Assembly (NCBI GenBank): GCA_963630185.1
Contig: CAVGMG010000001.1
Location: 1 to 45,184, forward strand
Direction: 5' to 3'
DNA: 45,184 bases
Source: Alistipes onderdonkii
GTDB lineage: Bacteria > Verrucomicrobiota > Kiritimatiellia > RFP12 > UBA1067
In this document: in pieces, positions 1 to 45,184 of the stretch
How positions within the stretch are numbered: the first letter of the stretch is position 1
Layout of the letters: each line of letters starts with the position of its first letter
Notes under the pieces: model-generated
What the model was told of the DNA's origin: nothing
Databases searched by the model: none
Seen by the model: only the letters and a program-made list of their open reading frames with translations
Program-made: the position numbers and the translations under genes

Positions 1-55
1 GCAGCTCGGCCCGTATTCCGCCGCCGCGCTCCTCGACTGCAGCCCTGTCACGAAC
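1..55. repeat. Terminal overlap: bases 1-55 are repeated exactly at 45130-45184, so the contig closes into a circle (unique length 45129 bp)
   Basis: Read directly: both ends read gcagctcggcccgtattccgccgccgcgctcctcgactgcagccctgtcacgaac. The terminase reading frame is continuous across the join. Confidence 0.9.
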
Positions 56-718
56 AAGACAGCCGCGTTCCGCGAGGACTGGATCGCCGACGCGGTCTAC
101 TCGAAGGCGCCGCCGCGCGACTCGATGAACGTCTACGTCTTCGTGGACGGCGCGAATTCGAAGCGGAAGGACTCGGACTACACGACCATGTGGGTGGTCG
201 GGCTCGGCTGCGACCAGAACTACTACGTCCTCGACGCGATCCACGACCGCCTCGACCTCGACGAGCGCACGAAGGCGGTCATCCGCCTCCACCGCAAGTG
301 GAAGCCCATCGCGGTCTTCTGGGAGCAGGTCGGCTGCATGAGCGACGTCGCGCACGTCAAATACGTCCAGAACAACGTCGAGAACTACCGCTTCCCGGTC
401 GTCGCCGTCCCGCGCGGCGCGAGGGATTCCAAGCGCATGCGCATCCTCAACCTCCAGGCGCCGTTCTCCCAGCGGCGGATCTGGCTGCCGCAGTTCGGCG
501 AGATCATGCGCCCCGGCTCGGACGGGCGCGTCCACGACGTGATCAAGGACTTCGTCGAAGACGAGTATCTCGTCTGGCCGAACTCCAGGCACGACGACAT
601 GCTCGACCCGCTCGCGGACATCCTCGACGAGGCCGTCGCGAGCAAGCTCGCTTGGCCGGACGCGCGGGAGCGCGACGAGACGTTCGAGGATGATGCCGAC
701 GACATCTTCTCGCGGTGA
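2..718 (+). CDS. terL: Terminase large subunit, C-terminal (nuclease) part; continuation of 44333-45184 across the circular junction
   Basis: Frame is open from base 2 to TGA 716-718 and is in phase with the ORF that runs off the window at 45184. VFVDGANSKRKDSDYTTMWVV...HDDMLDPLADIL looks like the RNaseH-like nuclease half of large terminases. Track ORF 125-718 is only its internal-Met portion. Confidence 0.85.
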   Translation, partial: QLGPYSAAALLDCSPVTNKTAAFREDWIADAVYSKAPPRDSMNVYVFVDGANSKRKDSDYTTMWVVGLGCDQNYYVLDAIHDRLDLDERTKAVIRLHRKWKPIAVFWEQVGCMSDVAHVKYVQNNVENYRFPVVAVPRGARDSKRMRILNLQAPFSQRRIWLPQFGEIMRPGSDGRVHDVIKDFVEDEYLVWPNSRHDDMLDPLADILDEAVASKLAWPDARERDETFEDDADDIFSR

Positions 719-977
719 AAACGCCTTCGAGGCGCATTTCGCGAAAACCTGTCAAGCAAAAATTTCAGAAATTTTTCCGAAAGGCCGTCTCGCCCCCGTC
801 CTGTCGGCGCGAAGTCGCGTTTTTCGCCTTTTCGCGGCGAAATCCCGACTGTAATGTCGCGATTCGGTATGCCCAGGGCTTTTTCAGACCATGGTGTATA
901 CTATGCGGCGACGGCACGAGGCGCACGCCAGAACGGGCGGCGCGAGAGGCCGGGCGACGAAACGAAAGGAGAGCGTC

Positions 978-1250
978 ATGGGATCCAGAGGCGGCGGAGG
1001 CGGCGCGAGCTACGCGACGATGCCGGTCTACACATACGCGGGGACCGGGAGCGACGGCACGTCCTCGTCGTCAGGCTCGGTGACGAGCGCGGTCGCGAAG
1101 TCGATCTCGACGGGCGCCGAGGCGCAAGTCCAGGCCCAGACCCAGGCGCGTCAGCGGTCGAGCGGCATCATCTCGACGTTCAAGCGCCTGATGTCGTCGC
1201 AAAAGGACGCGTCGTCGGCGACGGCGGCGAAGAGCAAGCTCGGTCAGTAG
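978..1250 (+). CDS. Small Ser/Gly/Ala-rich hypothetical protein (90 aa)
   Basis: ATG 978 preceded by gaaaggagag RBS. Lies in the frame of track ORF 891-1250, whose first 29 codons look like Arg-rich off-frame sequence. Confidence 0.45.
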   Translation: MGSRGGGGGASYATMPVYTYAGTGSDGTSSSSGSVTSAVAKSISTGAEAQVQAQTQARQRSSGIISTFKRLMSSQKDASSATAAKSKLGQ

Positions 1251-1266
1251 TCGCGGCGGGAGCGTC

Positions 1267-3033
1267 ATGGCGGTCGACTACCAGAAGATCCGAAAGCACG
1301 CCTACCGGCGGTGCAGCGACATGTTCGCCGCCTTCGAGCGCCGCAAGAGGATCTTGCTCGAAACGGCGCGCGAGTTCAAGCCGCTCGCCGTCCCGGGCCT
1401 TGAGCTTGGCGTCGAGCAGATCGCGGACGGCTGGCGCTTCGACGACGACCACCGGATGCTCACGACGATTCCCGTGCAGATCCTCCGCAAGTCGGCCAGC
1501 GGCTTTCTCGCGAACCTCACGAGCCCGGCGCGTCCGTGGTTCGACCTCCTCCCCTCGACGGGCGCAAAGGTCGAGCACGCCGTCAAGATCGCCCTGAACA
1601 AGCTCAAGGAGGCGACCGAGAAGACGTTCCAGCGCACCAACGCCTACGCGCAATGCTACAAGCTCTTCGAGGACGTCATGTGGGCCGGCTTCGGCTGCAT
1701 GATCGTCTCCGAGGACGCGCGCGACATCTGCGCGTTCCAGACGCTGCGCATCGGCACCTACGCGCTCGACATCGGCAAGAACGGGCTCGTCGACCGCGTG
1801 GCGCGGCGATTCGCCTGGACGCCGGAGCAGATCCTGGAGACGTTCGGGCCCGACTGGACGCCCGAATACGTCAAGGACCTCGTCAAGAAGGGCTCGTCCA
1901 AGCGCCTGGAGGTCTGGAACCTCATCGAGCCGAACCCGCAGGGCTTCAACCGCCGCTTCGACCCTATCGAGGGCGACGGCGGCGAGGTCGTCGACAAGGA
2001 GAACGAATACCGCAGCTTCTACTTCATGAAGGGCGCGGGCCCCGTCGACCGCCGCCATGGCGAGAGGTGCGGGACCTTGCGCATCGCCGGCTACACGCAC
2101 AACCCGATCATCGCGCCGCGCCTCGACTACGAGCAGGGCGACGTCTACGGCCTCGGACGCGGCGTCGACGGCGTCTACAACGCGCGCGGCGTCCAGACCT
2201 TCAAGGCCGACGAGCTGAGAATCGACGGCGTCCGCGCCCAGCAGCCGGTCGTCGCGACGAGCGACTTCAAGAACAGGATCCAGCTCGGCCGCAAGGGCGT
2301 GAACATCGTCAAGCAGGGCGAGCAGGTGAACAACCGCGTCGTGCCGATCTTCGCGACGCTGCCGGACGCCTCCGACACGCGCCAGTGCATGCTCGAATCG
2401 AAGGACGAGCTCGAACAGCTCTTCTACGTGGACGCCTTCGCCGTCATCGACTCGCAGAAGAACAACCCCGGCGTCAAGACGGCGACCGAGATCGAATACC
2501 TGAAGACCGAGAACCTCGCCAAGCTCGGCGCGATCACGATCAACCTCAACATCGAGATGCTCGACCCGCTCGTCAGGACCGTCTGCAAATACACGTTCGA
2601 CCGCGACCGCGCGACGCTGACCGACGAGCACCGCCAGATCCTCGCCGAGAGCGGCATCCTCAACGGCATCGAGGTCGAATACGTCTCGCAGATCGCGCTC
2701 GCGCAGAAGGCCGGCGCGCTCACGTCCGTCCAGCAATACATCGCCTTCGCGGGCACGCTCGCCGCGATGAAGCAGGACCCGCTCGACAACCCGGCGGACA
2801 ACGTCGACGCCGACGCGGCCCTGAAGCTCGTCGGACAGATGCTCAACGTCCCCGAGACCGTCAACAGGGACGAGCGGGAGGTCGAGAGGATGCGCGAGGC
2901 CGCGAAGGCCGCCGCCGCGCGGCAGCAGCAGATGTCGGAGACCGGCGTCGTCGCGGACGCGGCGAAGCAGATCGGGGAGATCCCGCTCGACGCGGCGCAC
3001 GTCGGCGGCGCGATCGCGGAGGGCCTCAAATGA
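1267..3033 (+). CDS. Portal (head-to-tail connector) protein
   Basis: 588 aa, first large gene after terL and followed by scaffold and capsid. Size and position are typical of podovirus portals. High GC3 in this frame. Confidence 0.75.
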   Translation: MAVDYQKIRKHAYRRCSDMFAAFERRKRILLETAREFKPLAVPGLELGVEQIADGWRFDDDHRMLTTIPVQILRKSASGFLANLTSPARPWFDLLPSTGAKVEHAVKIALNKLKEATEKTFQRTNAYAQCYKLFEDVMWAGFGCMIVSEDARDICAFQTLRIGTYALDIGKNGLVDRVARRFAWTPEQILETFGPDWTPEYVKDLVKKGSSKRLEVWNLIEPNPQGFNRRFDPIEGDGGEVVDKENEYRSFYFMKGAGPVDRRHGERCGTLRIAGYTHNPIIAPRLDYEQGDVYGLGRGVDGVYNARGVQTFKADELRIDGVRAQQPVVATSDFKNRIQLGRKGVNIVKQGEQVNNRVVPIFATLPDASDTRQCMLESKDELEQLFYVDAFAVIDSQKNNPGVKTATEIEYLKTENLAKLGAITINLNIEMLDPLVRTVCKYTFDRDRATLTDEHRQILAESGILNGIEVEYVSQIALAQKAGALTSVQQYIAFAGTLAAMKQDPLDNPADNVDADAALKLVGQMLNVPETVNRDEREVERMREAAKAAAARQQQMSETGVVADAAKQIGEIPLDAAHVGGAIAEGLK

Positions 3034-3407
3034 CGAAGACCGCCAAGGAGAGGACGTTCGACGCGCTCTTCGAGCGCCGCAGCGAGGACCCGAAGGTCAC
3101 GCGCGAGCAGGCCGTCGAGCTCGAAAGGCGCCGCGACTGGTTCGACCGGCTTCTCGCCAACAGGGACTTCGTCGACTTCCTCGCGGAGATCGAGCTCCGC
3201 TTCGGCGGGCTGAACTACGGGACGGAGGAGGTTGACGCCTTCACGCAGGGCAAGCTCGGCATGCTCGGCGACATCAAGTCGATGCTCCTCGTCTCGGAGC
3301 GCGCGCCGAAGGTGTTCGCGGAGATCACGCGCCGGTTCTACCAGGACCAGACCGACGGCTGGCAGGAGATTCTGCTTCAAAACAAGAAGGAGACCACAGA
3401 TGAATGA
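3030..3407 (+). CDS. Hypothetical protein (125 aa) between portal and scaffold
   Basis: ATG 3030 overlaps the portal stop (ATGA). The real-looking sequence MTKTAKERTFDALFERRSED... is the tail of the off-frame track ORF 1536-3407. Confidence 0.55.
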   Translation: MTKTAKERTFDALFERRSEDPKVTREQAVELERRRDWFDRLLANRDFVDFLAEIELRFGGLNYGTEEVDAFTQGKLGMLGDIKSMLLVSERAPKVFAEITRRFYQDQTDGWQEILLQNKKETTDE

Positions 3408-4242
3408 ACTCATGACTTTCGGCGGACGCCTGAAAATGGCAGAAGCCGGCGGCGAGGGCGGCGGCGGAGACCCGAAGCCCGGAGAGGGCGGCGGCGGAGA
3501 CCCGAAGCCCGGCGAGGGCGGCGGCGAGACGCCGAAGGGCGGCGAAGAGCCGACGAGCGGCGAAACGACGAAGCCCGGCGAACAGAAGCCCGGCGAAACG
3601 ACGACGCCCGGCGAGGGCGGCGTCGACCAAAAGCCCGGCGAAGAGCCGACGAGCGCGGTCGCCAAGATGCTCAAAGGCGAGACGAAGCCCAAGGACGGCG
3701 AGAAGCCCGGCGAAGAGCCGAAGGGCGGCGAACAGAAGCCCGGCGAAGAGCCGAAGCCGTTCACCGACGAGGACTTCACGAAGGCGATGGTCGCGTCCGA
3801 GGCCGTCAAGAAGGCGGCCGGCGACGAGACGATCCAGCTCTCGCCCGAGCTCGTCAAGGGGATGCTCCCGGCGATCCGCAAGGCGAACCTCTCGCCCGAA
3901 CAGGCGAACGAGCTCGCCAACGCGCTCGCGGCGCAGCAGATCGCGGCGGCCAAGGCGCACGGCGAGCGTCGCCAGGCGGACATCGCCCAGATGAACGACG
4001 AGGCGATGAAACTCTTCCCCGACAGGCAGAGCTGGGAGTCGATCGGCGCGGGCGTCAGGCACTTCTTCAAGCCGGGCGGCGCGATGTTCGAGACGATCGC
4101 CCACTCGGAGCTTGGCAGCGACCCGGAGTTCCTCGCGATGATGAAGTGGGTCGGCGAGCGCGTCGCGAAGGACGGCCTCGGCGGCGCGCCCGGCGCCGGC
4201 GGCGAGAGGCGCGTCAGCTACGAGAAGGCGCTCATGGGATAG
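3400..4242 (+). CDS. Scaffolding protein candidate with repetitive Gly/Pro/Glu/Lys-rich N-terminus
   Basis: ATG 3400 (MNELMTFGG...) overlaps the upstream stop. Sits immediately before the capsid gene. Helical, charged C-terminal half. Confidence 0.55.
   Translation: MNELMTFGGRLKMAEAGGEGGGGDPKPGEGGGGDPKPGEGGGETPKGGEEPTSGETTKPGEQKPGETTTPGEGGVDQKPGEEPTSAVAKMLKGETKPKDGEKPGEEPKGGEQKPGEEPKPFTDEDFTKAMVASEAVKKAAGDETIQLSPELVKGMLPAIRKANLSPEQANELANALAAQQIAAAKAHGERRQADIAQMNDEAMKLFPDRQSWESIGAGVRHFFKPGGAMFETIAHSELGSDPEFLAMMKWVGERVAKDGLGGAPGAGGERRVSYEKALMG
3454..3513 (+). repeat. 30-nt tandem duplication (29/30 identical) encoding GEGGGGDPKP twice, plus degenerate PGE/K copies downstream to about 3760
   Basis: gagggcggcggcggagacccgaagcccgg(a/c) read twice back to back. 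Confidence 0.8.
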
Positions 4243-4300
4243 GATTTCCGGCTCGCATGTCGCAGGTCGGGACAACAACAGACAATGAAAGGTCACAAAA

Positions 4301-5365
4301 ATGGCTCATGAAATCAACCCTGGCGAAGGGATTTCTTTGAACGACCTGCGCGAGACGTTCGAAGACAAGTCCTCGATCCAGCGAATCGTGGTCGACGAGA
4401 TCCACAATCACGACGACCTCATCTCGGACGTGAAGTTCTATCCGTCCACCAAGACCGACCGCGACGAGGCGGAATACGAGACCGGCAAGCCCAAGGCGCG
4501 CCACCACATGATGGGCGAGGGGCGCGTCGCGTCGGGCCGCTCCAGCCAGGTCAAGTCCACGACGCCCTGCGAGAGCTACGCGATGCTCCGCATCCTCGAG
4601 GACCGCTTCCTCCGGCACAAGAAGGCCGGCACGGCCGAGGAGTTCCTGCGCAAGGAGGTCCGCAGCCAGGTCGCCTCGCTCGGCGAGCTCATGGTGATGG
4701 ACATGCTCTACGGCAGCCGCAAGGTCGACGTCAAGGGCATGAACGGCCTCGCGACGTTCTACTCGAAGATCGGCTCGACCTACGGCGCGGAGCTGGACTA
4801 CACGACCCGCACGATGGACGGCTTCCCCTCGACGCTCGACAAGAACACGGCGGCGAACGTCGCGAACCTCCGCGACGTCTTCGCGGTCACGTTCTCGGCC
4901 GAGGGCGTCAAGCCCTTCTACCCGAAGGACGTCGCGAACATCGGCCTCGACTTCGGCGAGAAGATGGAGCGCGTCCCGGAGAAGGACCCGAAGAACGGCG
5001 GCACGGTGTGGTACCTGGAGCGCGTCTTCACGTGGAACGGCGGCCTCAACGTCGTCAACCCGACGAAGGCCGGGCGCATCTGCAACTTCCCGATCGACAA
5101 GATCGCGACGGCGAGCGGCTACGCGAACGAGCTCCTCCAGAAGCTCATCCGCTTCACCGACCTCGTCAAGGCCGGCCCCGGCGAGAAGACGCTCCTCTAC
5201 ATGGACCCGATGCTCTGGACGGAGATCAAGATCCTGCTCGCCTCGCTCAAGTGGTCCAACGCCTTCAAGGACGAGGACATCGACACGACCCACAAGCGCA
5301 TGCTCTTCGGCAAGGAAGTCCGGCTCAACGAGAGCCAGGCGTTCGCGCAGAAGCTTGTCGCCTAA
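4301..5365 (+). CDS. Major capsid protein candidate
   Basis: 354 aa, directly downstream of the scaffold candidate. Size and position fit an HK97-fold capsid protein. No motif-level proof. Confidence 0.65.
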   Translation: MAHEINPGEGISLNDLRETFEDKSSIQRIVVDEIHNHDDLISDVKFYPSTKTDRDEAEYETGKPKARHHMMGEGRVASGRSSQVKSTTPCESYAMLRILEDRFLRHKKAGTAEEFLRKEVRSQVASLGELMVMDMLYGSRKVDVKGMNGLATFYSKIGSTYGAELDYTTRTMDGFPSTLDKNTAANVANLRDVFAVTFSAEGVKPFYPKDVANIGLDFGEKMERVPEKDPKNGGTVWYLERVFTWNGGLNVVNPTKAGRICNFPIDKIATASGYANELLQKLIRFTDLVKAGPGEKTLLYMDPMLWTEIKILLASLKWSNAFKDEDIDTTHKRMLFGKEVRLNESQAFAQKLVA

Positions 5366-5386
5366 ACCAGGAAAGGAACCAGGAAA

Positions 5387-6028
5387 ATGCACTACACCGC
5401 AGTTGAAGACCTCTTCCTCCGCGAGGAGACCATCGACAACGCCGTCAGCAACCTCAAGGGCGAGCGGACGGCCGCCGAGGTCGCCGCGCTCCCCGCGTCG
5501 TCCTGCACGACGGGCGACGTCTACAAGCTCACGACGGCCGGCTCGATCGGCGGCACGTCCTACGCCGGCAAGGGCGCGTTTGTCAAGGCGACCGTCTCCG
5601 GCGGCTCCGTGACGTGGGCCGTCGCCTCGGCGTCCGACGTCAAGGGCTACGTCGAGTCGGGCGTCCGCGACTGGAAGCGCTGGGGGCGCGACCACTCGAA
5701 GGACCTCGGCATCGCCGCGTGGGCCGAGAACGGCGCGTCGCTCGCGGCGGGCGCGGCGACCGTGACGCTGGAGACGTCCGCCGACCAGGAGGACTGGACG
5801 GAGATCGCCTCGGCGGCCGGTTCGGCGACCGGCATCGACTCGAACGGGCGCCTCGCGTTCTTCCTGCTGCCGCGCAGCGGGATCAAGCAGTTCGTCCGCG
5901 TCAAGGTCAAGGTCACGGCGCAGTTCACGGACGGGACTGCCGCGCTCGCGCCGGTGCTCTCCGTCGGCCTCGAGAACGACGGAGAGCAGGACATCGACCC
6001 GTCGATGGTCCAGCCGAAGGTCGGATAG
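5387..6028 (+). CDS. Hypothetical protein (213 aa), capsid-adjacent (decoration or minor head protein possible)
   Basis: ATG 5387 with aggaaa-type RBS and good GC3. Function unknown. Confidence 0.55.
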
Positions 6029-6034
6029 CCGCTT

Positions 6035-6117
6035 TCCTCCGCCTCCGGGCCCTTGGGACGCTCTTGGCCAGTCACGAGCTCCTTCAGGTCCCGCGATCCT
6101 CGCCCGGAGGCGGAGGA
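6035..6117 (+). other. Long RNA stem-loop: perfect 16-bp GC-rich stem (6035-6050 pairs with 6102-6117), 51-nt loop with an inner gggac/gtccc pairing
   Basis: tcctccgcctccgggc is the exact reverse complement of gcccggaggcggagga. It starts 7 nt after the stop at 6028 and has no U-tract. Confidence 0.45.
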
Positions 6118-6141
6118 GCTTGACGAGGAGACCATGTCATC

Positions 6142-6633
6142 ATGAAGGCAATCTGCATCAGCGCGTGCGAAGTCGACGGACTCGGCATCGTCATGCCGGG
6201 CGAGGAGGTCGAGCTCGCGGACGGCTACGCCCGCGACGAGCGCATCAACCTCCACTTCGTCGTCGACCGCACGAGCGTGAAGGACCCGGACGCGAAAGTC
6301 CCGGACTTCGACGCGGACAAGGACGCCTGCCGCGAGAGGTTCAAGAAGTCGCTCTACAACGAGACGGACTGGTGGAGGGCCGTGAACAAGCTCGTCGACG
6401 ACGGCGCGACGATCCCCGGCGAAGTCTCCGACCGGCGCGACGCCTCGCTGACGGACGAGGAGCGCGTCGAGCGCCTCGCGACGATCTGGACGGACAGCTA
6501 CGGCTGGACGTTCCCGACCGATCCGCAGACGGACGCCACCGTTTCCGCCGCGCCCGAAGAGCCGCCGCCGCGAGCCGAGCGCCGCAAAGGCGCGAAAGCC
6601 GAGCGCGAGACGCTTTTCGACAGCGGGAAGTAA
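6142..6633 (+). CDS. Hypothetical protein (163 aa)
   Basis: ORF with ATG 6142, gaggag RBS and high GC3. Confidence 0.55.
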
Positions 6634-6653
6634 TCGAGAGAGGGAAGGGGAAG

Positions 6654-7574
6654 ATGGCAAAGGAAGTCACGTTTGAAATCGACGCCGCGTCCGGGACGGT
6701 CGTCCAGGACGGCGCGCTCTTCGTCGGCGGGCAGTCGGACGTCGTCTTCACGGGCTATTCCGGCACGTCGCCGGTCCTGATCCTCTTCCAGCGGCGTCCG
6801 GGGAACGTCCTCGCGCCGATCCAGATCACGAAGACGCCGCCGGGCGCGGCAAAGCCGCAGCTCGACCTCGACAACGTCGCGGCGCGGGCGTGCTTCGCGT
6901 GGAGCGGCCGCGAGAGGCCGCAGGCGAAAGTCGTCCTGGAGGCCTACGTCGTCGACGGAACGGGCGTCGCCGTCCAGACGGTCGAGAACATCTCGAAGCT
7001 CGTCGTCACAGGCTCGAAATGGATTCTCGCGTCAGGACAGGCGCAGGTCGGGTGGTCGCCCGTCAGTTTCGAGGCGGACGGCACCGCCGTCTCGCTCAAG
7101 GGCGACAAGGGCGACGCGGGCGCACAAGGCGAGAAGGGCGAGAAGGGTGACCAAGGCGACAAGGGCGAGAAGGGTGACACGGGCGCACAAGGCCTGAAAG
7201 GCGAGAAAGGCGACAAGGGCGACGTCGGCGCACAAGGCCCGACGGGCCCGAAGGGCGAGAAGGGCGACGCGGGCGCACAAGGCGAGAAGGGCGAGAAGGG
7301 CGAGAAGGGCGACCAAGGCGAGAAGGGCTATCGCGGCGACAAGGGCGACCGTGGCGACCAGGGCCCGAAGGGAAGCACGGGTGACCAGGGGCCGCGCGGG
7401 ATGAGCGCCTACGAGATCGCCTGCCTGCACGGCTACACGGGCACGGAGGCGCAGTGGGTCGCCGAAGAGACGGGCCTCCACTACGCGCTCGACAAGATCC
7501 GCGACGCCCTGACCGGCTCCGGAGAGGCGCTTGACATCATCGTCCAGTCGCTGGACGCCCTTAGGGAGGTCTGA
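6654..7574 (+). CDS. Collagen-like repeat fibre protein
   Basis: ATG 6654 after ggggaag. 33 uninterrupted Gly-X-Y triplets at 7101-7400 ([18 protein letters not shown]...GPRG), followed by a short C-terminal domain. Confidence 0.8.
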
Positions 7575-7577
7575 GAG

Positions 7578-7685
7578 ATGAGCGCGCTGACGAACAGGGA
7601 GCTTGCCGACGCGATCGCGGAAGCGGTCGCCGGAAACGCGGCGCAAGTCGCCGGAATCATCTACAACGAACTGCAGGAGGTATAG
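7578..7685 (+). CDS. Possible 35-aa ORF (MSALTNRELADAIAEAVAGNAAQVAGIIYNELQEV)
   Basis: ATG 7578 preceded by gggaggt. It exactly fills the gap between the two fibre genes. Too short to judge. Confidence 0.3.
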   Translation: MSALTNRELADAIAEAVAGNAAQVAGIIYNELQEV

Positions 7686-7686
7686 A

Positions 7687-9693
7687 ATGTCGTCGACGAC
7701 GGAAAGAGGGCTCGCGGACATCCGCGCCAAGATCGATCTCATGAAGAGCCAGGTGGCGGACAGCTACGCCGCGCTCGCCGAGCTGAACGTCCTGCCCTCC
7801 GGCTCGGCCAAGCTCGAAAACCTCCCGCAGACCATCGGGACGCTCGCCGCCGGGACGCTCGTCGCGTGCCGCCTCAACGCGACGGGGTCCGACTACCAGC
7901 TGCCCGCCTCCCAGGCGGACAGGGACGCGCTCCTCGCCGGCGCGAAGGTGAAGGTGCGCAACGAGGCCAACGAGGTCGTCGCCGAGGCGGCGGTCCCCGG
8001 GCTCGTCAACTCGACGTTCTTTGTGCAGGTGCCGGGCATCGTCGCCAAGACGCCCGTCAGCGTCGCCGTCGTCTTCGGCAACGACGACTACACGTGCGCG
8101 GCAATCCGCACCTATCTCGTGCCCGACCGCGTGACGAGCTGCTCGTTCGCGTCGAAGTGCTCGACGGGCGAGACGGAGGAGGTCGGCCGCTTCCAGCTCT
8201 TCGACGACGCGACCGGCACGAGCTACCTCATCCGCCGCGTCACGCGGCCGGACGGGACGGTCGCGCTGCACTACGGCGGCTTCTACGTCGACAACACCGG
8301 CACGGCCGTCTGGCAGAACCACTCCGGACTCTACACAACCGTCAAGAGCTGCGCGGACGCCTCCTCGGACGTCGTCGTCTCGACCGTCAACGCCTGCTCG
8401 GACGCGGGCGCGCGGAACATCGAGGACGTCCTCGACGTGCTCAAGGGCATGAAGCCGGTGACGGCGACCTCGACCGACGCCACGGGCGCGACGGTCGTGA
8501 ACAAGCTCATGATGTATCCGAAGTTCTACTGCAAGACCGAGAAGACGACGCTCCCGATCGTCACCTACAACGAGGACGGCTCGGTCGCCAAGACGGAGAC
8601 GAAGGCCGTCGTCGTCAAGTGGGCCGCGAACGCGAAGGTCGACGGCTCGTATCACGCGCACGCCGCGTTCGTCCGCTCCGTCCGCACCGGCGACGGCTAC
8701 GCCGAGACCGAGCTCGACCACTTCTTCTACTCGCGCTATCCGATGAACTGGACGAGCGTCCACCACACGGCGGGCGCGTCCTGCACCGTCGCCCAGTGCA
8801 CGAACGACGGCCTCTGCCCGACGACGGCGGTCTCGCGCAACAGCGCGAACGAATACGCCAGGAACCTGAACAGGCTCGCGTGCACGGTCGTCGACGACGC
8901 CACGGGCGAGACGGTCGCGAGCTTCGCGGCCAACGCCGACGCCCGCGCCTGGGCAGCGGCAAGCTCGCACGACATCGCCTTCTTCCAGTGGATCTGCGTC
9001 CTCATGTACGGCGTCGAGATCCAGACCGTCATCATGGGCAACTGCACGGCCGAAGGCTCGAACCCGCAGACGACGAACGGGCAGACCGACTGGCTCTTCG
9101 AGAAGGGCGTCCGCTTCGGCTCGGCGAACAACGCCTCGAACACGCAGCCCTGCCTCGTCGCCGGCGTCGAGGACGGCATCCACTCGTCGCAGGGGACGTT
9201 CATGAACGACCTCACCTACTTCGCCGAGCGGACGATCGACGACGACGGCACGGAGCACAAGCGCGCCTACATGGCCTACGCCAGGGACCGCCTCGACTGG
9301 ACGCCCGCCGTCTCCGCGCCGGAGACGCTCAAGGCGAACGGCTACCGCGAACTTTCCTTCGACCTCAACTCGAACGCGGACGCCGACGCGACGATCTCGA
9401 ATCCGCGCCGGCGCCTCGGCTACGACGAGGGCGTCGGCGCCCGCGACCTCATGATCATGTGCGCCTCGCAGACCGAGCCGAACTTCCAGGTCGCGGCCAT
9501 CGACAACTTCTGGTTCGGCGCGACGCCCGCCGTCGGCACGGCCGCTTCGTCGGCCTGCCTTGTCGCCCTCGGCCGCCACCGGAACAACGCCCGCTCGCTC
9601 GGGCTGTTCGCCGTCTTCGCCGCCAACGGGCTTGGCAACGCGAACGCGAACTGCTGGCGGCCGCGTCTCTCCTTACAGGTGGTCGGCGTGTGA
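7687..9693 (+). CDS. DGR target: tail-fibre / receptor-binding-like protein (668 aa) with the variable region at its C-terminus
   Basis: ATG 7687. The C-terminal ...CLVALGRHRNNARSLGLFAVFAANGLGNANANCWRPRLSL is the VR counterpart of the Asn-rich TR, a pattern typical of C-type-lectin-fold DGR variable proteins. Confidence 0.8.
   Translation: MSSTTERGLADIRAKIDLMKSQVADSYAALAELNVLPSGSAKLENLPQTIGTLAAGTLVACRLNATGSDYQLPASQADRDALLAGAKVKVRNEANEVVAEAAVPGLVNSTFFVQVPGIVAKTPVSVAVVFGNDDYTCAAIRTYLVPDRVTSCSFASKCSTGETEEVGRFQLFDDATGTSYLIRRVTRPDGTVALHYGGFYVDNTGTAVWQNHSGLYTTVKSCADASSDVVVSTVNACSDAGARNIEDVLDVLKGMKPVTATSTDATGATVVNKLMMYPKFYCKTEKTTLPIVTYNEDGSVAKTETKAVVVKWAANAKVDGSYHAHAAFVRSVRTGDGYAETELDHFFYSRYPMNWTSVHHTAGASCTVAQCTNDGLCPTTAVSRNSANEYARNLNRLACTVVDDATGETVASFAANADARAWAAASSHDIAFFQWICVLMYGVEIQTVIMGNCTAEGSNPQTTNGQTDWLFEKGVRFGSANNASNTQPCLVAGVEDGIHSSQGTFMNDLTYFAERTIDDDGTEHKRAYMAYARDRLDWTPAVSAPETLKANGYRELSFDLNSNADADATISNPRRRLGYDEGVGARDLMIMCASQTEPNFQVAAIDNFWFGATPAVGTAASSACLVALGRHRNNARSLGLFAVFAANGLGNANANCWRPRLSLQVVGV
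9542..9674 (+). repeat. DGR variable repeat (VR)
   Basis: 133 bp colinear with 9819-9951. There are 13 mismatches, and every one lies opposite an adenine of the TR. Confidence 0.85.
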
Positions 9694-9712
9694 GCGACGA
9701 GCGAAACACGCC
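9685..9712 (+). other. Hairpin 11 nt downstream of VR (7-bp stem ggcgtgt/acacgcc, 14-nt loop); candidate DGR target-recognition structure
   Basis: Read directly. DGRs characterised in Bordetella phage use a hairpin or cruciform just 3' of VR. Confidence 0.35.
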
Positions 9713-9818
9713 GCGAAAAAAACAAAAAGGAGCAACGAAAAAACGTCAATTTGGAAGAGTTCCGAAACGGAACGACGCAGGATCAAACGGGGATAAAACT
9801 GGAATATGGCAGAAGAGC

Positions 9819-9951
9819 CAACATCGTCGGCCTACCTTGTCGCCCTCGGCAACAACCGGAACAACGCCCGCTCGCTCGGGCTGTTCGCCGTCAACGCCAA
9901 CAACGGGCTTGGCAACGCGAACGCGAACAACTGGCGGCCGCGTCTCTCCTT
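9819..9951 (+). repeat. DGR template repeat (TR), non-coding
   Basis: Adenine-rich (AAC-rich) copy of the VR, 200 bp upstream of the RT. The last 21 nt (ctggcggccgcgtctctcctt) are A-free and identical in VR. Confidence 0.85.
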
Positions 9952-10151
9952 CCGCAACCGTGAAGCTCTCACGTGCAGAAAAGCTCTTCACCTGAACCGT
10001 AGCCACACCACACAAGGCATCCAGACGCCGGACGGCGGCATGCGCGTCCGGACTGCGGTGAAAGACCTGCATACCACGTGCGTTAGTAGGTCGTCGCGGC
10101 GTCTTCGCCGCGGCCTCTCGGGGACGCATAGCGGGAAAGGAGACCTCCTCC

Positions 10152-11162
10152 GTGCCGCATAGGGTCGGCCATCTTTGGGAGAGGATCGGCACGCTCGAGA
10201 ACGTCGAGCGCGCCTGGCTCGTCTACAACCGCAACCGCCCGCGACGGCTCCGCCGCGAATTCGACGCGGCGCGGTGCCGGTCGATCCACGAGAGGCTCTG
10301 CGCCATCGCCGAGGGCGGCGCGTCCGACATCTTCTCGAAGATCCGCCGCCGGACGATCTTCGAGCACGGCAAGGAGCGGCAGCTCGAAATCCCGACGTTC
10401 GACGGCTTCATCGCGCAGCAGGCCGTCTTCAACGTCCTCGCGCCGATCATCGACTCCCGTCTGCACGGCCGCACCTACTCCTCGCGCCCCGGCTGGGGGA
10501 TGCACAAGTGCGCGAAGGCGCAGATGCGGCTCGTCAACACGAAGCCGGCCCTCGCGAGATACTTCCTCTACTTCGACATCCGCAAGTTCTACCAGAACGT
10601 CCGGCACGAGGACGTCGAGAGGGCCGTCGCCCGGATCGTCAAGGACGAGAGGGCGATGCGCGTCGTGCGGGCGATCCTCGCCGCGACGCCGTCGGGGCTT
10701 CCGATCGGCTTCACGGGCTCGCACCACTTCGCGAACCTGCTCGTCGCGCCGCTCTACTACCTCGTCCGGGGCGTCGAGAAGGTCTCCGACTGCTACGTCT
10801 ACATGGACAACTTCATCGTCTACGGCAGGACGAAGCGGTCGCTCCACGTCGCGCAGGGCGAAGCCGAGGCCTGCCTCGCCGAGCTCGGCCTTGAGATGAA
10901 GCCGGACTGGCAGGTCGCGCCGCTGAAGGCGCGGCCCGTGGCGACGTGCGGCGTGAGAATCCGGCGCGGCGAGACGCCGAAGCTCTACAAGAAGCTCAAC
11001 CACCGCAATTTCAGGAACATCGACAAGTTCCTCGCCCATCCGACGAGACGGCTGGCGCGGGGGCTCGTGAGCCGGTACGGATGGCTCGCGGCGGTCGGAC
11101 GGGAACGGATCTTGAGCGACGCCGTGTCGCTCGACTACGTGAAAGGAAAGGCGAAAAGATGA
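10152..11162 (+). CDS. DGR-type reverse transcriptase
   Basis: GTG 10152 after aaggaga. RT motifs are GKERQLEIPTFDGFIAQQAV, YSSRPGWGMH, YFLYFDIRKFY (motif A Asp), GLPIGFTGSHHFANL and YVYMDNFIVYG (motif C). Confidence 0.85.
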   Translation: MPHRVGHLWERIGTLENVERAWLVYNRNRPRRLRREFDAARCRSIHERLCAIAEGGASDIFSKIRRRTIFEHGKERQLEIPTFDGFIAQQAVFNVLAPIIDSRLHGRTYSSRPGWGMHKCAKAQMRLVNTKPALARYFLYFDIRKFYQNVRHEDVERAVARIVKDERAMRVVRAILAATPSGLPIGFTGSHHFANLLVAPLYYLVRGVEKVSDCYVYMDNFIVYGRTKRSLHVAQGEAEACLAELGLEMKPDWQVAPLKARPVATCGVRIRRGETPKLYKKLNHRNFRNIDKFLAHPTRRLARGLVSRYGWLAAVGRERILSDAVSLDYVKGKAKR

Positions 11163-11452
11163 CACCAACGACAAGGCATTTCAACGTGCGGCCGGACGAG
11201 TTCGACGCGGCGGTCGACGCGGACGGCACGCTTCTCTCCGCCGAATGGCGCAAGGAGGTCGTCGAGAACGAGGACGGCTCCTTCGACGCCGTCTGCTGGT
11301 ATGCGCCCCAGTTCGTCGCCGCGTCGAGGGCGAGCGTCGCCGGCGCCCTCTTCGGCGTCTACATGAAGTGCGACGACGCCGACAAGCCCGACATGATGCA
11401 GTTCTACGCGCGCGCCCAGGCCTACGCCGAGGCGCTCCTCCCGAACGCATAG
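11159..11452 (+). CDS. Hypothetical acidic protein (97 aa)
   Basis: ATG 11159 overlaps the RT stop (ATGA). It does not look like a basic four-helix Avd. Confidence 0.55.
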   Translation: MTPTTRHFNVRPDEFDAAVDADGTLLSAEWRKEVVENEDGSFDAVCWYAPQFVAASRASVAGALFGVYMKCDDADKPDMMQFYARAQAYAEALLPNA

Positions 11453-11475
11453 CCGAAAAAGGAGACCCCGCGCCC

Positions 11476-11739
11476 ATGCCGACGCCAAACTCCGAGAAGT
11501 TCTCCCGCGTCTTCGAGCAGATCGACGACATCAAGGAGCGCGTCACGAAGATCGAGGTCTTCGAGTCCGTCGAGAAGGCGCAGCTCAAGGAGGTGTCGCT
11601 CAAGCTCGACGAGATGCGCGACACCCTGAACCAGATCGTCGGCAAGGACTCCGTCCGCGCGGCCGTCTACGGCGTCATCGGGTCGGTCGTCGCGGCCGTC
11701 GTCGTGTGGATCCTGACGCTCGTCAGGGACAACAGCTGA
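11476..11739 (+). CDS. Small coiled-coil protein with a C-terminal transmembrane helix (XhlA/holin-like)
   Basis: 87 aa. Heptad-like N-terminus (IDDIKERVTKIEVFESVEKAQLKEV) followed by AAVYGVIGSVVAAVVVWILTLV. Confidence 0.5.
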   Translation: MPTPNSEKFSRVFEQIDDIKERVTKIEVFESVEKAQLKEVSLKLDEMRDTLNQIVGKDSVRAAVYGVIGSVVAAVVVWILTLVRDNS

Positions 11740-11768
11740 AGGAAAAGGAAGGAAGGAGGAGAAAGGTC

Positions 11769-12194
11769 ATGGCAGACATCAAGACGGCGAAGCGGCTCTA
11801 CCGCCTGGCGAACCACTACCGCCTCAGCGGCTGCGCGCTTTTGCGGACGCTTTCGTTCCAGACGCTCGCCAACGACTTCAACGGCATAGGGCCGGAGTGG
11901 TTCCCGGAGCGCCTTCGCAAGGTGATGGACGCGCTCAGCGCGGACCTTTTGCCTGTCGCGTTCGTGCACGACGTCCGCTGGTCGCACTCGGACGGCAGCT
12001 TCTCCTATTTCGCCGCGTCCAACGCCGAGTTCAAGGCGAACGGCTACGCGGTCGCGCGGGCGAAATACCCGTGGTGGCGCCCGGCGCGATACCTGCGCAT
12101 GAACGAGGCGCGCGTCTTCGGAAACCTCTGCCAGGCGTTCGGATGGTCCGCATACCGGGCAGCCTACGAAAAACAGAAAGGAAGGAACAGATGA
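11769..12194 (+). CDS. Hypothetical protein (141 aa) with FNGIG...HDVRW motif pair
   Basis: ATG 11769. The motif spacing is reminiscent of the YxGxG/HDxxY (PLA2-like) or DUF1353-type signature. Weak. Confidence 0.55.
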   Translation: MADIKTAKRLYRLANHYRLSGCALLRTLSFQTLANDFNGIGPEWFPERLRKVMDALSADLLPVAFVHDVRWSHSDGSFSYFAASNAEFKANGYAVARAKYPWWRPARYLRMNEARVFGNLCQAFGWSAYRAAYEKQKGRNR

Positions 12195-12586
12195 AAAAGC
12201 TCATTCTCCCGCTTCTCGCCGCGTTCGCGGTCTGCGGATGCGGAAAGTCGGTCGACGTCGAGGGGCGCGGCATGTACGCGAACGCCAATTCGGGCGTCGT
12301 CGGCATCGGCGAGTTCGAGGTCGTCGCCTACCCCGAGGGGGTCGAGGGCGCCCGGATCAAATACGAGGAGGACACGGCGTGGCTGTCGCCGTCCACGAAG
12401 ACGCACGCCTTCAAGATCGACATCGTGGGCACGAACTCGTGCCGCCAGGTCTCGGGCATCGTCGAGAGCATCTGCGAGGCGTTCGTCGCCGCCGCGCCGA
12501 AGATCGCCGCGATCAACGCGGGAAGCGCGGCGGACGCCCAGGCGCCCTCGGCGAACGCCGTCGAATCCGCCGCGCTCGCCGAGTAG
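12191..12586 (+). CDS. Lipoprotein (131 aa)
   Basis: MKKLILPLLAAFAVCGCGK signal peptide with a lipobox-like VCGC. ATGA overlap with the upstream gene. Confidence 0.6.
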   Translation: MKKLILPLLAAFAVCGCGKSVDVEGRGMYANANSGVVGIGEFEVVAYPEGVEGARIKYEEDTAWLSPSTKTHAFKIDIVGTNSCRQVSGIVESICEAFVAAAPKIAAINAGSAADAQAPSANAVESAALAE

Positions 12587-12605
12587 GGGAAGGGGAAAGA
12601 CGGCC

Positions 12606-13184
12606 ATGTCCTGGACGCAGAAAGAGCTTGACACCTGCCAGGAGGCGTTCTACCTCCTGCGGCAGGACGTGGACGTCCCGACGCCGGAGACGGCCGACGC
12701 CGACGCGACCCTCGAATGGCGCAAGTGCGCCAAGGCGTTCGTCCGCGCGCGCGAGGAGATCCTTTGTGCGCACGACTGGACGTTCGCGCGCGCGGCCGGC
12801 CAAAGGGCTGACCTCTCGCGCTGGCCGGAGGGCGTCCGCAACGCCCTCGTCTACTGCCTCGCGCGGGAGCTCGCGATCCCCCTCGCCGGGCGCGTCGCCG
12901 ACATGCAGAACTTCGACGCGCTCTACCGCGACAAGCTCCGGCAGGCCATCGTCCGCGACCTGGAGGACGAGACGGCGGGCGACGCGACCGCGCAGGAGGT
13001 GCTCGCCGCGATCCGCGCCTACTACGCCGACGACAGCCGCCTCCCGATGTCGATCGCGAAGCTCGCCGAGAAGGTCGCGGCAGTCGAGGACTCCGCGCTT
13101 GACGAAATCCTCGCCGCGCATGCCTGGGAGAGCGACGTCACGGGCGGCTACGGCGTCATCTACAACGCGCTCAAGGAGGTGTAG
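12606..13184 (+). CDS. Protein made of two T7 gp11-like N-terminal modules (192 aa)
   Basis: Two copies of the ...EILxAH(D/A)W(T/E)(F/S) signature, with His codons at 12771 and 13119. Same module type as in the next gene. Confidence 0.55.
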   Translation: MSWTQKELDTCQEAFYLLRQDVDVPTPETADADATLEWRKCAKAFVRAREEILCAHDWTFARAAGQRADLSRWPEGVRNALVYCLARELAIPLAGRVADMQNFDALYRDKLRQAIVRDLEDETAGDATAQEVLAAIRAYYADDSRLPMSIAKLAEKVAAVEDSALDEILAAHAWESDVTGGYGVIYNALKEV

Positions 13185-13186
13185 CG

Positions 13187-15043
13187 ATGGCGGTCGATCT
13201 CTCGTCCCTTTCAGGCGGCGTCAAGGCGGCGTATCTCGCGCTCGTCGAGGCGAAGGCGGCCGGCGCGCTCGGGCTCGGCGCGGACGCCGTCAAGTTCTTC
13301 GAGGAGTCCTTCGAGCGCAGGCTCCAGCGCGCGCGCATCGAGGACCTGGAGGCGACCGCCTCGTCCGACCCGGTCGTCCGGGAGGTGCTCGCCGCCGTCC
13401 GCGCCCCGTTCGCGCAGGACGACCCGAAGCTCCCGGTCGCGATGGACGCGCTCTTCTCGCGCATCGACGCGACGCGCGCCGCCGCGTTCACGGAGGTGCG
13501 CGACGCCCACGCCTGGTCGTGGCTTGCCGCGACGCCGTCGGCGACGCCGGAGTCGGCGATGGACGGGCTCGCCCGCGCCGCCTTCGTCACCCTCCTCGCC
13601 GAGCGCCTCGCCGTCCCGTGCGGGCTCGGCGCGGACGCCGTCCAGCTCCTGGCGCAGAAATACCAGACCCAGATCGCGCGGGCGGTCGCGGCGGACCTCA
13701 ACGCGCAGATCGACGCGGCGGACGACGCGCTCGCCAAGGCCGTCTTCGCATCCGTCCGCTCGGCCTACGGCTTCGACGACGCGAAGCTGCCGCCGTCGGT
13801 GTCGGGGCTCGTCGGCCGCGTCAAGGCGGTCGCGCCGGTCGCGCTCGACGAGGTCAAGGCGGCCTATCCGTGGACGGGCGTGGACGCGGAGACGCCCTGG
13901 GAGAACCTGCCCGGCCTCGTCAAGGCGGCGTATCTCGCGTCGGTCACGGCGACCGTCGCGGTCGGGCTCGGCCTCGACGCCCAGGCGGCGGCGGCCTTCG
14001 AGCAGAAGAAGGCGCTCGCCCTCGCCCTCGCCAAGAAGGGCGAGCTCGACGCCGCGCTCGCGAAGAACGAGGACCCGATCCTCGCGCAGCTCGTCGCGAA
14101 CTTCCGGAGCGACGACGCCGGCCTCGCGGGCGCCTACGCGATCTACACCCAGCGCGTCAACGCCGTCGCCCTCGCCGCCTACGAGGAGGTCGAGCGGTCG
14201 CACGGCTGGCGCTGGATCGATTCGTCCTGGACGGACGAGACGCCGCTCGACGAGAGGCTCGCCGCGATGGACGGCCTCGCGAAGTCGGCCTACGTCGCGC
14301 TTGTCGTCCGCCAGCTCGCCGCCGCGTGCGGCATCGCGCCGGAGATGGCGCAGGTCTACGAGCAGCAGTACCAGACGCGCCTTCGCGCCGCGCGGGTCGC
14401 CGACCTGGAGACGACGCCCGTCGTGGACGAGGTGCAGCGCGAGGTGCTCGCGCTCGTCCGCGACACGTTCTCCGGCGACACCGCCCTGCCGCGCGACATG
14501 AAGGCCATCACGGACAGGATCGACGCGCTCAAGGACATGGCGCGGAAGGAGGTCCTCTCGGCGCACGACTGGAGCTTCGCCGAGGCCGACTACGCCTGCG
14601 ACGCCGCCATGACGGAGCACCCGGACAGGCTCTTCCCGTATCACGTCACGCTCCCGAAGGGGTGCCTGCTCGTCTCGGCCTGCTACGGCGAGGACGGCAA
14701 GGTGACGCAGTGGAAGCTGCGCGGCCGCGAGATCCACGCGCGGCGTCGCCTCTCGCGGGTCGTCTACGTCAGGGACGTGGAGGACTTCGCCGCCTGGCAT
14801 CCGAAGGCCTACCGCGCGTTCGTCCTCCGGCTCGTCGCCGACGTCGCCAAGTGCGTCGCGTCGAACCCGAAGGACCGCGCGTTCCAGGAGCAGCTCTACC
14901 GCGACGCGCTCGAAGAGGCGAAGGTCTGCGACGCGCGAAGCTCCAACGCCCCCGACGAGGCCTGGGGCGACAACGAGATCGCCGACGCCATGCTCGTCGG
15001 CTCGTCGCGGCGGGAGTTCGACGACCCGCTCTACAGGGGTTAG
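13187..15043 (+). CDS. Tail tubular protein A / adaptor (T7 gp11-like) with a four-fold repeated N-terminal extension
   Basis: The C-terminal ~190 aa (KEVLSAHDWSFAEADY...AYRAFVLRLVADVAKCVA...LEEAKVCD) resemble T7 gp11 (QSRGWTFN... pattern). Sits directly upstream of the gp12-like gene. Confidence 0.6.
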   Translation: MAVDLSSLSGGVKAAYLALVEAKAAGALGLGADAVKFFEESFERRLQRARIEDLEATASSDPVVREVLAAVRAPFAQDDPKLPVAMDALFSRIDATRAAAFTEVRDAHAWSWLAATPSATPESAMDGLARAAFVTLLAERLAVPCGLGADAVQLLAQKYQTQIARAVAADLNAQIDAADDALAKAVFASVRSAYGFDDAKLPPSVSGLVGRVKAVAPVALDEVKAAYPWTGVDAETPWENLPGLVKAAYLASVTATVAVGLGLDAQAAAAFEQKKALALALAKKGELDAALAKNEDPILAQLVANFRSDDAGLAGAYAIYTQRVNAVALAAYEEVERSHGWRWIDSSWTDETPLDERLAAMDGLAKSAYVALVVRQLAAACGIAPEMAQVYEQQYQTRLRAARVADLETTPVVDEVQREVLALVRDTFSGDTALPRDMKAITDRIDALKDMARKEVLSAHDWSFAEADYACDAAMTEHPDRLFPYHVTLPKGCLLVSACYGEDGKVTQWKLRGREIHARRRLSRVVYVRDVEDFAAWHPKAYRAFVLRLVADVAKCVASNPKDRAFQEQLYRDALEEAKVCDARSSNAPDEAWGDNEIADAMLVGSSRREFDDPLYRG

Positions 15044-15061
15044 CGCAAGGAGGCGAAAAGG

Positions 15062-17869
15062 ATGCTCTGGAAGCTCACGCAGAGGACGTTCAACGGCGGG
15101 CAGCTCGACAAGAGGCTCATGGGGCGCACCGACCTTGCGAAATACTACGAGGGCGCGAGCGTCCTCGAGAACTTCATCGTCAAGCGCCAGGGATGCATCG
15201 TCAAGCGTCGCGGCACGGTCGAGGTCGCGGACTTCACGGCGGCGACCGGCTGCGCGGCGATCTCGGACTACAGGCTCTTCCCGTTCTCGTTCGAGAGCGA
15301 CGGCGGCTACGTGGTCGCCTTCGTCGAGGACGCCCAGCTCGGGCGCAAGGCCTTCGTCTTCTCGAAGGCGGGCGCGGTCGTCGCGACGCTCGCGATCCCC
15401 TACGCCGGAACGGACTTCGCGCAGATCTCCTACGACCAGTCGGGCGACATGCTCTACCTCGCCCACCAGGGCTATCCGTTCGCGCGGATCACGCGCCACG
15501 CCGAATCCGACTGGCGCTACGAGGCCGTCGACTTCGAGCTCTGCGGCCACGCCGCGCTCCCGGAGACGCCGACGATCACGGGCTGCTCGCTCCTGCCGGC
15601 GGGCTCCTGGACGGGGACGGGCCCGTCCAAGACGATCTACTACATCGTGACGGCCGTCAAGGACGGCGTCGAGTCGCGCCCGAGCGACCCCTACGCCGTT
15701 TCCTACAACACGCCCTGGCCGGAGGGCTCGTCGGTCAAGGTCGAGATCGCCGCCCAGAGCCCGGCGCCGGACTACTACAACGTCTACAAGAAGGCCGACG
15801 CCTACACGGGGCTCGTCGGCACGACCTCGTCGGGCACGTCCGTCACCGGGCAGGAGGCGGTCACGACCCTGCCGACGGGGTCGGGCTGCTCGAAGGAATA
15901 CGCCGGGCGCACCGCGCCGCGCACGACGTTCTCCGGCAGGGTCGAAAGCTCTTCGGAGCGCAACGACGCGACGAACTACGGCTACGTCGTCGAGGGCGGC
16001 GTCTACACCGCCACCTACGCGACGGCGCTCGACGCCGACCAGTTCTGCCTCGGCCTCGGCTACGTCTGGTACGGCATGGCGATCGGCACGGTCGAGGACT
16101 GCCGGTACTACATCCAGTTCCTGCCCTGCAACTGCGCCGTCGTCCGCGCCGTCGCGACGTTCGCCGACGGGACGACGCAGGACATGGGGCTTTTGTCCGT
16201 CCCCGACGCCGCCAAGGCGACGATCTGCGACAACTCCGTCACCGGCAACCCGTATTCGAGCGGCGTCGGCGCGGCGATCGCGGCGAAGCGCACGGCCATG
16301 GCGCAGGGCGCGAAGCTCGTCTGGAACGTCCAGAACCGCCAGGGAAGGAAGGTCAAGTCCGTCACGTTCACGGCCTACTCGGACAGCGCGGCGACGACCG
16401 TCGCGGCGGGCTCGGTCGGCAACATGTCCGTCTCGGGCCCGGCCTGGGCGACGGTGAACGGCTACCCGTTCACCATTTGCGGCTTCTGGGCGCGGAAGAA
16501 CGCGACGGCCACCGTCAACGAGCTCGTCGACGAATACGTGACGGCGGACGCCTCGCTCACGCCGCCCGCCTACGAGCCGCACTTCGAGGACACGGGAAAA
16601 TACCCGGGCTGCGTCGCCCTCTACCAGCAGCGCCTCGCGCTCGCGCGGACGGTCGAGCAGCCGTTCACCTTCTGGCTCTCGTGCATCGGCGACCTCTACA
16701 ACTTCAACGTCCACGACTCGCTCCGCGAGGACGACGCGATGGAGGTGACGCTCCCGGCGACGAAATACCCGGACATCAACCACATGATCCTCAACCGCGA
16801 CCTCATCATGTTCTGCGACTCGGGCGAGTGGATCGTCGCGCCGACGTCTGGCGCGGCGCTCACCTACAAGACGATATCCACGAAGATTCAGTCGCAGATC
16901 GGGTGCTCGAAGACCGTCAAGCCCATCGCGGTCAACGACGACGTCGTCTTCGCGAACATGACGGCCGAGACGCTCGTCGCGACGAAATACTCGTATGCGA
17001 CCGACGGCTACGAGGCGACCGACCTCTCCGTCCTCTCGCAGGACGTCTTCCGGGGCAACGCCATCGTCTCGCTCGCCTACAAGCAGCATCCGGACTCGAT
17101 CCTCGTCGCGACGCTGGAGGACGGCTCCTTCGCGACGCTCGAATACATGAAGGAGCACGAGGTCGTCGCGTGGAGCCGCCACGAGCTGGGCGGCGGCCTC
17201 AAGGCGCGCGACTGCTGCGCCGACGGCTCGGTGACGAGCGGCACGACCGACGTCTACATCCTCGCCGAAGACCCGAACGCCGCCGGCGGGCAGTCCTTCC
17301 TCCTTTTGCGCGTCAAGGAGGACGCGCCCCTGACGACCGTCGGGAGCGCGGTCTCGATGGACCAGATGTCGACGGTCGCGACGGCGGGGACGGTGCCGGC
17401 GGGGTTCGTCGCGGTCAACGCGCTCACGGGCGAGACGCTCGCGGCGGGCGCGTCGCGCGCGGCGGGCGCGACCTACGTCCAGGGCCGCCCGTTCGCGGCC
17501 GTCTTCGTCTCGGTGAAGCCCGAGCCGAGCCCGAGCGAGACGGTGCAGTTCGAGGTCAAGAACCCGACCGAGGTCGAGATCCGCGTCAACGAAGGCTCGA
17601 CGTTCAGGGTCGGGCAATACGGCCTGCCCGAGGCGAAGGACCGCACCGTGAAGCTGGAGCCCGAGGTGACGGCCGCGACGGGCGCGATCCGTCTCCAGAC
17701 GGCCGACAAGGCGGCGCTCGTCGCCGGCGCGAACAACCGCGACGGACGCATTAGGCTTACGTCCGACGGCGTCTGGCCGCTCACCGTGCTCTCGATCTCG
17801 ACGACCTACCAGATCGAGAAGGCCAACCAGGAGCCACAGAAGGTTCCGGGAGGCGGCGATGCGTCTTGA
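15062..17869 (+). CDS. Tail tubular protein B / nozzle (T7 gp12-like)
   Basis: 935 aa. The N-terminal TFNGGQLDKRLMGRTDLAKYYEGASVLENFIVKRQG and the central ALYQQRLALARTVEQPFTFWLSCIGDLYNFN...DDAMEVTLP match the gp12 pattern known from T7-like phages. Confidence 0.7.
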   Translation: MLWKLTQRTFNGGQLDKRLMGRTDLAKYYEGASVLENFIVKRQGCIVKRRGTVEVADFTAATGCAAISDYRLFPFSFESDGGYVVAFVEDAQLGRKAFVFSKAGAVVATLAIPYAGTDFAQISYDQSGDMLYLAHQGYPFARITRHAESDWRYEAVDFELCGHAALPETPTITGCSLLPAGSWTGTGPSKTIYYIVTAVKDGVESRPSDPYAVSYNTPWPEGSSVKVEIAAQSPAPDYYNVYKKADAYTGLVGTTSSGTSVTGQEAVTTLPTGSGCSKEYAGRTAPRTTFSGRVESSSERNDATNYGYVVEGGVYTATYATALDADQFCLGLGYVWYGMAIGTVEDCRYYIQFLPCNCAVVRAVATFADGTTQDMGLLSVPDAAKATICDNSVTGNPYSSGVGAAIAAKRTAMAQGAKLVWNVQNRQGRKVKSVTFTAYSDSAATTVAAGSVGNMSVSGPAWATVNGYPFTICGFWARKNATATVNELVDEYVTADASLTPPAYEPHFEDTGKYPGCVALYQQRLALARTVEQPFTFWLSCIGDLYNFNVHDSLREDDAMEVTLPATKYPDINHMILNRDLIMFCDSGEWIVAPTSGAALTYKTISTKIQSQIGCSKTVKPIAVNDDVVFANMTAETLVATKYSYATDGYEATDLSVLSQDVFRGNAIVSLAYKQHPDSILVATLEDGSFATLEYMKEHEVVAWSRHELGGGLKARDCCADGSVTSGTTDVYILAEDPNAAGGQSFLLLRVKEDAPLTTVGSAVSMDQMSTVATAGTVPAGFVAVNALTGETLAAGASRAAGATYVQGRPFAAVFVSVKPEPSPSETVQFEVKNPTEVEIRVNEGSTFRVGQYGLPEAKDRTVKLEPEVTAATGAIRLQTADKAALVAGANNRDGRIRLTSDGVWPLTVLSISTTYQIEKANQEPQKVPGGGDAS

Positions 17870-18344
17870 CCTGGGCTACGGCACGCGCGTCGAGACGGCG
17901 ACGCAGGAGGACCTCGACTACGTCCAGGCGAACTTCCGCGAGGGCGAGCGCCTGGAGCAGGAGGCCGTCGGCGCGGGGCATGACACGCTCGGCATGTTCG
18001 AGCGGTGCTTCACGGTCTGGTTCAAGGACGAGAGGATCGGCTACTGCGGCGTCATGGTCCCGCCCGGCCACACGATCCTCTCCGACGAGCGCTTCCTCGC
18101 CTACATGAGCTGCGAGAACGCGAACCGGCACAAATACGCCTACGTCAAGATGTCGCGCCCCGTCCTCCGGGCAATCGTCGGCGAAGTCCAGCCGTGGGTG
18201 ACGACGTTCCACTCCTTGCCGGACGCGCGCTACCGGCAGAGCGTCGCGTGGCACGAGCGCGTCCTCAGGATGCGCCGCGCCGGGTCTTTCCGGTACAAGG
18301 GCTCGACCCTCGTCCATTTCGTCATCAGCAGAAAGGAAACCTGA
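17859..18344 (+). CDS. Internal virion protein A-like (position of T7 gp13)
   Basis: 161 aa. Assigned mainly by synteny after the gp12-like gene. Confidence 0.4.
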   Translation: MRLDLGYGTRVETATQEDLDYVQANFREGERLEQEAVGAGHDTLGMFERCFTVWFKDERIGYCGVMVPPGHTILSDERFLAYMSCENANRHKYAYVKMSRPVLRAIVGEVQPWVTTFHSLPDARYRQSVAWHERVLRMRRAGSFRYKGSTLVHFVISRKET

Positions 18345-18346
18345 AC

Positions 18347-19057
18347 ATGTTCACTCTCTTGGCATTCACGGGCGCCGCCATGCTCGGCTACGGCTTTTCC
18401 TCGGTCATGACGGCCCTCCTCGCCGACGTCGCCGTCACCGGCATCGCGCTCTCGACCTACTCCACCTACCAGCAGGGCGTCGCGCAGGGCAAGGCGAACG
18501 AGGCCAGCGCGAAGATCGCGGCGAACCAGGCGGCGGCGCAGGAGGCCCAGGCCCAGGAATACGAGCGGCAGGCCGCGCTCCAGAAGGAGCAGGAAGGCCT
18601 CGACCAGATCCAGGGCGAGCAGGAGGCGGCCAAGCGCGCCCGCGCCCGGGCGGCCGAAGTCGGCTCGACCTACGCCGCCGCCGCCGGCAACGGGCTTCTC
18701 GTGAGCGGCTCCGAGACCGACACCTTCGCGAACGTCCTCAAGTCGCAGGAGCAGGAGGCCCAGGCGGACATCCAGACGATCAGGGCCAACACGGCGCTCG
18801 GCGTCTGGAGCCGCGAGGAGCAGGCGCGGAGCTACCTCGTCGCGGCCCAGCAGTCGCGATACGGCGTCACCGGCTCGCTCCTGTCGTCGTCGAGCTATGC
18901 GAGCCAGGCGAGATACGCCCGCTCGAACGGCATCACCTCGGCCGCCGGGAGCGCGCTTTCGGGCGTGGCGACGACGGCGATCGGCGCGAACGGCCTCGCC
19001 AAGGAGACGGGCGGCTACCAGTGGGGCGGGACGAAGGTCGCCGCCTCGGCGAAGTAA
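18347..19057 (+). CDS. Internal virion protein B-like (position of T7 gp14), N-terminal membrane segments plus Ala/Gln-rich coiled coil
   Basis: ATG 18347. MFTLLAFTGAAMLGYGFSSVMTALLADVAVTGIAL followed by AAQEAQAQEYERQAALQKEQE. Confidence 0.45.
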   Translation: MFTLLAFTGAAMLGYGFSSVMTALLADVAVTGIALSTYSTYQQGVAQGKANEASAKIAANQAAAQEAQAQEYERQAALQKEQEGLDQIQGEQEAAKRARARAAEVGSTYAAAAGNGLLVSGSETDTFANVLKSQEQEAQADIQTIRANTALGVWSREEQARSYLVAAQQSRYGVTGSLLSSSSYASQARYARSNGITSAAGSALSGVATTAIGANGLAKETGGYQWGGTKVAASAK

Positions 19058-19080
19058 GAAAAAAAAGGAGGGGGCGAGAG

Positions 19081-21210
19081 ATGGGCGTGTTCGACATCGT
19101 ACCGAGAACCGAAGTCCTGCAGCCGTCGCGGGCGGTCTCGCCCGTCCGGCGCTACCAGGCCCCGTCGCACGTCGTCGCGGACGCCTCGACCGCGTGGCGC
19201 GGCGCGGAGCGCCTCGGCCGCGGCGTCACCGACCTCGCCAGGGCCATGATGCAGATCGGCGCCGACATGGCGCACGAGCGGAACATGATCGAGGACAACG
19301 AGACCGAGGCGGCGTTCGTGGACGCGATGCGTCAGAAGATGGATGCGCCGGACGGCGGGCTCCTCCAGCGGATCGCCTCGGCCTGGAGCGGCGACGCGCT
19401 CCAGGGGTGCGTCGAGGAGGGGGAGGGCTACTTCAAGAGCGCGGCCGACGACCTCCTCCGCGAGAAGGGCTATTCCGGCGACCGGAAGAGGCGGATGGCG
19501 CTGCGCCTGGACTCGGCGGCCTCGCCGTTCCAGCGGACGATGGCGCAGGGCGTCCTCCGGAAGACGACCGAGCTCAAGGTCTCGTCCGCCGACAGGAACT
19601 TCAATTCGCTCCTCGAGACGTGGCGGTCGCGCCCGGCGGACGAGGAGTCGACGCGGAGCGTCATCGACGCGTTCCGCGCCTCGCAGCGCGTGCGCGGCCT
19701 TGCGGACGACGCGGTCGAGGAGAACGCCGAGAAGGTCTGGCGGTCGATGGCCTACGACTACGTGACGACGGACGTCGGCGCGGCGGACCGCAGCCGGCTC
19801 GACTGGATCGAGGCGCGTCTCGCGGACGGCCGGAGCGGCGAGCTTCTCGCCTTCAACCAGGCCCTGGCGGAGCATTTCGACGGGCGCGACCCGTTCGGGC
19901 CGTCCGCCGTCCGCGCGAACGGCGGCGCGGTCTCGGCGCGGGACGGCGTCAGGGCGGCGGTCCTCATGCGCCGCCAGGCGCTCGACAAGAAGGACGGCGA
20001 GGCCGTCGACGCGGCGGCGAACCTCGGCACGGCGGCCGTCGCGGCGATCCGCGACAAGAGCGGCAGATACCCCGCCGACCGCCTCCAGAACGTCGAGGAG
20101 GCTATCGAGGCGCTTGGCGCTCTCGCGAAGACGCTGCCCAGGGGCGGCCGCGCCGCGACGGACGCCGCCGCGCGCGCGAGCGACCTCGACGCCAAGGCGG
20201 ACATGATCGCCCAGCAGGAGATGATCGAGGCGTATCTCGGCGACCTCGAGAAGGACCCGGACGCGAAGATCTACGTCGCCGGGACGCGCGGCGCCCGGGG
20301 CGAGGAGACGGCGGCGGCCCAGAACGCCTACTTCGGGCAGGGGCGCAAGGAGCGTCTCGCGCCGCTCGTCCAGCAGATGGTCGACCAGCAGCGCGCCCGC
20401 CCCGCCGGCGAGATGCGCAAGGCGCGCGTCGCGGAGCTCAAGATGCGGATGCTCTCCGGCGCGAGAAACCCCGGCGACTACCACAACGAGGTCTTCCGCG
20501 CGGCGAAGGACGGCGAGATCGAGCTTGGCGACTACCTGGCTCTCGTCAAGGAGTTCGACGAGTCCTGGGCGAAGGGCTTCGAGACGGGGAGGAAGTCGCC
20601 GAAGCAGACGCTCGCCGAGCAGATGCTCGGCCTTGTGCAGGAGTATTTCCCGTCCACGTCGCTGGCCTCGTCCTTCGAGTGGGACGCAAAGGCCTCGACG
20701 CTGAAGCTCCGCAAGGACGCGGACTACGAGGGTCTCGAATACGAGGTGCGCGACCGGGGCGGCTTCTGGCGCGGCCTCTTCGACCTCTGGGGGATCCCGC
20801 CGACGTCCACCACGCACAAGATGGACGCGTCCGCCGTCGAGAAGCTCGTCAACGTGGCGACCGCGCTCTCGTTCTACGACGGGAGGCTAATCGACTTCGA
20901 CCCGATCACGGGCGGCGACGCGGACTACTTCACCGGCGAGAGGATCAAGACCGGCAAGGACGCGCCCGCGTTCAGCGCGGCGGCCTACTTCCGGCGATAC
21001 CTGCAGCGTCTTTCGGACGAGAGCAAGGCGACCGGGGCCGCCGAATACGTCATGCGGCTCGTCGAGGCCGAAAGCCGCCTCGGCAACTCGGCCGCCGACC
21101 TGGAGGAGAGGCGGGCGGCCTCGGTCGCCGAGGCGGCAAAGTCCCGCCGTCCGTCCGTCGTGCAGGTCAGGAACCGCAAGGCCGGCGAGGGCGTGACGAC
21201 GAAGAGATAG
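19081..21210 (+). CDS. Internal virion protein C-like (position of T7 gp15), 709 aa
   Basis: ATG 19081 after aaaggaggggg. Mostly helical. Assigned by synteny only. Confidence 0.45.
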   Translation: MGVFDIVPRTEVLQPSRAVSPVRRYQAPSHVVADASTAWRGAERLGRGVTDLARAMMQIGADMAHERNMIEDNETEAAFVDAMRQKMDAPDGGLLQRIASAWSGDALQGCVEEGEGYFKSAADDLLREKGYSGDRKRRMALRLDSAASPFQRTMAQGVLRKTTELKVSSADRNFNSLLETWRSRPADEESTRSVIDAFRASQRVRGLADDAVEENAEKVWRSMAYDYVTTDVGAADRSRLDWIEARLADGRSGELLAFNQALAEHFDGRDPFGPSAVRANGGAVSARDGVRAAVLMRRQALDKKDGEAVDAAANLGTAAVAAIRDKSGRYPADRLQNVEEAIEALGALAKTLPRGGRAATDAAARASDLDAKADMIAQQEMIEAYLGDLEKDPDAKIYVAGTRGARGEETAAAQNAYFGQGRKERLAPLVQQMVDQQRARPAGEMRKARVAELKMRMLSGARNPGDYHNEVFRAAKDGEIELGDYLALVKEFDESWAKGFETGRKSPKQTLAEQMLGLVQEYFPSTSLASSFEWDAKASTLKLRKDADYEGLEYEVRDRGGFWRGLFDLWGIPPTSTTHKMDASAVEKLVNVATALSFYDGRLIDFDPITGGDADYFTGERIKTGKDAPAFSAAAYFRRYLQRLSDESKATGAAEYVMRLVEAESRLGNSAADLEERRAASVAEAAKSRRPSVVQVRNRKAGEGVTTKR

Positions 21211-21239
21211 CAGCTTGTCCAAAGAGGAGACCCAATCAC

Positions 21240-24200
21240 GTGACCGACGACATTCTCCATTCGCAAGACCCGGCGGCGTCCGACGACGCCGCGCCGAAGG
21301 ACGCCGCCTCAAGCGGCGTGAACGACGACGCCGTCCTCCACGCCCCCGACCTCCAGAGGGCGGCGGCGCGCGCGCTCGTGGCCGTTCCGAAGGACGAGGA
21401 CGACTATTCGGCGCGCGTCCGCGCGAAGACGCTTTCCGAGGCGCTCGGCCGCGCCATCGCCCTCGCGAAGCGCGAGGCCCCGGACGGGACCGCCGCGCCC
21501 GAGGAGCGCGACGCCGCCGAGCGCGCGACGGCCGACGCGATTGGCGCGACGCTCACCGGCAAGCACGACTACGACGGGGCGATGTGGAACCGCCAGAGGC
21601 CGTTCGCGTCCGGCGCGGCCTACGCGGCGCACATGCGCGACCTCGTCCTCAACAGCCCGGACGCCGGTCTCACGGAGGAGGCCAAGGCGTTCTACGCGGC
21701 CGATTACGACACGCAGGTGCGCCTCGCGCTCGAACACGAAGGGACGCTCGACGCCGTCAAGCGCGTCGCGGCCGACGCGCTTGACGCGCTGCGCCCCGTC
21801 TCCCGCCCGCTCTCGCGGCTTGAGGAGTCGGAGGCGGACGACGAGACGCGCGGGGCATCGGCGACCGTCTTCGTCGCCAACATGGGCGGCACGGACATTG
21901 ACGAAAAGACGCTCGACGCGGCGAAGGCGAAGGTCGCCGCGTTCCGCGAGAGGCGGCGGCGCGAGGAGATCCGCCGGAAATACGAGGCGAAGCTCAATGC
22001 CGACAACGCCTGGAACGCCTTGACGAGCATCCTGCCGACGCTCTCGGAGGACGCGCAGACGTGCGCGAAGGCGATCCTGGACTCGCCGGAGAACAAGTTG
22101 CCCTACGAGCACTACGCAAAGTTCAACGCGCTTCCGCGCCGCGAGCGCGAGCTCGTCGTCCAGACGCGCCAGCTCGCGAAGGACAGGGTCGACTCGGGCG
22201 TCTGGAACACGCTCCAGGACGCCGGGATCGGCGCGTTCAACGTCGCCTCGGCCGTCGTCGCGGCGCCGTTCCGGCAGGGGGCGAAGCTCGGGCGCGGCAT
22301 CTACGACGCCGTGGCGGGCCTCAACGCGCCGGAGACAGACCCGAGCGACGTCCGCGACGCCATCACCAGCGCCGACGAGGCGGGGCTCGACGTGAACGAG
22401 CTCGCCGTCAGGCGGCAGCTCCTCTGGCAGGCGACCGGCGACTTCCTTGCCGGCGGCGACCTCGAAAGCGCCGCGTTGCCGCAGCTCCAGTTCGAACAGG
22501 TCTGCGAAGACCACGGCGTCGTCGGCGAGGCGGTGATCGGCGCGGTCTCGACGCTTCCCTACATGGCGGCGGCGGCGATCCCGCGCGTCGGCCTGGGGCT
22601 TGTCGCCCTGGAGGCGATGCAGGAGTTCGACGACCACGTCGCCCTGAACGGCGGCGACATCACCGACCGCCGCTACCTCATGTCGTCGTTCGTGATGGGC
22701 GGGCTCTACGCCTACGTCGAACGCCTCCAGGTCGAGAGGCTCATCGGCGGCGTCAGCGAGCAGCGCGTCCGCGAAGGGCTTCTCAAGGGCTTCTGGAGCG
22801 GCATCAAGAACGGGACGGTGCCGAGGGTTTTGACGGTCGAGACGCTCTCCGAGTCGATCCAGGAGGGCTTGCAGAACGGCGTCATGGCCGTCAACAACGC
22901 CTACGCCCTGGACGAGGACGCCGTCCGCGGCTTCGGCGAGGCGTTCGTCGACGACTTCGTCGGCTCGCTCGGGACGATGGCGATCGTCGGCGCGGGCGGG
23001 CTCGTGGTCGGGCACGCCCGGCGAAGCGGTCTGCACGTCCGGGGGCGTGACGGGCTGTCGGCGGCGGACATGCGCCGCCTGGAGCGCTCCGCCGACCTCA
23101 CGAACCTCTACCGGACGATGTTCGCGCACGACAACATGGTCGAGGCGGCGGCGCGGTCGTCCAATTACCGCCGCCGCGCGATGGGCGAGGAGCTCCAGGC
23201 GCTGCGCGGCCGCTGGCTGGAGGGCGGCAAGGCCGCTCTCGTCGCGCAAGGCGGCGTCAGCGAGCAGGCGGCCGAGAGCCTCGACGGCTTCTTCGCCGCG
23301 CTCCGCGCCGCCGAGGGGTCGGAGGCGGTGTCCGCCGCCTCGTCGGCGCTCGGCGAATGGAACGCCGCGCGCGGCCTCGAAGCGTCGCCGAAGGCGGGCG
23401 AGAGGGGCGACATCGGGCAGCAATACCTCGAAAACCTGATCCGTGCGTTCACGGACGGCGGCATGTCGCGCGACGACTTTACGGGTCGCCTCGTCTCGAT
23501 GGGGTTCTCCGAGAAGGGCGCGGGCGACTACGCCGCCTGGGCGGCCCTCGAACGCGCCGTCCGCGAGAGGGCGGCGCAGGTCGGCGCGTTCGTCGAAGGG
23601 CGATACGAGCGAAAATACGGTTCCAACGCGGCGGAGAGCGCCGACGTGAGCCGCGTCAGGAAGTCCTTCCAGAACCTCGACCGGGCGCGGAGCGTCTGGG
23701 CGCAAGGCCTGGGCGTCTACAGCCGCAACGCCGACGGTTCGGTGCAAGACCCCGGCGCAAAAGCCCTTGAGGCGTTCGGTTTCGCGAAGGAGGACGCCGA
23801 GTCGCTTTCCCGGCTGTTCCACTACGAACGCGCGGCGGCCTGTTCGCGCGTCGCGCTGGACGGCGTCCGCGCCCTCTACGAAAAGGCGACAAAAGGGCGC
23901 GTCGGCGGCAGGGAGGCCCTCGCGAGAGAATTCAAGGGGCGCGTCGTGCGCCTTCCGGCCGGCACGGACGCCAAGGGCAGGGAGACGTTTGGCGACTTCA
24001 TCCGCTTCGAGATGCCGGGCGGCCGGGGCGAGGCCTTCGTCCGGATCGTCGAGACCAGGGCCGTCGAGCCGGACTTCTCGAAGGCCAATCCTTTCGTCGC
24101 CGAGTCGGTCGCCGAAACGGCGAAGGGCTGGGCGAAGCCCGTCACGGCGGACGACTGGATGCGGGCGACGCCCGACGAGCGCAGGAGGATCTGGAGGGAA

Positions 24201-27200
24201 CACGGCCTGCACGACGAGGGCTTGTTCGTGGCAGACCCGACCGTCTCGCTCGTCCTCGACGGCGACCCGTCCGCGCGCGTCGACTCCGACGGGGCGAAGC
24301 GTCTCGTCTTCGGGACGATCGCGCTTGCCGACGAGTCGGGCGTCAAGACGCTTGACGACCTTTCGCCGGTGAAAATCGTCGACTCGTCCGCCGGCTTCCA
24401 CGAGGTCTACCACGCCTGGGAGCACTTCATGCGCGCGACGGGGCAGTGGACGGAGAAGGAGGAGGCGGCGCTCGCCGCGAAATACGGCAAGGCCCTCGGC
24501 GGCCGCCACGACGAAGAGGCGGCGGCGAACGCGATGCGCAGCTACATGAACCGGCGCATTGAAGGGCGGATGTCTGCCGAGGACGAGACGAGCCCCTTCG
24601 GGAAAATCTACGCGCTCGCCAGGAGGCTCGTCCGGCGCGGCGAGGAGATGAAGGCGAAAGAGCGCATCGCGTCGACCGCCGAGGAGGCCTTCTTCGACCA
24701 GATCGTCGCCGACCGCTATTCGGGCGTCGGCGAACTCGGAAAGCCCGAGAAGAAGGAGGAGAAGGGCGGCGAGAAGGGAAAGTCGGAAGCCTCCGCCGCG
24801 CCGCAGATGCCGGGGCGCAAGGAGACATCAGTCGCCGCGCCCGCCCCTGCGGCGTCGTCGACGGAGGCGGGCTCTTCCGCGTCGAAGCCCGGAGCCTCGC
24901 CTCTTCCCGCCGCGCAGAGGGGGTGGACGGCCTACACGCCGACGGGGAACGTCAAGGTCGGCGGGCATTACGCCGTCGTCGACCTCTCGGAGATCGTCCA
25001 CTCGAACAACCCGGCCTACGCGCTCTACATGCGCGCGCAGCTTCGCAACCGCAAGGACAACAAGGCCGAGGAGGACACGCGAAAGGACATCGTCAACAAC
25101 TTCCAGGCCGAGAGGCTGCTTGAAGCGCCCGACACGGCGAACGGCGCGCCGATCGTGTTCGCCGCGCCGGACGAGAAGGGCGTCAGCCGCCTGTTCGTCC
25201 TGTCCGGGAACGGGCGCGTCCTCGTCCTCAACGAGCTCGCGGAGCGCCACCTCTACGACCGCTACAGGAACGTCATGAAGGCGTGGGCGGCCGAGAACGG
25301 CCTTGCCGTGCCGGAGGGCGAGACGCCGGTGCTCGTGCGCGTCGTCACGGACTTCGGCGGCGCGACGCGCGAGCAGGTCGCCGACCTCTCGAACACGAAC
25401 TCGATCCAGCAGTATACCGAGGAGGAGCAGGCGCGCGCGGACGCGGAGGTGGTCAAGGCGCTCGGCATCGCGGGCCTCTACCACGCGAACGCGAACGGCA
25501 CGGCCGACATGACGCCCGGCGTCAACGACGAATTCTTCGCGGCGTTCATCCGGGGCGTCGGCGACACCTCGCTCTACAACTCCGACCGCTCGCTCACGGA
25601 GACCGCCCGCGTCCGCGCCGTCCGCGCGCTTCTGGCGATCGCCGTCGGGCAGGGGCCTCGCGGCCGCGACGTCGTCCGGAAGCTGGTCGAGCAGACCGAC
25701 ACGCTCAACATCGCGCGGCAGAAGAACGCGGCGGCGATCATGGCCGCCGCCGTCGCCTCGCTTGAAGAGAAGGACGCCTACGCGATCGGGCCGGACCTCT
25801 CCCGCGCGATGGCCGACTTCGTCGACTTCGCCGAGAGGAGGAAGGCCGGGAAGGTCGCCACCTTCGACGACTACTACAACCAGATGGACCTCCTTGACGC
25901 GCCGAGCGAGATCTCGCGCGAGATCCTCCGGCTCTTCGGGTCCAAGCAGCCTGCGGCGGACATCGCCGAATACGTGACCGTCTACTGCAACGCGGCGGCG
26001 CAGGAAGACCCGACCGGCGGGCTTTTCGGAAAGGACGCCGCCAGGAGCCGCCTCGACGTCTGGAACGACGCGAAGAGGCTTGTGGACTCTCGTCGCGTGG
26101 CGGACGGCGGCGCGGCGCGGCATTCGTTCAAGGCCGAGACGAGGACGCTCTACCACGGCAGCGCGGCGGACTGGATCCGCCCCGACCTCCGGCACGTCGG
26201 CGAGGGGCAGGGCGGCGACTACCAGGGCTACGGGCTCAACATGACCACGAGCCGCTCCGGCGCGGAGCTCTGGGCGTCCGTCGCCAAGACGCAGCGCGCC
26301 CTCCGCGCCAAGGGGCCGATCGAAGGCGTCAAGGCCTTCTTCGCCCCGAAATTCGTCTACTCGGCCGAGATGGACAAGTCCGCGCACGTGGTCGGCTACT
26401 TCGACCCCGTTTCGCCGGACGTCGCCGAAGCCGTCCGCGCCGCGCTGGACGCGGAGGCGATTCCGCTGTCGGAGGAGGACGAGGAGGCGTTCGCGAAGCT
26501 TGCCGGGCGTCCGTTCGAGCGCCTGGCGAAGTTCGTCGCGTCCCGCGAGAGGTTCGGCGTCAGGATCTCGCCGAAGACGGCGGCGGACGTCCTCGTTCGC
26601 GCCGGGATCGACGCGAGCTGGACGCCGTCCGTCTCCGGCGACGCGGCGACAGACCGCGACTACACCGTCTACAACGTCGCGCGGCTCACGAACTACCACC
26701 AGTGGGCGAACGGCGTCCAGCGGCATTCGTTCAAGGCCGCCGCGCCCGAGGTGACGGCGTCCGATTTCGACGCGGCGATTGAAAAATACGGCGAGGCCGA
26801 AGACGTGTCGCAGGCCGTCTACGCGCTTCCGGACGGGCGGCTCCTGCGCGGCAAGGGCGTCGAGATCACGCGCGGCGGACGGACGTTCACGTCGTTCGGG
26901 CACGACGGCCTCGCCGAAGACGTCATGAAGAAGGTCGCGGCGAAAGCGTCCGATGGAAAAAGCCCCGCCGCCTCCCTGGACGAGAGGATGGGGGCGGCGC
27001 GGCGGGCGATCGCGAGGGCCGGCGCCATCCGCCTCGGATGGGACGGAAGCCTCCTTGAAACCTTCAAGGAGCCGACTCCTGCCCAGTGCGACAGGCTCTA
27101 CGACGTCGTCTACGAGGCCTACGACCTCGCGGAGAGGCAGGGTGACGTCCGTGGCGTCACCGTCGACGTCTCGGACGCGGACGGCGTCGTCGCCTTCGCG

Positions 27201-30200
27201 GTCGCCTACCGCGCCGGGACGTCGCCGCGCCGGATCGTCGAAGACCTGCGCGGGTGGTATCGCGAGGGCGTCCTGCCGCTCGGCGCGAAAGGCCCGGCGG
27301 CCGACCTCGCGCAGGTCGAGGCCTCGCCGAGGCACTCGATCGCCGGGGTCGACTTCAGCGCGATGGCGAAATACTACCAGGGCGACGTCCGCGAGATCGC
27401 GCGGGAGCTCAAGCGGTCGAACCCCTACGCCCTGAAGCTCGCGGCCGAGGCGATGGCGAGGGCCGTCCCGGACGGCGCGGTGCTCGTCCCCGTGCCGGGC
27501 CACGACGGACGCGCGGGCGACACGTTCGCCCTGGCGAACGAGATCGCCGCGATCACCGGCTCGCCCGTCGTCGAGGCGCTGCGCGGCACGCCGCGCCGCG
27601 CCGTCTACGAGCAGAAGCGCGAGGGCGTCCTGCCGTCCGCGTCGGCGCTCGGCTTCAGGCGTTTCGCCGCCCTGCCGCCCGGCCGCGAGGTCGTCTTCGT
27701 CGACAACGTCGTCGGGACCGGCACGACGGCGGTCGCGGCGCGCGAGGCGCTCGGGACGGGGCGCGTCCTGGCGTTCGCGTGGGACCACACCGCGCCGCGC
27801 CCGGTCGGCGTCGTCGGCGGGCTCGACGGCGCGGCGCGGCACTCGTTCGCCGGGCTGCGCGGGCAGGGCGCGGCGGGCGTCCGCGCCGTCGGCGACGCCG
27901 AGGCGCTGGAGTCGCGCGGCGTCGGCCGCGAGGCGGTCTTCCGCCTCACGGGGTGGTATCGCGGCGCGGACGGGCGCTGGCGCGTGGAGCTTCCGTTCCA
28001 CGGCGCGTTCGTCTTCGAGGGCGACTTCGACGACGGCCTCGTCAAGGGCTACCGCACCGTCGGCGACTACTTCGACTGGCCGGAGCTCTTCCAGGCCTAC
28101 CCCGAGCTGAAGGACGTCGAGGTGCGCTTCGACGACCTCCCCGACGACGTGCGCGGCGACTTCGACCCGAAAACCAAGACGATCCGCATCGCGAACGCCG
28201 TCCGCCGGGGCGGGTCCGGCGCCCTGGCGCGGCGCCGCGTCGCGCCGGTCATGGTGCACGAGATCCAGCACGCGATCCAGTCCATCGAGAACCACGCGCG
28301 CGGCGGCGACCCCGACGACCTGCTCGCGCTGGACCGGAAGAAGGCGCTCGACGAGGTCTTCCGCCTGTCGCTCGCGCGCGCCCTCGCGAAGACCAAGGCC
28401 GAGAAGGCCGAGATTTCGGAGAAGATCGAGGAGCTCGAGCGCAGCCTCGCCGCCGACGCCGAGGCCGCGTTCGAGCGATACTACCGCCTCGCCGGAGAGG
28501 TCGAGGCGCGGAACGCGGCCCTGCGCTTCTCCAAGAGCCCGTCGTGGCGGCTTTCGCATCCGCCGTGGGAGACGGAGGAGGTCGGGCGCGACCGGCAGCT
28601 CGTCGACTTCAAGGAGGAGGACGGCGTCCACTGGGACGACGCCGCGCCGGACGCCCGCCGCTCGGTCACGTCGGCCTGGGGCGAGGGCTTCCCGGATGTC
28701 GCCTACATGACGACGCGCAAGTTCGTCCTCGCGAACCCGGAGCTCGACAGGCTCCACCGCGAGGCGAAGGCCGGAAGCCTGGCTGCCGCGCTCGCGTTCG
28801 TCGACCGTCTTCTGCCGGACGCGCCGACGAGCGAGTCGGAGAAGGTGCGCGTCCGCAAGATCAAGGATCTCGCGGCAGACCACCCGACGGCCGTTCTCGT
28901 CCCGGTCGTCGCGATGGAGCGGACAGGCCACAACATGCTGCCGTTCGCCTACGCGCAGAGAATCGGCGAGATCACGGGCCTCAAGCTCGCGAGGGGCGTC
29001 AAGCAGAGCGTCAAGGCGAACCACACCGGCGCGAGCGGACTCGAGCGCCTCGTGCGCCGCGCCGAGTTCGTCGGGGACGTGACGCCCGGCCGCGAATACG
29101 TCATGGTCGACGACCACGTCACGCAGGGCGGGACGCTCGCGGCCTTGCGACGTCACGTCGCGGATCGCGGCGGAAAGGTCGTCGCGGCGACGACCTTGAC
29201 AACGTCGCGCGGAAGTAGTATACTGTCTCCACGTGATTCGACGCTTGAAAAACTCGCCGCGAAGTTCGCAAGCGTCCTTGCAGAACTCAAGGAAGCAGGT
29301 GCAGAAGATGCCATCGCAGACCTTACAGAATCCCAAGCCCGACAGCTCCTCAAATACTCCGTTGACTCCTTTGGAGATCTTGCAGCTCGAGCACTCGTTC
29401 GCCGTCGCGGCGAGGGAGCTCATCAAGATGGGCCGGGCGACGCCGGACTCGTTCGAGCCGCGCTTCGACCCGGAGGCTCCGACCAAGCTGGAGCTCGTCC
29501 AGGGATGGCCGGGGGAATGGGAGATCCTGCCGGACGGGGAGCTCAGATACCTCTGCGGGACGTTCGATGGTCTTTCGCAGGACGATCCAAGGCACTTGAT
29601 GTAGGCGACGTCCTTCCGGGGCTGCGCCCGCTCTACGACCATGACGCGAAGCGGCTCGGCGAGACGTTCTTCGCCAGGTCGCCGCTGATCAGGGGCCCCG
29701 TCTCGAAGGATCTTCACGACGCGATTGACGAGGCCGGCAGGGCCGGGGAGATGCCGGACGGCGAGAAGCGCGGCCTTCTCGAACGGCTCGTCGGCGAGAT
29801 CAAGGCGTCCAAGGAGGGGAAAGTCCTCTTCGGACGCTACAGGACGGGCGACTCGTGGGACGGCACGGAGGACGACTGGCTCCGCCCGGAGCGCGTCAGG
29901 CTGCGCGAGCGTATCTTCCGCGACCTCGTCCTGGCGCCGGTCACGTCCGCCAACAGCGAGGCGCTTGAGCCGAACCGGCTGACCGGCAAGGCGAAAGGCG
30001 CGGAGGCGATTGCTCGTTCGAACGCGGCGAACCCCGACCTGCCGAAGATCTCGCTTGGTGCGGACGCCCGCTACGCGCCGTCGCGCGAGCGGCGGCTCGA
30101 CATCGTGATGGGGCCTTCGGCGGCCGGGAAGTCGAGCGTGTTCGTCGACCTCCTGTCTGTCTGCCACCGGGCGCGCGTCTTCGATTCGGACGCGGTCAAG

Positions 30201-33200
30201 AAGCGTCTGCCGGGCTTCGACGGCGGCAACGGCGCGAGCTTCGTCCACGAGGAGTCGAGCCGGATCAACAAGGAGATGATCCGCCGCTTCCTCGACATGA
30301 ACACGGGCGAGAACGTCGTGCTGCCGATCGTCGGGGCGACGGAGAAGGGCGTCAGGAGATACGTCGAGCTCTTCCGCGACGCCGGCTACGCAATCTACCT
30401 GCACAACGACCGCGTGCCGATTCTGCACGCCTTCCACCGCGCCTGGCTGCGCACGCTCGCGACAGGCCGCCTCATCGCGCCGGAGGTGTTTCTCGGCTGC
30501 ATGGACAATCCGTCGGTCGTCTTCGAGCGCCTACGCCGCGAGGTCGACTTCTGGGACGAGTTCGACAACGACGACGTCACCGTCGGCGCCGCGCCGCGCT
30601 ACGTGCGCGGCAACTACTCGGAGCCGGCCTACGGGACGGCGTCGGAAGCGGCGTCGGCGAAAGAGCCCGGCCTGGAAAGCCTTGAAGACTGGAAGAAGCG
30701 TCTTGCAACCCCTCAGGCGATTGCCGACATGGCCGCCGCGATGGACATGGAGGAGCGCGGCGACAAGGCCGCCGCGCCCGTCCTCCGGCAGGGCGAGTTC
30801 GACTTCGGACCGGACGCGGAGGCGAGCTCCAGGCACGCGATCCGCGCCGACCTCGGCGAGAGGCGCGAGAAGGCGGCGGCCGAGGCGCTGACGAACTGGA
30901 TCACCTACTTCCGGCTCTCGCGCGGCTCCGTCCCCATGGCGAAGACCATCGCGCGGATGGGCCTTGCCATGGGCATGGGCGTCGTCGACACGAAGCGGAT
31001 CCTCCAGTCGTCGGAAAGCCGCGCCGAGCAGATGCGCGGGTCGCTCATCGAGAAGGCCGCCCAGAACGGCGACGTCGCCACGACCCTCGCGCTTTTGAAG
31101 CGCGAGGACGGCATCGACGAGTCGATCGACGGCCTTCTCGCCGGCTCCGTCGCCCAGGGCGGCGAGCTGACGCGCGCGGGCTCCGGGCGGATCAACACGA
31201 TCATCGGAAAGCGCGTCGAGCAGATGATGCGCGACTTCTCGGCCGCGTCGCTCGCCGACATGGAGGGCGAGACAGGCCTCGACCTCGCGGCGGAAATCCT
31301 CGAGCAGAACCCCGACGCCTTCGCGGGCGAGGTCAAGTCCGCCCGTGGCGCGGACGCGGCGGACGACGCCGGCAAGGACGCCGCGTCCGACGCGGACAAG
31401 GAAGAGGGCGGCGGCGCGGCCGACGAGAGCCGTCTTTCGGATCTCGAACGCCATGTCCGCGAGCGTGCGCGGCAGGACGCGCTCAAGAAGGTCGAGTCGT
31501 TCATCGCCCGGGCGAAGGCCCGCGCCGAGGAGAACAGGGCCCGCGCCGAGGAGCGGCGTCGGCGCGGCGAAGCGGACGGCGGGCGCGACGGGGCCGGCGT
31601 CGGCGACGGCGCGGACGGCAGGCCCGCCGCCGTGGACATGGATCAGGCCGTGTCGGACGCGATGGGCGGGACGAACCCGAAGAACGTCAAGGCCGACTTC
31701 AGGAGCAAGGAGGAGTTCGCGGCGTTTCTGCGCGTCTGGGCGGAGCACAAGTTCGACAAGACGCACGGGCTCTCGTCGCTCGGCAAGACGGAGCGCGGCA
31801 GGCTCTTCGCCGAGTTCTACCGGATCACCGTCCGCAAGGAGCTCCAGGACCTCGCCGACAAGCTCCTCGCGCCGAAGGACGAGAGCGGGTTCACGGTCTA
31901 CCGCCTCGCCAGGCTCGGCAACGGCGCGAGGAATGTCGTGAGCCGCCGGCTCGCCCGGATGGAGAAGGGGATTCGCCCGGACGCCATCGAGCGGATGAGC
32001 GCCGACGTCTTCGCCTTCATCAACGCGGCCGCGATCCGCGTCAGCCGGACCGACCTCGTCAACGAGTTCAAGAAGGAGATCAAGTCCAGATACGTCAAGG
32101 GCGAGCGATACGAAGACCTCAAGCTTGACGCCGACCGCCGCGTGACGGGCTGGGTGGAGGAGGCGGCGCGATACATCTGCCGCGTCTGCGACCTCTCGAA
32201 GCGCGGCGCCAACGGCGACATGTCGCAGCTCGAACGCGAGCGCAAGGCCCTGCTCGACGTCATCGACCGCCGGGCGGACGTCTACGACGAGTCCGGCAAG
32301 GACGCCGTCCGGGCGCCCGTCGAGGACATGGAGACGAAGAAGGCCATGTGGAAGCTCGCGCTCCTCGACAAATACGGCGCGATGGCCTCGCTCATGCCGG
32401 GCGAGATCCTCGACCTGCGCCAGGCCGCGATCGAGCATCTTGAACGGCAGGCCGGCGAGCTCGAGCGGCTGTGGCAGGACGCGCGGGCCTACGAGGAGGG
32501 CATCCGGAGCGACCTCGCCGGCGCGATTGCCGCGCCGAACGGCCAGCGCTACCAGGAGCGCGGGTGGCTCGGCGGACGGCTCTTCGACGCGCTGAACGGG
32601 CTTCTCCGTCTTCGGCTCGAACACCTGACGCGCTTTGCGGACGAGGCGGCGCAGAAGCGGGCGAAGGAGGCCATCAACAAGGTCATCGTCCTTCTGGGCG
32701 ACGGCGAGACGGCCTACGCGCGCATGCTCCAGGACGACCGGCGGGCGCTTTTCGAGGGGCTTGCGCACATCTTCGGCCGGAACGGACGCGCGGACAACGC
32801 CGCGATCAAGCGGTATCTGAACCGCATGACCGAGCCGATCCCGGTCGAGCTCGCGCGGCGGATCTCCAGCCAGGGCTTCGTCGGCACGATGACATACGGG
32901 CAGATGCTGCAGCTTCTCGTCTCGCTGGAGCAGAGGTCGTTCAAGGACGCGGTCGAGCACAACGGACGGCAGGGGCAGGCCGAGCTGATCCGCACGTTCG
33001 AGACGACGGACGCCGACGGGCGGCGCGTCCGCGTCTTCACGGAGGAGGACGGGCTTTTCGTCGACTGGCTCCGGGCGTTCTACGCGGCCAAGCGCGACGT
33101 GATCTCGCCGGTGACGCTGCGCATGGTCGGCCAGGCGGTCGATTCGCCCGATCCGCTCTACTGCCCGGTCAGGCGCTCGATGGACGACCGCACGATGGCT

Positions 33201-34601
33201 CTTGCGGAGGCCGGCTCGACGTGGGACCCGGTCGCGGCCGTCTTTTCGCGGCGCGTGAAGAACGACCGCGACTTCGACGAGCAGGCGTCTGTCCTCGGGA
33301 TGTTCTTCGACCGTTCGCGCGAGACGGCGAAGCTCGTCGCCTGGGCGGAGCGCGGGACGATCGTCCGCGGCGTGTTCACGAGTGTCTCCGTGCAGAGCGC
33401 GATCCGCCGCGCCTTCGGCAGCGGGGAGCTGCGCAAGATCATGAAGCAGCTCGTCGCGACGTTCAACGGCGGGGAGGCCAAGTCGAAGACGTCCGGCGAG
33501 CTCGCGGCGGTCGACAAGGCCCTGAACTTCACGACCTACGCCTATCTCGGCTTCAACCCGCTTTCGGCCGCCAAGCAGACGACAAGCTTCACCGTCTGGG
33601 CGAACGCGCTGCCGGGCGGCTTCAAAGACCTCTGGAAATACATGACGCACTTCGACGCGAAGGCGCTCAGGCATTTGATGGAGTCCGAGGAATACAAGCT
33701 GCGGTATGGCGACGAGGTCGGCTCCGGGCAGGATCTCGCCACCAAGGGGCTCAACATGAATCCGTCGATGAACCCGGTCGTCCGCATGATTTCCGGGGCT
33801 GGCATGTGGATGCTCAAGAAGGGGGACTTCGCGCCGGGAGGGTGGATCGCGCAAGGCCTTTACAAAGACCTCCTCGACAGGCACATGCAGGAGGGGATGG
33901 CGTTCGACGCGGCCGACAGGCTCGCGATCACCGAGACGTTCAACATGCTAGAGGAGACGCAGCAGTCGGGCCGCACCTACAACACGAACATGCTCACGAT
34001 CGAGCACGGGCGGATCGGGCGGCTGCTGACGCAGTTCGCGACGTCGCCCCTGCAGCAGTTGCAGTACGAGACCCAGGCGTGGCGCGAATGGCGCGACATG
34101 GTGCGATACGGCCAAGGCAAGCGGAAGATCGCGGCGGCGCGGCAAAAGCTCGTCCGGGCGGCGGTCATCAACCACCTGCTCCTGCCGGCGGCGCTCAACT
34201 TCGTGACGGCCGTCTACAAGAAGCTCATGGGCGACGAGCCGCCGTGGGAGCAAGACGGCTACCACTGGACGCTCCTCACGGAGGTTCTCCTCGGGCAGTT
34301 CGAGCGGGTGTTCTTCGTCGGGGCGTTCGCGCAGACGTCGCTCAAGGCGCTCTTTGCGCGGGAATATCCGCGCGGGAGCAAGATCCTGCCGGTCGAGGGG
34401 GCGCTCGGCATGGCGGCGTCGCTGTGCTTCACGGCGCACGACGTGGCCGCGCTGGACGCGGAGAAAGTCCGCAAGGACCTTGAGCGGCTGCTCAAATCGA
34501 CGGCGCCGACGCGGATTCCGTTCAACCTCTACCGTCGGATCGTCGGCGATTCGGACGTCGACCGCAAGGCGGCGAAGGAGAAGGCGAAGAAGCGTCAGTA
34601 G
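21240..34601 (+). CDS. Giant (4453-codon) polyvalent internal-virion/ejection-type protein carrying multiple enzyme modules
   Basis: GTG 21240 lies 9 nt after aaagaggaga. The frame is open to TAG 34599-34601. The first 781 codons of the 5234-aa track ORF are off-frame sequence of the gp15-like gene. Occupies the position of T7 gp16. See the frame anomaly at 29200-29604. Confidence 0.75.
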   Translation: MTDDILHSQDPAASDDAAPKDAASSGVNDDAVLHAPDLQRAAARALVAVPKDEDDYSARVRAKTLSEALGRAIALAKREAPDGTAAPEERDAAERATADAIGATLTGKHDYDGAMWNRQRPFASGAAYAAHMRDLVLNSPDAGLTEEAKAFYAADYDTQVRLALEHEGTLDAVKRVAADALDALRPVSRPLSRLEESEADDETRGASATVFVANMGGTDIDEKTLDAAKAKVAAFRERRRREEIRRKYEAKLNADNAWNALTSILPTLSEDAQTCAKAILDSPENKLPYEHYAKFNALPRRERELVVQTRQLAKDRVDSGVWNTLQDAGIGAFNVASAVVAAPFRQGAKLGRGIYDAVAGLNAPETDPSDVRDAITSADEAGLDVNELAVRRQLLWQATGDFLAGGDLESAALPQLQFEQVCEDHGVVGEAVIGAVSTLPYMAAAAIPRVGLGLVALEAMQEFDDHVALNGGDITDRRYLMSSFVMGGLYAYVERLQVERLIGGVSEQRVREGLLKGFWSGIKNGTVPRVLTVETLSESIQEGLQNGVMAVNNAYALDEDAVRGFGEAFVDDFVGSLGTMAIVGAGGLVVGHARRSGLHVRGRDGLSAADMRRLERSADLTNLYRTMFAHDNMVEAAARSSNYRRRAMGEELQALRGRWLEGGKAALVAQGGVSEQAAESLDGFFAALRAAEGSEAVSAASSALGEWNAARGLEASPKAGERGDIGQQYLENLIRAFTDGGMSRDDFTGRLVSMGFSEKGAGDYAAWAALERAVRERAAQVGAFVEGRYERKYGSNAAESADVSRVRKSFQNLDRARSVWAQGLGVYSRNADGSVQDPGAKALEAFGFAKEDAESLSRLFHYERAAACSRVALDGVRALYEKATKGRVGGREALAREFKGRVVRLPAGTDAKGRETFGDFIRFEMPGGRGEAFVRIVETRAVEPDFSKANPFVAESVAETAKGWAKPVTADDWMRATPDERRRIWREHGLHDEGLFVADPTVSLVLDGDPSARVDSDGAKRLVFGTIALADESGVKTLDDLSPVKIVDSSAGFHEVYHAWEHFMRATGQWTEKEEAALAAKYGKALGGRHDEEAAANAMRSYMNRRIEGRMSAEDETSPFGKIYALARRLVRRGEEMKAKERIASTAEEAFFDQIVADRYSGVGELGKPEKKEEKGGEKGKSEASAAPQMPGRKETSVAAPAPAASSTEAGSSASKPGASPLPAAQRGWTAYTPTGNVKVGGHYAVVDLSEIVHSNNPAYALYMRAQLRNRKDNKAEEDTRKDIVNNFQAERLLEAPDTANGAPIVFAAPDEKGVSRLFVLSGNGRVLVLNELAERHLYDRYRNVMKAWAAENGLAVPEGETPVLVRVVTDFGGATREQVADLSNTNSIQQYTEEEQARADAEVVKALGIAGLYHANANGTADMTPGVNDEFFAAFIRGVGDTSLYNSDRSLTETARVRAVRALLAIAVGQGPRGRDVVRKLVEQTDTLNIARQKNAAAIMAAAVASLEEKDAYAIGPDLSRAMADFVDFAERRKAGKVATFDDYYNQMDLLDAPSEISREILRLFGSKQPAADIAEYVTVYCNAAAQEDPTGGLFGKDAARSRLDVWNDAKRLVDSRRVADGGAARHSFKAETRTLYHGSAADWIRPDLRHVGEGQGGDYQGYGLNMTTSRSGAELWASVAKTQRALRAKGPIEGVKAFFAPKFVYSAEMDKSAHVVGYFDPVSPDVAEAVRAALDAEAIPLSEEDEEAFAKLAGRPFERLAKFVASRERFGVRISPKTAADVLVRAGIDASWTPSVSGDAATDRDYTVYNVARLTNYHQWANGVQRHSFKAAAPEVTASDFDAAIEKYGEAEDVSQAVYALPDGRLLRGKGVEITRGGRTFTSFGHDGLAEDVMKKVAAKASDGKSPAASLDERMGAARRAIARAGAIRLGWDGSLLETFKEPTPAQCDRLYDVVYEAYDLAERQGDVRGVTVDVSDADGVVAFAVAYRAGTSPRRIVEDLRGWYREGVLPLGAKGPAADLAQVEASPRHSIAGVDFSAMAKYYQGDVREIARELKRSNPYALKLAAEAMARAVPDGAVLVPVPGHDGRAGDTFALANEIAAITGSPVVEALRGTPRRAVYEQKREGVLPSASALGFRRFAALPPGREVVFVDNVVGTGTTAVAAREALGTGRVLAFAWDHTAPRPVGVVGGLDGAARHSFAGLRGQGAAGVRAVGDAEALESRGVGREAVFRLTGWYRGADGRWRVELPFHGAFVFEGDFDDGLVKGYRTVGDYFDWPELFQAYPELKDVEVRFDDLPDDVRGDFDPKTKTIRIANAVRRGGSGALARRRVAPVMVHEIQHAIQSIENHARGGDPDDLLALDRKKALDEVFRLSLARALAKTKAEKAEISEKIEELERSLAADAEAAFERYYRLAGEVEARNAALRFSKSPSWRLSHPPWETEEVGRDRQLVDFKEEDGVHWDDAAPDARRSVTSAWGEGFPDVAYMTTRKFVLANPELDRLHREAKAGSLAAALAFVDRLLPDAPTSESEKVRVRKIKDLAADHPTAVLVPVVAMERTGHNMLPFAYAQRIGEITGLKLARGVKQSVKANHTGASGLERLVRRAEFVGDVTPGREYVMVDDHVTQGGTLAALRRHVADRGGKVVAATTLTTSRGSSILSPRDSTLEKLAAKFASVLAELKEAGAEDAIADLTESQARQLLKYSVDSFGDLAARALVRRRGEGAHQDGPGDAGLVRAALRPGGSDQAGARPGMAGGMGDPAGRGAQIPLRDVRWSFAGRSKALDVGDVLPGLRPLYDHDAKRLGETFFARSPLIRGPVSKDLHDAIDEAGRAGEMPDGEKRGLLERLVGEIKASKEGKVLFGRYRTGDSWDGTEDDWLRPERVRLRERIFRDLVLAPVTSANSEALEPNRLTGKAKGAEAIARSNAANPDLPKISLGADARYAPSRERRLDIVMGPSAAGKSSVFVDLLSVCHRARVFDSDAVKKRLPGFDGGNGASFVHEESSRINKEMIRRFLDMNTGENVVLPIVGATEKGVRRYVELFRDAGYAIYLHNDRVPILHAFHRAWLRTLATGRLIAPEVFLGCMDNPSVVFERLRREVDFWDEFDNDDVTVGAAPRYVRGNYSEPAYGTASEAASAKEPGLESLEDWKKRLATPQAIADMAAAMDMEERGDKAAAPVLRQGEFDFGPDAEASSRHAIRADLGERREKAAAEALTNWITYFRLSRGSVPMAKTIARMGLAMGMGVVDTKRILQSSESRAEQMRGSLIEKAAQNGDVATTLALLKREDGIDESIDGLLAGSVAQGGELTRAGSGRINTIIGKRVEQMMRDFSAASLADMEGETGLDLAAEILEQNPDAFAGEVKSARGADAADDAGKDAASDADKEEGGGAADESRLSDLERHVRERARQDALKKVESFIARAKARAEENRARAEERRRRGEADGGRDGAGVGDGADGRPAAVDMDQAVSDAMGGTNPKNVKADFRSKEEFAAFLRVWAEHKFDKTHGLSSLGKTERGRLFAEFYRITVRKELQDLADKLLAPKDESGFTVYRLARLGNGARNVVSRRLARMEKGIRPDAIERMSADVFAFINAAAIRVSRTDLVNEFKKEIKSRYVKGERYEDLKLDADRRVTGWVEEAARYICRVCDLSKRGANGDMSQLERERKALLDVIDRRADVYDESGKDAVRAPVEDMETKKAMWKLALLDKYGAMASLMPGEILDLRQAAIEHLERQAGELERLWQDARAYEEGIRSDLAGAIAAPNGQRYQERGWLGGRLFDALNGLLRLRLEHLTRFADEAAQKRAKEAINKVIVLLGDGETAYARMLQDDRRALFEGLAHIFGRNGRADNAAIKRYLNRMTEPIPVELARRISSQGFVGTMTYGQMLQLLVSLEQRSFKDAVEHNGRQGQAELIRTFETTDADGRRVRVFTEEDGLFVDWLRAFYAAKRDVISPVTLRMVGQAVDSPDPLYCPVRRSMDDRTMALAEAGSTWDPVAAVFSRRVKNDRDFDEQASVLGMFFDRSRETAKLVAWAERGTIVRGVFTSVSVQSAIRRAFGSGELRKIMKQLVATFNGGEAKSKTSGELAAVDKALNFTTYAYLGFNPLSAAKQTTSFTVWANALPGGFKDLWKYMTHFDAKALRHLMESEEYKLRYGDEVGSGQDLATKGLNMNPSMNPVVRMISGAGMWMLKKGDFAPGGWIAQGLYKDLLDRHMQEGMAFDAADRLAITETFNMLEETQQSGRTYNTNMLTIEHGRIGRLLTQFATSPLQQLQYETQAWREWRDMVRYGQGKRKIAAARQKLVRAAVINHLLLPAALNFVTAVYKKLMGDEPPWEQDGYHWTLLTEVLLGQFERVFFVGAFAQTSLKALFAREYPRGSKILPVEGALGMAASLCFTAHDVAALDAEKVRKDLERLLKSTAPTRIPFNLYRRIVGDSDVDRKAAKEKAKKRQ
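22220..23015 (+). other. Cluster of about 4 hydrophobic (membrane-insertion-like) segments in the giant protein
   Basis: GIGAFNVASAVVAAPF, VIGAVSTLPYMAAAAIPRVGLGLVAL, LMSSFVMGGLYAYV, FVGSLGTMAIVGAGGLVVG. Confidence 0.4.
24399..24413 (+). other. HEXXH motif 1 (HEVYH) in the giant protein
   Basis: cac gag gtc tac cac, in context SSAGFHEVYHAWEHF. Confidence 0.4.
24921..25440 (+). other. ParB/sulfiredoxin-like module in the giant protein
   Basis: GHYAVVDLSEIVHSNNP...RLFVLSGNGRVLVLNELAE. GNGR (25206-25217) occupies the place of the ParB GxxR motif. It follows a Lys/Glu/Ser/Pro-rich linker. Confidence 0.35.
26118..26720 (+). other. ADP-ribosyltransferase-like module (H-Y-[E/D] type)
   Basis: TLYHGS (His), YQGYGLNMTTS (Tyr) and RDYTVYN (acidic position, 26652-26672), in the order and spacing expected of PARP/diphtheria-toxin-like ARTs. 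Confidence 0.4.
27330..27836 (+). other. Phosphoribosyltransferase (PRTase, ComF-like) module 1
   Basis: VLVPVPGHDGRAGD...REVVFVDNVVGTGTT (PRPP loop at 27690-27728; D-N instead of D-D). Confidence 0.6.
27837..28620 (+). other. Zincin-like metallopeptidase module (polyvalent-protein type), HEIQH at 28257-28271
   Basis: DWPELFQAYPELKDVEVRF...APVMVHEIQHAIQSIENHARGG...YYRLAGEVEARNAALR. Confidence 0.55.
28846..29215 (+). other. Phosphoribosyltransferase module 2
   Basis: AVLVPVVAMERTGHNMLP...REYVMVDDHVTQGGTLAAL (PRPP loop at 29097-29135). Confidence 0.6.
30060..30560 (+). other. Zeta-toxin-like P-loop kinase module
   Basis: Walker A GPSAAGKS at 30111-30134, followed by VFDSDAVKKRLP and FVHEESSRINKEMIRRFL, as in zeta/PezT-type kinases. 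Confidence 0.6.
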
Positions 34602-34649
34602 CAAACCTGCAGCAAACCTTGAGCAACAAGTCTCTTTGATAGTATCTTG

Positions 34650-34699
34650 TCCCGGATCCGCGTCGCAAGGTGGTCTCCTCCGACTCTACGGATCCGGGA
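34650..34699 (+). terminator. GC-rich hairpin 50 nt after the giant gene (11-bp stem tcccggatccg/cggatccggga, 28-nt partly paired loop), followed by ttt
   Basis: Exact inverted repeat read directly. The U-tract is poor, so the terminator call is tentative. Confidence 0.35.
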
Positions 34700-34872
34700 T
34701 TTCCCGCTTCCGGGGTTTCCCGTTGTTATTGATGTTGCTGGTCGTTGACGTTGTTGATGTTTGGCCTTGTCAACAACTTACCAACAAAGGTTCGCCCTTG
34801 GTCTTCTTCGAGCCCCACGGCCTCCCTCTCTTTTCGCCGACCCGTTAGATATTACCATTTCCAGGAATATGC

Positions 34873-34912
34873 CATATCGCGCTTTGTTATTGACTTATCA
34901 AAGCGCGATATG
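34873..34912. promoter_or_regulatory. Perfect 14-bp inverted repeat (catatcgcgctttg N12 caaagcgcgatatg) bracketing a -35 box; operator candidate
   Basis: Read directly. The 12-nt spacer ttattgacttat contains TTGACT. Confidence 0.5.
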
Positions 34913-34919
34913 ATATACT
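34890..34919 (+). promoter_or_regulatory. Sigma70-like promoter TTGACT-18 nt-TATACT
   Basis: -35 at 34890-34895 and -10 at 34914-34919, inside a GC-poor intergenic region. Confidence 0.45.
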
Positions 34920-34964
34920 ACACAAATGTTGCCTTGAGAAGGGCGAATCCATCTACACCCCAGT

Positions 34965-34981
34965 AGACGACATGGAGACGA
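34965..34981 (+). repeat. Left copy of the (g)gagacga-N-catggagacga direct repeat (integrase arm-site candidate)
   Basis: agacgacatggagacga. The 11-mer catggagacga recurs at 35156-35166. Confidence 0.4.
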
Positions 34982-35073
34982 CCTCTGAAAGGTGATGCCA
35001 GATAAGTAGCCGAACTGGTGAAAAGAAGTGCGGAATCGAATCGTGATACGGCAGTCCCGACACGCTTCCGCTC

Positions 35074-35096
35074 TTCAAATCCAGCCCCCGCTACCA
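35074..35096 (+). other. tRNA 3'-end-like segment (T-loop, T-stem 3' strand, acceptor 3' strand, discriminator, CCA); attP core candidate
   Basis: ttcaaat|ccagc|ccccgct|a|cca has exactly the 7+5+7+1+3 layout of a tRNA 3' end. There is no matching 5' half upstream. A terminator follows and the integrase is adjacent. Confidence 0.45.
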
Positions 35097-35104
35097 ATAA
35101 GAAA

Positions 35105-35137
35105 TGCCGAAGTTGTTGAGCTTCGGCACTTTTTATT
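35105..35137 (+). terminator. Rho-independent terminator
   Basis: 8-bp stem tgccgaag/cttcggca, 8-nt loop, then ctttttatt. Confidence 0.7.
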
Positions 35138-35145
35138 GTGTGGGG

Positions 35146-35166
35146 TGGAGACGAACATGGAGACGA
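35146..35166 (+). repeat. Right copy of the ggagacga-N-catggagacga direct repeat (arm-site candidate)
   Basis: tggagacgaacatggagacga. Same orientation as the left copy, on the other side of the core candidate. Confidence 0.4.
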
Positions 35167-35365
35167 GAAGGGTATTATGCGAATGAACTTTAAGAATGTC
35201 AAAGCGTGATTTAATATGGCACAGAGCGCGATTCGGTATTATGGTTATGGGATTTGACTTTGACAAGCCTTATGCTCGCTGACTTCGGGAAAGCGTGAAC
35301 GAATTGTTGGTTGTCTACAGAAATATGAACAGGATTATCGACCGCGATGGATTGGAATTATTGAC

Positions 35366-36481
35366 ATGAGCCTATACAAGAAGCCTGGCAGCGGGTATTG
35401 GTACATGAACATCTATCGCGGTCCTGGCATGAGACGCATCCAGAAGTCCACCGGCACGAAGGACGAGTCAGAGGCGCGGATCATCGAACAGGGCTTCATG
35501 CGCGTCAACCGTGGCGAGACGACACGCGAAAAGATGGTCGCTCTCCTGGACAGCGTTCTGGGTCCCGAAGAGGCCGGAATGCCGCTCGGAGAAATCGGCC
35601 CCTTCTACCGCGCCGCCGTCGAGAGCGAAAGACGCAGGCTTGGCGAAAAGACGATGCAGACGCGCGTAAACCTCGCCGGACGCTTCGCCGTGTGGGCAAA
35701 GGAGAACACGCGGGCACGAAACGCGGACGACGTCACGGTGGCCGTCGCCTGGCAGTTCAACGAGCACATCGGCAAGACCACGGACGTCACGAACAAGACG
35801 CGAAACGCCTACATGAGCGAACTCGGCACGATCTGGGCGATGCTCATGAAGCGCGGCAAGGCCAAGTCGAACCCCTGGAGCGTTCCGAGGGTGCAGCGCG
35901 ACCGCGACCAGGAACAGACCGGCCGCGCCTGGACCGCCGAGGAGGAGCGGCGAATCTTCGACGCCGCCCTCGAAGTCGGGCACGAATGGTTCGAGGCGTG
36001 CCTGATCGCTCGGTATACCGGCTTGCGCCTCACCGACGTCAAGTCGCTCAAATGGAGCGAGGTCGACTTCGAGCGCGGCATGATCGCGCTCGAACCGAAG
36101 AAGACCAGGCGGCACGGAATCCTCGTCAAAATCCCCCTGCATCCGAAGCTCAAGGCGGTGCTTGCAGACCGAAAGGCCCGTGCGGCGGCCGGCGAGGCCT
36201 TCGTCCTCCCGGAACGGGCGCGGCATGACGGCAAGAAATACTTCAAGGGCGACATGCCGTTCTCGAAGATCCTCGAAAGAGCCAAGGTCGCCGAACCTGA
36301 CGGCTCGGAGCACGTTCTCTCGTTCCACTGCTGGCGGCATACGTTCGACACAAGGCTGAGCGAGGCCGGCGTCGACCAGGAGACGCGCATGGCCATGACC
36401 GGCCACACCGTCAAGGCGACCGAGTCCATCTACAACCACGACTGGAGCCGCTTCGAGAAGGCCATTGCCGCGATGGCGTAA
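35366..36481 (+). CDS. int: Tyrosine recombinase / phage integrase
   Basis: 371 aa. ARYTGLRLTDV (Arg), HCWRHTF (His-x-x-Arg), MTGH and ESIYNH (Tyr) catalytic signature. Confidence 0.85.
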   Translation: MSLYKKPGSGYWYMNIYRGPGMRRIQKSTGTKDESEARIIEQGFMRVNRGETTREKMVALLDSVLGPEEAGMPLGEIGPFYRAAVESERRRLGEKTMQTRVNLAGRFAVWAKENTRARNADDVTVAVAWQFNEHIGKTTDVTNKTRNAYMSELGTIWAMLMKRGKAKSNPWSVPRVQRDRDQEQTGRAWTAEEERRIFDAALEVGHEWFEACLIARYTGLRLTDVKSLKWSEVDFERGMIALEPKKTRRHGILVKIPLHPKLKAVLADRKARAAAGEAFVLPERARHDGKKYFKGDMPFSKILERAKVAEPDGSEHVLSFHCWRHTFDTRLSEAGVDQETRMAMTGHTVKATESIYNHDWSRFEKAIAAMA

Positions 36482-36492
36482 GACAAGACGGA

Positions 36493-36757
36493 GACGCTCG
36501 CGCATGGCTGCGCGAGCACAGGACACCGTGGAAACGAGGTTGCGAGAACAAGGCGGCGAACGAGGCGGCGACGGCGCAGGACTAAGACGCTCGCGCATGG
36601 CTGCGCGAGCACAGAACACCGTGAAAACGAGGTTGCGAGAACAAGGCGGCGACGGCGCAGGACGGAGACGCTCGCGTATGACTGCGCGAGCACAGGACAC
36701 CGTGAAAACGAGGTTGTGAAAACGAGGCGGCGAAAGAGATGGCGACGGCGCAAGACG
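36493..36757 (+). repeat. Three tandem copies (93, 81 and about 90 bp) of a unit starting with a 9-bp-stem hairpin gctcgcgca-tggc-tgcgcgagc
   Basis: Units start at 36493, 36586 and 36667. Unit 1 carries a 12-nt internal duplication (aacgaggcggcg). Copy 3 has t/g changes that keep the stem paired. Confidence 0.8.
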
Positions 36758-36822
36758 CGAGCATAGAGAACTTGGACAAAACAGAGCCAGTCGTGAGAAC
36801 GAGTCAAAAAAAGGAGGCGAAA

Positions 36823-37182
36823 ATGAAAGGCGAGATAGACGTTCAGTATGAGGACGGATCGTGGCATCTTTGGAGCTACGACAAGCCGCCGACCAAAGAG
36901 GAGGAGGAAGCGAGAAAGAAAAGGGAAGAGCGCTGGCTTCGCATCGAGTCGATAATCGGAATGCCGATCTTGCCAAGAACTCGCGAATCCATCGAGCAGA
37001 AAATGAAAATGATCTCGCTCACGGACGAGGAGAAGCGGGAGATCTTCCGGCGATGGAACATTGTCGAGTCAGACGAGGAGCGAAACAGGCGAAAACGCAG
37101 CGCGCAAATAAAACGCGACCTGCTGTCGGTCGTGTTGATACTTGCGATCATCGGCTTTATCATTGCAATCATCGCAAAGTAG
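36823..37182 (+). CDS. GC-poor moron: charged coiled-coil protein with a C-terminal membrane anchor (119 aa)
   Basis: ATG 36823 after aaggagg. KEEEEARKKREERW... followed by LLSVVLILAIIGFIIAIIAK. Codon usage is unlike the rest of the genome. Confidence 0.6.
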   Translation: MKGEIDVQYEDGSWHLWSYDKPPTKEEEEARKKREERWLRIESIIGMPILPRTRESIEQKMKMISLTDEEKREIFRRWNIVESDEERNRRKRSAQIKRDLLSVVLILAIIGFIIAIIAK

Positions 37183-37238
37183 ACGCATCGGATTATCGGC
37201 ACGTGTAAGATTTGTATAAAAAAAGTATAACCAACCGC

Positions 37239-37268
37239 TTGACAGGTGTGCTCACCTTTTGATACAAT
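37239..37268 (+). promoter_or_regulatory. Strong sigma70-like promoter TTGACA-18 nt-TACAAT with an operator motif in its spacer
   Basis: -35 at 37239-37244 and -10 at 37263-37268. ggtgtgctcacc at 37245-37256. Confidence 0.6.
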
Positions 37269-37300
37269 CTACGCCAGATTGGTCAAGAAAGGGAAAACAC

Positions 37301-37540
37301 ATGGCAAACGAAGGTGCAGTCGACAAGCGGCAATTCTCGATGAGGTTGCCGATCGAGACAATCAAGAAGGCCGAACACAAATACGGCCAAGACGAGGACA
37401 TCAGCTTTCGCGAGGCTATCGTGAGAGCCATCGAAGATGCCACTCGCGACGTCGCGCTCACTCCTGAAGAGTATCGCGAAATCGCGGAAGAAACCGAAAA
37501 CAACATCAAGGAGCGTCTGCTCAAGAGAGGTGACAAGTGA
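37301..37540 (+). CDS. Ribbon-helix-helix (Arc/CopG-like) DNA-binding protein
   Basis: 79 aa. KRQFSMRLPIETIKKAEHKY...FREAIVRAIEDA fits the strand-helix-helix pattern. ATG 37301 lies downstream of the promoter. Confidence 0.65.
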   Translation: MANEGAVDKRQFSMRLPIETIKKAEHKYGQDEDISFREAIVRAIEDATRDVALTPEEYREIAEETENNIKERLLKRGDK

Positions 37541-37689
37541 AAGACTTCAGCATTTCCATCCCGGCAACTCTGGCCGTCAAAATCCACCACGTCATGAACG
37601 AGCGTCACTGCTCTTTCGACGAAGCCGTTTTTTATTTGATCGAGAAGGTGTGCTCACCCGGACGCGCCTTTTTGTCGTCCAAAAGGTGA
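37537..37689 (+). CDS. Second small RHH-like protein (50 aa)
   Basis: GTG 37537 overlaps the upstream stop (GTGA). VKDFSISIPATLAVKIHHVMNERHCSFDEAVFYLIEK. Below the track length cutoff. Confidence 0.4.
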   Translation: MKDFSISIPATLAVKIHHVMNERHCSFDEAVFYLIEKVCSPGRAFLSSKR

Positions 37690-37696
37690 GCACACC
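37647..37696. promoter_or_regulatory. Inverted pair of the 12-nt operator motif (ggtgtgctcacc at 37647-37658; ggtgagcacacc at 37685-37696)
   Basis: Same 12-mer as in the promoter spacer at 37245-37256. The pair can also form a 12-bp hairpin just before ATG 37698. Confidence 0.5.
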
Positions 37697-37697
37697 C

Positions 37698-37997
37698 ATG
37701 AAGACGATTGAAAAGCTTGGCGTCAGCCCCGCGCCATGGGAGTGCATCCACAACCGTGACGGCGGCATGGATATCATCGACGGAAACAGCAACGTCGTCG
37801 CGGAGATACTGTCGGACGACGCGCACGACAGGAGCGACGGAGACATGGTCGCCGCCGCGCCAGACCTCTACGCCGCGCTGCTCCGAATCGTGAGCGACAA
37901 CAAGTGCCGCTTGAAATGCGGGGAGTGCGCCGTCACCGACCCGTGCGACTACCACCCCGCCGTCAAGGCCCTCGTAAAGGCGGGAGGCGCGAAATGA
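37698..37997 (+). CDS. Hypothetical protein (99 aa)
   Basis: ATG 37698. PAPWECIHN...MVAAAPDLYAALLRI. Confidence 0.55.
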   Translation: MKTIEKLGVSPAPWECIHNRDGGMDIIDGNSNVVAEILSDDAHDRSDGDMVAAAPDLYAALLRIVSDNKCRLKCGECAVTDPCDYHPAVKALVKAGGAK

Positions 37998-38197
37998 TAA
38001 ACAAGGCGAGCTGGCTGGCCTCAATCAAGTGCACCGAAGACGAGACCGCCATTTGGAAGATGCTCTCGGAGCTCCACGGAATCGCGATGTGGTCGCTCGA
38101 CTTCTACGGCTGGCCCGAATACGACGACGTCCTTGACTGCATCGTCGCATGCGGCAGGAAAATCAAGGAGCTTGAAGCGAAGGGTGGCGCGGCATGA
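37994..38197 (+). CDS. Hypothetical protein (67 aa)
   Basis: ATG 37994 overlaps the upstream stop (ATGA). Confidence 0.5.
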   Translation: MINKASWLASIKCTEDETAIWKMLSELHGIAMWSLDFYGWPEYDDVLDCIVACGRKIKELEAKGGAA

Positions 38198-38412
38198 CGG
38201 GCGCGAAACCCTGGCGGAAGATTTCCGGGCGGCGTCCGAAGCCCTGCCCCTTCTGCGGCGGCGCGGCGGCGGTCGAGAGAAGCTCGTATAGCGGGCTTTG
38301 CTACGTCCGCTGCCGGAACTGCCGCGCTCATTCGCCGTTCCGCGTCTGGGCGGACGAGGCCGTCGCGGCCTGGAACTGGCGATTCGGCGAGGGGCGGCGC
38401 GGAGACGCTTAA
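38194..38412 (+). CDS. Lar-like zinc-ribbon protein (restriction alleviation family)
   Basis: 72 aa. CPFCGG...18 aa...CRNCRAH...EAVAAWNWR matches the Lar-family signature. Confidence 0.6.
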   Translation: MTGAKPWRKISGRRPKPCPFCGGAAAVERSSYSGLCYVRCRNCRAHSPFRVWADEAVAAWNWRFGEGRRGDA

Positions 38413-38458
38413 TGAAACACGAATACGAACTCGAAACGAAAGGAAAAGAGGCGACAAA

Positions 38459-38944
38459 ATGAAGAACGTCGAGAAATACCCAGACGCGCAGAAAGCGCTC
38501 AAAGCGTTCATCGAAAAATACGGCTATGACTGCGCGAGAGCAAAGAGGTTCGACGAGTTCTTGTCGTGGCTTCAGCACGATGCAGACTCGTTCCTCGAAA
38601 AAGTCGAGAGTGTCCTGAAGCGTCTCGAAGACGGAAGAAGGGAAGCGCGCGACAGGAACGAAGGCCTTGACGAAGACCTGGTCATCGACTGCTTGACGGA
38701 CTTCGACAGGATTATCGAGGAAGAGAGAAAACGCCCCAGGCGGAACTGCGACGTGATGGACGCGAAAGAGCTTTACATCAATTACAAGGCATTTTGCGAC
38801 AAGCAGCCAGGCTGCAAAGTCTGCCCGCTCGGCGACTGCTCCGATAACACCCGCATCTGCATGATGTCCTTCGCCCTCTCGCCCTGCGAAGAGCGCAAGG
38901 GCGAGCCGGGCGACGATTCGGCGAAGAAAGGAGGCGGAAAATGA
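38459..38944 (+). CDS. Hypothetical protein (161 aa) with a Cys-rich C-terminus
   Basis: ATG 38459. CDKQPGCKVCPLGDCSDNTRIC. Confidence 0.55.
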   Translation: MKNVEKYPDAQKALKAFIEKYGYDCARAKRFDEFLSWLQHDADSFLEKVESVLKRLEDGRREARDRNEGLDEDLVIDCLTDFDRIIEEERKRPRRNCDVMDAKELYINYKAFCDKQPGCKVCPLGDCSDNTRICMMSFALSPCEERKGEPGDDSAKKGGGK

Positions 38945-39267
38945 GCAGGACAAGAAGACCGCACAGCCCGAAAGGGCTGCGCCTCGCGGGCGCGGCGCGA
39001 GCCGGCAGGCTTTCGGACGAGACCGTCGCCGAAATGGTCAAGAGCCTGGAGGGCCTCAACGCGGCGGCCCAGGGCGCCCTTTACGCCTACCGCCTCGCGC
39101 TCGAATACGCGGACGTCGACGCGCAGATCGCGAAGCTCCACCTCTTCGACCGCGCGGCGCGGCGGTTCGTCCTCGCGACGCGCGTCTTCGACCGCGCCTA
39201 CGCCAGCCAGCCGGACGACTTCGCGCGGATCATCGCGGCACGTGCGGACGAGAGGCCTTCAAAATAG
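38941..39267 (+). CDS. Hypothetical protein (108 aa)
   Basis: ATGA overlap with the upstream gene. Confidence 0.5.
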   Translation: MSRTRRPHSPKGLRLAGAARAGRLSDETVAEMVKSLEGLNAAAQGALYAYRLALEYADVDAQIAKLHLFDRAARRFVLATRVFDRAYASQPDDFARIIAARADERPSK

Positions 39268-39293
39268 CACAACCCAAGAGGAGACCACAGAAC

Positions 39294-39641
39294 ATGGACA
39301 CCACAACCGAACAGAGCCTCAAGAAACTCAACGTCGAGCGCACCTGGGCCACGGAGCTCATCGCGGCCGTCGGGCAGTTCCTCGACAAGGCCCAGAACGC
39401 GAGATGCTCGAAACTCAAGGCGAGCTGCGACGAGCTGATCACGTGCGGCCTGGCGATGATCACGCACCACACGCGGCAGATCGCCGAGCTTCGCGCCGCC
39501 GACGCCGAGGTCGCGCCGCAGGAGCGCAAGCCGACGGTCGACCTCGCCCGCCTGCCGTCGCAGATGCACGCGCGGCAAAGCCCGGCGCCGAGCGTCGTCG
39601 CCGGATGGAACGCGGCGCAGGACGCCAGGAGGAGGGCCTGA
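39294..39641 (+). CDS. Hypothetical protein (115 aa)
   Basis: ATG 39294 after agaggagacc. Confidence 0.5.
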   Translation: MDTTTEQSLKKLNVERTWATELIAAVGQFLDKAQNARCSKLKASCDELITCGLAMITHHTRQIAELRAADAEVAPQERKPTVDLARLPSQMHARQSPAPSVVAGWNAAQDARRRA

Positions 39642-39643
39642 CG

Positions 39644-39907
39644 ATGGACGCGAACGACATCAGGGCGAAGGTCTTCGCGCTTGTGCGCGGCTACAGCCAG
39701 AGGCCCGAGAGCGCAGTCGGCGACGCGACGCTTCTCGAATGCGACCTCGGCCTCGACTATCTCGACAGAGTCGGGCTCGTCATGGACGTCGAGGAGGAAC
39801 TCGGCGTCACGATCGAGGACGAAGCGGTCGAGGCCGTCAAGTGCGTCGGCGACCTCGTCCGCGAAGCGCAGAGCCGCTATGCGGACGTCCATGGAAAGGA
39901 GGCGTGA
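39644..39907 (+). CDS. Acyl-carrier-protein-like protein with Tyr in place of the phosphopantetheine-attachment Ser
   Basis: 87 aa. IRAKVFALV...ECDLGLDYLDRVGLVMDVEEELGVTIEDEAVEAVKCVGDLV aligns by eye with the E. coli ACP sequence ...[36 protein letters not shown]. Confidence 0.7.
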   Translation: MDANDIRAKVFALVRGYSQRPESAVGDATLLECDLGLDYLDRVGLVMDVEEELGVTIEDEAVEAVKCVGDLVREAQSRYADVHGKEA

Positions 39908-39908
39908 G

Positions 39909-40436
39909 ATGGTCGACTCCGTCACATTGACGCGGCAGGGCTACGTCAAGCACCTCGCCGTCCTGCAAAGCCTCCTGAAGCTCGTCGGCGAACTCCACGG
40001 CAACGTCAGCCGCTCCTTCGCGGCGGCGACGTGCGAGCTTGAACGCAACGACAAGATCGTCAAGGCGTTCGTCAAGCTCCAGGAGCTGATCTGGGAGACG
40101 GGCGCGGTCTCCGAGAAGATCCACCGCGAGAAGGGGCGCGACGACCCGTCCTTCGACGCGCATGACCGCGACTACATGAACGGCAAGACCGAGGAGATGC
40201 GCCGCCGCTTCCACGCCGCCGCGAAGAGCCTGGAGCACCTTGCGCGGCGCCTTTGGGACGCGGACGCCCCGGCGGACGCGACGCCGGACGCGGTCTATCC
40301 GGGGGCGGTCGAGGAGCCGGACTCGACGGAGAACCCGAACCAGCTTAAATTCGACTTCAGGCCGCCGCCCGTGGTCGACTTCAAGAAGAGGGCGGCGAAC
40401 GACGACACGACACAGGAGGAGAACGACGATGAATAA
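39909..40436 (+). CDS. Hypothetical protein (175 aa), acidic C-terminus
   Basis: ATG 39909 right after the ACP-like stop. Confidence 0.5.
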   Translation: MVDSVTLTRQGYVKHLAVLQSLLKLVGELHGNVSRSFAAATCELERNDKIVKAFVKLQELIWETGAVSEKIHREKGRDDPSFDAHDRDYMNGKTEEMRRRFHAAAKSLEHLARRLWDADAPADATPDAVYPGAVEEPDSTENPNQLKFDFRPPPVVDFKKRAANDDTTQEENDDE

Positions 40437-41952
40437 GAAGGACAGCTTCAAGCGCAGGCCGATCGAGGTGGCGGCCCACCAGCTCCGCAGCGCACCGTGG
40501 AACCCCCGCGCCGACATCACCGACGAGAGCGTCGCGGACCTCGCGGCGTCCATCGCGAGCCTCGGGCTCGTCCAGCGCATCGTCGTGATCGCCGACCCCG
40601 AGAAGGAGCCGGTCGACGGCACGGCCTTCTACATGATCGTCGCCGGGCACCGCCGCTTCCGGGCGTGGTGCGTCGCAGGCCTCGGCGGGAAGATCCCGTG
40701 CGAGCTCCTGGAGTGCGACGTCAGCGAGGCCAAGCGCATGACGCTCGTCGAGAACCTCCAGCGCAGGGACGTCGACCCCCTCATGGAGGCCGACCTCATC
40801 GCCGGGCTCGTCGCGTCCGGCATGACGGAGGACGAAATCGCCGCCGAGACGGGGCGCGGCAGCAGGTGGGTGTGGCGGCGCAAGCAGCTCGTCAACCTCG
40901 CCGACGTCTGGCGCACGTGCGCCGCGAAGACGCCGATGAGGGTCGACTGCCTCGAACGGGTCTCGCGCTATGCGAAGGACGTCCAGGAACGCGCCTACGA
41001 GGACTTCGCGTCGAGACGCCCGAGGAACGACGGCCTGCCCGTCGACTGGAAGGACGTCTCCTGGCACTTCAAGGCGATCTCGCGCGCGATCCGCGACGCC
41101 GCCTTCAGGACGAACGAGTGCCTCGGCTGCCGCTACAACACGGCGACGCAGCCGCTCCTCTTCGATCTCGGACAAGGGAAAAACCCGAAGCGGCTCGGCG
41201 AGTGCACGAACAGGGACTGCTTCGTCCGGAAGACGAACGAGAAGGTCGACGCCGCCGTCGCGAGGCTCGCGAAGAAGGGCGAGAGGGTTCTCGAAGCCAA
41301 GGACAGGTATTCGGTCTTCGGCTATGCGACAGACCGCCGCACGAAGGAGAACACGGTGCCGTATCTCGTCGCCGGGAGCGACGGGGCGAAGGAGCTTTGC
41401 TGGGGGAGGCCGCGCCCGAAGCCGTCGGAGCCGTCCGAGGAGCGCAAGGCCGAGATCGCGGCGGCGAAGGCCTGCAAGAGCGCGAAGAGGAAGGTCAGGG
41501 ACTGGATCGCCACGGAGCTTGAGGGCGTCCTCCTCAGACTTGTCGGATACACGCAGGGCGTCGAGGCCGTCAGCCGGATCGTCGAGGCCGCCTCCGCCGT
41601 CGGCGTGGATGGCGCCTACGGCTTCGAGGACGCCAAGATGCTCGCGGCCGTCGTGACGCGCCGCCGGTGCGAGGCGACGCCGGAGGGCGACAGGCGCGAC
41701 CCTGACCTCTTCAGCTGCCGCGTCCCGGTCGAGCGGCTTGTGCGCGGCATCGTCCGGAACGCGGCGTGCGGCGACATCCACGTGATTTCGACGTTCGCCG
41801 CGTTTCGCGAGCTGATCGCGCCGCGCCTCGGCGCGGACGAGCTCGTCGAACTCGACAAGATGGTCGCCGAGGGGTTCGGATGCCCCTACACGCCGGAACG
41901 CGCCGCCGAGGCGCTTCGCCCGGACGACGGCGACGAGGAGGAGAGGTCGTGA
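40429..41952 (+). CDS. ParB N-terminal-domain protein (507 aa)
   Basis: APWNPR...LGLVQRIVV...YMIVAGHRRFRAW...TLVENLQRRDVDPLMEA is a ParB/Srx signature. The C-terminal 350 aa are unassigned. Confidence 0.7.
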   Translation: MNKKDSFKRRPIEVAAHQLRSAPWNPRADITDESVADLAASIASLGLVQRIVVIADPEKEPVDGTAFYMIVAGHRRFRAWCVAGLGGKIPCELLECDVSEAKRMTLVENLQRRDVDPLMEADLIAGLVASGMTEDEIAAETGRGSRWVWRRKQLVNLADVWRTCAAKTPMRVDCLERVSRYAKDVQERAYEDFASRRPRNDGLPVDWKDVSWHFKAISRAIRDAAFRTNECLGCRYNTATQPLLFDLGQGKNPKRLGECTNRDCFVRKTNEKVDAAVARLAKKGERVLEAKDRYSVFGYATDRRTKENTVPYLVAGSDGAKELCWGRPRPKPSEPSEERKAEIAAAKACKSAKRKVRDWIATELEGVLLRLVGYTQGVEAVSRIVEAASAVGVDGAYGFEDAKMLAAVVTRRRCEATPEGDRRDPDLFSCRVPVERLVRGIVRNAACGDIHVISTFAAFRELIAPRLGADELVELDKMVAEGFGCPYTPERAAEALRPDDGDEEERS

Positions 41953-42137
41953 AGAGCCTTTGCAAGACGTGCCCGACAGCCGAGGACTGCAAGACGGCGT
42001 TCGGGAAGTTCTGGGGCGAGAGGTCGCGCGGCGGCGTCGGCTGCGACCGCCCCTTCAGATACGACCGCTCGGCCGTGCGCGACGCGGACGACGCGGCAGA
42101 CGAGCGGTCGCACGCAAAACAGGAGAGCTTTCTATGA
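41949..42137 (+). CDS. Small Cys-containing hypothetical protein (62 aa)
   Basis: GTG 41949 overlaps the ParB stop (GTGA). CKTCPTAEDC...GC. Confidence 0.4.
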   Translation: MKSLCKTCPTAEDCKTAFGKFWGERSRGGVGCDRPFRYDRSAVRDADDAADERSHAKQESFL

Positions 42138-42460
42138 GAAAAGGTCAAGACCGCGCGTTGCCGCTTGCCGTCAGCAAGAAGCACACGTTCGTCGGCTTCT
42201 ACCACGCCGTCAAGGTGGAGCTTAAGAACCCCGCCACGGGGAAGTCGCCGACGCCGCAGAGTGTCTACAAGGTTCTGCGCGACGAGCGGCCGAGCGCCAG
42301 GATGCTCAAGACCATCTTCGAGCGGTGCCCCGACCTGCTCGCGCACCCCGCCACGAGCGAGGCGATCCAGAAGATCTACCTCGACTTCCTGACGAACGGC
42401 CATAAGCTCCCGGCGAGATACGGCAAGGGCGGGACGATCCTGGCGAAGGAGTGCGTGTAA
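42134..42460 (+). CDS. Hypothetical protein (108 aa)
   Basis: ATG 42134, ATGA-type coupling. Confidence 0.5.
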   Translation: MRKGQDRALPLAVSKKHTFVGFYHAVKVELKNPATGKSPTPQSVYKVLRDERPSARMLKTIFERCPDLLAHPATSEAIQKIYLDFLTNGHKLPARYGKGGTILAKECV

Positions 42461-42475
42461 GCGGAAAGAGGCGAG

Positions 42476-42724
42476 ATGGACAAGGTCTATCCCATGCGGT
42501 ATGACGACGCGCAGTATGACGCCCTGGAGAAGGCCGCCAGGCGATTCAACGTCGTCGGGCGGCAGAAGGCCCAGCGGCAGATCAACCAGCTCTACATGGC
42601 CTTCTTCGGCCTCATCCACGACCCGATCGCGGCGGCGAGCATGTCGGCCCTCATCGACCGGCGGCGCGGCATGATGGGGCGCAGGCGGCGCGTGATGCCG
42701 CCGTCGGAAGGGGCGGGCGCATGA
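42476..42724 (+). CDS. Hypothetical protein (82 aa)
   Basis: ATG 42476 after gaaagaggcgag. Confidence 0.45.
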   Translation: MDKVYPMRYDDAQYDALEKAARRFNVVGRQKAQRQINQLYMAFFGLIHDPIAAASMSALIDRRRGMMGRRRRVMPPSEGAGA

Positions 42725-43839
42725 GGTCGGACATCTGGAGCGTCCTGGAGCCGGTCGCGGTCGACCCGGCGCGGAAGTCCTGGAAGGACGTCCTTCGCAA
42801 CCTCGTCTTCCACGCGAACCTCGAAGGGTGCGCCTGGCCGAGCGTCGCGACCATCCGCGCCGAGACCGGCTACAAGAGCGCCAAGGCGGTCATCGATGCG
42901 CTCGCGGGGCTCTGTTCGCTCGGGCTCATCCTGCCGATGGAGGACGACGCTTCGCGGAAGTCCGGGCGCGGATGCGTCCGCCGCTGGCGTCTCGCGGCGG
43001 ACTTGTCAACACGTGTAGACAAGTTGGAAAAACAAGCGGACATATTAGAGCGCGACACGATAAAAAAGGGTGAAGTGACTTCTCTCTCGCCGAAAAGGGT
43101 GAACCTACTTCCAGAAAAGGGTGAAGTGACTTCCAAAAAGGGTGAAGTGACTTCACACAGAATATATAAAGAAATAAATAAAGTAAGTAAGTTAGTAAGT
43201 ATGACCCCAAAGGGTGAAGTGACTTCACGCCCTGTTGATAACTCCTCGGACGAGGCGCCGAAAGCCGTCCAAGCCTCGCTTGCTGAAGAACTGCTCGAAC
43301 CGCATAGGGACAAGCCTCGCAGGGTTGCGCCTTCGGCGCACAAAGAGGCGTCAGGTGTCTCGCGGGGACCGGCTCCGATGGACGTCGCGAAGATTTTTCC
43401 TGAAATCGGCTCGGAGCAGAGGCAGGTCGACTTCCTGGCCCTTTGCTCGGAGCTCGGCTGGAAGCCGAACGACCGCAAGACCGTGCCGAACAAGGCGGCT
43501 CTCGAACAGGCGCGACGCGCGGTCGTCGCGTGCGCGTATCGCGAGGGGCTCTCGACCGCCGAGGCCAAGAAGTTCATGCGCTGGAACGTCGGGCGCAAGT
43601 GGAGCGGCATCGACCGGGCGGGCTGCGTAAAGGACCTTGCGAAGCTCTGGCTCGAAAAATGGCAGAAGGAGGACTACGAGGCCTACTGCGACGAGCGCCG
43701 CCGGCGGTGCGAGCTGGCGCGGCGACGCGAAGAGCAGAAGCTCCGCGTGTGCGCCCCGTCCGAGGGAGGAGAGTCGAAAAACGGCCTTTTTCGTCAGCAG
43801 CCGTCAGAGAGTGAAAGCATGACACGAATCAGCCCATGA
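42721..43839 (+). CDS. Replication initiator (lambda O-like arrangement: winged-helix N-terminus, origin iterons inside the gene)
   Basis: CAWPSVATIRAETGYKSAKAVIDALAGLCSLGLILP is wHTH-like. The central KGEVTS peptide repeats are encoded by the iterons. Confidence 0.6.
   Translation: MRSDIWSVLEPVAVDPARKSWKDVLRNLVFHANLEGCAWPSVATIRAETGYKSAKAVIDALAGLCSLGLILPMEDDASRKSGRGCVRRWRLAADLSTRVDKLEKQADILERDTIKKGEVTSLSPKRVNLLPEKGEVTSKKGEVTSHRIYKEINKVSKLVSMTPKGEVTSRPVDNSSDEAPKAVQASLAEELLEPHRDKPRRVAPSAHKEASGVSRGPAPMDVAKIFPEIGSEQRQVDFLALCSELGWKPNDRKTVPNKAALEQARRAVVACAYREGLSTAEAKKFMRWNVGRKWSGIDRAGCVKDLAKLWLEKWQKEDYEAYCDERRRRCELARRREEQKLRVCAPSEGGESKNGLFRQQPSESESMTRISP
43066..43226 (+). repeat. Origin of replication candidate: 4 exact plus 1 degenerate copies of the 17-nt iteron aagggtgaagtgacttc, with an AT-rich block at 43157-43205
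   Basis: Exact copies at 43066, 43117, 43138 and 43210. Degenerate copy at 43095. The three copies at 43095, 43117 and 43138 are spaced 22 and 21 nt apart. The iteron contains the near-palindrome gaagt-g-acttc. Confidence 0.75.
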
Positions 43840-44336
43840 AACAGCCAAATCTGCAAGAGTATGCGTTCGCGATGAAGGTCGCCTACGGGACGCCGCAGCG
43901 AGACGCCTACATCGAGGTCTTCGGCGGCGCGCCGAAGACCCCCAAGGAAATCAACGCGATCGACGCGCGGGCGAGCCGGCTCGTCGGACGCGAGGACGTC
44001 GCGACGCTCATCGCGGACGAGCAGAGGCTCAAAGGCCAGCGGATATCGGCCGAGGAGCGGAAGATGGCCGAGGCGATCCGGCAGAACCTCGGCGAATCCG
44101 TCCTCAAGGCGCAGAAGGCCGGAGAGACCCTCAAGGCGACGACGCTCAAGGGCACGGAGCTCTACCTTAAGTCGACCGGGCAGTTCGCGCCGGAGGAGCA
44201 CATCCTCAAGAACGGCGGCGTCGTCCCCGGCGCGTTCGTCCCGAAGGGTGTCGAGGCCATGAGCGAGGACGACCTCAGGAAGATCGCCGGCATCGGGCGC
44301 GGCGAGACGATCGACGTCGAGGCGGCAGCCAGATGA
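43836..44336 (+). CDS. terS: Terminase small subunit
   Basis: 166 aa, immediately upstream of and overlapping terL (ATGA). LQEYAFAMKVAYGTPQRDAYIEVFGG...ARASRLVGREDVATLI resembles the HTH N-terminus of small terminases. Confidence 0.6.
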   Translation: MKQPNLQEYAFAMKVAYGTPQRDAYIEVFGGAPKTPKEINAIDARASRLVGREDVATLIADEQRLKGQRISAEERKMAEAIRQNLGESVLKAQKAGETLKATTLKGTELYLKSTGQFAPEEHILKNGGVVPGAFVPKGVEAMSEDDLRKIAGIGRGETIDVEAAAR

Positions 44337-45184
44337 TCACGCCCGAACAGGCTCGGGCGGAGCTTCTCCGCCGGAAAGCGCAGACCGACCTCCTCGCGTT
44401 CATGACCTACTGCTGGTGGATGCCGACGCCGCTTAAGGTCGGACGTCACACGCTCGCGACGTGCGCCCGGCTCACGAGAGCCGTCGACGACTACCTGCTC
44501 CACGGCAAGATGACGTATCTCCTCATCAACATGCCGTTTCGGCACGGCAAGAGCGACATGGTCTCGCGCGCACTGCCGGCCTACTTCCTCGGACGGTGCG
44601 CCGAGAAGGAGCCGAACGTGATCATGTCCGGCTACGGCGCGTCGCTCATCGAGGGCTTCTCCTCGAAGGTGCAGGAAATCGTGCGCTCGGAGGCCTACGG
44701 GAAAGTGTTTCCCAAGACGCGGATCGCCGGACGCGGGTCCGCGGCGGAGTGGCATCTCGCCGAGAGCCAGTCGACGGTCTACGCGATGGGCCTCGGCGGC
44801 GCGATCACCGGCAAGGGCGGCAACCTGATCGTGGTGGACGACTACTGCAAGAACCGCGAGGAGGCCGAGTCGAAGGCGATCCGCGACAAGATGTGGAACA
44901 GCTTCAAGGACGACCTCTCGACGCGCTTCAACTCCGGCGGCGGGCTCATGGTCGTCTGCGCGACGAGGTGGCACGGCGACGACATCAGCGGACGCATCCG
45001 CGAGCGCATGGCCGCCGACGAGGACTATCCGCGCTACGAGGAGCTCGTCTTCCCGGCGCGGAAGGAGGGCTCTTACGAGACGCTCTTCCCGGAGCTCTAC
45101 GACGCGAAGTGGTACCGGACGCAGCGGACGCAGCTCGGCCCGTATTCCGCCGCCGCGCTCCTCGACTGCAGCCCTGTCACGAAC
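44333..45184 (+). CDS. terL: Terminase large subunit, N-terminal (ATPase) part; runs off the window and continues at base 56 (the last 55 nt duplicate bases 1-55)
   Basis: ATG 44333. No stop through 45184, so it is absent from the ORF track. Walker A-like MPFRHGKSD, Walker B LIVVDDY, and CATRWHGDD. Confidence 0.85.
   Translation, partial: MITPEQARAELLRRKAQTDLLAFMTYCWWMPTPLKVGRHTLATCARLTRAVDDYLLHGKMTYLLINMPFRHGKSDMVSRALPAYFLGRCAEKEPNVIMSGYGASLIEGFSSKVQEIVRSEAYGKVFPKTRIAGRGSAAEWHLAESQSTVYAMGLGGAITGKGGNLIVVDDYCKNREEAESKAIRDKMWNSFKDDLSTRFNSGGGLMVVCATRWHGDDISGRIRERMAADEDYPRYEELVFPARKEGSYETLFPELYDAKWYRTQRTQLGPYSAAALLDCSPVTN
45130..45184. repeat. Second copy of the 55-bp terminal overlap
   Basis: Identical to bases 1-55. 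Confidence 0.9.

Follow-up and report, generated by a model that had tools for sequence, protein, structure and literature searches.

Does the locus downstream of the fiber gene in this phage contain a functional diversity-generating retroelement (DGR), given that its reverse transcriptase (RT) has YMDN in place of the canonical YxDD of motif C, and if so, what does it diversify? To our knowledge, no natural system other than DGRs is known that directs hypermutation to chosen proteins in prokaryotes or their viruses. The DNA that we analyzed (45,184 nucleotides; the window) is the complete circular genome of a podovirus-like temperate phage. We conclude that the locus is very likely a functional, or very recently functional, accessory-free DGR with the order target-template repeat (TR)-RT in the structural module of this phage. 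The initial annotation had proposed that the last codons of the coding sequence at 7687-9693 are rewritten by adenine-specific mutagenic homing. The adenine-only mismatches between the repeats, the similarity of the RT to that of Bordetella phage BPP-1 (bRT), and the properties of relatives all uphold that proposal.

Table 1. Features of the DGR locus (nucleotide positions in the window; residues where indicated).
Feature	Position	Strand	Basis
Target gene, 668 aa, last ~45 codons diversified	7687-9693	+	GC3 0.95 in frame; relatives
Variable repeat (VR)	9542-9674; unambiguous core 9547-9674	+	VR/TR comparison
A-free GC-rich 21-mer CTGGCGGCCGCGTCTCTCCTT, IMH-like 3' homology	9654-9674 (VR), 9931-9951 (TR)	+	identical in both
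Hairpin/cruciform element	9684-9713; 8-bp stem 9684-9691 with 9706-9713; 14-nt loop 9692-9705	+	fold, covariation
Template repeat (TR)	9819-9951	+	VR/TR comparison; codons read from sequence
TR-RT spacer, putative 3' part of DGR RNA	9952-10151 (200 nt)	+	conserved anchors, hairpins
Spacer anchor ACACCACACAAGG	10005-10017	+	conserved order in 13 distinct loci
Spacer hairpin H1	10028-10051	+	conserved order in 13 distinct loci
Spacer element CGGTGAAAGA	10056-10065	+	conserved order in 13 distinct loci
Spacer element TAGTAG	10084-10089	+	conserved order in 13 distinct loci
Spacer hairpin H2	10093-10114	+	conserved order in 13 distinct loci
Spacer element TCGGG	10118-10122	+	conserved order in 13 distinct loci
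RBS-like GGAAAGGAG	ahead of GTG start of RT gene	+	spacer read-out
Reverse transcriptase, 336 aa, GTG start	10152-11162	+	RVT_1, PHROG 1423, bRT match
RT motif A Asp	D142	+	invariant
RT IGFTGSH	residues 185-191, nt 10704-10724	+	alignment to bRT IGSLTSQ
RT motif C YMDN	residues 217-220, nt 10800-10811	+	aligned to bRT YMDD

We found that the VR and TR differ only at adenines of the TR. An exact ungapped comparison aligned the two repeats over 133 bp (offset 277) with 13 mismatches, at TR positions 9820, 9821, 9823, 9834, 9851, 9852, 9854, 9893, 9894, 9899, 9900, 9929, and 9930, identical to those reported initially. All 13 are adenines in the TR that are C, G, or T in the VR. None fell at the 107 non-A positions, where mismatches had been named as evidence against a DGR. 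The TR contains 26 A, 52 C, 34 G, and 21 T, and the chance that 13 mismatches would all fall on 26 adenines in 133 positions is 2.9e-11 (hypergeometric). The 5' boundary of the repeats is soft because the mismatches at 9820, 9821, and 9823 fall where homology fades, as expected for a DGR. For the unambiguous core of the TR (9824-9951; 10 mismatches, 23 adenines in 128 positions), the same calculation gave P = 5e-9.

The TR is non-coding and rich in AAC: in the frame of the VR, 11 AAC codons contain 22 of the 26 adenines. Changes had been described as mostly at the first two positions of these codons, and 10 of the 13 are at codon position 1 or 2. Six of the 11 AAC codons are unchanged in the VR. 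There is a single VR and a single TR in the window, and the VR ends 19 nt before the stop codon of the target gene. The A-free 21-mer described at the end of both repeats is present. It was found in the window at these two sites only, even when 3 mismatches were allowed (0 expected by chance), and the VR and TR diverge directly past it.

The hairpin noted 3' of the VR is real. It starts 9 nt past the VR and overlaps the stop codon (9691-9693), and its stem is GC-rich. Taken alone, its stability was no better than that of shuffled sequences (z = 0.08). In relatives, the sequence of the stem changes yet pairing is kept; that is, there are 9 distinct stems, with compensatory changes, among the 14 relatives listed. 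The loop, which includes GAGCGACGAGCGA, has a consensus that is kept in relatives, GA[GA][CT][GA]A-N-GA[GA][CT]GA (13-14 nt; GAGCGA-Y-GAGCGA). This motif occurs once in the window, and exact matches to it were confined to loci of the RT clade described below. Canonical DGR hairpins have a stem of 7-10 bp and a 4-nt GRNA loop, and lie 4-34 bp from the VR (PMC3240598). The stem and position of the hairpin here are within these ranges, but its loop is not a GRNA tetraloop.

The spacer between the TR and the RT gene appears to be conserved as RNA. Both hairpins that were initially placed there (10028-10051 and 10095-10112) do exist, keep their structure in relatives, and are part of a conserved structured RNA. 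In 13 distinct loci, the anchors and hairpins are in a common order and the hairpin sequences are unrelated, and 8 of 15 spacer pairs have double compensatory changes (RNAalifold). We infer conservation as RNA because the TR-frame open reading frame (ORF) across the spacer is broken in three relatives (L011, L034, and L035), and because in L011 the conserved spacer motifs are in frame 2 and the TR is in frame 0. We found no sigma-70-type promoter for the TR RNA, and no Rfam family matched anywhere in the window.

The target gene agrees in length and start with its counterpart as called in relatives. Its product matched nothing in Pfam, NCBIfam, or PHROG, and its family consists of only 7 clusters at 90% identity, which co-occur with the RT clade over the whole length of the target. 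The gene lies inside a structural operon, directly 3' of a collagen-like fiber gene (6654-7574) and a 35-aa ORF, and upstream of tail-tubular/nozzle homologues. The collagen-like protein matches many tail-fiber PHROGs (E = 1.6e-33). Based on gene context, the target is probably a receptor-binding or tail-fiber-associated protein.

It is also possible, but unlikely, that the DGR is genuine and that its target is a different virion protein or a lysogenic-conversion protein, so that the outcome would not be tropism switching. The target has no homology to annotated tail fibers or to Mtd, the target protein of BPP-1, and the AlphaFold2 models of the full protein (pLDDT 43) and of its C-terminal 295 aa (pLDDT 33.6) were unusable. 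No C-type-lectin fold was found with Pfam, a PDB profile search with the target was empty, and hhalign gave a probability of 0.1% against Mtd and 0.8% against neighboring DGR targets. In contrast, the position in the structural operon argues for a tail component. In one relative (L002), the gene ahead of the homologous target encodes a 3538-aa PKD/LRR protein, and 4 of 9 clade targets have a CBM_5_12 carbohydrate-binding insert beside the VR. There is also the precedent of BPP-1, in which mtd follows a fiber gene. By eye, the target resembles C-type-lectin variable proteins only in how its VR is laid out (G-x-x-R...G...W/F-R-x-R-L).

The gene 3' of the TR encodes an RT, as had been recognized. 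It matches RVT_1 (E = 1.2e-14) and PHROG 1423 (E = 3e-50). Its best match among all solved structures is bRT (PDB 8ub7_A; E = 3.5e-15), with which it aligns end to end (residues 1-310 against 1-305; 27% identity). The best NCBIfam match was a group II intron RT/maturase model, at 72.5 bits versus a cut-off of 300. Retron and DRT models scored no more than 32 bits, and defense RT families gave only weak generic matches. Placement of the RT in a non-DGR clade had been named as a result that would argue against a DGR; instead, the next neighbors of its clade in profile searches are canonical IGxxxSQ/YxDD DGR-type RTs. In a collection of 50,697 deposited phage records, the nearest RTs are DGR RTs of crAss-like, Bacteroides p00, Bordetella, and LBR48 phages. 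Every relative listed from this search was a phage RT, and Bordetella phages were among the 85 matching records. No member of the clade to which the RT belongs was found in these records. As judged from similarity searches and a neighbor-joining tree rather than a curated reference tree of DGR RTs, the RT appears to group with DGR RTs and not with RTs from group II introns, retrons, or defense systems.

The RT clade comprises 45 RTs at 37-83% identity that have kept full length and the other RT motifs. YMDN is invariant (45/45), as are D142 and the first aspartate of motif C, D219. The signature motif of DGR RTs is [I/V/L]GxxxSQ (PMC7826257). In the RT here (IGFTGSH), the isoleucine (I181 in bRT) is kept and the glutamine (Q187 in bRT) is histidine; 44 of the 45 clade members have IGxxx(S/A)H. 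We treat S-H as a lineage variant, and not as grounds for exclusion from DGRs, because S/A-H is fixed in these 44 members, because Q187P in bRT left the misincorporation frequency unchanged (PMC7826257), and because A-only TR/VR pairs also lie beside other RTs with SP, SH, SS, or SA. Residues R74 and I181 of bRT, which are determinants of A-mutagenesis (PMC7826257), are conserved as R76 and I185.

YxDN is not limited to this clade. Ten or more other, independent DGR RT lineages also have it, and A-only TR/VR pairs are present at loci of at least three of these lineages (VLIG..SQ/LRYMDN, IAIGFQPSH/VRYMDN, and LAIGYYPSQ/VRYMDN). Loss of the second aspartate of YxDD is expected to cripple other RTs (D186 in HIV-1 RT). 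The repeated, independent occurrence of YxDN suggests that DGR RTs, unlike other RTs, may tolerate or exploit loss of this carboxylate. By analogy with mononegavirus polymerases, which carry a GDN motif, YMDN could mean that metal is coordinated differently, and it may play a part in the low-efficiency, adenine-mutagenic mode of synthesis.

Avd, an accessory protein, is present in 74% of DGRs. We found no match to PF05635 or other Avd-like family among the 20 small ORFs of the complete genome (Pfam, E <= 1), no match in any locus with BPP-1 Avd as query (phmmer), and no Avd Pfam family among the called genes of six loci (L001-L006). Avd is essential in BPP-1 (PMC12875486). Avd proteins are described as poorly conserved (PMC5758913), and a very divergent Avd could therefore escape detection. 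A missing Avd is also not disqualifying because the same paper describes DGRs without accessory genes (Architecture A), of which Architecture A1 (target-TR-RT) makes up 29% of DGRs. A 97-aa ORF 3' of the RT gene looks acidic by eye and was found only in close relatives.

We compared the cassette to those of relatives. Twenty distinct TR/VR pairs beside related RTs have 9-19 mismatches each, with 89-100% at adenines. The counts at adenines were 16/16 (L001), 13/14 (L002), 11/11 (L004), 16/17 (L005), 13/13 (L008), 18/19 (L011), 15/15 (L012), 17/17 (L034), 18/18 (L041), 12/12 (L045), 9/9 (L047), 15/15 (L048), and 13/13 (L052). Wherever the flanking DNA of a clade member is long enough, a cassette with A-site TR/VR divergence is present. 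L004 and L005 have identical RT proteins, identical TRs, and 1210 identical bases from the end of the TR to the end of the RT gene. Of 165 VR positions, 14 differ between the two, 13 of them at TR-A sites, compared with 15 of 1851 in the rest of the gene. In addition, targets in three clusters at >=90% identity (P0043, P0044, and P0040) are hypervariable at AAC-templated positions. Among the 15 members of P0043 there are 14 distinct C-terminal 60-mers, and AAC-templated columns hold as many as 8 residues each. By analogy with these relatives, the DGR would be active in this phage; the proteins of this contig (P0001 and P0039) are singletons.

It is very unlikely that the DGR is decayed and inactive, with VR/TR differences that are fossils and an RT that is catalytically dead in this phage. 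The missing aspartate, the missing Avd, the six unchanged AAC codons, and the singleton status of both proteins fit such decay. In contrast, YMDN is invariant in 45 otherwise intact RTs, which argues for purifying selection and not decay. The GC3 of the RT gene (0.93) is like that of other genes, A-site TR/VR pairs recur throughout the clade, differences between near-identical relatives are almost confined to A-templated VR sites, and YxDN recurs in other DGR lineages. The chance is negligible that the repeats arose by segmental duplication or gene conversion, with adenine differences due to chance or bias, beside an unrelated group II intron, retron, or defense RT: the top NCBIfam model and the missing Rfam match are offset by the improbability of A-only mismatches, the change of TR adenines to C, G, and T alike, the non-coding, AAC-rich TR, an RT that is collinear with bRT and has no intron RNA domains and no maturase or endonuclease extension, low retron and DRT scores, and a repeat-RT arrangement that recurs in relatives, where non-A mismatches do not dominate, which effectively refutes this reading.

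We favor mutagenic homing by a DGR as follows. RNA of the TR and the structured spacer would be bound by the RT encoded downstream, as the conserved spacer suggests. In making cDNA from the TR, the RT would be faithful at U, C, and G but would misincorporate opposite A; the outcome is seen in that only A sites differ. By analogy with BPP-1, the cDNA would replace the VR, and the 21-mer and downstream hairpin would define the direction and the 3' limit of the exchange. AAC codons hold 22 of the 26 TR adenines, so ~13 residues near the C-terminus of the target would be randomized without creating stop codons, as seen in populations of relatives. If the target is a receptor-binding tail component, as gene context makes probable, then the phage could shift its ligand or host specificity.

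The locus resembles the prototype DGR of BPP-1 (mtd-avd-TR-brt). Both phages are temperate and podovirus-like, with a DGR in the structural module, a VR at the 3' end of the target gene, and an AAC-rich TR of ~130 bp upstream of the RT gene. TR-to-VR differences are A-only in both, and in both a GC-rich 3' segment common to the VR and TR comes ahead of a GC-rich hairpin, which either overlaps the stop codon or lies past it, with a structured spacer between the TR and RT gene. The RTs are collinear (336 and 328 aa). There are also differences. There is no avd between the target and TR here, where the gap is just 125 bp, and the RT has YMDN and IGFTGSH instead of the YMDD and IGSLTSQ of bRT. The hairpin loop has 14 nt with a conserved tandem GAGCGA, in contrast to the 4-nt GRNA loop of BPP-1, where enlarging the loop by 2 nt abolished homing (PMC3240598). 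The target is unrelated in sequence to the 381-aa Mtd, and the cassette is between capsid/fiber and tail-tubular genes and not at the end of the module as in BPP-1.

The lineage is distinct and rare, and comes from gut and rumen metagenomes. It is defined by the YMDN and IGxxx(S/A)H motifs of the RT, no Avd, a target family of ~670-720 aa, the VR hairpin with its conserved 13-14-nt loop, and the conserved spacer RNA. It could be a mechanistically distinct, minimal two-component DGR (RT and RNA) that works without Avd and without the second catalytic aspartate and uses large-loop hairpin recognition, a proposal to which we give slightly less than an even chance. DGRs are being reconstituted as tools for protein evolution, and the mechanistic papers cited here are all based on the BPP-1 bRT-Avd-RNA complex. 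A lineage that is evidently active without Avd would give a simpler system for engineering because the equivalents of R74 and I181, which promote A-mutagenesis, are kept. The replaced aspartate would be a natural experiment linking active-site chemistry to selective infidelity, and the different hairpin would offer another way to study how cDNA is integrated at the target, a step that is still unsolved. The analysis also yields a complete temperate phage genome and a new hypervariable, probably receptor-binding protein family in gut and rumen phages.

DGRs as a kind are well known; the lineage here stands out by its lack of Avd, the YMDN and S-H substitutions in its RT, and the large conserved loop of its unusual target hairpin, three points that the initial annotation had not made. 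In Wu et al. 2018 (PMC5758913), Architecture A1 and the avd-less Lineage 3 have the same target-TR-RT order without avd, HRDC, MSL, or CH1, and Avd-independent homing is already proposed for accessory-free DGRs. Lineage 3A is described there as restricted to Bacteroides and relatives, whereas the phage here is 67% G+C. The RT-genes section of that paper does not treat YxDN and S-H variants, the terms "motif 4," "motif 5," "catalytic," and "YADD" are absent from its main text, and a large-loop target hairpin was not found in the passages of it that were searched. The nearest RTs in phage genomes, those of the gut phage DGRs of crAss-like phages LMMB, cr50_1, and cr10_1, hankyphage p00, and Lactobacillus phage LBR48, are just 22-29% identical to the RT here.

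We found that the element at 7687-11162 is a real diversity-generating retroelement (DGR) of a kind already known, as the initial annotation had proposed. That reading stands on the A-only repeat pair, on a DGR-type reverse transcriptase (RT), and on A-biased repeat pairs in relatives. The element belongs to a rare lineage with the Architecture A1 gene order and no Avd, in which the RT motifs are YMDN and IGxxx(S/A)H, the target-site hairpin has a distinctive large loop, the spacer RNA is conserved and the target proteins form a new family.

We compared the variable repeat (VR) and the template repeat (TR) by exact ungapped alignment. The repeats, 133 bp each and offset by 277 nt, show 13 differences and match the initial annotation in length, lack of gaps and every mismatched site. 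All 13 mismatches have A in TR and C, G or T in VR; we looked for mismatches at C, G or T positions of TR and there were none. A accounts for 26 of the 133 TR positions, and the chance of 13 random mismatches all falling on A is 2.9e-11. Homology fades at the leftmost three mismatches, which makes the 5' edge of the repeats soft. The unambiguous core (9824-9951) has 10 mismatches, with A at 23 of 128 positions (P = 5e-9). In the VR reading frame, 22 of the 26 TR adenines lie within 11 AAC codons, and codon position 1 or 2 was changed in 10 of the 13 mismatches, in keeping with the earlier statement that most changes hit these positions of AAC codons. Both repeats end in the same A-free 21-mer, CTGGCGGCCGCGTCTCTCCTT, also as reported; it is confined to the two repeat ends in a scan of the window, and VR and TR diverge directly after it. 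The window has one VR and one TR, with no second VR, second TR or remote target.

The gene following TR, called an RT from the start, matches RVT_1 and PHROG 1423. Its best match among all PDB sequences is bRT (8ub7_A, E = 3.5e-15), the RT of the prototype DGR from Bordetella phage BPP-1. Residues 1-310 align to bRT residues 1-305 at 27% identity, and the proteins are of equal length. Models for group II introns, retrons and DRTs gave scores that were far under threshold or generic. Two bRT residues that promote adenine mutagenesis, R74 and I181 (PMC7826257), have conserved counterparts in R76 and I185. The 50,697 deposited phage genomes gave 85 RT matches, all at less than 30% identity, from crAss-like phages, Bacteroides phage p00 and Lactobacillus LBR48, and from Bordetella phages as well. 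In two motifs the window RT departs from the canonical form: it has IGFTGSH instead of the DGR signature [I/V/L]GxxxSQ, and YMDN (nt 10800-10811) instead of the catalytic motif C, YxDD.

The window RT belongs to a small clade. Its relatives numbered only 38 among 5.8 billion clustered proteins. When 1.84 billion representatives were searched with a profile, 13,311 RTs were obtained at E <= 1e-3, and only the top ~17 of these (>190 bits) group with the window RT; ordinary DGR-type RTs with IGxxxSQ and YxDD score lower. In a neighbor-joining (NJ) tree of 175 of the RTs from the profile search plus bRT, the window RT is inside a pure YxDN clade (n = 45; 30 with S-H, 14 with A-H and one with S-P). 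Five residues, D142 (motif A), Y217, M218, D219 and N220, are invariant in the clade at 37-83% identity. Because N220 is invariant over this range, we conclude that the asparagine is selected and is not a lesion. The literature searched did not mention YMDN or YxDN for RTs or DGRs, although the variant may still have been reported.

At least 10 other singletons or small groups, dispersed among the YxDD DGR RTs of the tree, have YxDN too. Other YxDN RTs include proteins P0062, P0068, P0103, P0110, P0118, P0124, P0133, P0134, P0137, P0139, P0146, P0169 and others, and those of loci L013, L022, L029, L030, L057 and L062. Several of the distant ones, with S-Q or other contexts, have TR/VR pairs with mismatches at A in 17/17 (L013), 21/22 (L022), 15/15 (L029), 14/14 (L030) and 17/17 (L062) cases. 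Since several independent YxDN lineages flank A-only pairs, it appears that DGR RTs have repeatedly tolerated losing the second catalytic aspartate. It is quite possible, if still tentative, that the window element is a minimal DGR with a mechanism of its own, in which the RT does without a canonical catalytic aspartate.

We assembled 100 comparison loci (L001-L100; 99 obtained through RT relatives, plus BPP-1 itself) and scanned those of the relatives for repeat pairs with at least 75% of mismatches at one base. Wherever the sequence upstream of RT was long enough in a clade member, TR lay directly upstream of RT, with VR at the 3' end of the gene that precedes them. The share of mismatches at A was 16/16 in L001, 11/11 in L004, 16/17 in L005, 13/14 in L002, 13/13 in L008, 17/19 in L010, 18/19 in L011, 15/15 in L012, 17/17 in L034, 17/19 in L035, 18/18 in L041, 16/17 in L044, 12/12 in L045, 13/14 in L046, 9/9 in L047, 15/15 in L048 and 13/13 in L052. 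In a 76-kb relative (L002/L003/L007, ~10906-12300, minus strand), a TnpB gene (OrfB_IS605) runs on the opposite strand across the final ~115 nt of the RT gene; the L002 repeat pair is A-biased despite this overlap. Another locus, L036 from a Bacteroidota MAG, has a canonical DGR (YADD and S-Q) with one TR (3819-3898) and three VRs (3221-3300, 3636-3714 and 5381-5459), with 11/11, 12/13 and 14/14 mismatches at A, respectively.

Relatives of the window phage also provided evidence of ongoing diversification. L004 and L005, from different samples, have identical RT proteins, identical TRs and an identical 1210 bp from the end of TR to the end of RT. Their target genes differ at 15 of 1851 positions outside VR. 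In the VR region, 14 of 165 positions differ, and 13 of the 14 are opposite TR adenines. Target proteins that cluster at >=90% identity have a hypervariable C-terminus, with the variation exactly at the AAC-templated positions. For example, the cluster of protein P0043 has 14 different C-terminal 60-mers among 15 members, with at most 8 residues per column, in a constant framework (LVALG..R..GRSLGLF.V.A..AL..A.A..WRPRLSLQVVG). These population-level sequence comparisons indicate that DGRs with this type of RT are active. The proteins of the window phage itself were singletons in searches of clustered proteins.

We found no gene for Avd, the accessory protein of the BPP-1 DGR. Only 125 bp separate the target stop codon from TR. 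There was no Avd-family match in Pfam at E <= 1 among 20 small ORFs from across the complete genome, none to BPP-1 Avd by phmmer among all ORFs of all loci, and none in the precomputed Pfam annotations of L001-L006. Two candidates were rejected: ORF 38459-38944, 27 kb away, has a sub-threshold HEPN match (E = 8e-4), and a 97-aa ORF (11159-11452) that overlaps the RT stop codon and is acidic by eye is detectable only in close relatives. Wu et al. (2018, PMC5758913) report avd in 74% of DGRs, an Architecture A (29%) without accessory genes, of which A1 is target-TR-RT, and one DGR lineage entirely without avd. Thus, the absence of Avd is a known variant. Avd is essential in BPP-1 (PMC12875486).

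The hairpin that the initial annotation had described after VR proved to be conserved. It starts 9 nt past VR and overlaps the target stop codon, and its 14-nt loop contains GAGCGACGAGCGA. The fold of the window hairpin alone is unremarkable (z = 0.08). In the clade, the stem sequence varies with compensating changes and pairing is kept: CGGCGCG/CGCGCCG in L001, CCCGCGT/ACGCGGG in L008, GCCCC/GGGGC in L011, GACCCC/GGGGTC in L035, GCGGGC/GCCCGC in L034 and GGCGGC/GCCGCC in L044 (5' arm/3' arm). The loop keeps the consensus GA[GA][CT][GA]A-N-GA[GA][CT]GA, which occurs once in the window and has exact matches in clade loci only. Canonical neighbor loci have GGGGG/CCCCC-type stems and short loops (roughly 3-7 nt). 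Hairpins of phage DGRs have 7-10-bp stems and 4-nt GRNA loops, and adding 2 nt to the BPP-1 loop abolished homing (Guo et al. 2011, PMC3240598). Position and stem logic are the same in the window, but the loop is different and conserved in sequence.

The two hairpins noticed earlier between TR and RT are parts of a conserved spacer RNA. The same order of elements was found in 13 distinct clade loci: ACACCAC[AT]CA[AG][AG]G, hairpin H1, CGGTGAAA.A, a short middle segment, TAGTAG, the GC hairpin H2, and TCG[AG][AG]. The sequences of H1 and H2 are unrelated between loci. RNAalifold, run on 9 of the 13 loci, gave a consensus of 15 pairs, of which 8 carry double compensatory changes. Among these pairs are those of a CACC/GGTG helix around H1 and of long-range helices around H2. 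An ORF that gene callers place in the TR frame through TR and the spacer (9806-10162) was rejected as an accessory gene: stop codons interrupt it in L011, L034 and L035, and the spacer motifs conserved in L011 are in a different frame from TR. Because this ORF is not conserved and the paired elements are, the spacer is conserved as RNA. The BPP-1 spacer is required for priming and RT binding (PMC6182149; bioRxiv 10.1101/2023.10.23.563531), and by analogy we infer that the window spacer may have the same role. No Rfam family was found anywhere in the window at gathering thresholds, and a promoter and terminator scan of 9500-11600 found nothing, including no promoter for a TR RNA.

The target had no match in Pfam, NCBIfam or PHROG, and a protein search with its C-terminal 288 aa found none. 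A profile search of PDB, Pfam searches on all clade targets, and hhalign against Mtd (the BPP-1 target) and ten neighboring DGR targets all failed to link the target significantly to proteins with the C-type-lectin (CLec) fold that the initial annotation had proposed. Two AlphaFold2 runs, on an alignment of 7 sequences only, gave unusable models (pLDDT 43 and 34). By eye, the layout of the VR peptide is like that of other DGR targets. From gene position, the target is probably a tail or receptor-binding protein. Clade targets are homologous across their full length, so RT and target travel as a cassette. Four of nine clade targets (L002, L011, L012 and L034) carry a carbohydrate-binding module, CBM_5_12, as an insert just before VR (columns ~330-370 of alignment A5), which fits a ligand-binding role; the window target has no such insert.

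The window assembled as a complete circle: its ends (1-55 and 45130-45184) overlap by exactly 55 bp, and the gene for the large terminase, TerL, is split over them (44171-45184 and 2-718). The window therefore represents an entire phage genome, circularly closed, of ~45.1 kb. Many long ORFs are spurious because G+C is ~67%. Reading frames were chosen by third-position G+C, and genes were assigned with PHROGs and Pfam. The phage is temperate and podovirus-like, with a structural module broadly similar to that of BPP-1. A tRNA scan found no tRNA genes.

Features of the window phage genome
Feature	Coordinates	Basis or remark
TerL, C-terminal part	125-718	PHROGs/Pfam
Portal	1267-3033	PHROGs/Pfam
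Major capsid protein	4301-5365	PHROGs/Pfam
Collagen-like (G-X-Y) protein	6654-7574	9-bp periodic repeats; matches >40 tail-fibre PHROGs; directly upstream of target
35-aa ORF	7578-7685	
DGR target	7687-9693	
VR	9542-9674	
Hairpin stem after VR	9684-9691 and 9706-9713	5' arm CGGCGTGT; 3' arm ACACGCCG
TR	9819-9951	
Spacer hairpin H1	10028-10051	
Spacer hairpin H2	10093-10114	
RT	10152-11162	
Small genes	11159-13184	
Tail-tubular/nozzle-like proteins	13187-15043 and 15062-17869	PHROGs/Pfam
Internal-virion-protein-like genes	18.3-21.2 kb	PHROGs/Pfam
Polyvalent protein, 4453 aa	21240-34601	PHROGs/Pfam
Integrase	35366-36481	PHROGs/Pfam
Tandem repeats	36484-36756	3 copies of ~81-93-nt unit
Lar-like restriction-alleviation protein	38194-38412	Pfam E = 1.4e-10
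161-aa protein	38459-38944	follows Lar-like gene
ParB-like protein	40240-41952	PHROGs/Pfam

MAG labels of relatives conflict: one relative is in a Faecalibacterium prausnitzii MAG and another in a Kiritimatiellia MAG. We claim no host because binning of phage contigs is unreliable and a G+C of 67% is a poor fit to Faecalibacterium.

The giant polyvalent-protein gene has a GTG start behind AGGAGA and follows the internal-virion-protein-like genes. Its product has a ddrB-ParB domain at aa 1240-1369 and an LPD23 'large polyvalent protein' domain at aa 2202-2252, and matches a phosphoribosyltransferase weakly. A longer mechanical ORF (18897-34601, 5234 aa) was rejected as a high-G+C artefact; the frame indicated by third-position G+C changes at ~19021 and ~21240. 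At ~29100-29700, third-position G+C in the frame of the giant gene falls from ~0.95 to ~0.6 and another frame rises (ORF 29233-29604). An insert, a segment of foreign composition or a frameshift in the assembly could explain this dip. The tandem repeats, whose copies are 78-89% identical to the reference copy, are immediately downstream of the integrase gene, within the lysogeny region, where G+C is lower; a regulatory or att-associated role is possible.

Follow-up and report, generated by a model that had tools for sequence, protein, structure and literature searches.

The window analysed here, a stretch of 45,184 nucleotides, carries a single gene of 4,453 codons. We regard its product, with a probability of about 0.75, as a large internal virion protein that would be ejected at infection, polyvalent in build and belonging to a temperate podovirus of ~45 kb with a T7/BPP-1-type structural module. 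As judged from alignments, relatives have two scaffolds in common, one of ~1,600 aa at the N-terminus and an all-helical one of ~1,250 aa at the C-terminus, and the enzyme cargo between the two is swapped.

21240..34601, + strand: giant polyvalent-protein gene, 4,453 codons plus TAG (homologues P0022-P0025, L004-L006, L019, L020)

GC content by codon position shows that the gene is coding in a single frame from GTG 21240 to TAG 34601 on the forward strand. GC3 is 0.87–0.99 from ~21240 through 34601, with a low-GC3 patch at 29205–29800 that the preliminary description of this DNA had missed. The frame that closes at TAG 34601 is already open from 18705; however, 5′ of 21240 it is a mere off-frame reading over the 729-aa gene at 19021–21210. 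An AGAGGAG sequence lies 10 nt 5′ of GTG 21240, and a homologue of 73% identity (P0022) starts at the same residue, MTDDILHS. These observations bear out the start codon, the good ribosome-binding site and the share of ~30% of the genome that had been proposed for the gene. The first 55 nt of the contig are identical to its last 55 nt. Therefore, the contig is circularly closed at ~45.13 kb and the giant gene makes up 29.6% of the genome.

Upstream on the same strand are genes for TerL, portal, MCP, tube A, tube B and an internal virion protein. Three genes occupy the slots ahead of the giant gene.

17859..18344, + strand: 161-aa gene behind tube B, at the position of T7 gp13
18341..19057, + strand: product of ~238 aa at the gp14 position, matching phrog_418 'internal virion protein' at E 7.5e-8
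19021..21210, + strand: 729-aa gene in the gp15 position, similar in size to T7 gp15 (747 aa) and BPP-1 bbp11 (720 aa)

No family match was obtained for the 161-aa or the 729-aa gene. The slot of the former holds genes of 163–169 aa in three other phage contigs (L003, L019, L020), whilst the ~238-aa internal virion protein and the 729-aa product are homologous to genes of 333 aa and 708 aa (E 5e-18), respectively, in L003. The order nozzle, ~165 aa, ~240 aa, 610–730 aa and giant gene is likewise found in L003, L019 (giant protein of 5,192 aa) and L020 (4,113 aa); independent phage contigs of 41–47 kb thus show the same order, with giant homologues of 4.1–5.2 kaa. The giant gene adjoins the integrase and lysogeny region, and in L020 an integrase follows it. 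The phage carries an integrase and a diversity-generating retroelement (DGR), and we found no RNA polymerase in its genome. Its structural genes are closest to those of BPP-1 and Pelagibacter podophages, INPHARED holds no near-identical phage, and the host is probably a Kiritimatiellae/Lentisphaerae-type (PVC) bacterium. Candidate receptor-binding genes lie elsewhere in the genome, namely the DGR target gene and a collagen-like gene. Of the T7 gp16 position after gp13/14/15-like genes originally assigned to the giant gene, the slot behind the tail-tube genes and three internal-virion-protein genes stands, whereas the T7-like character of the phage overall does not.

The two scaffolds comprise the following parts.

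21240..24356, + strand: helical part of the N-terminal scaffold, aa 1–1039 (29–73% identity in P0022-25, L004, L006)
24357..24629, + strand: first HExxH region of the N-terminal scaffold, with the zincin-like motif FHEVYHAW, aa 1054–1058 (conservation)
24957..25346, + strand: DdrB-like ParB domain, aa 1240–1369 (PF18763, E 6.9e-17, 62.2 bits against a cut-off of 27.6)
25347..26117, + strand: conserved helical extension behind the ParB domain, end of the N-terminal scaffold, aa 1370–1626 (BLASTP conservation)
30831..34598, + strand: C-terminal scaffold, all-alpha, aa 3198–4453, opening with RHAI (homologues, AF2 model)

Apart from the ParB domain, Pfam and PHROG scans returned nothing for either scaffold; the helical extension (aa 1370–1626) matched no family in either collection and the first HExxH region none in Pfam. 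BLASTP conservation with L004, L005, L006, L002 and P0021 stops at aa 1590–1616. Hydropathy places hydrophobic helices at aa 439–457 (22554–22610) and aa 573–591 (22956–23012) of the N-terminal scaffold, and at aa 4304–4322 (34149–34205) of the C-terminal one. Residues H1054, E1055 and H1058 are invariant (alignments A3 and A4), and BPP-1 bbp10 and the distant giant relatives likewise have a HExxH at the equivalent site. An AF2 model of the N-terminal scaffold consists of helices at low confidence (pLDDT 53). The C-terminal scaffold is found at 40–86% identity in 19 proteins and is also common to L004-6 and P0023-25. Its AF2 model (pLDDT 69.9, pTM 0.67) has no match in the PDB (best E 0.11, TM ~0.1); in BFVD it has 64 matches at E <1e-3, which fall on the C-terminal portions of large polyvalent proteins from viruses. 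The predicted C-terminal fold is therefore widespread among viral polyvalent proteins. The C-terminal 1,453 aa gave no tblastn match among 50,697 phage records. We had also considered that the scaffolds exist as stand-alone genes (P0020 in L003 and P0015 in L002) and have withdrawn this: the split in L003 is one in-frame TAA in a conserved stretch, after which homology resumes in the same frame, and that in L002 is a single frameshift within a low-complexity spacer.

Between the scaffolds lies a variable cargo section of ~1,570 aa, whose modules differ among relatives in a BLASTP map. In the window it is arranged as listed; some relatives have RadC and ART-PolyVal as cargo instead.

26118..26720, + strand: cargo module 1, ART-like, aa 1627–1827, RHSF start, LYHGS inside (DUF3990)
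26721..27329, + strand: cargo module 2, aa 1828–2030, RHSF start (also in P0022 and P0028)
27330..27836, + strand: cargo module 3, ComF-like phosphoribosyltransferase (PRTase-1), aa 2031–2199, RHSI start, PRPP loop VFVDNVVGTGTT (Pribosyltran)
27837..28655, + strand: cargo module 4, LPD23 plus putative zincin (HEIQH, aa 2340), aa 2200–2472, RHSF start (LPD23)
28656..29384, + strand: cargo module 5, second phosphoribosyltransferase (PRTase-2), aa 2473–2715, RRSV start, PRPP loop VMVDDHVTQGGT (phrog_22413)
29385..29609, + strand: G/R-rich linker in the giant frame, aa 2716–2790, low GC3 (codon-position GC)
29610..30830, + strand: cargo module 6, zeta-toxin-like P-loop kinase, aa 2791–3197 (PF06414)

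The kinase module matches PF06414 over aa 2945–3103 (E 4.5e-7; 29.9 bits against a cut-off of 22.3) as well as AAA_33, and has a Walker A sequence, GPSAAGKS, at aa 2958; precomputed annotation places Zeta_toxin on the homologues P0001, P0003 and P0024 too. Module 4 matches LPD23 (PF18838) at E 7e-10 to 1e-10 and also phrog_13543. The matches to ddrB-ParB and LPD23 both exceed curated cut-offs. Peptidase families match both HExxH regions only weakly (DUF6782, SprT-like, Zn_peptidase_2). Amongst homologues of module 4, DUF6782 is found in 6/8 and SprT-like in 3/8 (best E 5.5e-4), Spartan in the PDB is reached at E 0.1, and PF18818 (MPTase) has no match in the giant protein. Two PRTase modules are supported by profile searches, one well and the other moderately. 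PRTase-2 matches phrog_22413 at E 1.4e-39 and NCBIfam PRTases at E 3.9e-6, and reaches 22.6 bits against Pribosyltran (PF00156), slightly under the cut-off of 26.3. PRTase-1 matches Pribosyltran in Pfam weakly (E 0.047), and its profile (alignment A5) finds PRTases exclusively in the PDB, the best being APRT at E 9e-4. Both PRTase types are present in P0045 too, where they form a stand-alone tandem. For module 1, a weak match to DUF3990 (E 0.032) and an hhalign probability of 45% to ART-PolyVal (PF18760; E 2e-4, 44 columns, confined to the YHGS...G.G...A..Y segment) are only suggestive of an ART, and no PDB sequence matched. Module 2 has no match in Pfam or PHROG. Scans of Pfam, NCBIfam and PHROG found no SLT/lysozyme (lytic transglycosylase, peptidoglycan-degrading) domain.

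These results uphold most of the domain reading in the preliminary description, made from the letters alone: the hydrophobic segments, the two HEXXH motifs (aa 1054 and 2340), the ParB-like module and the zeta-toxin-like kinase were all recovered. With ddrB-ParB, LPD23 and Zeta_toxin above threshold in the profile search, the folds it had named are not all absent. Of its two PRTase modules, PRTase-2 is firm and PRTase-1 less so, and its ART-like module stays at the level of a suggestion. The long helical C-terminal part is real, but begins not at ~31700: the conserved unit is already present from ~30831.

Five cargo modules and the C-terminal scaffold open with R-[HR]-[SA]-[FIV]; at the corresponding sites in relatives the motif is R-[YFW]-S-[IV]. 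As a general form of the module-start motif we give R-[HYWF]-S-[FIV]. The junction motif occurs 5 times in the giant protein against 0.25 expected; in 17 giant proteins it was observed 64 times against 11.9 expected, all within the cargo region. A further candidate, RWSF at aa 2776, was rejected as a junction motif since it sits in the linker, where there is no giant-frame selection, and is missing in homologues. The junctions would most likely be processing sites cut by the resident putative zincin or zincins, either prior to packaging or following delivery, and might also act as recombination joints for cassette exchange. Term searches of the paper on polyvalent proteins by Iyer et al. (PMC5512222) brought up neither the module-start motif nor the embedded ORF described below.

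The linker harbours a new element, a conserved ORF in the +1 frame, which had been overlooked in the preliminary description.

29428..29604, + strand: embedded 58-codon ORF in the +1 frame, MGRATPDSF...DDPRHLM and stop (conserved, third-position substitutions)

It has its own ATG, preceded by GAGGGAG at 9 nt, and its stop lies 6 nt ahead of the zeta-kinase module. The same ORF, ending in DPRHLM and stop, is present in L007/L008, L009 and L010. Substitutions within it concentrate at third positions of its codons (24/13/12 overall; 16/5/5 across the final 90 nt), whereas in the flanks on both sides they peak at the third position of the giant frame. This pattern indicates that in 29428–29604 the +1 frame, rather than the giant frame, is under purifying selection. 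The ORF matched no Pfam or PHROG family and shows no similarity to epsilon or PezA. Open +1 stretches of ~70 codons occur at the same place in L019 and L020, with no sequence similarity beyond that imposed by the conserved giant-frame motif; therefore, we claim its conservation only for the clade of the window. Similar low-complexity linkers follow PRTase-2 in P0024, P0025, P0029, P0030, P0034, P0038 and P0041. Speculatively, a separately translated 58-aa protein could be a partner of the zeta kinase, an inhibitor or a chaperone in the producing cell. A more specific proposal, which we hold to be unlikely, is that an antitoxin-like inhibitor or packaging chaperone of the kinase was captured, or arose by overprinting, on the disordered linker, with the module-start motifs serving as sites at which the putative zincin frees each enzyme after ejection. 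If true, a lethal kinase would be made inside a virion protein whilst the producer cell is spared, that is, as an "armed and safetied" effector-delivery polyprotein.

The selection on the +1 frame also raises the question of whether the giant frame is read through at all. Ribosomes might shift into +1 near 29400 and stop at TAG 29604, yielding a ~2,780-aa protein that ends in ...DPRHLM, with the zeta kinase and C-terminal scaffold made separately or by ribosomes that do not shift. The giant-frame peptide here does resemble G/R-rich filler, gene callers split homologous contigs at this point, and the SD-like GAGGGAG lies ahead of the region. Moreover, the chance of the giant frame staying open across the +1 ORF is ~0.4–0.5 under the codon usage of this GC-rich genome, and the case for read-through thus comes chiefly from the missing restart codon in the window and from single-ORF relatives. 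The giant frame contains no ATG, GTG or TTG for ~45 codons past the +1 stop, and the downstream starts called in three homologues differ and are not conserved. PRTase, a similar linker and zeta kinase are called as a single ORF in P0023-25, P0029, P0030 and other distant relatives. We identified no slippery site, the +1 ORF has an ATG and Shine-Dalgarno sequence of its own, and indels between homologues preserve both frames. Two products are therefore unlikely. Far less probable still is an assembly chimera joining several genes. Frames do stay open owing to high GC, the exact succession of module 4 and module 5 was seen in no other assembly, and composition dips at 29.2–29.8 kb. Against this, the codon-position signal runs in one frame without a break across 13.3 kb, and the contig closes on itself. 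Independent assemblies are collinear with the giant protein over aa 1–2240 (P0022, 73% identity) and aa 2795–4442 (P0001-3); P0023, of 5,008 aa, is a collinear full-length relative, and the same scaffolds are present in three full-length relatives. The dip and the +1 ORF themselves recur in three other assemblies.

One intact reading frame thus combines a ParB-like domain, an ART-like module, a putative zincin, a kinase and two PRTases. These predicted activities are disparate, and the product of the frame fits the definition of polyvalent proteins by Iyer et al. 2017, in agreement with the preliminary description. The view that this combination is undescribed goes too far: that paper lists PRTase, zeta-like kinase, ART and zincin among the domains of polyvalent proteins (PMC5512222), and an exhaustive HMMER search with aa 1615–2788 returned 8,232 proteins at E ≤1e-3, many of them of 3,000–7,400 aa. 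The paper also describes polyvalent proteins as packaged and injected, with processed DdrB of P1 incorporated in the head, and names prophages of the Verrucomicrobia/PVC group as carriers (PMC5512222). Members of the class are as a rule inferred to be delivered together with the DNA, which is backed by gp47 of phi24B, detected in virions by proteomics and proposed as an ejection protein (bioRxiv 10.64898/2026.04.10.717836). By analogy, a few copies of the giant protein would be packed in the capsid along with the three smaller internal proteins, and at infection all of these would be expelled through the tail. The scaffolds and hydrophobic helices may take part in, or cross, an envelope conduit, and the enzyme modules would reach the cell along with the DNA. 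There, the DdrB-ParB domain may counter restriction, and the ART, PRTases and kinase may change host proteins and pools of NAD, nucleotides or cell-wall precursors.

The protein could instead be made late and left unpackaged, working in the producing or lysogenic cell, for example as a multi-toxin that brings about exclusion or lysis, or it could be a purely structural component of the tail or a fibre. We consider this very unlikely, despite the lack of homology to solved ejection proteins and the proximity of the gene to the integrase/lysogeny region. Several phages retain this slot, which follows the internal-virion-protein genes and precedes the end of the structural operon, and both DdrB-ParB and LPD domains are characteristic of packaged proteins (PMC5512222); phi24B gp47, which bears LPD domains, is present in virions. 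Moreover, we see no fibre-like repeats and no beta-rich receptor-binding domains, the scaffold models are all-helical, and the DGR target and collagen-like genes offer receptor-binding candidates elsewhere.

A virion protein of this build would not overturn current understanding. It does point to small temperate podoviruses from PVC bacteria of the gut and rumen as a clade that spends 26–33% of the genome on one virion-slot protein, and it provides a clean complete-genome example of the reach of the polyvalent strategy. Two PRTase types, a zeta-like kinase and an ART-like module point to an undissected attack on nucleotide/NAD metabolism. Fixed scaffolds around an exchangeable enzyme cassette would make a natural chassis for protein delivery into cells. 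The module-start motif gives a testable handle on polyprotein processing or shuffling, and the overprinted ORF one on the restraint of toxic modules.

Lastly, we compared the giant protein and its embedded ORF with known systems. Rz1 of phages lies within Rz, in the +1 frame of a larger gene, and the embedded ORF resembles it in this arrangement; it lacks a lipobox, however, and is therefore not a spanin. With epsilon/zeta (PezAT) it shares the placement of a small ORF immediately 5′ of a zeta-family kinase, although here the kinase forms one module within a protein of 490 kDa and is not a free toxin. The giant protein is like T7 gp16 in that its gene lies downstream of the tail-tube genes, after gp13-, gp14- and gp15-sized genes (618/935/161/238/729/4453 aa here against 196/794/138/196/747/1318 aa in T7, whose gp11-16 show a parallel order), and in being the largest of the internal set, mostly helical and with hydrophobic helices. 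However, it is 3.4 times longer and without the N-terminal lytic transglycosylase, and the phage is temperate and without a T7-type RNA polymerase. BLASTP found no gp16 homology, hhalign gave probabilities of 0.2–0.4% between gp16 and the N- and C-terminal scaffolds, also with a 6-member alignment of the gp16 C-terminus, and fold searches of the scaffold models against solved gp16/ejectosome structures found no match (the N-terminal model being of low confidence, pLDDT 53). A 'QFK.F'-like motif, where the best hhalign alignment always fell, was rejected as a sign of homology at a probability of <1%. With three profile-profile tests and two fold searches negative, and no transglycosylase, the initial view that the enzymes are fused to an ejectosome protein rests on gene position.

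BPP-1 has the closest cultured structural module (29% identity in tube B) and the same order of tube A, tube B, internal virion protein, ~720-aa protein and giant protein (bbp14-10); both phages are temperate and carry a DGR. Its bbp10, of 2,052 aa, is a 'crystallin beta/gamma motif-containing protein' of the structural cassette with a HExxH near aa 800. An HMM of the family C-terminus aligns weakly but collinearly with ~280 aa of it (aa 1656–1936; 15.3 bits, i-E 2e-7 in the tiny search space of Z=1), hhalign against the single bbp10 sequence gives a probability of 2%, and BFVD fold matches of the C-terminal scaffold include proteins named 'crystallin beta/gamma motif'. By contrast, bbp10 is half the size, and BPP-1 has a transglycosylase in the gene preceding it, whereas none was found in the window phage. 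The Dar proteins of P1 (DdrB, DarB) and the virion RNA polymerase of N4 are likewise large, head-packed and injected, with zincins tied to processing or encapsidation, and DdrB has the same type of ParB domain, but their other catalytic domains and virion architecture differ. The gp47 of phi24B (2,811 aa) is a very large LPD-bearing podovirus protein too; it differs in its domains (LPD5, LPD1, LPD38 and a MuF-C peptidase) and comes from another host lineage. The closest fit is the class of Iyer et al. (PMC5512222), with which the giant protein shares LPD23 and ddrB-ParB, many unrelated enzymes and a late portal-terminase phage context. It differs from this class in having large N- and C-terminal scaffolds outside existing Pfam and PHROG models; it also stands at the upper end of the published domain counts and takes up 30% of its genome.

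The frame of the giant gene carries no stop from 18705 to the TAG at 34601, and GC content by codon position shows that coding in it begins only at ~21240. From there to 34601, third-position GC (GC3) in this frame is 0.87-0.99 in all 300-nt blocks except two; 5′ of 21240 the high-GC codon position is that of the 729-aa gene at 19021-21210. The GTG at 21240 is preceded by AGAGGAG at a distance of 10 nt, and a homologue with 73% identity (P0022) starts at the same residue. Therefore, the 4,453-codon gene at 21240-34601 (+) is real, and the single open frame from GTG to TAG reported in a preliminary description is borne out. Positions 1-55 of the window are identical to 45130-45184, the contig being a closed circle of ~45.13 kb whose junction is crossed by the TerL gene. 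The giant gene thus makes up 29.6% of the genome.

The + strand encodes TerL, portal, major capsid protein, reverse transcriptase and tail tubular A-like and B-like proteins. A gene of 161 aa comes next, then an internal virion protein (phrog_418), the 729-aa gene and the giant gene, beyond which an integrase, a ParB-like protein and a replication initiator are encoded. With no RNA polymerase detected among the window genes, the phage is a temperate podovirus rather than an autographivirus. Judged from tube B, its closest cultured relatives are Pelagibacter podophages, Bordetella phage BPP-1 and Pseudomonas phages AF and Ab31, whilst Kiritimatiellae and Lentisphaerae MAGs provide host hints. 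The genes after tube B (161, 238, 729 and 4453 aa) mirror T7 gp13-16 (138, 196, 747 and 1318 aa) in size, and their size order is also mirrored by BPP-1 bbp12, bbp11 and bbp10 (231, 720 and 2052 aa). Moreover, the gene order recurs in three independent metagenomic phage contigs:

L003: nozzle, then genes of 166, 333 and 708 aa, then the giant gene
L019 (46.8 kb): 163, 241 and 727 aa, then a 5,192-aa gene
L020 (41.2 kb): 169, 260 and 611 aa, then a 4,113-aa gene, then an integrase

A terminator-like hairpin readable on both strands (35102-35131) separates the giant gene from the integrase gene, and two strong sigma-70-like promoters lie close by on the minus strand (35174-35266). The early region holds a second ParB-like gene (570 aa, 40240-41952; several PHROG ParB families, E down to 2e-22), separate from the DdrB-type ParB within the giant protein. 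Upstream, a complete diversity-generating retroelement (DGR) occupies 7603-11162:

9547-9674, variable repeat, at the 3′ end of a 696-aa gene (7603-9693)
9824-9951, template repeat
10152-11162 (+), reverse transcriptase (phrog_1423, E 3e-50)

At each of the 10 mismatched positions (10/10) within the 128-nt repeat, the template has A. The DGR target gene is directly preceded by a gene ending at 7574 whose 9-nt repeats (7072-7404) encode a collagen-like G-X-Y tract, and whose product is probably a fibre.

Domains of the giant protein were sought by whole-protein and tiled profile searches:

aa 1240-1369, ddrB-ParB, E 7e-17
aa 2031-2199, PRTase-1, weak Pfam match
aa 2202-2252, LPD23, E 7e-10
aa ~2504-2706, PRTase-2, phrog_22413 E 1e-39, NCBIfam PRTases E 4e-6, Pfam 22.6 bits (just under cut-off)
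aa 2945-3103, Zeta_toxin (PF06414), 29.9 bits (cut-off 22.3), Walker A GPSAAGKS

The ParB-like, zeta kinase and PRTase modules named in the preliminary description were recovered by these profile searches. Of its two PRTase modules, PRTase-2 stands; PRTase-1 is weaker in Pfam, and a profile of four homologues searched against the PDB matched phosphoribosyltransferases alone (best E 9e-4). The proposed ART-like module (aa 1627-1827, LYHGS...) is suggestive, with DUF3990 at E 0.032, an hhalign probability of 45% over 44 columns to ART-PolyVal and no match in a PDB search. The HEIQH region C-terminal to LPD23 gave weak but repeated matches to DUF6782, SprT-like and Zn_peptidase_2 across eight homologous modules, and the module at aa 1828-2030 gave no family in the whole-protein and tiled searches. 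In a separate 482-aa protein (P0045) both PRTase types occur alone as a tandem pair, which suggests that they act together.

Local BLASTP searches, with giant ORFs of IMG/VR and metagenomes as targets, served to map the architecture. Two blocks, aa 30-1616 and aa 3192-4450, are conserved in relatives at 29-86% identity, and the cargo section that separates them differs in content or order from one relative to the next, with RadC and ART-PolyVal among its occupants there. No Pfam or PHROG family covers either scaffold. An invariant HExxH lies in the N-terminal scaffold, as do the two hydrophobic helices. The C-terminal scaffold is all-alpha in a moderately confident predicted model (pLDDT 69.9, pTM 0.67) that has no counterpart among solved structures. 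Against BFVD it gave 64 matches at E < 1e-3 (best 1e-14, TM ~0.5) to C-terminal pieces of large viral proteins, under names such as ART-PolyVal-like, LPD-containing, MuF C-terminal, UDP-GlcNAc kinase and 'crystallin beta/gamma motif' protein. A profile HMM built from 14 diverse C-termini aligned to aa 1656-1936 of BPP-1 bbp10 at 15.3 bits.

Scaffold genes that seemed to stand alone in L003 and in another related contig, L002, proved to be the same giant ORF broken by one lesion each, a single in-frame TAA (10719-10721) in the former and a single frameshift in a low-complexity spacer (~4800-5210) in the latter. Assembly error, decay and recoding are all possible causes of these interruptions. 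An 8-kb element beside bacterial housekeeping genes (L001, 92-8048) carries an integrase, five small genes including a Tad2-like gene (anti-Thoeris family) and a 1,625-aa protein consisting of the C-terminal scaffold and 370 further aa; the element resembles a deleted prophage remnant.

A short motif marks the joints of this arrangement. At the start of five of the cargo modules and of the C-terminal scaffold stand RHSF, RHSF, RHSI, RHSF, RRSV and RHAI, and the same places in relatives carry RYSI, RYSV, RFSV or RWSI. The window protein has 5 instances of R[HWY]S[FIVL] against 0.25 expected by shuffling, and [RK][FYWH]S[IVFLM] occurs 64 times in 17 giant proteins against 11.9 expected, essentially always in the cargo region. 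RWSF at aa 2776 was rejected as an instance. We infer that the motif serves in processing, as a joint for recombination, or in both ways. Term searches of Iyer et al. 2017 (PMC5512222), where polyvalent proteins are described, did not return it.

Giant-frame GC3 falls to 0.44-0.74 at 29205-29800. Here A/T-ending codons are used and local GC (29190-29800) is ~0.60 versus ~0.70 in the remainder of the gene. The dip, also present in homologous contigs, extends from the end of PRTase-2 across the linker into the start of the zeta module. It may stem from the constraint of dual coding or from a cassette acquired from a lower-GC donor. Within it lies a further ORF:

29428-29604 (+), 58 codons from ATG to TAG in the +1 frame over linker aa 2716-2790, with GAGGGAG 9 nt 5′ of the ATG

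Its product would be MGRATPDSFEPRFDPEAPTKLELVQGWPGEWEILPDGELRYLCGTFDGLSQDDPRHLM, with predicted peptides ATPDSFEPR, FDPEAPTK and YLCGTFDGLSQDDPR. The ORF is kept, with its DPRHLM* ending, in three other distinct assemblies, where the differences are synonymous in the +1 frame (CCA/CCT/CCG, AGG/CGG/AGA, TTG/CTC, TAG/TAA) and alter giant-frame residues.

Substitutions by giant-frame codon position (1/2/3)
Upstream region: 26/19/38
Overlap: 24/13/12
Last 90 nt of overlap: 16/5/5
Downstream: 11/5/16

The counts switch between codon positions, so selection in the overlap acts on the +1 frame. The ORF has no family match and its stop lies 6 nt 5′ of the kinase module; an antitoxin or a chaperone would be our guess. 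In the distant relatives L019 (20513-20959) and L020 (17216-17635) a +1 stretch of ~70 codons is likewise open over the PRTase-2/zeta linker, where the +2 frame is stop-filled; it has no sequence similarity to the window ORF, and may or may not represent a recurring overprinted gene.

Such an overlap raises the question of whether the giant frame is translated across it, or whether a frameshift or two separate products are involved. We still think that the giant frame is read through, because the window offers no start codon for ~45 codons after the +1 stop, the restarts placed by gene callers in homologues are not conserved, and in more distant relatives a single ORF runs from PRTase-2 through a low-complexity linker to the zeta module. 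That the giant frame is open is by itself weak evidence, the probability of this by chance being ~0.5 under genome codon usage and 0.005 under uniform synonymous choice. Therefore, a frameshift or two products, though unlikely, keep a small share of our belief.

The preliminary description was largely right on the identity and location of the protein. It also proposed injection of the protein, which stands as a hypothesis, and a fusion to a T7 gp16-like ejectosome protein; homology tests against T7 gp16 all failed, so that link is positional only. Its hint that the domain combination might be undescribed does not hold up. In PMC5512222 the polyvalent repertoire covers every assigned domain, ARTs are the commonest protein-modifying domain, DdrB-ParB adjoins virion genes and P1 DdrB enters the head in a processed form. 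An exhaustive search with aa 1615-2788 returned 8,232 proteins at E <= 1e-3 (3,653 at E <= 1e-10), many of 3,000-7,400 aa. Moreover, the podovirus phi24B has in its virions a 2,811-aa LPD protein, a proposed ejection protein (bioRxiv 10.64898/2026.04.10.717836). What merits follow-up is the embedded +1 gene, along with the junction motif and the design of scaffolds plus cassette. Taken together, the published domains, the thousands of relatives and the phi24B protein place the giant protein within a known class, as a large, well-preserved polyvalent protein in a little-studied host group.

Follow-up and report, generated by a model that had tools for sequence, protein, structure and literature searches.

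Each MARTX-type toxin is delivered as one chain. Its effector cassettes can be swapped, and the linkers between them are cut by a cysteine protease domain of the toxin itself. In viral polyproteins, such as those processed by picornavirus 3C or the coronavirus main protease, each junction carries a copy of a short consensus, and the protease has its own sites on either side. The head-protein processing of phages T4 (gp21 sites) and phiKZ (gp175 sites) likewise cuts packaged internal proteins at short consensus sites. Polyvalent proteins, among the largest and least understood proteins of phages and plasmids, were described from phages and conjugative elements by Iyer, Burroughs, Anand, de Souza and Aravind (2017, J Bacteriol, PMC5512222); in these proteins many unrelated enzyme domains, including ddrB-ParB, LPD23 and embedded zincins, share one phage polypeptide. 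The parts of that paper considered here define domains and architectures and predict that the embedded zincins process the proteins that carry them; they name no junction motif or cleavage site. DdrB of phage P1, which has a ParB-like and a zincin-like domain, is known to be processed (cited in PMC5512222), and the large polyvalent protein gp47 of phi24B (2,811 amino acids) has been found in virions by proteomics and proposed to be an ejection protein (bioRxiv 10.64898/2026.04.10.717836).

The window, by which we mean the whole 45,184-nucleotide stretch of DNA analysed, encodes a protein of this class. Beside phage structural genes, a single ORF of 4,453 amino acids (P0002) holds ddrB-ParB, LPD23, two phosphoribosyltransferase (PRTase)-like regions and Zeta_toxin. 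Like the MARTX toxins, it combines swappable effector cassettes with a predicted protease domain in the same chain, but this is an analogy only: their protease is a cysteine protease and not a zincin, their site follows Leu, their delivery route and target cells are different, and their sequences are unrelated. The viral polyproteins serve RNA-virus replication and are cut by chymotrypsin-like proteases, whereas P0002 is probably a DNA-phage virion protein, and its cleavage is only proposed; in T4 and phiKZ the prohead protease is a separate protein, and the sites contain Glu and differ in composition. The gp47 protein resembles P0002 in its giant size, its polyvalent make-up and its metallopeptidase domain, but it has other LPD domains, and the preprint reports neither a junction motif nor processing (bioRxiv 10.64898/2026.04.10.717836). 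The present analysis contributes a specific tetrapeptide at the borders of polyvalent modules, together with its His-containing form; none of the papers searched describes this junction motif.

Layout of the giant protein

The gene for P0002 follows terminase, portal-like, major head and tail tubular genes and lies where short-tailed phages have their internal-virion or ejection protein. Given its order after the tail tubular genes, and by analogy with gp47 of phi24B, the protein is probably injected into the host. The reading frame is also open upstream of the called start, and the long ORF extends from 18897 to 34601. Pfam matched ddrB-ParB, LPD23, PRTase and Zeta_toxin in P0002, and the two signature polyvalent domains scored well above their cut-offs (PF18838 LPD23, 39-42 bits against 27; PF18763 ddrB-ParB, 62-66 bits against 27.6). 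The N-terminal and C-terminal parts of the protein are conserved, and effector cassettes that can be swapped (modules M1 to M4 of Table 1) make up the variable centre between them. The conserved C-terminal part comprises the second PRTase-like region, the zeta-like kinase and a tail of some 1,250 amino acids. For this tail (30843 to 34598) a Pfam search returned nothing above threshold.

M1, which is possibly ART-like, belongs to a module type that recurs in other polyvalent proteins: it aligns with modules of P0005, P0099, P0144 and P0015, and a remnant of about 48 amino acids is retained in P0003. M2 had no Pfam match and has weaker homologues in P0111 and P0184. Fifteen modules are homologous to M3, mostly with the junction motif or a variant of it in front. 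M4 appears to be an embedded zincin-like metallopeptidase, judging from its motifs and predicted fold. The H, E, H and E columns of HEIQHxxxxxE and the GEVEAR columns do not vary among the 49 sequences aligned. The fold of the AlphaFold model (mean pLDDT 80) matched those of minimal zincins and SprT only locally, over about 55 residues at about 2 A (probability 0.75-0.85). The other zincin-like motif of P0002 lies in the conserved N-terminal part, where a Pfam search of 24000-24800 found no match; the pattern FHExxH[AG] is kept in ddrB-ParB relatives, some of which are motif-rich but have no LPD23.

Table 1. Features of the giant polyvalent protein gene and of the gene nested in it (positions in the window)
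Feature	Coordinates	Strand	Description
Giant polyvalent protein gene P0002	21240..34601	+	4,453 aa, gene as called
First zincin-like HExxH motif (GFHEVYHAW)	24399..24413	+	within conserved N-terminal part
ddrB-like ParB domain	24957..25346	+	PF18763, E 7e-17
Junction 1, RHSF	26118..26129	+	conserved N-terminal part ends, M1 begins
Module M1	26130..26720	+	short form of YHGS...GxGxG...HKW module; weak Pfam DUF3990 match
Junction 2, RHSF	26721..26732	+	P0003 alignment begins at P0002 residue 1827
Module M2	26733..27329	+	function not predicted; homologous modules in P0003, P0004
Junction 3, RHSI	27330..27341	+	P0011 alignment begins exactly at P0002 residue 2031
Module M3, phosphoribosyltransferase-like 1	27342..27836	+	weak PF00156 match
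Junction 4, RHSF	27837..27848	+	LPD23 start
Module M4, LPD23 + zincin-like metallopeptidase	27849..28655	+	PF18838, E 1e-10
M4 zincin motifs	28257-28271; 28494-28514	+	HEIQH; GEVEARN
Junction 5, degenerate RRSV	28656..28667	+	precedes M5
Module M5, phosphoribosyltransferase-like 2	28668..29400	+	PF00156, phrog_22413
Nested ORF, +1 frame	29308..29604	+	98 codons, ends DDPRHLM then stop; outside motif system
Module M6, zeta-toxin-like P-loop kinase	29605..30830	+	PF06414, E 4e-7; Walker A 30111-30134
Junction 6, variant RHAI	30831..30842	+	[RK]-H-A-[IM] kept in close homologues
Conserved C-terminal part	30843..34598	+	about 1,250 aa; 53-70% identity across P0003-P0013

A short peptide at the module borders

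The preliminary description had drawn attention to a recurrent RHS[FI] peptide at apparent module starts, and the recurrence is borne out: RHSF stands at junctions 1, 2 and 4, RHSI at junction 3 and RHAI at junction 6, all in frame with the giant ORF. From composition, 0.022 copies of RHS[FI] would be expected in 4,460 amino acids; there are four, a number reached in none of 20,000 shuffles. The further suggestion that ARRSVTSA, before the second PRTase-like region, might be another copy also holds. We regard the RRSV of junction 5 as degenerate because homologues show RHSV, RYSI, RFSV or KHSV at the aligned position (for example in IRHSVTTAW, IRYSIQAW and RKHSVTTAW).

Six segments of P0002, five modules and the C-terminal part, have the motif at their N-terminal border. 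On this point homology break points, cassette insertions and deletions, the start of a Pfam domain, an AlphaFold boundary and conservation profiles agree. Among interior ends of BLAST alignments, 25% fall within 10 amino acids of a motif, against 2.2% of random positions, and alignment starts peak sharply at exactly the first motif residue. At junction 1 the alignments of P0005-P0007 stop on the motif (P0002 residues 1629-1630), and at junction 4 the Pfam LPD23 match begins at the motif Ser. Where close relatives differ by insertion, deletion or exchange of a cassette, the break is on the motif, as between P0005 and P0006. The same is seen between the window and a 73%-identical relative, L084, which has KHAL, KHSF and KHSI at junctions 1 to 3 and a different module from exactly junction 4 on. 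Junctions 5 and 6 lie at the ends of indel-rich linkers, where conservation resumes, the linker of junction 6 being itself poorly conserved. Ala replaces Ser at two sites, the RHAI of the window and the KHAL of L084.

In the AlphaFold model around junction 4, pLDDT stays below 50 through Arg-His and order then sets in, with Phe-Ala as the first ordered residues. The model of M1-M3 has a mean pLDDT of 44, too weak to judge junctions 1-3, with local minima at junctions 2-4. The idea that the peptide is a shared first strand applies to the LPD23 module alone, where Phe-Ala is ordered first; on average the motif is a hydrophobic spot inside a linker, with hydrophilic sequence on both sides (171 non-redundant sites).

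Comparison of relatives indicates a general junction peptide, [RK]-[FYHW]-S-[ILVFM], of which RHS[FI] is the form taken in a GC-rich lineage. Where about 1 copy is expected, related giant polyvalent proteins have 3-13: P0003-P0016 have 5-10 copies each (again with about 1 expected), P0111 has up to 13, and at least three copies occur in 23 of 33 further ddrB-ParB relatives. The peptide is recoded across lineages, from KFSL in Lys-rich relatives to RHSF here; with Lys/Arg composition as a rough proxy for GC content, the Lys-rich relatives are probably AT-rich. Beyond the four core positions the surrounding sequence carries little information, and the flanks of different copies are unrelated.

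Processing by an embedded peptidase and other readings

Two mechanisms had been put forward for the conserved junction, proteolytic processing by the built-in HExxH peptidases and a joint for recombination between cassettes. We consider the first the best reading of the two, and the motif the best candidate, on sequence grounds, for the sites at which such giant proteins would be cut into separate effectors. Specifically, we suggest, with a probability of roughly one half, that each copy is both the recognition and the cleavage site of a zincin-like metallopeptidase in the same polypeptide. On this view the giant protein would in effect be a polyprotein: packed and ejected as a single chain, it would subsequently be cut within its linkers, freeing the modules, with the HEVYH (24399) or the HEIQH (28257) zincin as the candidate peptidase. 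Zincins usually favour a hydrophobic P1' residue, and the hydrophobic fourth residue of the motif, after a small Ser, fits that preference. The copies form a short consensus recurring at domain junctions, as polyprotein sites do. In many relatives the motif stands on both sides of the peptidase module (R[FHY]S-FAG... at its start and ...QIV-R-[FY]-S-[IL] at its end), and stand-alone versions of the module end at ...QIVR; the window has an intact site before the module (27837) and a degenerate one after it (QLVDF, then RRSV at 28656). When the motif precedes a peptidase module, other copies are about 2.6 times commoner in the same protein, a statistic that is not phylogenetically independent.

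Other observations count against cutting at the motif by this enzyme, among them the two sites with Ala in place of Ser. In the AlphaFold model of the LPD23 module the fourth motif residue, Phe, is already within the fold, and a cut directly before the Phe of junction 4, once the module has folded, would fit poorly. Many LPD23-zincin proteins of at least 1,500 amino acids hold no copy of the motif or one, and motif-rich relatives without LPD23 exist; the motif is thus not tied to the LPD23 peptidase, and we therefore assign no cutting enzyme.

The recombination joint is a weaker proposal. It would make the motif chiefly a stretch of microhomology for in-frame module swaps, with no biochemical role for the peptide itself, and the part of it that stands is that cassette exchange does break at the motif. 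Junctions 1 and 2 also share, as had been noticed, an identical 18-nucleotide string, CGGCATTCGTTCAAGGCC, which occurs exactly twice (26118 and 26721) and includes the rarer CAT codon, a coincidence with a probability of about 0.03 given the same hexapeptide. Yet this is the one pair to share 18 nucleotides (P about 0.03), and the junctions show no DNA conservation beyond what the peptide needs: only 12 nucleotides are common to the copies, codons vary (CGG/AGG, CAT/CAC, TTC/ATC), and between Lys-rich and Arg-rich lineages the coding changes completely while the peptide is kept (KFSL against RHSF). The motif is also retained at junctions within the non-variable C-terminal part. Selection is on the peptide and not on the DNA, and we hold it very unlikely that the joint is mainly a recombination device.

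Readings in which the peptide matters must also be weighed. The aromatic residue or His followed by an invariant Ser resembles the H-F-S autoproteolytic sites of Nup98 and ZU5, at which an N-to-O acyl shift through the Ser side chain breaks the chain without a dedicated protease. Sites of that type depend on a conserved fold that surrounds the bond to be cut, whereas the flanks here are unrelated, poorly conserved linkers, and the basic first and hydrophobic fourth residues would go unexplained; we give self-cleavage of this kind hardly any credence. That the peptide serves an outside protease, from the host or another phage gene, while the embedded zincins act on host targets, seems to us improbable. 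The motif tracks neither zincin type cleanly, and Iyer et al. (2017; PMC5512222), in the parts considered here, discuss peptidase domains as possible effectors against host proteins too. Against this, a PHROGs scan of the ten larger structural-region ORFs named no prohead protease, and nearly all motif-rich proteins have at least one HExxH domain. The motif is moreover retained in relatives of very different Lys/Arg composition, so that a shared host-protease specificity would be needed if the hosts differ as widely. Unlikely, in our judgement, is a role in an uncut chain, in which the motif would be a docking or handling signal (for a packaging partner, a chaperone-like factor or the ejection channel) or a short fold-starting cap. 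Such a role is consistent with the ordered Phe-Ala of junction 4, which forms a beta-bridge in the AlphaFold model, with an LPD23 family that overall begins h-F-A-G even without R-x-S, and with the conservation of the Ser-to-Ala variants; some polyvalent proteins, among them N4 vRNAP, ArdC and TraC1, are, in the account of Iyer et al. (2017; PMC5512222), transferred at full length. But the modules that follow the motif have unrelated folds, which makes it difficult to imagine one structural role shared by the same four residues; the residues after the motif are also hydrophilic on average, and no candidate partner is known.

Returning to processing by an embedded zincin, we tentatively extend it, at somewhat less than even odds, to a processing code widely used by polyvalent proteins of phages and perhaps plasmids, which the embedded zincin would recognise, excising itself and freeing the neighbouring effectors after ejection. 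The first two motif residues would drift with genome composition (K/F to R/H), and, if this is correct, the motif alone would delimit the injected effectors in many uncharacterised giant proteins. With a concrete four-residue junction peptide, the self-processing prediction of 2017 can be put to a direct test, through point mutants and mass spectrometry of termini, and giant proteins can be split by a simple rule into single effector modules to be expressed and assayed. The peptide also accounts for the clean borders of cassette swaps between relatives.

A small gene nested in the +1 frame

The peptide LEHSFAVA (29389) had been listed as a variant of the motif at the start of a +1-frame segment of the giant protein. 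We do not accept it as a copy: it sits in a separate +1-frame ORF, it has no basic residue, and its conservation among relatives is patchy (QMRAF and DRHL in L083 and L085). Nor is the segment part of the giant protein, since frame 0 runs through unbroken and is conserved in homologues. That the +1 frame codes for protein around 29389 was nevertheless right. Codon bias shifts to +1, and the ORF is conserved in L083, L085, L086 and L087; compared over the same bases, identity is 64% in the +1 frame and 48% in frame 0, and in the last codons the differences are synonymous in +1. The gene model is mended accordingly: the giant protein is encoded in a single frame, and a small conserved +1 gene is nested just 5' of the zeta-toxin-like module. 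In frame 0, KYSV (29352) and RWSF (29565) match the general motif; they are unconserved in homologues and were left out of the count.

A recurrent peptide at module borders

By Pfam, the giant protein P0002 carries a ddrB-ParB domain, LPD23, two phosphoribosyltransferase-like regions and a zeta-toxin-like kinase, a content that makes it a "polyvalent protein" as defined by Iyer et al. (2017; PMC5512222). The preliminary description had singled out a short peptide recurring in it at apparent module starts, and the copies listed for junctions 1-4 and 6 do lie in the giant frame (see the table). They exceed chance: composition predicts 0.022 copies of RHS[FI], and 0 of 20,000 shuffles reached four. 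The 18-nt string said to be shared by the first two copies is indeed identical, a coincidence with a probability of about 0.03 given the same hexapeptide and the codon usage of the gene. RRSV at junction 5 is a degenerate copy, the related locus L084 having KHSV at that place, and the RHAI of junction 6 is kept in homologues as [RK]-H-A-[IM]. Two other candidates, KYSV (29352) and RWSF (29565), are not kept in homologues, and the second also overlaps the selected +1 frame; we rejected both. LEHSF (29389), proposed as a variant copy, lies in the wrong frame, within the nested ORF described below.

Features of the window and of related loci
Feature	Position	Remarks
Short-tailed-phage structural block		Large terminase, portal-like protein, major head protein, tail tubular proteins; upstream of giant gene
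Giant gene as called (P0002)	21240-34601	4,453 aa
Junction 1	26118	RHSF
Junction 2	26721	RHSF
Junction 3	27330	RHSI
Junction 4	27837	RHSF
Junction 5	28656	RRSV
Junction 6	30831	RHAI
Nested +1 ORF	29200-29604	ATG 29308, 98 codons, ends ...DDPRHLM*; in linker just upstream of zeta-toxin-like module
Nested +1 ORF, L083	14000-14449	Same place
Nested +1 ORF, L085	about 10090-10443	Same place
Nested +1 ORF, L086	253-528	Same place
Nested +1 ORF, L087	253-690	Same place

Aligned with its homologues, P0002 is conserved over residues 1-1627 (N-terminal part), variable in its cassette centre (1627-2475) and conserved again in its C-terminal part; the break points fall on motifs (residues 1629-1630, 1827, 2031, 2196-2200 and 2458-2478). 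In a set of 16 proteins, whose alignments are not independent of one another, a motif is no more than 10 aa away from 25% of interior alignment ends; random positions give 2.2% (at most 3.4% in 500 trials). The first motif residue is the exact start of 79 alignments. Whole cassettes, bounded by the motif, distinguish close relatives. Where P0006 shows a single ...AERHSI, for instance, the chain of P0005 runs from ...AERHSI through a module of about 286 aa to ...QQRFSI. M1, the possibly ART-like module after junction 1, is reduced in P0003 to a remnant of about 48 aa. L084, which is 73% identical, has KHSF at junction 2 and KHSI at junction 3; at junction 4 its sequence parts from that of the window, the last shared residues being ...DGEAR-HS. 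RRSV and RHAI, which belong to the conserved C-terminal part, stand at the ends of indel-rich, poorly conserved linkers. Taken over 171 non-redundant sites, the sequence on either side is hydrophilic and the motif itself a hydrophobic spot.

At junction 4 the Pfam LPD23 match starts on the Ser of the motif, and AlphaFold (49 sequences, mean pLDDT 80) models the LPD23-zincin module as disordered through Arg-His, with Phe-Ala as the first ordered residues, in a beta-bridge. Break points, cassette differences, Pfam start and modeled boundary together bear out the placement of the motif at module borders. The model of M1-M3 (mean pLDDT 44, with only 3 aligned sequences) is too poor to judge junctions 1-3. 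Compared with solved structures, the peptidase module found no match by sequence and only local matches by fold (E >0.3). The alignment of M1 offered no stretch conserved enough for use as a search query; M1-M3 had no relatives in viral_contigs and only L084 in genome_contigs, where the zeta region had none. L084 (CAVEND010000001.1, 15017-22804) covers the cassette region on a 23-kb contig of 66% GC that is binned as Faecalibacterium prausnitzii, a hint of gut origin or of mis-binned phage contigs.

Distribution of the peptide among relatives

Homologous giant proteins hold 5-10 copies of [RK]-[HFYW]-S-[FILVM] where about 1 is expected. The ParB-like domain led to 33 further relatives, 23 of which have at least three copies (0.4-1.1 expected). 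Diverse proteins sharing only the LPD23-zincin module (n = 147) contain 144 copies against 60 expected, concentrated in a subset of them (maximum 13 per protein), with none in many others. An unbiased tripeptide enrichment over 86 diverse LPD23-zincin proteins was dominated by domain motifs, the junction peptide not being prominent. The peptide is restricted to certain lineages rather than universal.

The information in the motif lies almost wholly within the four core residues; outside them, Gly/Pro at -3, Asp/Ala at -2, and Ala/Lys followed by Ala/Gly behind the motif are weakly favored. It is spelled KFSL in Lys-rich proteins and RHS[FIV] in the GC-rich lineage of the window, which indicates that selection acts on the peptide and that the second position accepts His. 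Some lineages show the motif as the close of a more extended tail, conserved in the module before it (NxGxFDxxNPDI-RFS, EDVxxxxQIV-RYS or HKWxDGxQ-R[FH]S).

Possible role of the peptide

The embedded zincins of polyvalent proteins are predicted to cut those proteins, no site being named in the accessible text of Iyer et al. (2017; PMC5512222). In our reading, the likeliest role of the motif is as such a processing site, which an embedded zincin would cut. It is short and linear, and lies in linkers that separate unrelated folds; it stands on both sides of the LPD23-zincin module in many relatives; stand-alone versions of that module stop at ...QIVR; and where the motif precedes the peptidase module, other copies are about 2.6 times commoner. 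Zincins usually prefer a hydrophobic P1' residue, a preference that the motif, with its hydrophobic residue next after a small one, suits. The picture is not a simple one, however. Many LPD23-zincin proteins are without the motif, some motif-rich relatives have only an HExxH domain of the FHExxH[AG] type (here HEVYH, 24399), Ala replaces Ser at two sites, and in the model the Phe of junction 4 belongs to the fold. Shared ancestry confounds the attribution of the motif to either zincin type. Taking these points together, we regard the motif as very probably a junction signal, and its being a cleavage site as about an even bet.

The preliminary description had also suggested a cassette-recombination joint. 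We disfavor such a joint at the DNA level, since codons differ among the copies and the peptide persists through complete recoding between lineages; the peptide nonetheless provides natural in-frame break points. A non-proteolytic role in handling or capping, cleavage at the motif by an external protease, and Ser-based self-cleavage are each possible, at lower odds than processing by an embedded zincin. A search of the literature on the motif strings and on sites at which polyvalent proteins are cut, which took in the accessible text of PMC5512222, found no description of the junction peptide. For a giant protein of a related kind, a 2026 preprint (bioRxiv 10.64898/2026.04.10.717836) shows packaging in the virion and reports no processing.

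The LPD23-zincin module closes, within 28494-28655 of the window and in homologues, with a conserved tail, PPWxTxDVxxxxQIV(R), which is the extreme C-terminus of the stand-alone versions of 300-400 aa. The equivalent in the window, LVD, is a short strand in the AlphaFold model. The tail may lie in the active-site cleft, in the manner of zymogen-like minimal zincins. Upstream of the ParB-like domain there is another zincin-like motif, GFHEVYHAW (24399-24413), which is kept as FHExxH[AG] in all ddrB-ParB relatives; a Pfam search with this region of P0002 gave no match.

A putative nested gene in the +1 frame

The +1-frame segment ascribed to the giant protein held up in part. The protein itself keeps frame 0, which aligns to P0003 at 56% identity over 29001-29895, the variable Gly/Ala/Arg/Pro-rich linker included. 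The coding signal in +1 is real: frame-0 GC3 drops from about 0.9 to about 0.45 across 29175-29625, and the bias shifts to the +1 frame. An ORF of about 85-145 codons occupies this place in the window and four relatives. Its C-terminus, D(D/E)DPRHLM*, is retained through changes synonymous in +1; over the last eight codons, where three loci were compared, almost every difference is silent in +1 and changes the residue in frame 0, and between the window and L086 the same bases give 64% identity in +1 and 48% in frame 0. The region is best read as holding a nested, overlapping gene shortly before the zeta-toxin-like module. A role in immunity or as an antitoxin is only an idea, and the ORF may instead yield a frameshift product. 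Its peptides had no match in Pfam. Protein databases contain 12 clusters of the ORF; in the two contigs inspected it was called only because the contig begins 252 nt upstream, so that these calls are not independent evidence of a gene.

Those two contigs, L086 and L087, are independent metagenome contigs of relatives, yet each has exactly 252 nt (1-252) ahead of the nested ORF. The first bases do not match the PRTase-like module, and L086 has frame-0 stops there. The shared start could come from assembly breaking off at the border of the variable cassette region, or mark a real point of rearrangement.

Setting of the giant gene

The window is one entire contig (45 kb) of a metagenome bin totalling 1.6 Mb. 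The frame of the giant gene is open over 18897-34601, longer than the gene as called; the approximately 780 codons before the real start (18897-21239) are Arg-rich, out-of-frame sequence. A 729-aa ORF in another frame (19021-21207) overlaps this extension and has the look of a genuine internal-virion gene; PHROGs gave no match for it. A reverse transcriptase gene (10152-11159; phrog_1423, E 3e-50) separates the head genes from the tail genes.

Follow-up and report, generated by a model that had tools for sequence, protein, structure and literature searches.

In phiX174 (Microviridae), gene B lies inside gene A and gene E inside gene D, promoter pB is located within gene A and both proteins are made; gene overlap in this phage is usually ascribed to size constraint. 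In lambda, Rz1 is embedded in the +1 frame of Rz, both spanins are functional, and embedded, overlapped and separated variants are found across many phages. To our knowledge, few long out-of-frame nested genes are well supported outside the smallest viral genomes, and we know of no gene caller that reports out-of-frame nested genes. The canonical promoters pA, pB and pD of phiX174, together with its overlapping gene cluster, have been described (bioRxiv 10.1101/2020.03.05.979765). Iyer et al. (2017, PMC5512222) recorded PRTase modules chiefly in polyvalent proteins encoded by (pro)phages of Proteobacteria and Verrucomicrobiae. The phrase "internal promoter" was not found in their paper by a term search, and a literature search for overlapping genes with polyvalent proteins returned only an unrelated phage description.

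The window analyzed here, a stretch of 45,184 nucleotides, appears to contain, within a polyvalent protein gene, a nested gene comparable to those of the phiX174 A/B and lambda Rz/Rz1 pairs (Table 1), and thus offers a clean, comparatively testable case from a large tailed-phage genome. As in phiX174 A/B, a whole gene would lie in the other frame of a larger gene, with a sigma-70 promoter inside the host coding sequence. Unlike the 5.4-kb ssDNA genome of phiX174, however, this is a 45-kb tailed-phage genome with a host gene of 13.4 kb. The locus further differs from A/B in that the proteins are unrelated, that the nested gene fills a disordered inter-module linker, and that the same gene is also found free-standing elsewhere. 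With lambda Rz/Rz1 it shares a +1-frame gene wholly contained in another tailed-phage gene. Rz1, in contrast, is a lipoprotein without a promoter of its own that works with Rz, whereas the protein described here is acidic, has neither signal peptide nor lipobox, shows no sequence or fold similarity to the spanins, and has a functional link to its host gene that is conjectural.

Portal, capsid, tail and integrase genes are present in the window, which probably derives from a temperate podophage-like element. The host gene was followed in the frame with codon starts at positions mod 3 = 0, hereafter f0. Its product has Pfam matches to ddrB-ParB (E 7e-17), LPD23 (1e-9), PRTase and Zeta_toxin/AAA_33, and this mix of modules with an LPD-type domain in one phage polypeptide makes it a polyvalent protein gene, in line with the polyvalent proteins already described (PMC5512222); here the ddrB-ParB, LPD23, PRTase and zeta-like kinase modules are joined in a single prophage-encoded polypeptide. 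The protein of the sequence record (P0001) has 4453 aa, which places the start at GTG 21240. The giant ORF, when taken as 18897-34601 (5234 codons), is thus overcalled at its 5' end, where a separate gene lies in another frame (19021-21210, GC3 0.94). In the translation starting at 18897, the PF00156 match covers residues 3397-3439, and the motif YVMVDDHVTQGGT...GGKVVAATTLT of this PRTase module is kept across all homologues. The zeta-like kinase module is downstream context and lies outside the nested gene.

Table 1. Features of the host gene and of the proposed nested gene, in window coordinates.
Feature	Position	Strand	Description
Host gene, giant polyvalent virion protein	21240..34601	+	4453 codons, frame f0, uninterrupted across the overlap
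Second PRTase module core (f0)	29085..29213	+	Pfam PF00156; 3' end holds the -35 box
Candidate -35 hexamer TTGACA	29196..29201	+	f0 codons Leu TTG, Thr ACA; promoter scan
Candidate -10 hexamer TATACT	29219..29224	+	17-nt spacer; f0 codons agT ATA CTg; promoter scan
Inferred 5' untranslated leader	29231..29307	+	start at about 29231, from the -10 position only
Shine-Dalgarno-like AGGTG	29297..29301	+	6 nt 5' of the ATG; f0 codons GCA GGT
Proposed nested gene	29308..29604	+	+1 frame; 98 aa, 11 kDa, pI 4.5; ends ...DDPRHLM; TAG 29602-29604
N-terminal third of overlap	29308..29376	+	f0 more constrained (end of PRTase-associated helices)
C-terminal two-thirds of overlap	29377..29604	+	+1 is the constrained frame
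f0 linker between modules	29397..29603	+	Arg/Gly/Ala/Pro-rich; length and sequence vary among homologues
Zeta-toxin-like P-loop kinase module (f0)	30072..30548	+	Pfam PF06414, 29.2 bits vs cut-off 22.3

The original prediction had reported a coding-frame discontinuity inside the giant ORF and had proposed a per-frame GC3 plot, which we ran. The GC3 of f0 was 0.83-1.0 up to about 29200, dropped to 0.40-0.50 across 29210-29600 and was back at 0.87-0.97 from about 29600, as had been claimed, while that of the +1 frame climbed from 0.73 at 29240-29390 to 0.87-0.97 at 29360-29570, so that the bias moves from f0 to +1 and back to f0. By codon position, the G+C of the +1 frame at 29377-29601 (0.65/0.43/0.88) resembles the gene-wide coding pattern (0.69/0.47/0.93). 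The predicted GC-poor patch at 29215-29385 was also recovered (G+C 0.51 vs 0.695 for the gene), and the hand counts of G/C-ending codons over 29371-29601 were reproduced exactly, being 68 of 77 in the +1 frame and 32 of 74 in f0. The +1 frame is limited by TGA 29197 and TAG 29602 as stated there, and f0 contains neither an ATG, GTG or TTG between 29517 and 29751 nor a stop. Two parts of the claim have to be kept apart, however: the +1 signal held, as that of a real gene, but the break in the giant protein did not. As f0 aligns through the linker in homologues, the giant protein is continuous; the alignment with P0002 covers all 135 f0 residues without a frame change (51% identity, E 2e-30), and P0003 to P0009 likewise align in f0, P0002 and P0003 being the closest of the giant homologues. 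Of the four options offered originally, an overprinted small gene fits the data, whereas a frameshift, compensating indels and a second gene starting at ATG 29505 or 29517 do not. We consider it likely that a separate, conserved gene of 98 codons, located in a flexible linker and read in +1, underlies the apparent frame break. Where codon bias is lost locally within a long ORF, an alternative-frame gene should be looked for, and not only frameshift errors.

The nested ORF lies fully inside the 21240-34601 gene, on the same strand and in another frame, as expected for an overprinted pair. A search among 1.84 billion representatives found two homologues of the small protein, P0024 (91 aa, 64% identity, E 6e-25) and P0025, to which 10 further small-protein homologues and 13 from a clade with shorter ORFs could be added. 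The ATG and the terminal (D/E)DPRHLM-stop are kept at the loci of P0024, P0025, P0005, P0007 and P0009, and relatives with 47-60% identity in the flanking f0 protein share the same two-frame layout and the same ORF boundaries. In L033 the +1 ORF is longer and encodes an ordinary-looking protein of 139 aa, f0 being of low complexity (G/A/S/R). The shorter-ORF clade retains the core LTPSEIASLRQD...LG, which in L013 overlies an unrelated f0 linker. A shift of the bias to +1 and back mimics two compensating indels, and the contigs of relatives often end just upstream, as might be expected if an assembly or sequencing error, or recent indels, had scrambled some 77 codons in one genome. With independent assemblies at 47-60% f0 identity sharing the layout, the ORF start and the stop, and with f0 aligning to homologues without any frame change, such an origin is scarcely credible, and the compensating indels put forward originally were rejected on the same grounds.

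The conserved ATG bears directly on the first option of the original prediction, a programmed +1 ribosomal frameshift near 29367-29376, which would yield, besides the full-length giant protein, a shortened form ending in 77 alternative residues. The +1 codon bias starts near this position, the +1 frame is open across it, and the +1 ORF starts with 20 residues that look disordered and whose sequence f0 imposes, so that a shift could in principle reach the conserved part. However, the proposed site, tcc ttt gga g, differs in every relative (CCTTTGGAG, CACTTTAGAG, CGGGTTAGAG, GCGCTCCGAG and AACCTCCGAG), it has no stop, hungry or conserved rare codon in the A site, and it is the ATG that is conserved instead. 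Relatives keep this ATG together with a Shine-Dalgarno sequence 6-7 nt upstream, indicative of independent initiation, and in L004 two +1 stops immediately precede it. Moreover, a frameshift gives no role to the conserved promoter 85 nt upstream, and the free-standing copies use their own ATG in the absence of an upstream giant gene. Programmed frameshifting is thus probably not involved, and we regard it as most unlikely. We also considered, and discarded, a shift back into f0 at the TAG, as CAC TTG ATG TAG allows no re-pairing.

The expression signals of the proposed nested gene are candidates at the level of consensus. A promoter scan of 28600-30200 gave a single promoter-like site (shuffle mean 0.1), TTGACA-17-TATACT, which scores 11/12 as a match to the sigma-70 consensus only, the promoters of Kiritimatiellia, the probable host group, being little studied. 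Six sites score at least 10/12 in the whole 45-kb window; this one alone is intragenic, and the other five all fall in the regulatory region at 34.9-37.3 kb. TTGAC is retained in the 12 relatives with DNA aligned across the site, TATACT or TATATT follows at the same 17-nt spacing in L004, L006, L003, L033, L034 and L039, and the shorter-ORF clade has TACCAT or TACATT at the -10 position. Similarly, GCAGGTG or GCAGGAA is found 6-7 nt 5' of the ATG in relatives. The leader was not unusually structured compared with shuffled sequences (z = 0.26) and gave no match in Rfam, and no terminator was found 3' of the nested ORF. The codons that make up the putative promoter are rare elsewhere in the gene (ATA in 0 of 124 Ile codons, AGT in 1 of 225 Ser, TTG in 10 of 353 Leu and ACA in 9 of 179 Thr), as are those of the Shine-Dalgarno-like sequence (GCA, 7 of 631 Ala; GGT, 8 of 372 Gly) and also GAT (13/314). 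Over 29196-29307 only 16 of 37 f0 codons end in G or C (GC3 0.43, vs 0.93 elsewhere in the gene). The patch is GC-poor and atypical for f0 because the signals use codons that the host gene otherwise avoids, and rare synonymous codons of a host gene can thus supply the signals for expressing a gene nested in it.

Substitutions among relatives were compared between the two frames. In the flanking DNA, mismatches peak at f0 position 3 (0.62), and the same holds for 29308-29376 (0.49), where the f0-synonymous rate exceeded the +1-synonymous rate in four of five diverged pairs. Across 29377-29604, the peak moves to f0 position 1, which is position 3 of the +1 frame (0.43 vs 0.31). The +1-synonymous rate in this C-terminal part is 2-4 times the f0-synonymous rate, with 0.63 and 0.58 changes per site against 0.25 and 0.28 (Fisher p 2e-4 and 5e-3), and the close pair L006/L039 differs at 9 of 43 +1-synonymous, 3 of 61 f0-synonymous and 3 of 97 NN sites, the least saturated pairs offering small substitution counts. 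Furthermore, over the +1 C-terminus the f0 residues are limited to sets compatible with DPRHLM-stop, namely K/S/A/E, A/S/T, L/S/F/P and D/H. Such patterns argue for purifying selection on the +1 protein, whereas the conservation of +1 and that of f0 cannot be told apart over the first 23 codons. Conservation of the Arg/Gly-rich f0 peptide among homologues had been named originally as evidence against a +1 coding segment. Similarity of this kind does exist, in the P0002 alignment described above, but the substitutions show that it arises, within the linker, as a side effect of selection acting on +1. What looks like a disordered linker in a polyvalent protein can therefore be the by-product reading of a second gene.

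These observations can be set against a reading with no second gene at all, according to which a linker rich in Gly, Ala, Arg and Pro, taken up from a lower-GC relative, would give rise to the +1 signal through its composition. The third positions of the +1 frame are the first positions of f0, and codons for G, A, R, P, D and E start with G or C; moreover, the probability that +1 is open given the f0 peptide is 0.09-0.42 per locus, which makes an open frame fairly likely. Composition nevertheless accounts neither for an f0 GC3 of 0.43 in a gene of 0.93, nor for the conserved ATG and stop, the +1-synonymous excess, the f0 residue sets that preserve DPRHLM, the conserved promoter or the broken f0 of the free-standing copies, and we judge this origin exceedingly unlikely.

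The free-standing copies begin at their own ATG without the giant gene upstream, and L040 and L041 have a GGAGG ribosome-binding site. L043 and L044 have a RhuM-like gene on one side and, on the other, a gene with C5-methyltransferase-like motifs, the product of which reads like a C5-methyltransferase by its motifs rather than by a database match. L045 adjoins genes for a BglII-like nuclease, an MT-A70 methyltransferase and a T5orf172 protein. None of the called neighbours is zeta-like. The small protein thus appears to define a new family, whose members are nested in phage effector genes and also stand free beside restriction-modification genes.

The frame equivalent to f0 carries 1-4 stops in four of four free-standing copies, in contrast to none in the 12 nested copies examined, the third frame of which has 2-5 stops as opposed to none in either f0 or +1. 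The probability that f0 is open given the +1 peptide is 0.004-0.25 per close-clade locus (0.10, 0.008, 0.026, 0.22 and 0.004 in five lineages), values that cannot simply be multiplied since the lineages are related. The openness of f0 thus appears to be selected. This argues against a variant with a genuine small +1 gene but no translation of the giant frame through the overlap, the "giant protein" being two proteins and the f0 linker an open stretch that is not translated. In favour of that variant, the f0 amino acids of the C-terminal part show no purifying selection of their own, and gene calls on truncated contigs consist of a small ORF and a downstream gene. On the other hand, synonymous shuffling of the +1 frame usually introduces a stop into an f0 that is open in all 12 nested copies and interrupted in the free-standing ones, and the f0 bias resumes at 29604, yet 29517-29751 offers no f0 start, while neither the ATG at 29505 nor that at 29517 is conserved. 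Such a split is very unlikely, and the same DNA probably encodes two proteins, one in f0 and one in the nested +1 frame. A second gene starting at ATG 29505 or 29517, as originally suggested, was rejected, as no homologue has a Met at either position.

We therefore favour the reading that 29196-29604 is a complete small gene within the giant polyvalent-protein gene, which in our view is probable. The PRTase module would contain a sigma-70-type promoter in its final codons; a GC-poor leader of about 77 nt would follow, and then the AGGTG ribosome-binding site and ATG 29308. Constraint would be stronger on the giant frame over the first 23 codons and on the +1 protein over the other 75, f0 being there a disordered Arg/Gly/Ala-rich linker whose sole visible demand would be the lack of stops. 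As only the third positions of +1 evolve freely in that part, the +1 frame has the codon bias of the genome and f0 does not. The promoter presumably fires, and its timing is conjectural. A late transcript would presumably yield the full-length giant protein, and the small protein could be made from either transcript, its own promoter permitting independent synthesis, for example in a lysogen.

The location of the nested ORF suggests possible functions. The small acidic protein of about 90 aa encoded directly upstream of a zeta-type kinase module is reminiscent of epsilon/zeta (PezA/PezT), but it resembles neither epsilon nor PezA in sequence or fold. An epsilon-like antitoxin for the downstream zeta module was rejected, as the ORF persists where this module is missing: the region downstream has no Pfam match at all in L013, and in L009 and L047, as judged by reading without a Pfam scan, the sequence reads differently or f0 ends. 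Since the nested ORF is present without a zeta-like module, it tracks the PRTase module and not the kinase. A prophage moron was also discarded, since there is a promoter but no terminator and the cassette is intragenic instead of lying between genes. Because the nested ORF always accompanies the 3' end of the PRTase module, whatever lies downstream, our best guess is that the small protein is a binding partner or inhibitor tied to this effector module. The nested gene provides a testable route into the as yet unexplained PRTase module of polyvalent proteins. A more specific version, tentative and on the unlikely side, is that the gene encodes the cognate inhibitor (immunity protein) for the PRTase effector module of an injected polyvalent protein. 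If this were true, its position in the 3' end of the module and the linker would keep effector and antidote linked through module shuffling, and the promoter would let a lysogen make the inhibitor without making virions. In that case, the free-standing copies near restriction-modification genes would represent "orphan immunity" genes that disarm incoming phage effectors, used by bacteria or resident elements against an injected phage protein and not against phage DNA.

Structure modelling of the small protein gave moderate confidence (pLDDT 71-72), its first ~20 residues being predicted as disordered. No family match was obtained for it or its relatives in Pfam, PHROGs, NCBIfam or PADLOC, and for the small protein itself Pfam and NCBIfam had no match even at E up to 1. 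The best hits of a PDB profile search were designed proteins (E 0.19), and Foldseek found no match in PDB or BFVD at E up to 0.001. DNA and tblastn searches of phage and plasmid collections gave no match, and IMG/VR holds distant relatives of the f0 region only, lacking the DPRHLM-type ORF. A copy of the DPRHLM type was also absent from a 400-genome sample of the phylum, where a broader profile matched four genomes besides the window's own. In the databases, the small protein is present only where contigs broke inside the giant gene, and on such truncated contigs gene callers split the region into a small ORF and a downstream gene.

Within the giant gene, a sliding scan of 30 codons located the change in codon bias. 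GC3 in the frame of this gene (f0, with codons starting at multiples of 3) was 0.83–1.0 until about 29200, 0.40–0.50 in 29210–29600 and 0.87–0.97 from 29600, while that of the frame one base downstream (+1) reached up to 0.73 in the GC-poor patch and 0.87–0.97 in 29360–29570, so that the bias moves from f0 to +1 and back to f0, as originally predicted. The earlier hand counts were reproduced exactly (68/77 G/C-ending codons in +1, 32/74 in f0), as were the limits of the +1 frame at TGA 29197 upstream and TAG 29602 downstream and the lack of an f0 start codon after this TAG (none between 29517 and 29751), f0 being also stop-free. The G+C content by codon position of the +1 reading (0.65/0.43/0.88) has the pattern of the ordinary genes of this genome (0.69/0.47/0.93).

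Regarding the 5234-codon ORF of the original prediction, the continuity of f0 held, but its 5' extent upstream of GTG 21240 was overcalled. A separate gene of 729 codons (GC3 0.94) fills 19021–21210 in another frame, and the protein on record for the contig has 4453 aa, the length given by a GTG 21240 start. The initial 2.3 kb of the longer ORF (18897–21239) lies outside the giant gene; the 729-aa protein had no PHROG match. The giant product belongs to the polyvalent proteins as defined by Iyer et al. 2017 (PMC5512222). As the window, which is the whole of a 45-kb contig from a 70%-complete MAG of 1.6 Mb, contains genes for portal, major head and tail proteins, an integrase, a ParB-like protein and a reverse transcriptase, the element is temperate podophage-like, and its host is probably a Kiritimatiellia bacterium, since a related contig with this label sits in a genome of the MAG's own family. 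The reverse transcriptase gene, located among the structural genes (10152–11162; phrog_1423, E 3e-50), may be part of a diversity-generating retroelement.

Features of the giant gene and of the gene nested in it
Feature	Position	Frame and strand	Basis
Giant polyvalent virion-protein gene	21240–34601	f0, +	
ddrB-ParB and LPD23 modules		f0, +	domain matches
PRTase module	ends ~29213	f0, +	domain match
-35 hexamer TTGACA	29196–29201	+	consensus scan
-10 hexamer TATACT (17-nt spacer)	29219–29224	+	consensus scan
Putative ribosome site AGGTG	29297–29301, six bases 5' of ATG	+	sequence
Nested ORF (98 aa)	29308–29604	+1, +	
Zeta_toxin/AAA_33 kinase module	begins ~30072	f0, +	domain match

The region is spanned by 22 giant homologues of 3532–6621 aa. 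The f0 translation of 29199–29603 aligned over its full length with the closest of them (P0002; 51% identity, E 2e-30 with compositional adjustment) and was also alignable to P0003–P0009. In the multiple alignment it forms a variable-length linker between the helices following the PRTase core and a conserved downstream block, LPGLxxY...TRFAKA...ISKELNxxIDEA. This end-to-end alignment excludes misassembly as well as a compensating indel pair private to this genome, the latter being among the explanations first offered, and with the comparative data contradicting it we give a sequence error or indel pair practically no chance. DNA-level comparisons covered relatives other than the two closest giant homologues. 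When the +1 peptide was kept, its codons were redrawn from the giant gene's own usage and f0 stops were scored, the probability of a stop-free f0 was 0.10 for the window and 0.008, 0.026, 0.22 and 0.004 for the others, these values not being independent since the five lineages are related. No f0 stops were found in 12 of 12 nested copies, whose f0 openness is selectively maintained.

A complete HMMER search of 1.84 billion cluster representatives, using as query the +1 peptide that starts at ATG 29308, matched P0024 (91 aa; 64% identity with E 6e-25 in an alignment that begins at residue 2 and reaches the last residue) and, secondly, P0025 (56 aa). Their contigs (L004, L005 and L006) start just 5' of the ORF, in or adjoining the PRTase coding region, and the small ORF was called as a gene there only because the giant ORF is truncated. 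In L003, L034 and L033, the loci of three giant homologues at a greater distance (47% identity in f0), the +1 frame is open at the same place and keeps the ATG position and the (D/E)DPRHLM-stop ending; L033 has an f0 linker extended by 45 residues and of Gly/Ala/Ser/Arg low complexity, and its +1 frame reads as 139 residues of an ordinary protein rich in Trp and Asp/Glu. Profile searches added 10 proteins with the DPRHLM-type ending and 13 of a shorter type.

Independent metagenome assemblies of the relatives (L004, L005, L006, L037, L038, L039; first 20–300 nt) repeatedly break just 5' of the nested ORF, likely because the two PRTase modules of the giant gene act as a repeat for assemblers, and only through such breaks did gene callers ever pick up the small ORF. 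In L004 (1–55) and L005 (1–30) the sequence 5' of the TTGACA box is not PRTase coding, with an f0 TAA two codons before the box; either these are chimeric contig ends or a variant separates the small gene and the zeta-containing part from the upstream modules.

Among the window, L004 and L006, mismatches in the downstream flank were highest at f0 position 3 (0.62 vs 0.39 and 0.29), and those in the C-terminal two-thirds of the overlap (29377–29604) at f0 position 1, equivalent to +1 position 3 (0.43 vs 0.30 and 0.31). The f0 pattern persisted through the initial 69 nt of the overlap. Every difference was then classed by its effect in both frames. In the C-terminal part, changes synonymous in +1 but not in f0 amounted to 0.63 and 0.58 per site (window vs L004 and vs L006), against 0.25 and 0.28 for those synonymous in f0 but not in +1, a rate no higher than that of changes altering both proteins (0.24 and 0.29; Fisher p 2e-4 and 5e-3 for the contrast). 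The unsaturated pair L006/L039 gave, in the same order and with small counts, 9 changes/43 sites, 3/61 and 3/97. Purifying selection in this part therefore acts on the +1 protein, not on the f0 amino-acid sequence. At the end of the overlap, the final seven f0 codons read RSKALDV, RRSSSSDV, RPATFDV, RSAAPHV, RSSASHV, RSASPHV or RSEASDV in different lineages, each variable residue lying within the set permitted by +1 GAY CCN MGN CAY YTN ATG TAR; for the f0 YYT codon, all four permitted residues (F, S, L, P) were observed. Conservation and selection both favor the overprinted small gene suggested originally, and a pure compositional artefact, which these comparative data contradict, is highly improbable.

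Free-standing copies, which serve as a natural control, were also detected. That of L045 follows genes for a BglII-like endonuclease, an MT-A70 methyltransferase and a T5orf172/HARE-HTH protein, and is translationally coupled to a 45-codon gene; those of L043 and L044 lie between a RhuM-like gene and a cytosine-5-methyltransferase-like gene (the latter read from motifs, with no database match); those of L040 and L041 lie behind a GGAGG site, 5' of an RtcA-like gene (read from sequence); and L042 adds a fourth case. Each keeps the small ORF intact, with an f0-equivalent frame that still resembles the giant linker or the PRTase tail but contains 1–4 stops. Combined with the substitution and openness results, these copies show that nested copies comprise two overlapping coding frames and that the small protein has an autonomous function. 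In L040 (538–800) and L041 (812–1075), the free-standing P0041 and the following RtcA-like gene both start with MKDFIEID; apparently the cassette entered the RtcA-like gene behind its codon 8, and the start of that gene was duplicated.

Putative expression signals precede the nested ORF. The TTGACA-17-TATACT element matches 11/12 positions of the sigma-70 consensus and is the single promoter-like site in 28600–30200 (shuffles, mean 0.1). Six sites of at least 10/12 were found in the whole window on both strands, the other five being in 34.9–37.3 kb beside the integrase gene. These five (34890, 35202(-), 35266(-), 37135 and 37239) are in a stretch (34890–37270) that is probably the lysogeny and early control region, and that at 34890 has the -10 hexamer TATACT in common with the internal promoter. 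The relatives carry TTGACA-17-TATATT (L004), TTGACT-17-TATACT (L006, L039), TTGACG-17-TATACT (L003, L033, L034) and, in the shorter-ORF clade, TTGACN-17-TACCAT or TACATT. The f0 reading is Leu TTG and Thr ACA at the first hexamer and Ser-Ser-Ile-Leu-Ser (AGT AGT ATA CTG TCT) at the second; among these codons, four are rare elsewhere in the giant gene (ATA 0/124 Ile, AGT 1/225 Ser, TTG 10/353 Leu, ACA 9/179 Thr). Similarly, AGGTG uses f0 Ala GCA (7/631) and Gly GGT (8/372), and the ATG requires Asp GAT (13/314). Relatives retain GCAGGTG or GCAGGAA plus the ATG, directly preceded in L004 by two +1 stops. The inferred 77-nt leader showed no unusual structure and no Rfam family match. The GC-poor patch of atypical codons noticed earlier is real (f0 GC3 16/37 in 29196–29307 vs 0.93 elsewhere), and would be the expression cassette of the nested gene, whose signals account for its composition.

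A nested gene that carries a promoter and ribosome site of its own is therefore the probable reading: the small protein would be translated from ATG 29308, with promoter firing and timing inferred, and the giant protein would be read straight through the overlap in f0. A programmed +1 shift near tcc ttt gga g, as once proposed, is very unlikely: the shift site is not conserved, the conserved ATG, Shine-Dalgarno sequence and promoter would be superfluous, and the free-standing copies conflict with it. That the small gene is real and f0 goes untranslated across it is very unlikely too, given the maintained openness of f0 and the lack of an f0 start where its bias resumes. The nested arrangement is of a known kind, that of phiX174, with gene B and its promoter pB inside gene A, and of lambda Rz1 inside Rz. 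The instance is new: a new small-protein family sits in the linker that follows the PRTase module of polyvalent virion proteins, its expression signals are spelled in rare synonymous codons, and it has free-standing relatives next to restriction-modification genes. The polyvalent-protein paper (PMC5512222), searched for "internal promoter", gave no hit, and full-text literature combining "polyvalent protein" and "overlapping gene" yielded only an unrelated phage description.

The nested protein (98 aa, 11.0 kDa, pI 4.5) had no match in Pfam, PHROGs, NCBIfam, PADLOC, PDB sequences, PDB folds or BFVD folds. AlphaFold2 models from 11- and 15-row alignments (mean pLDDT 71–72 in both) predicted disorder in the first ~20 residues, the part dictated by f0, then a confident helix (21–40), a short helix, a beta-hairpin and the conserved C-terminal tail. 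Our guess is that it binds or inhibits the PRTase effector module. The shorter clade (~60 aa; core Y-x-LTPSEIASLRQD...W...LG(L/I)P) has the first helix in common with the 98-aa protein and is nested at the same post-PRTase place in distant giant genes (L007, L008, L009, L012, L013, L047, L048). L013, P0034, P0035, P0037 and P0039 have an extra conserved +1 segment 5' of the core (...SQVPYExYLxMSxxERxxxPYExxPY), and the core overlies an unrelated f0 linker, so that +1 is the conserved frame there too. The nested ORF travels with the PRTase module and not with the kinase, since it also occurs ahead of modules that are not zeta-like (no Pfam match in L013; sequence reading differently or f0 ending in L009 and L047). 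In more distant PRTase genes of IMG/VR prophage contigs (L021–L032, ~3150–3330 in each), +1 is also open over the end of the PRTase domain, soon after which f0 stops in several; before its stop, the +1 frame reads ...L(T/R)xSE(I/V)xxL(R/K)Q...ARKAF..., either a further nested-gene branch or the shadow of a conserved f0 helix.
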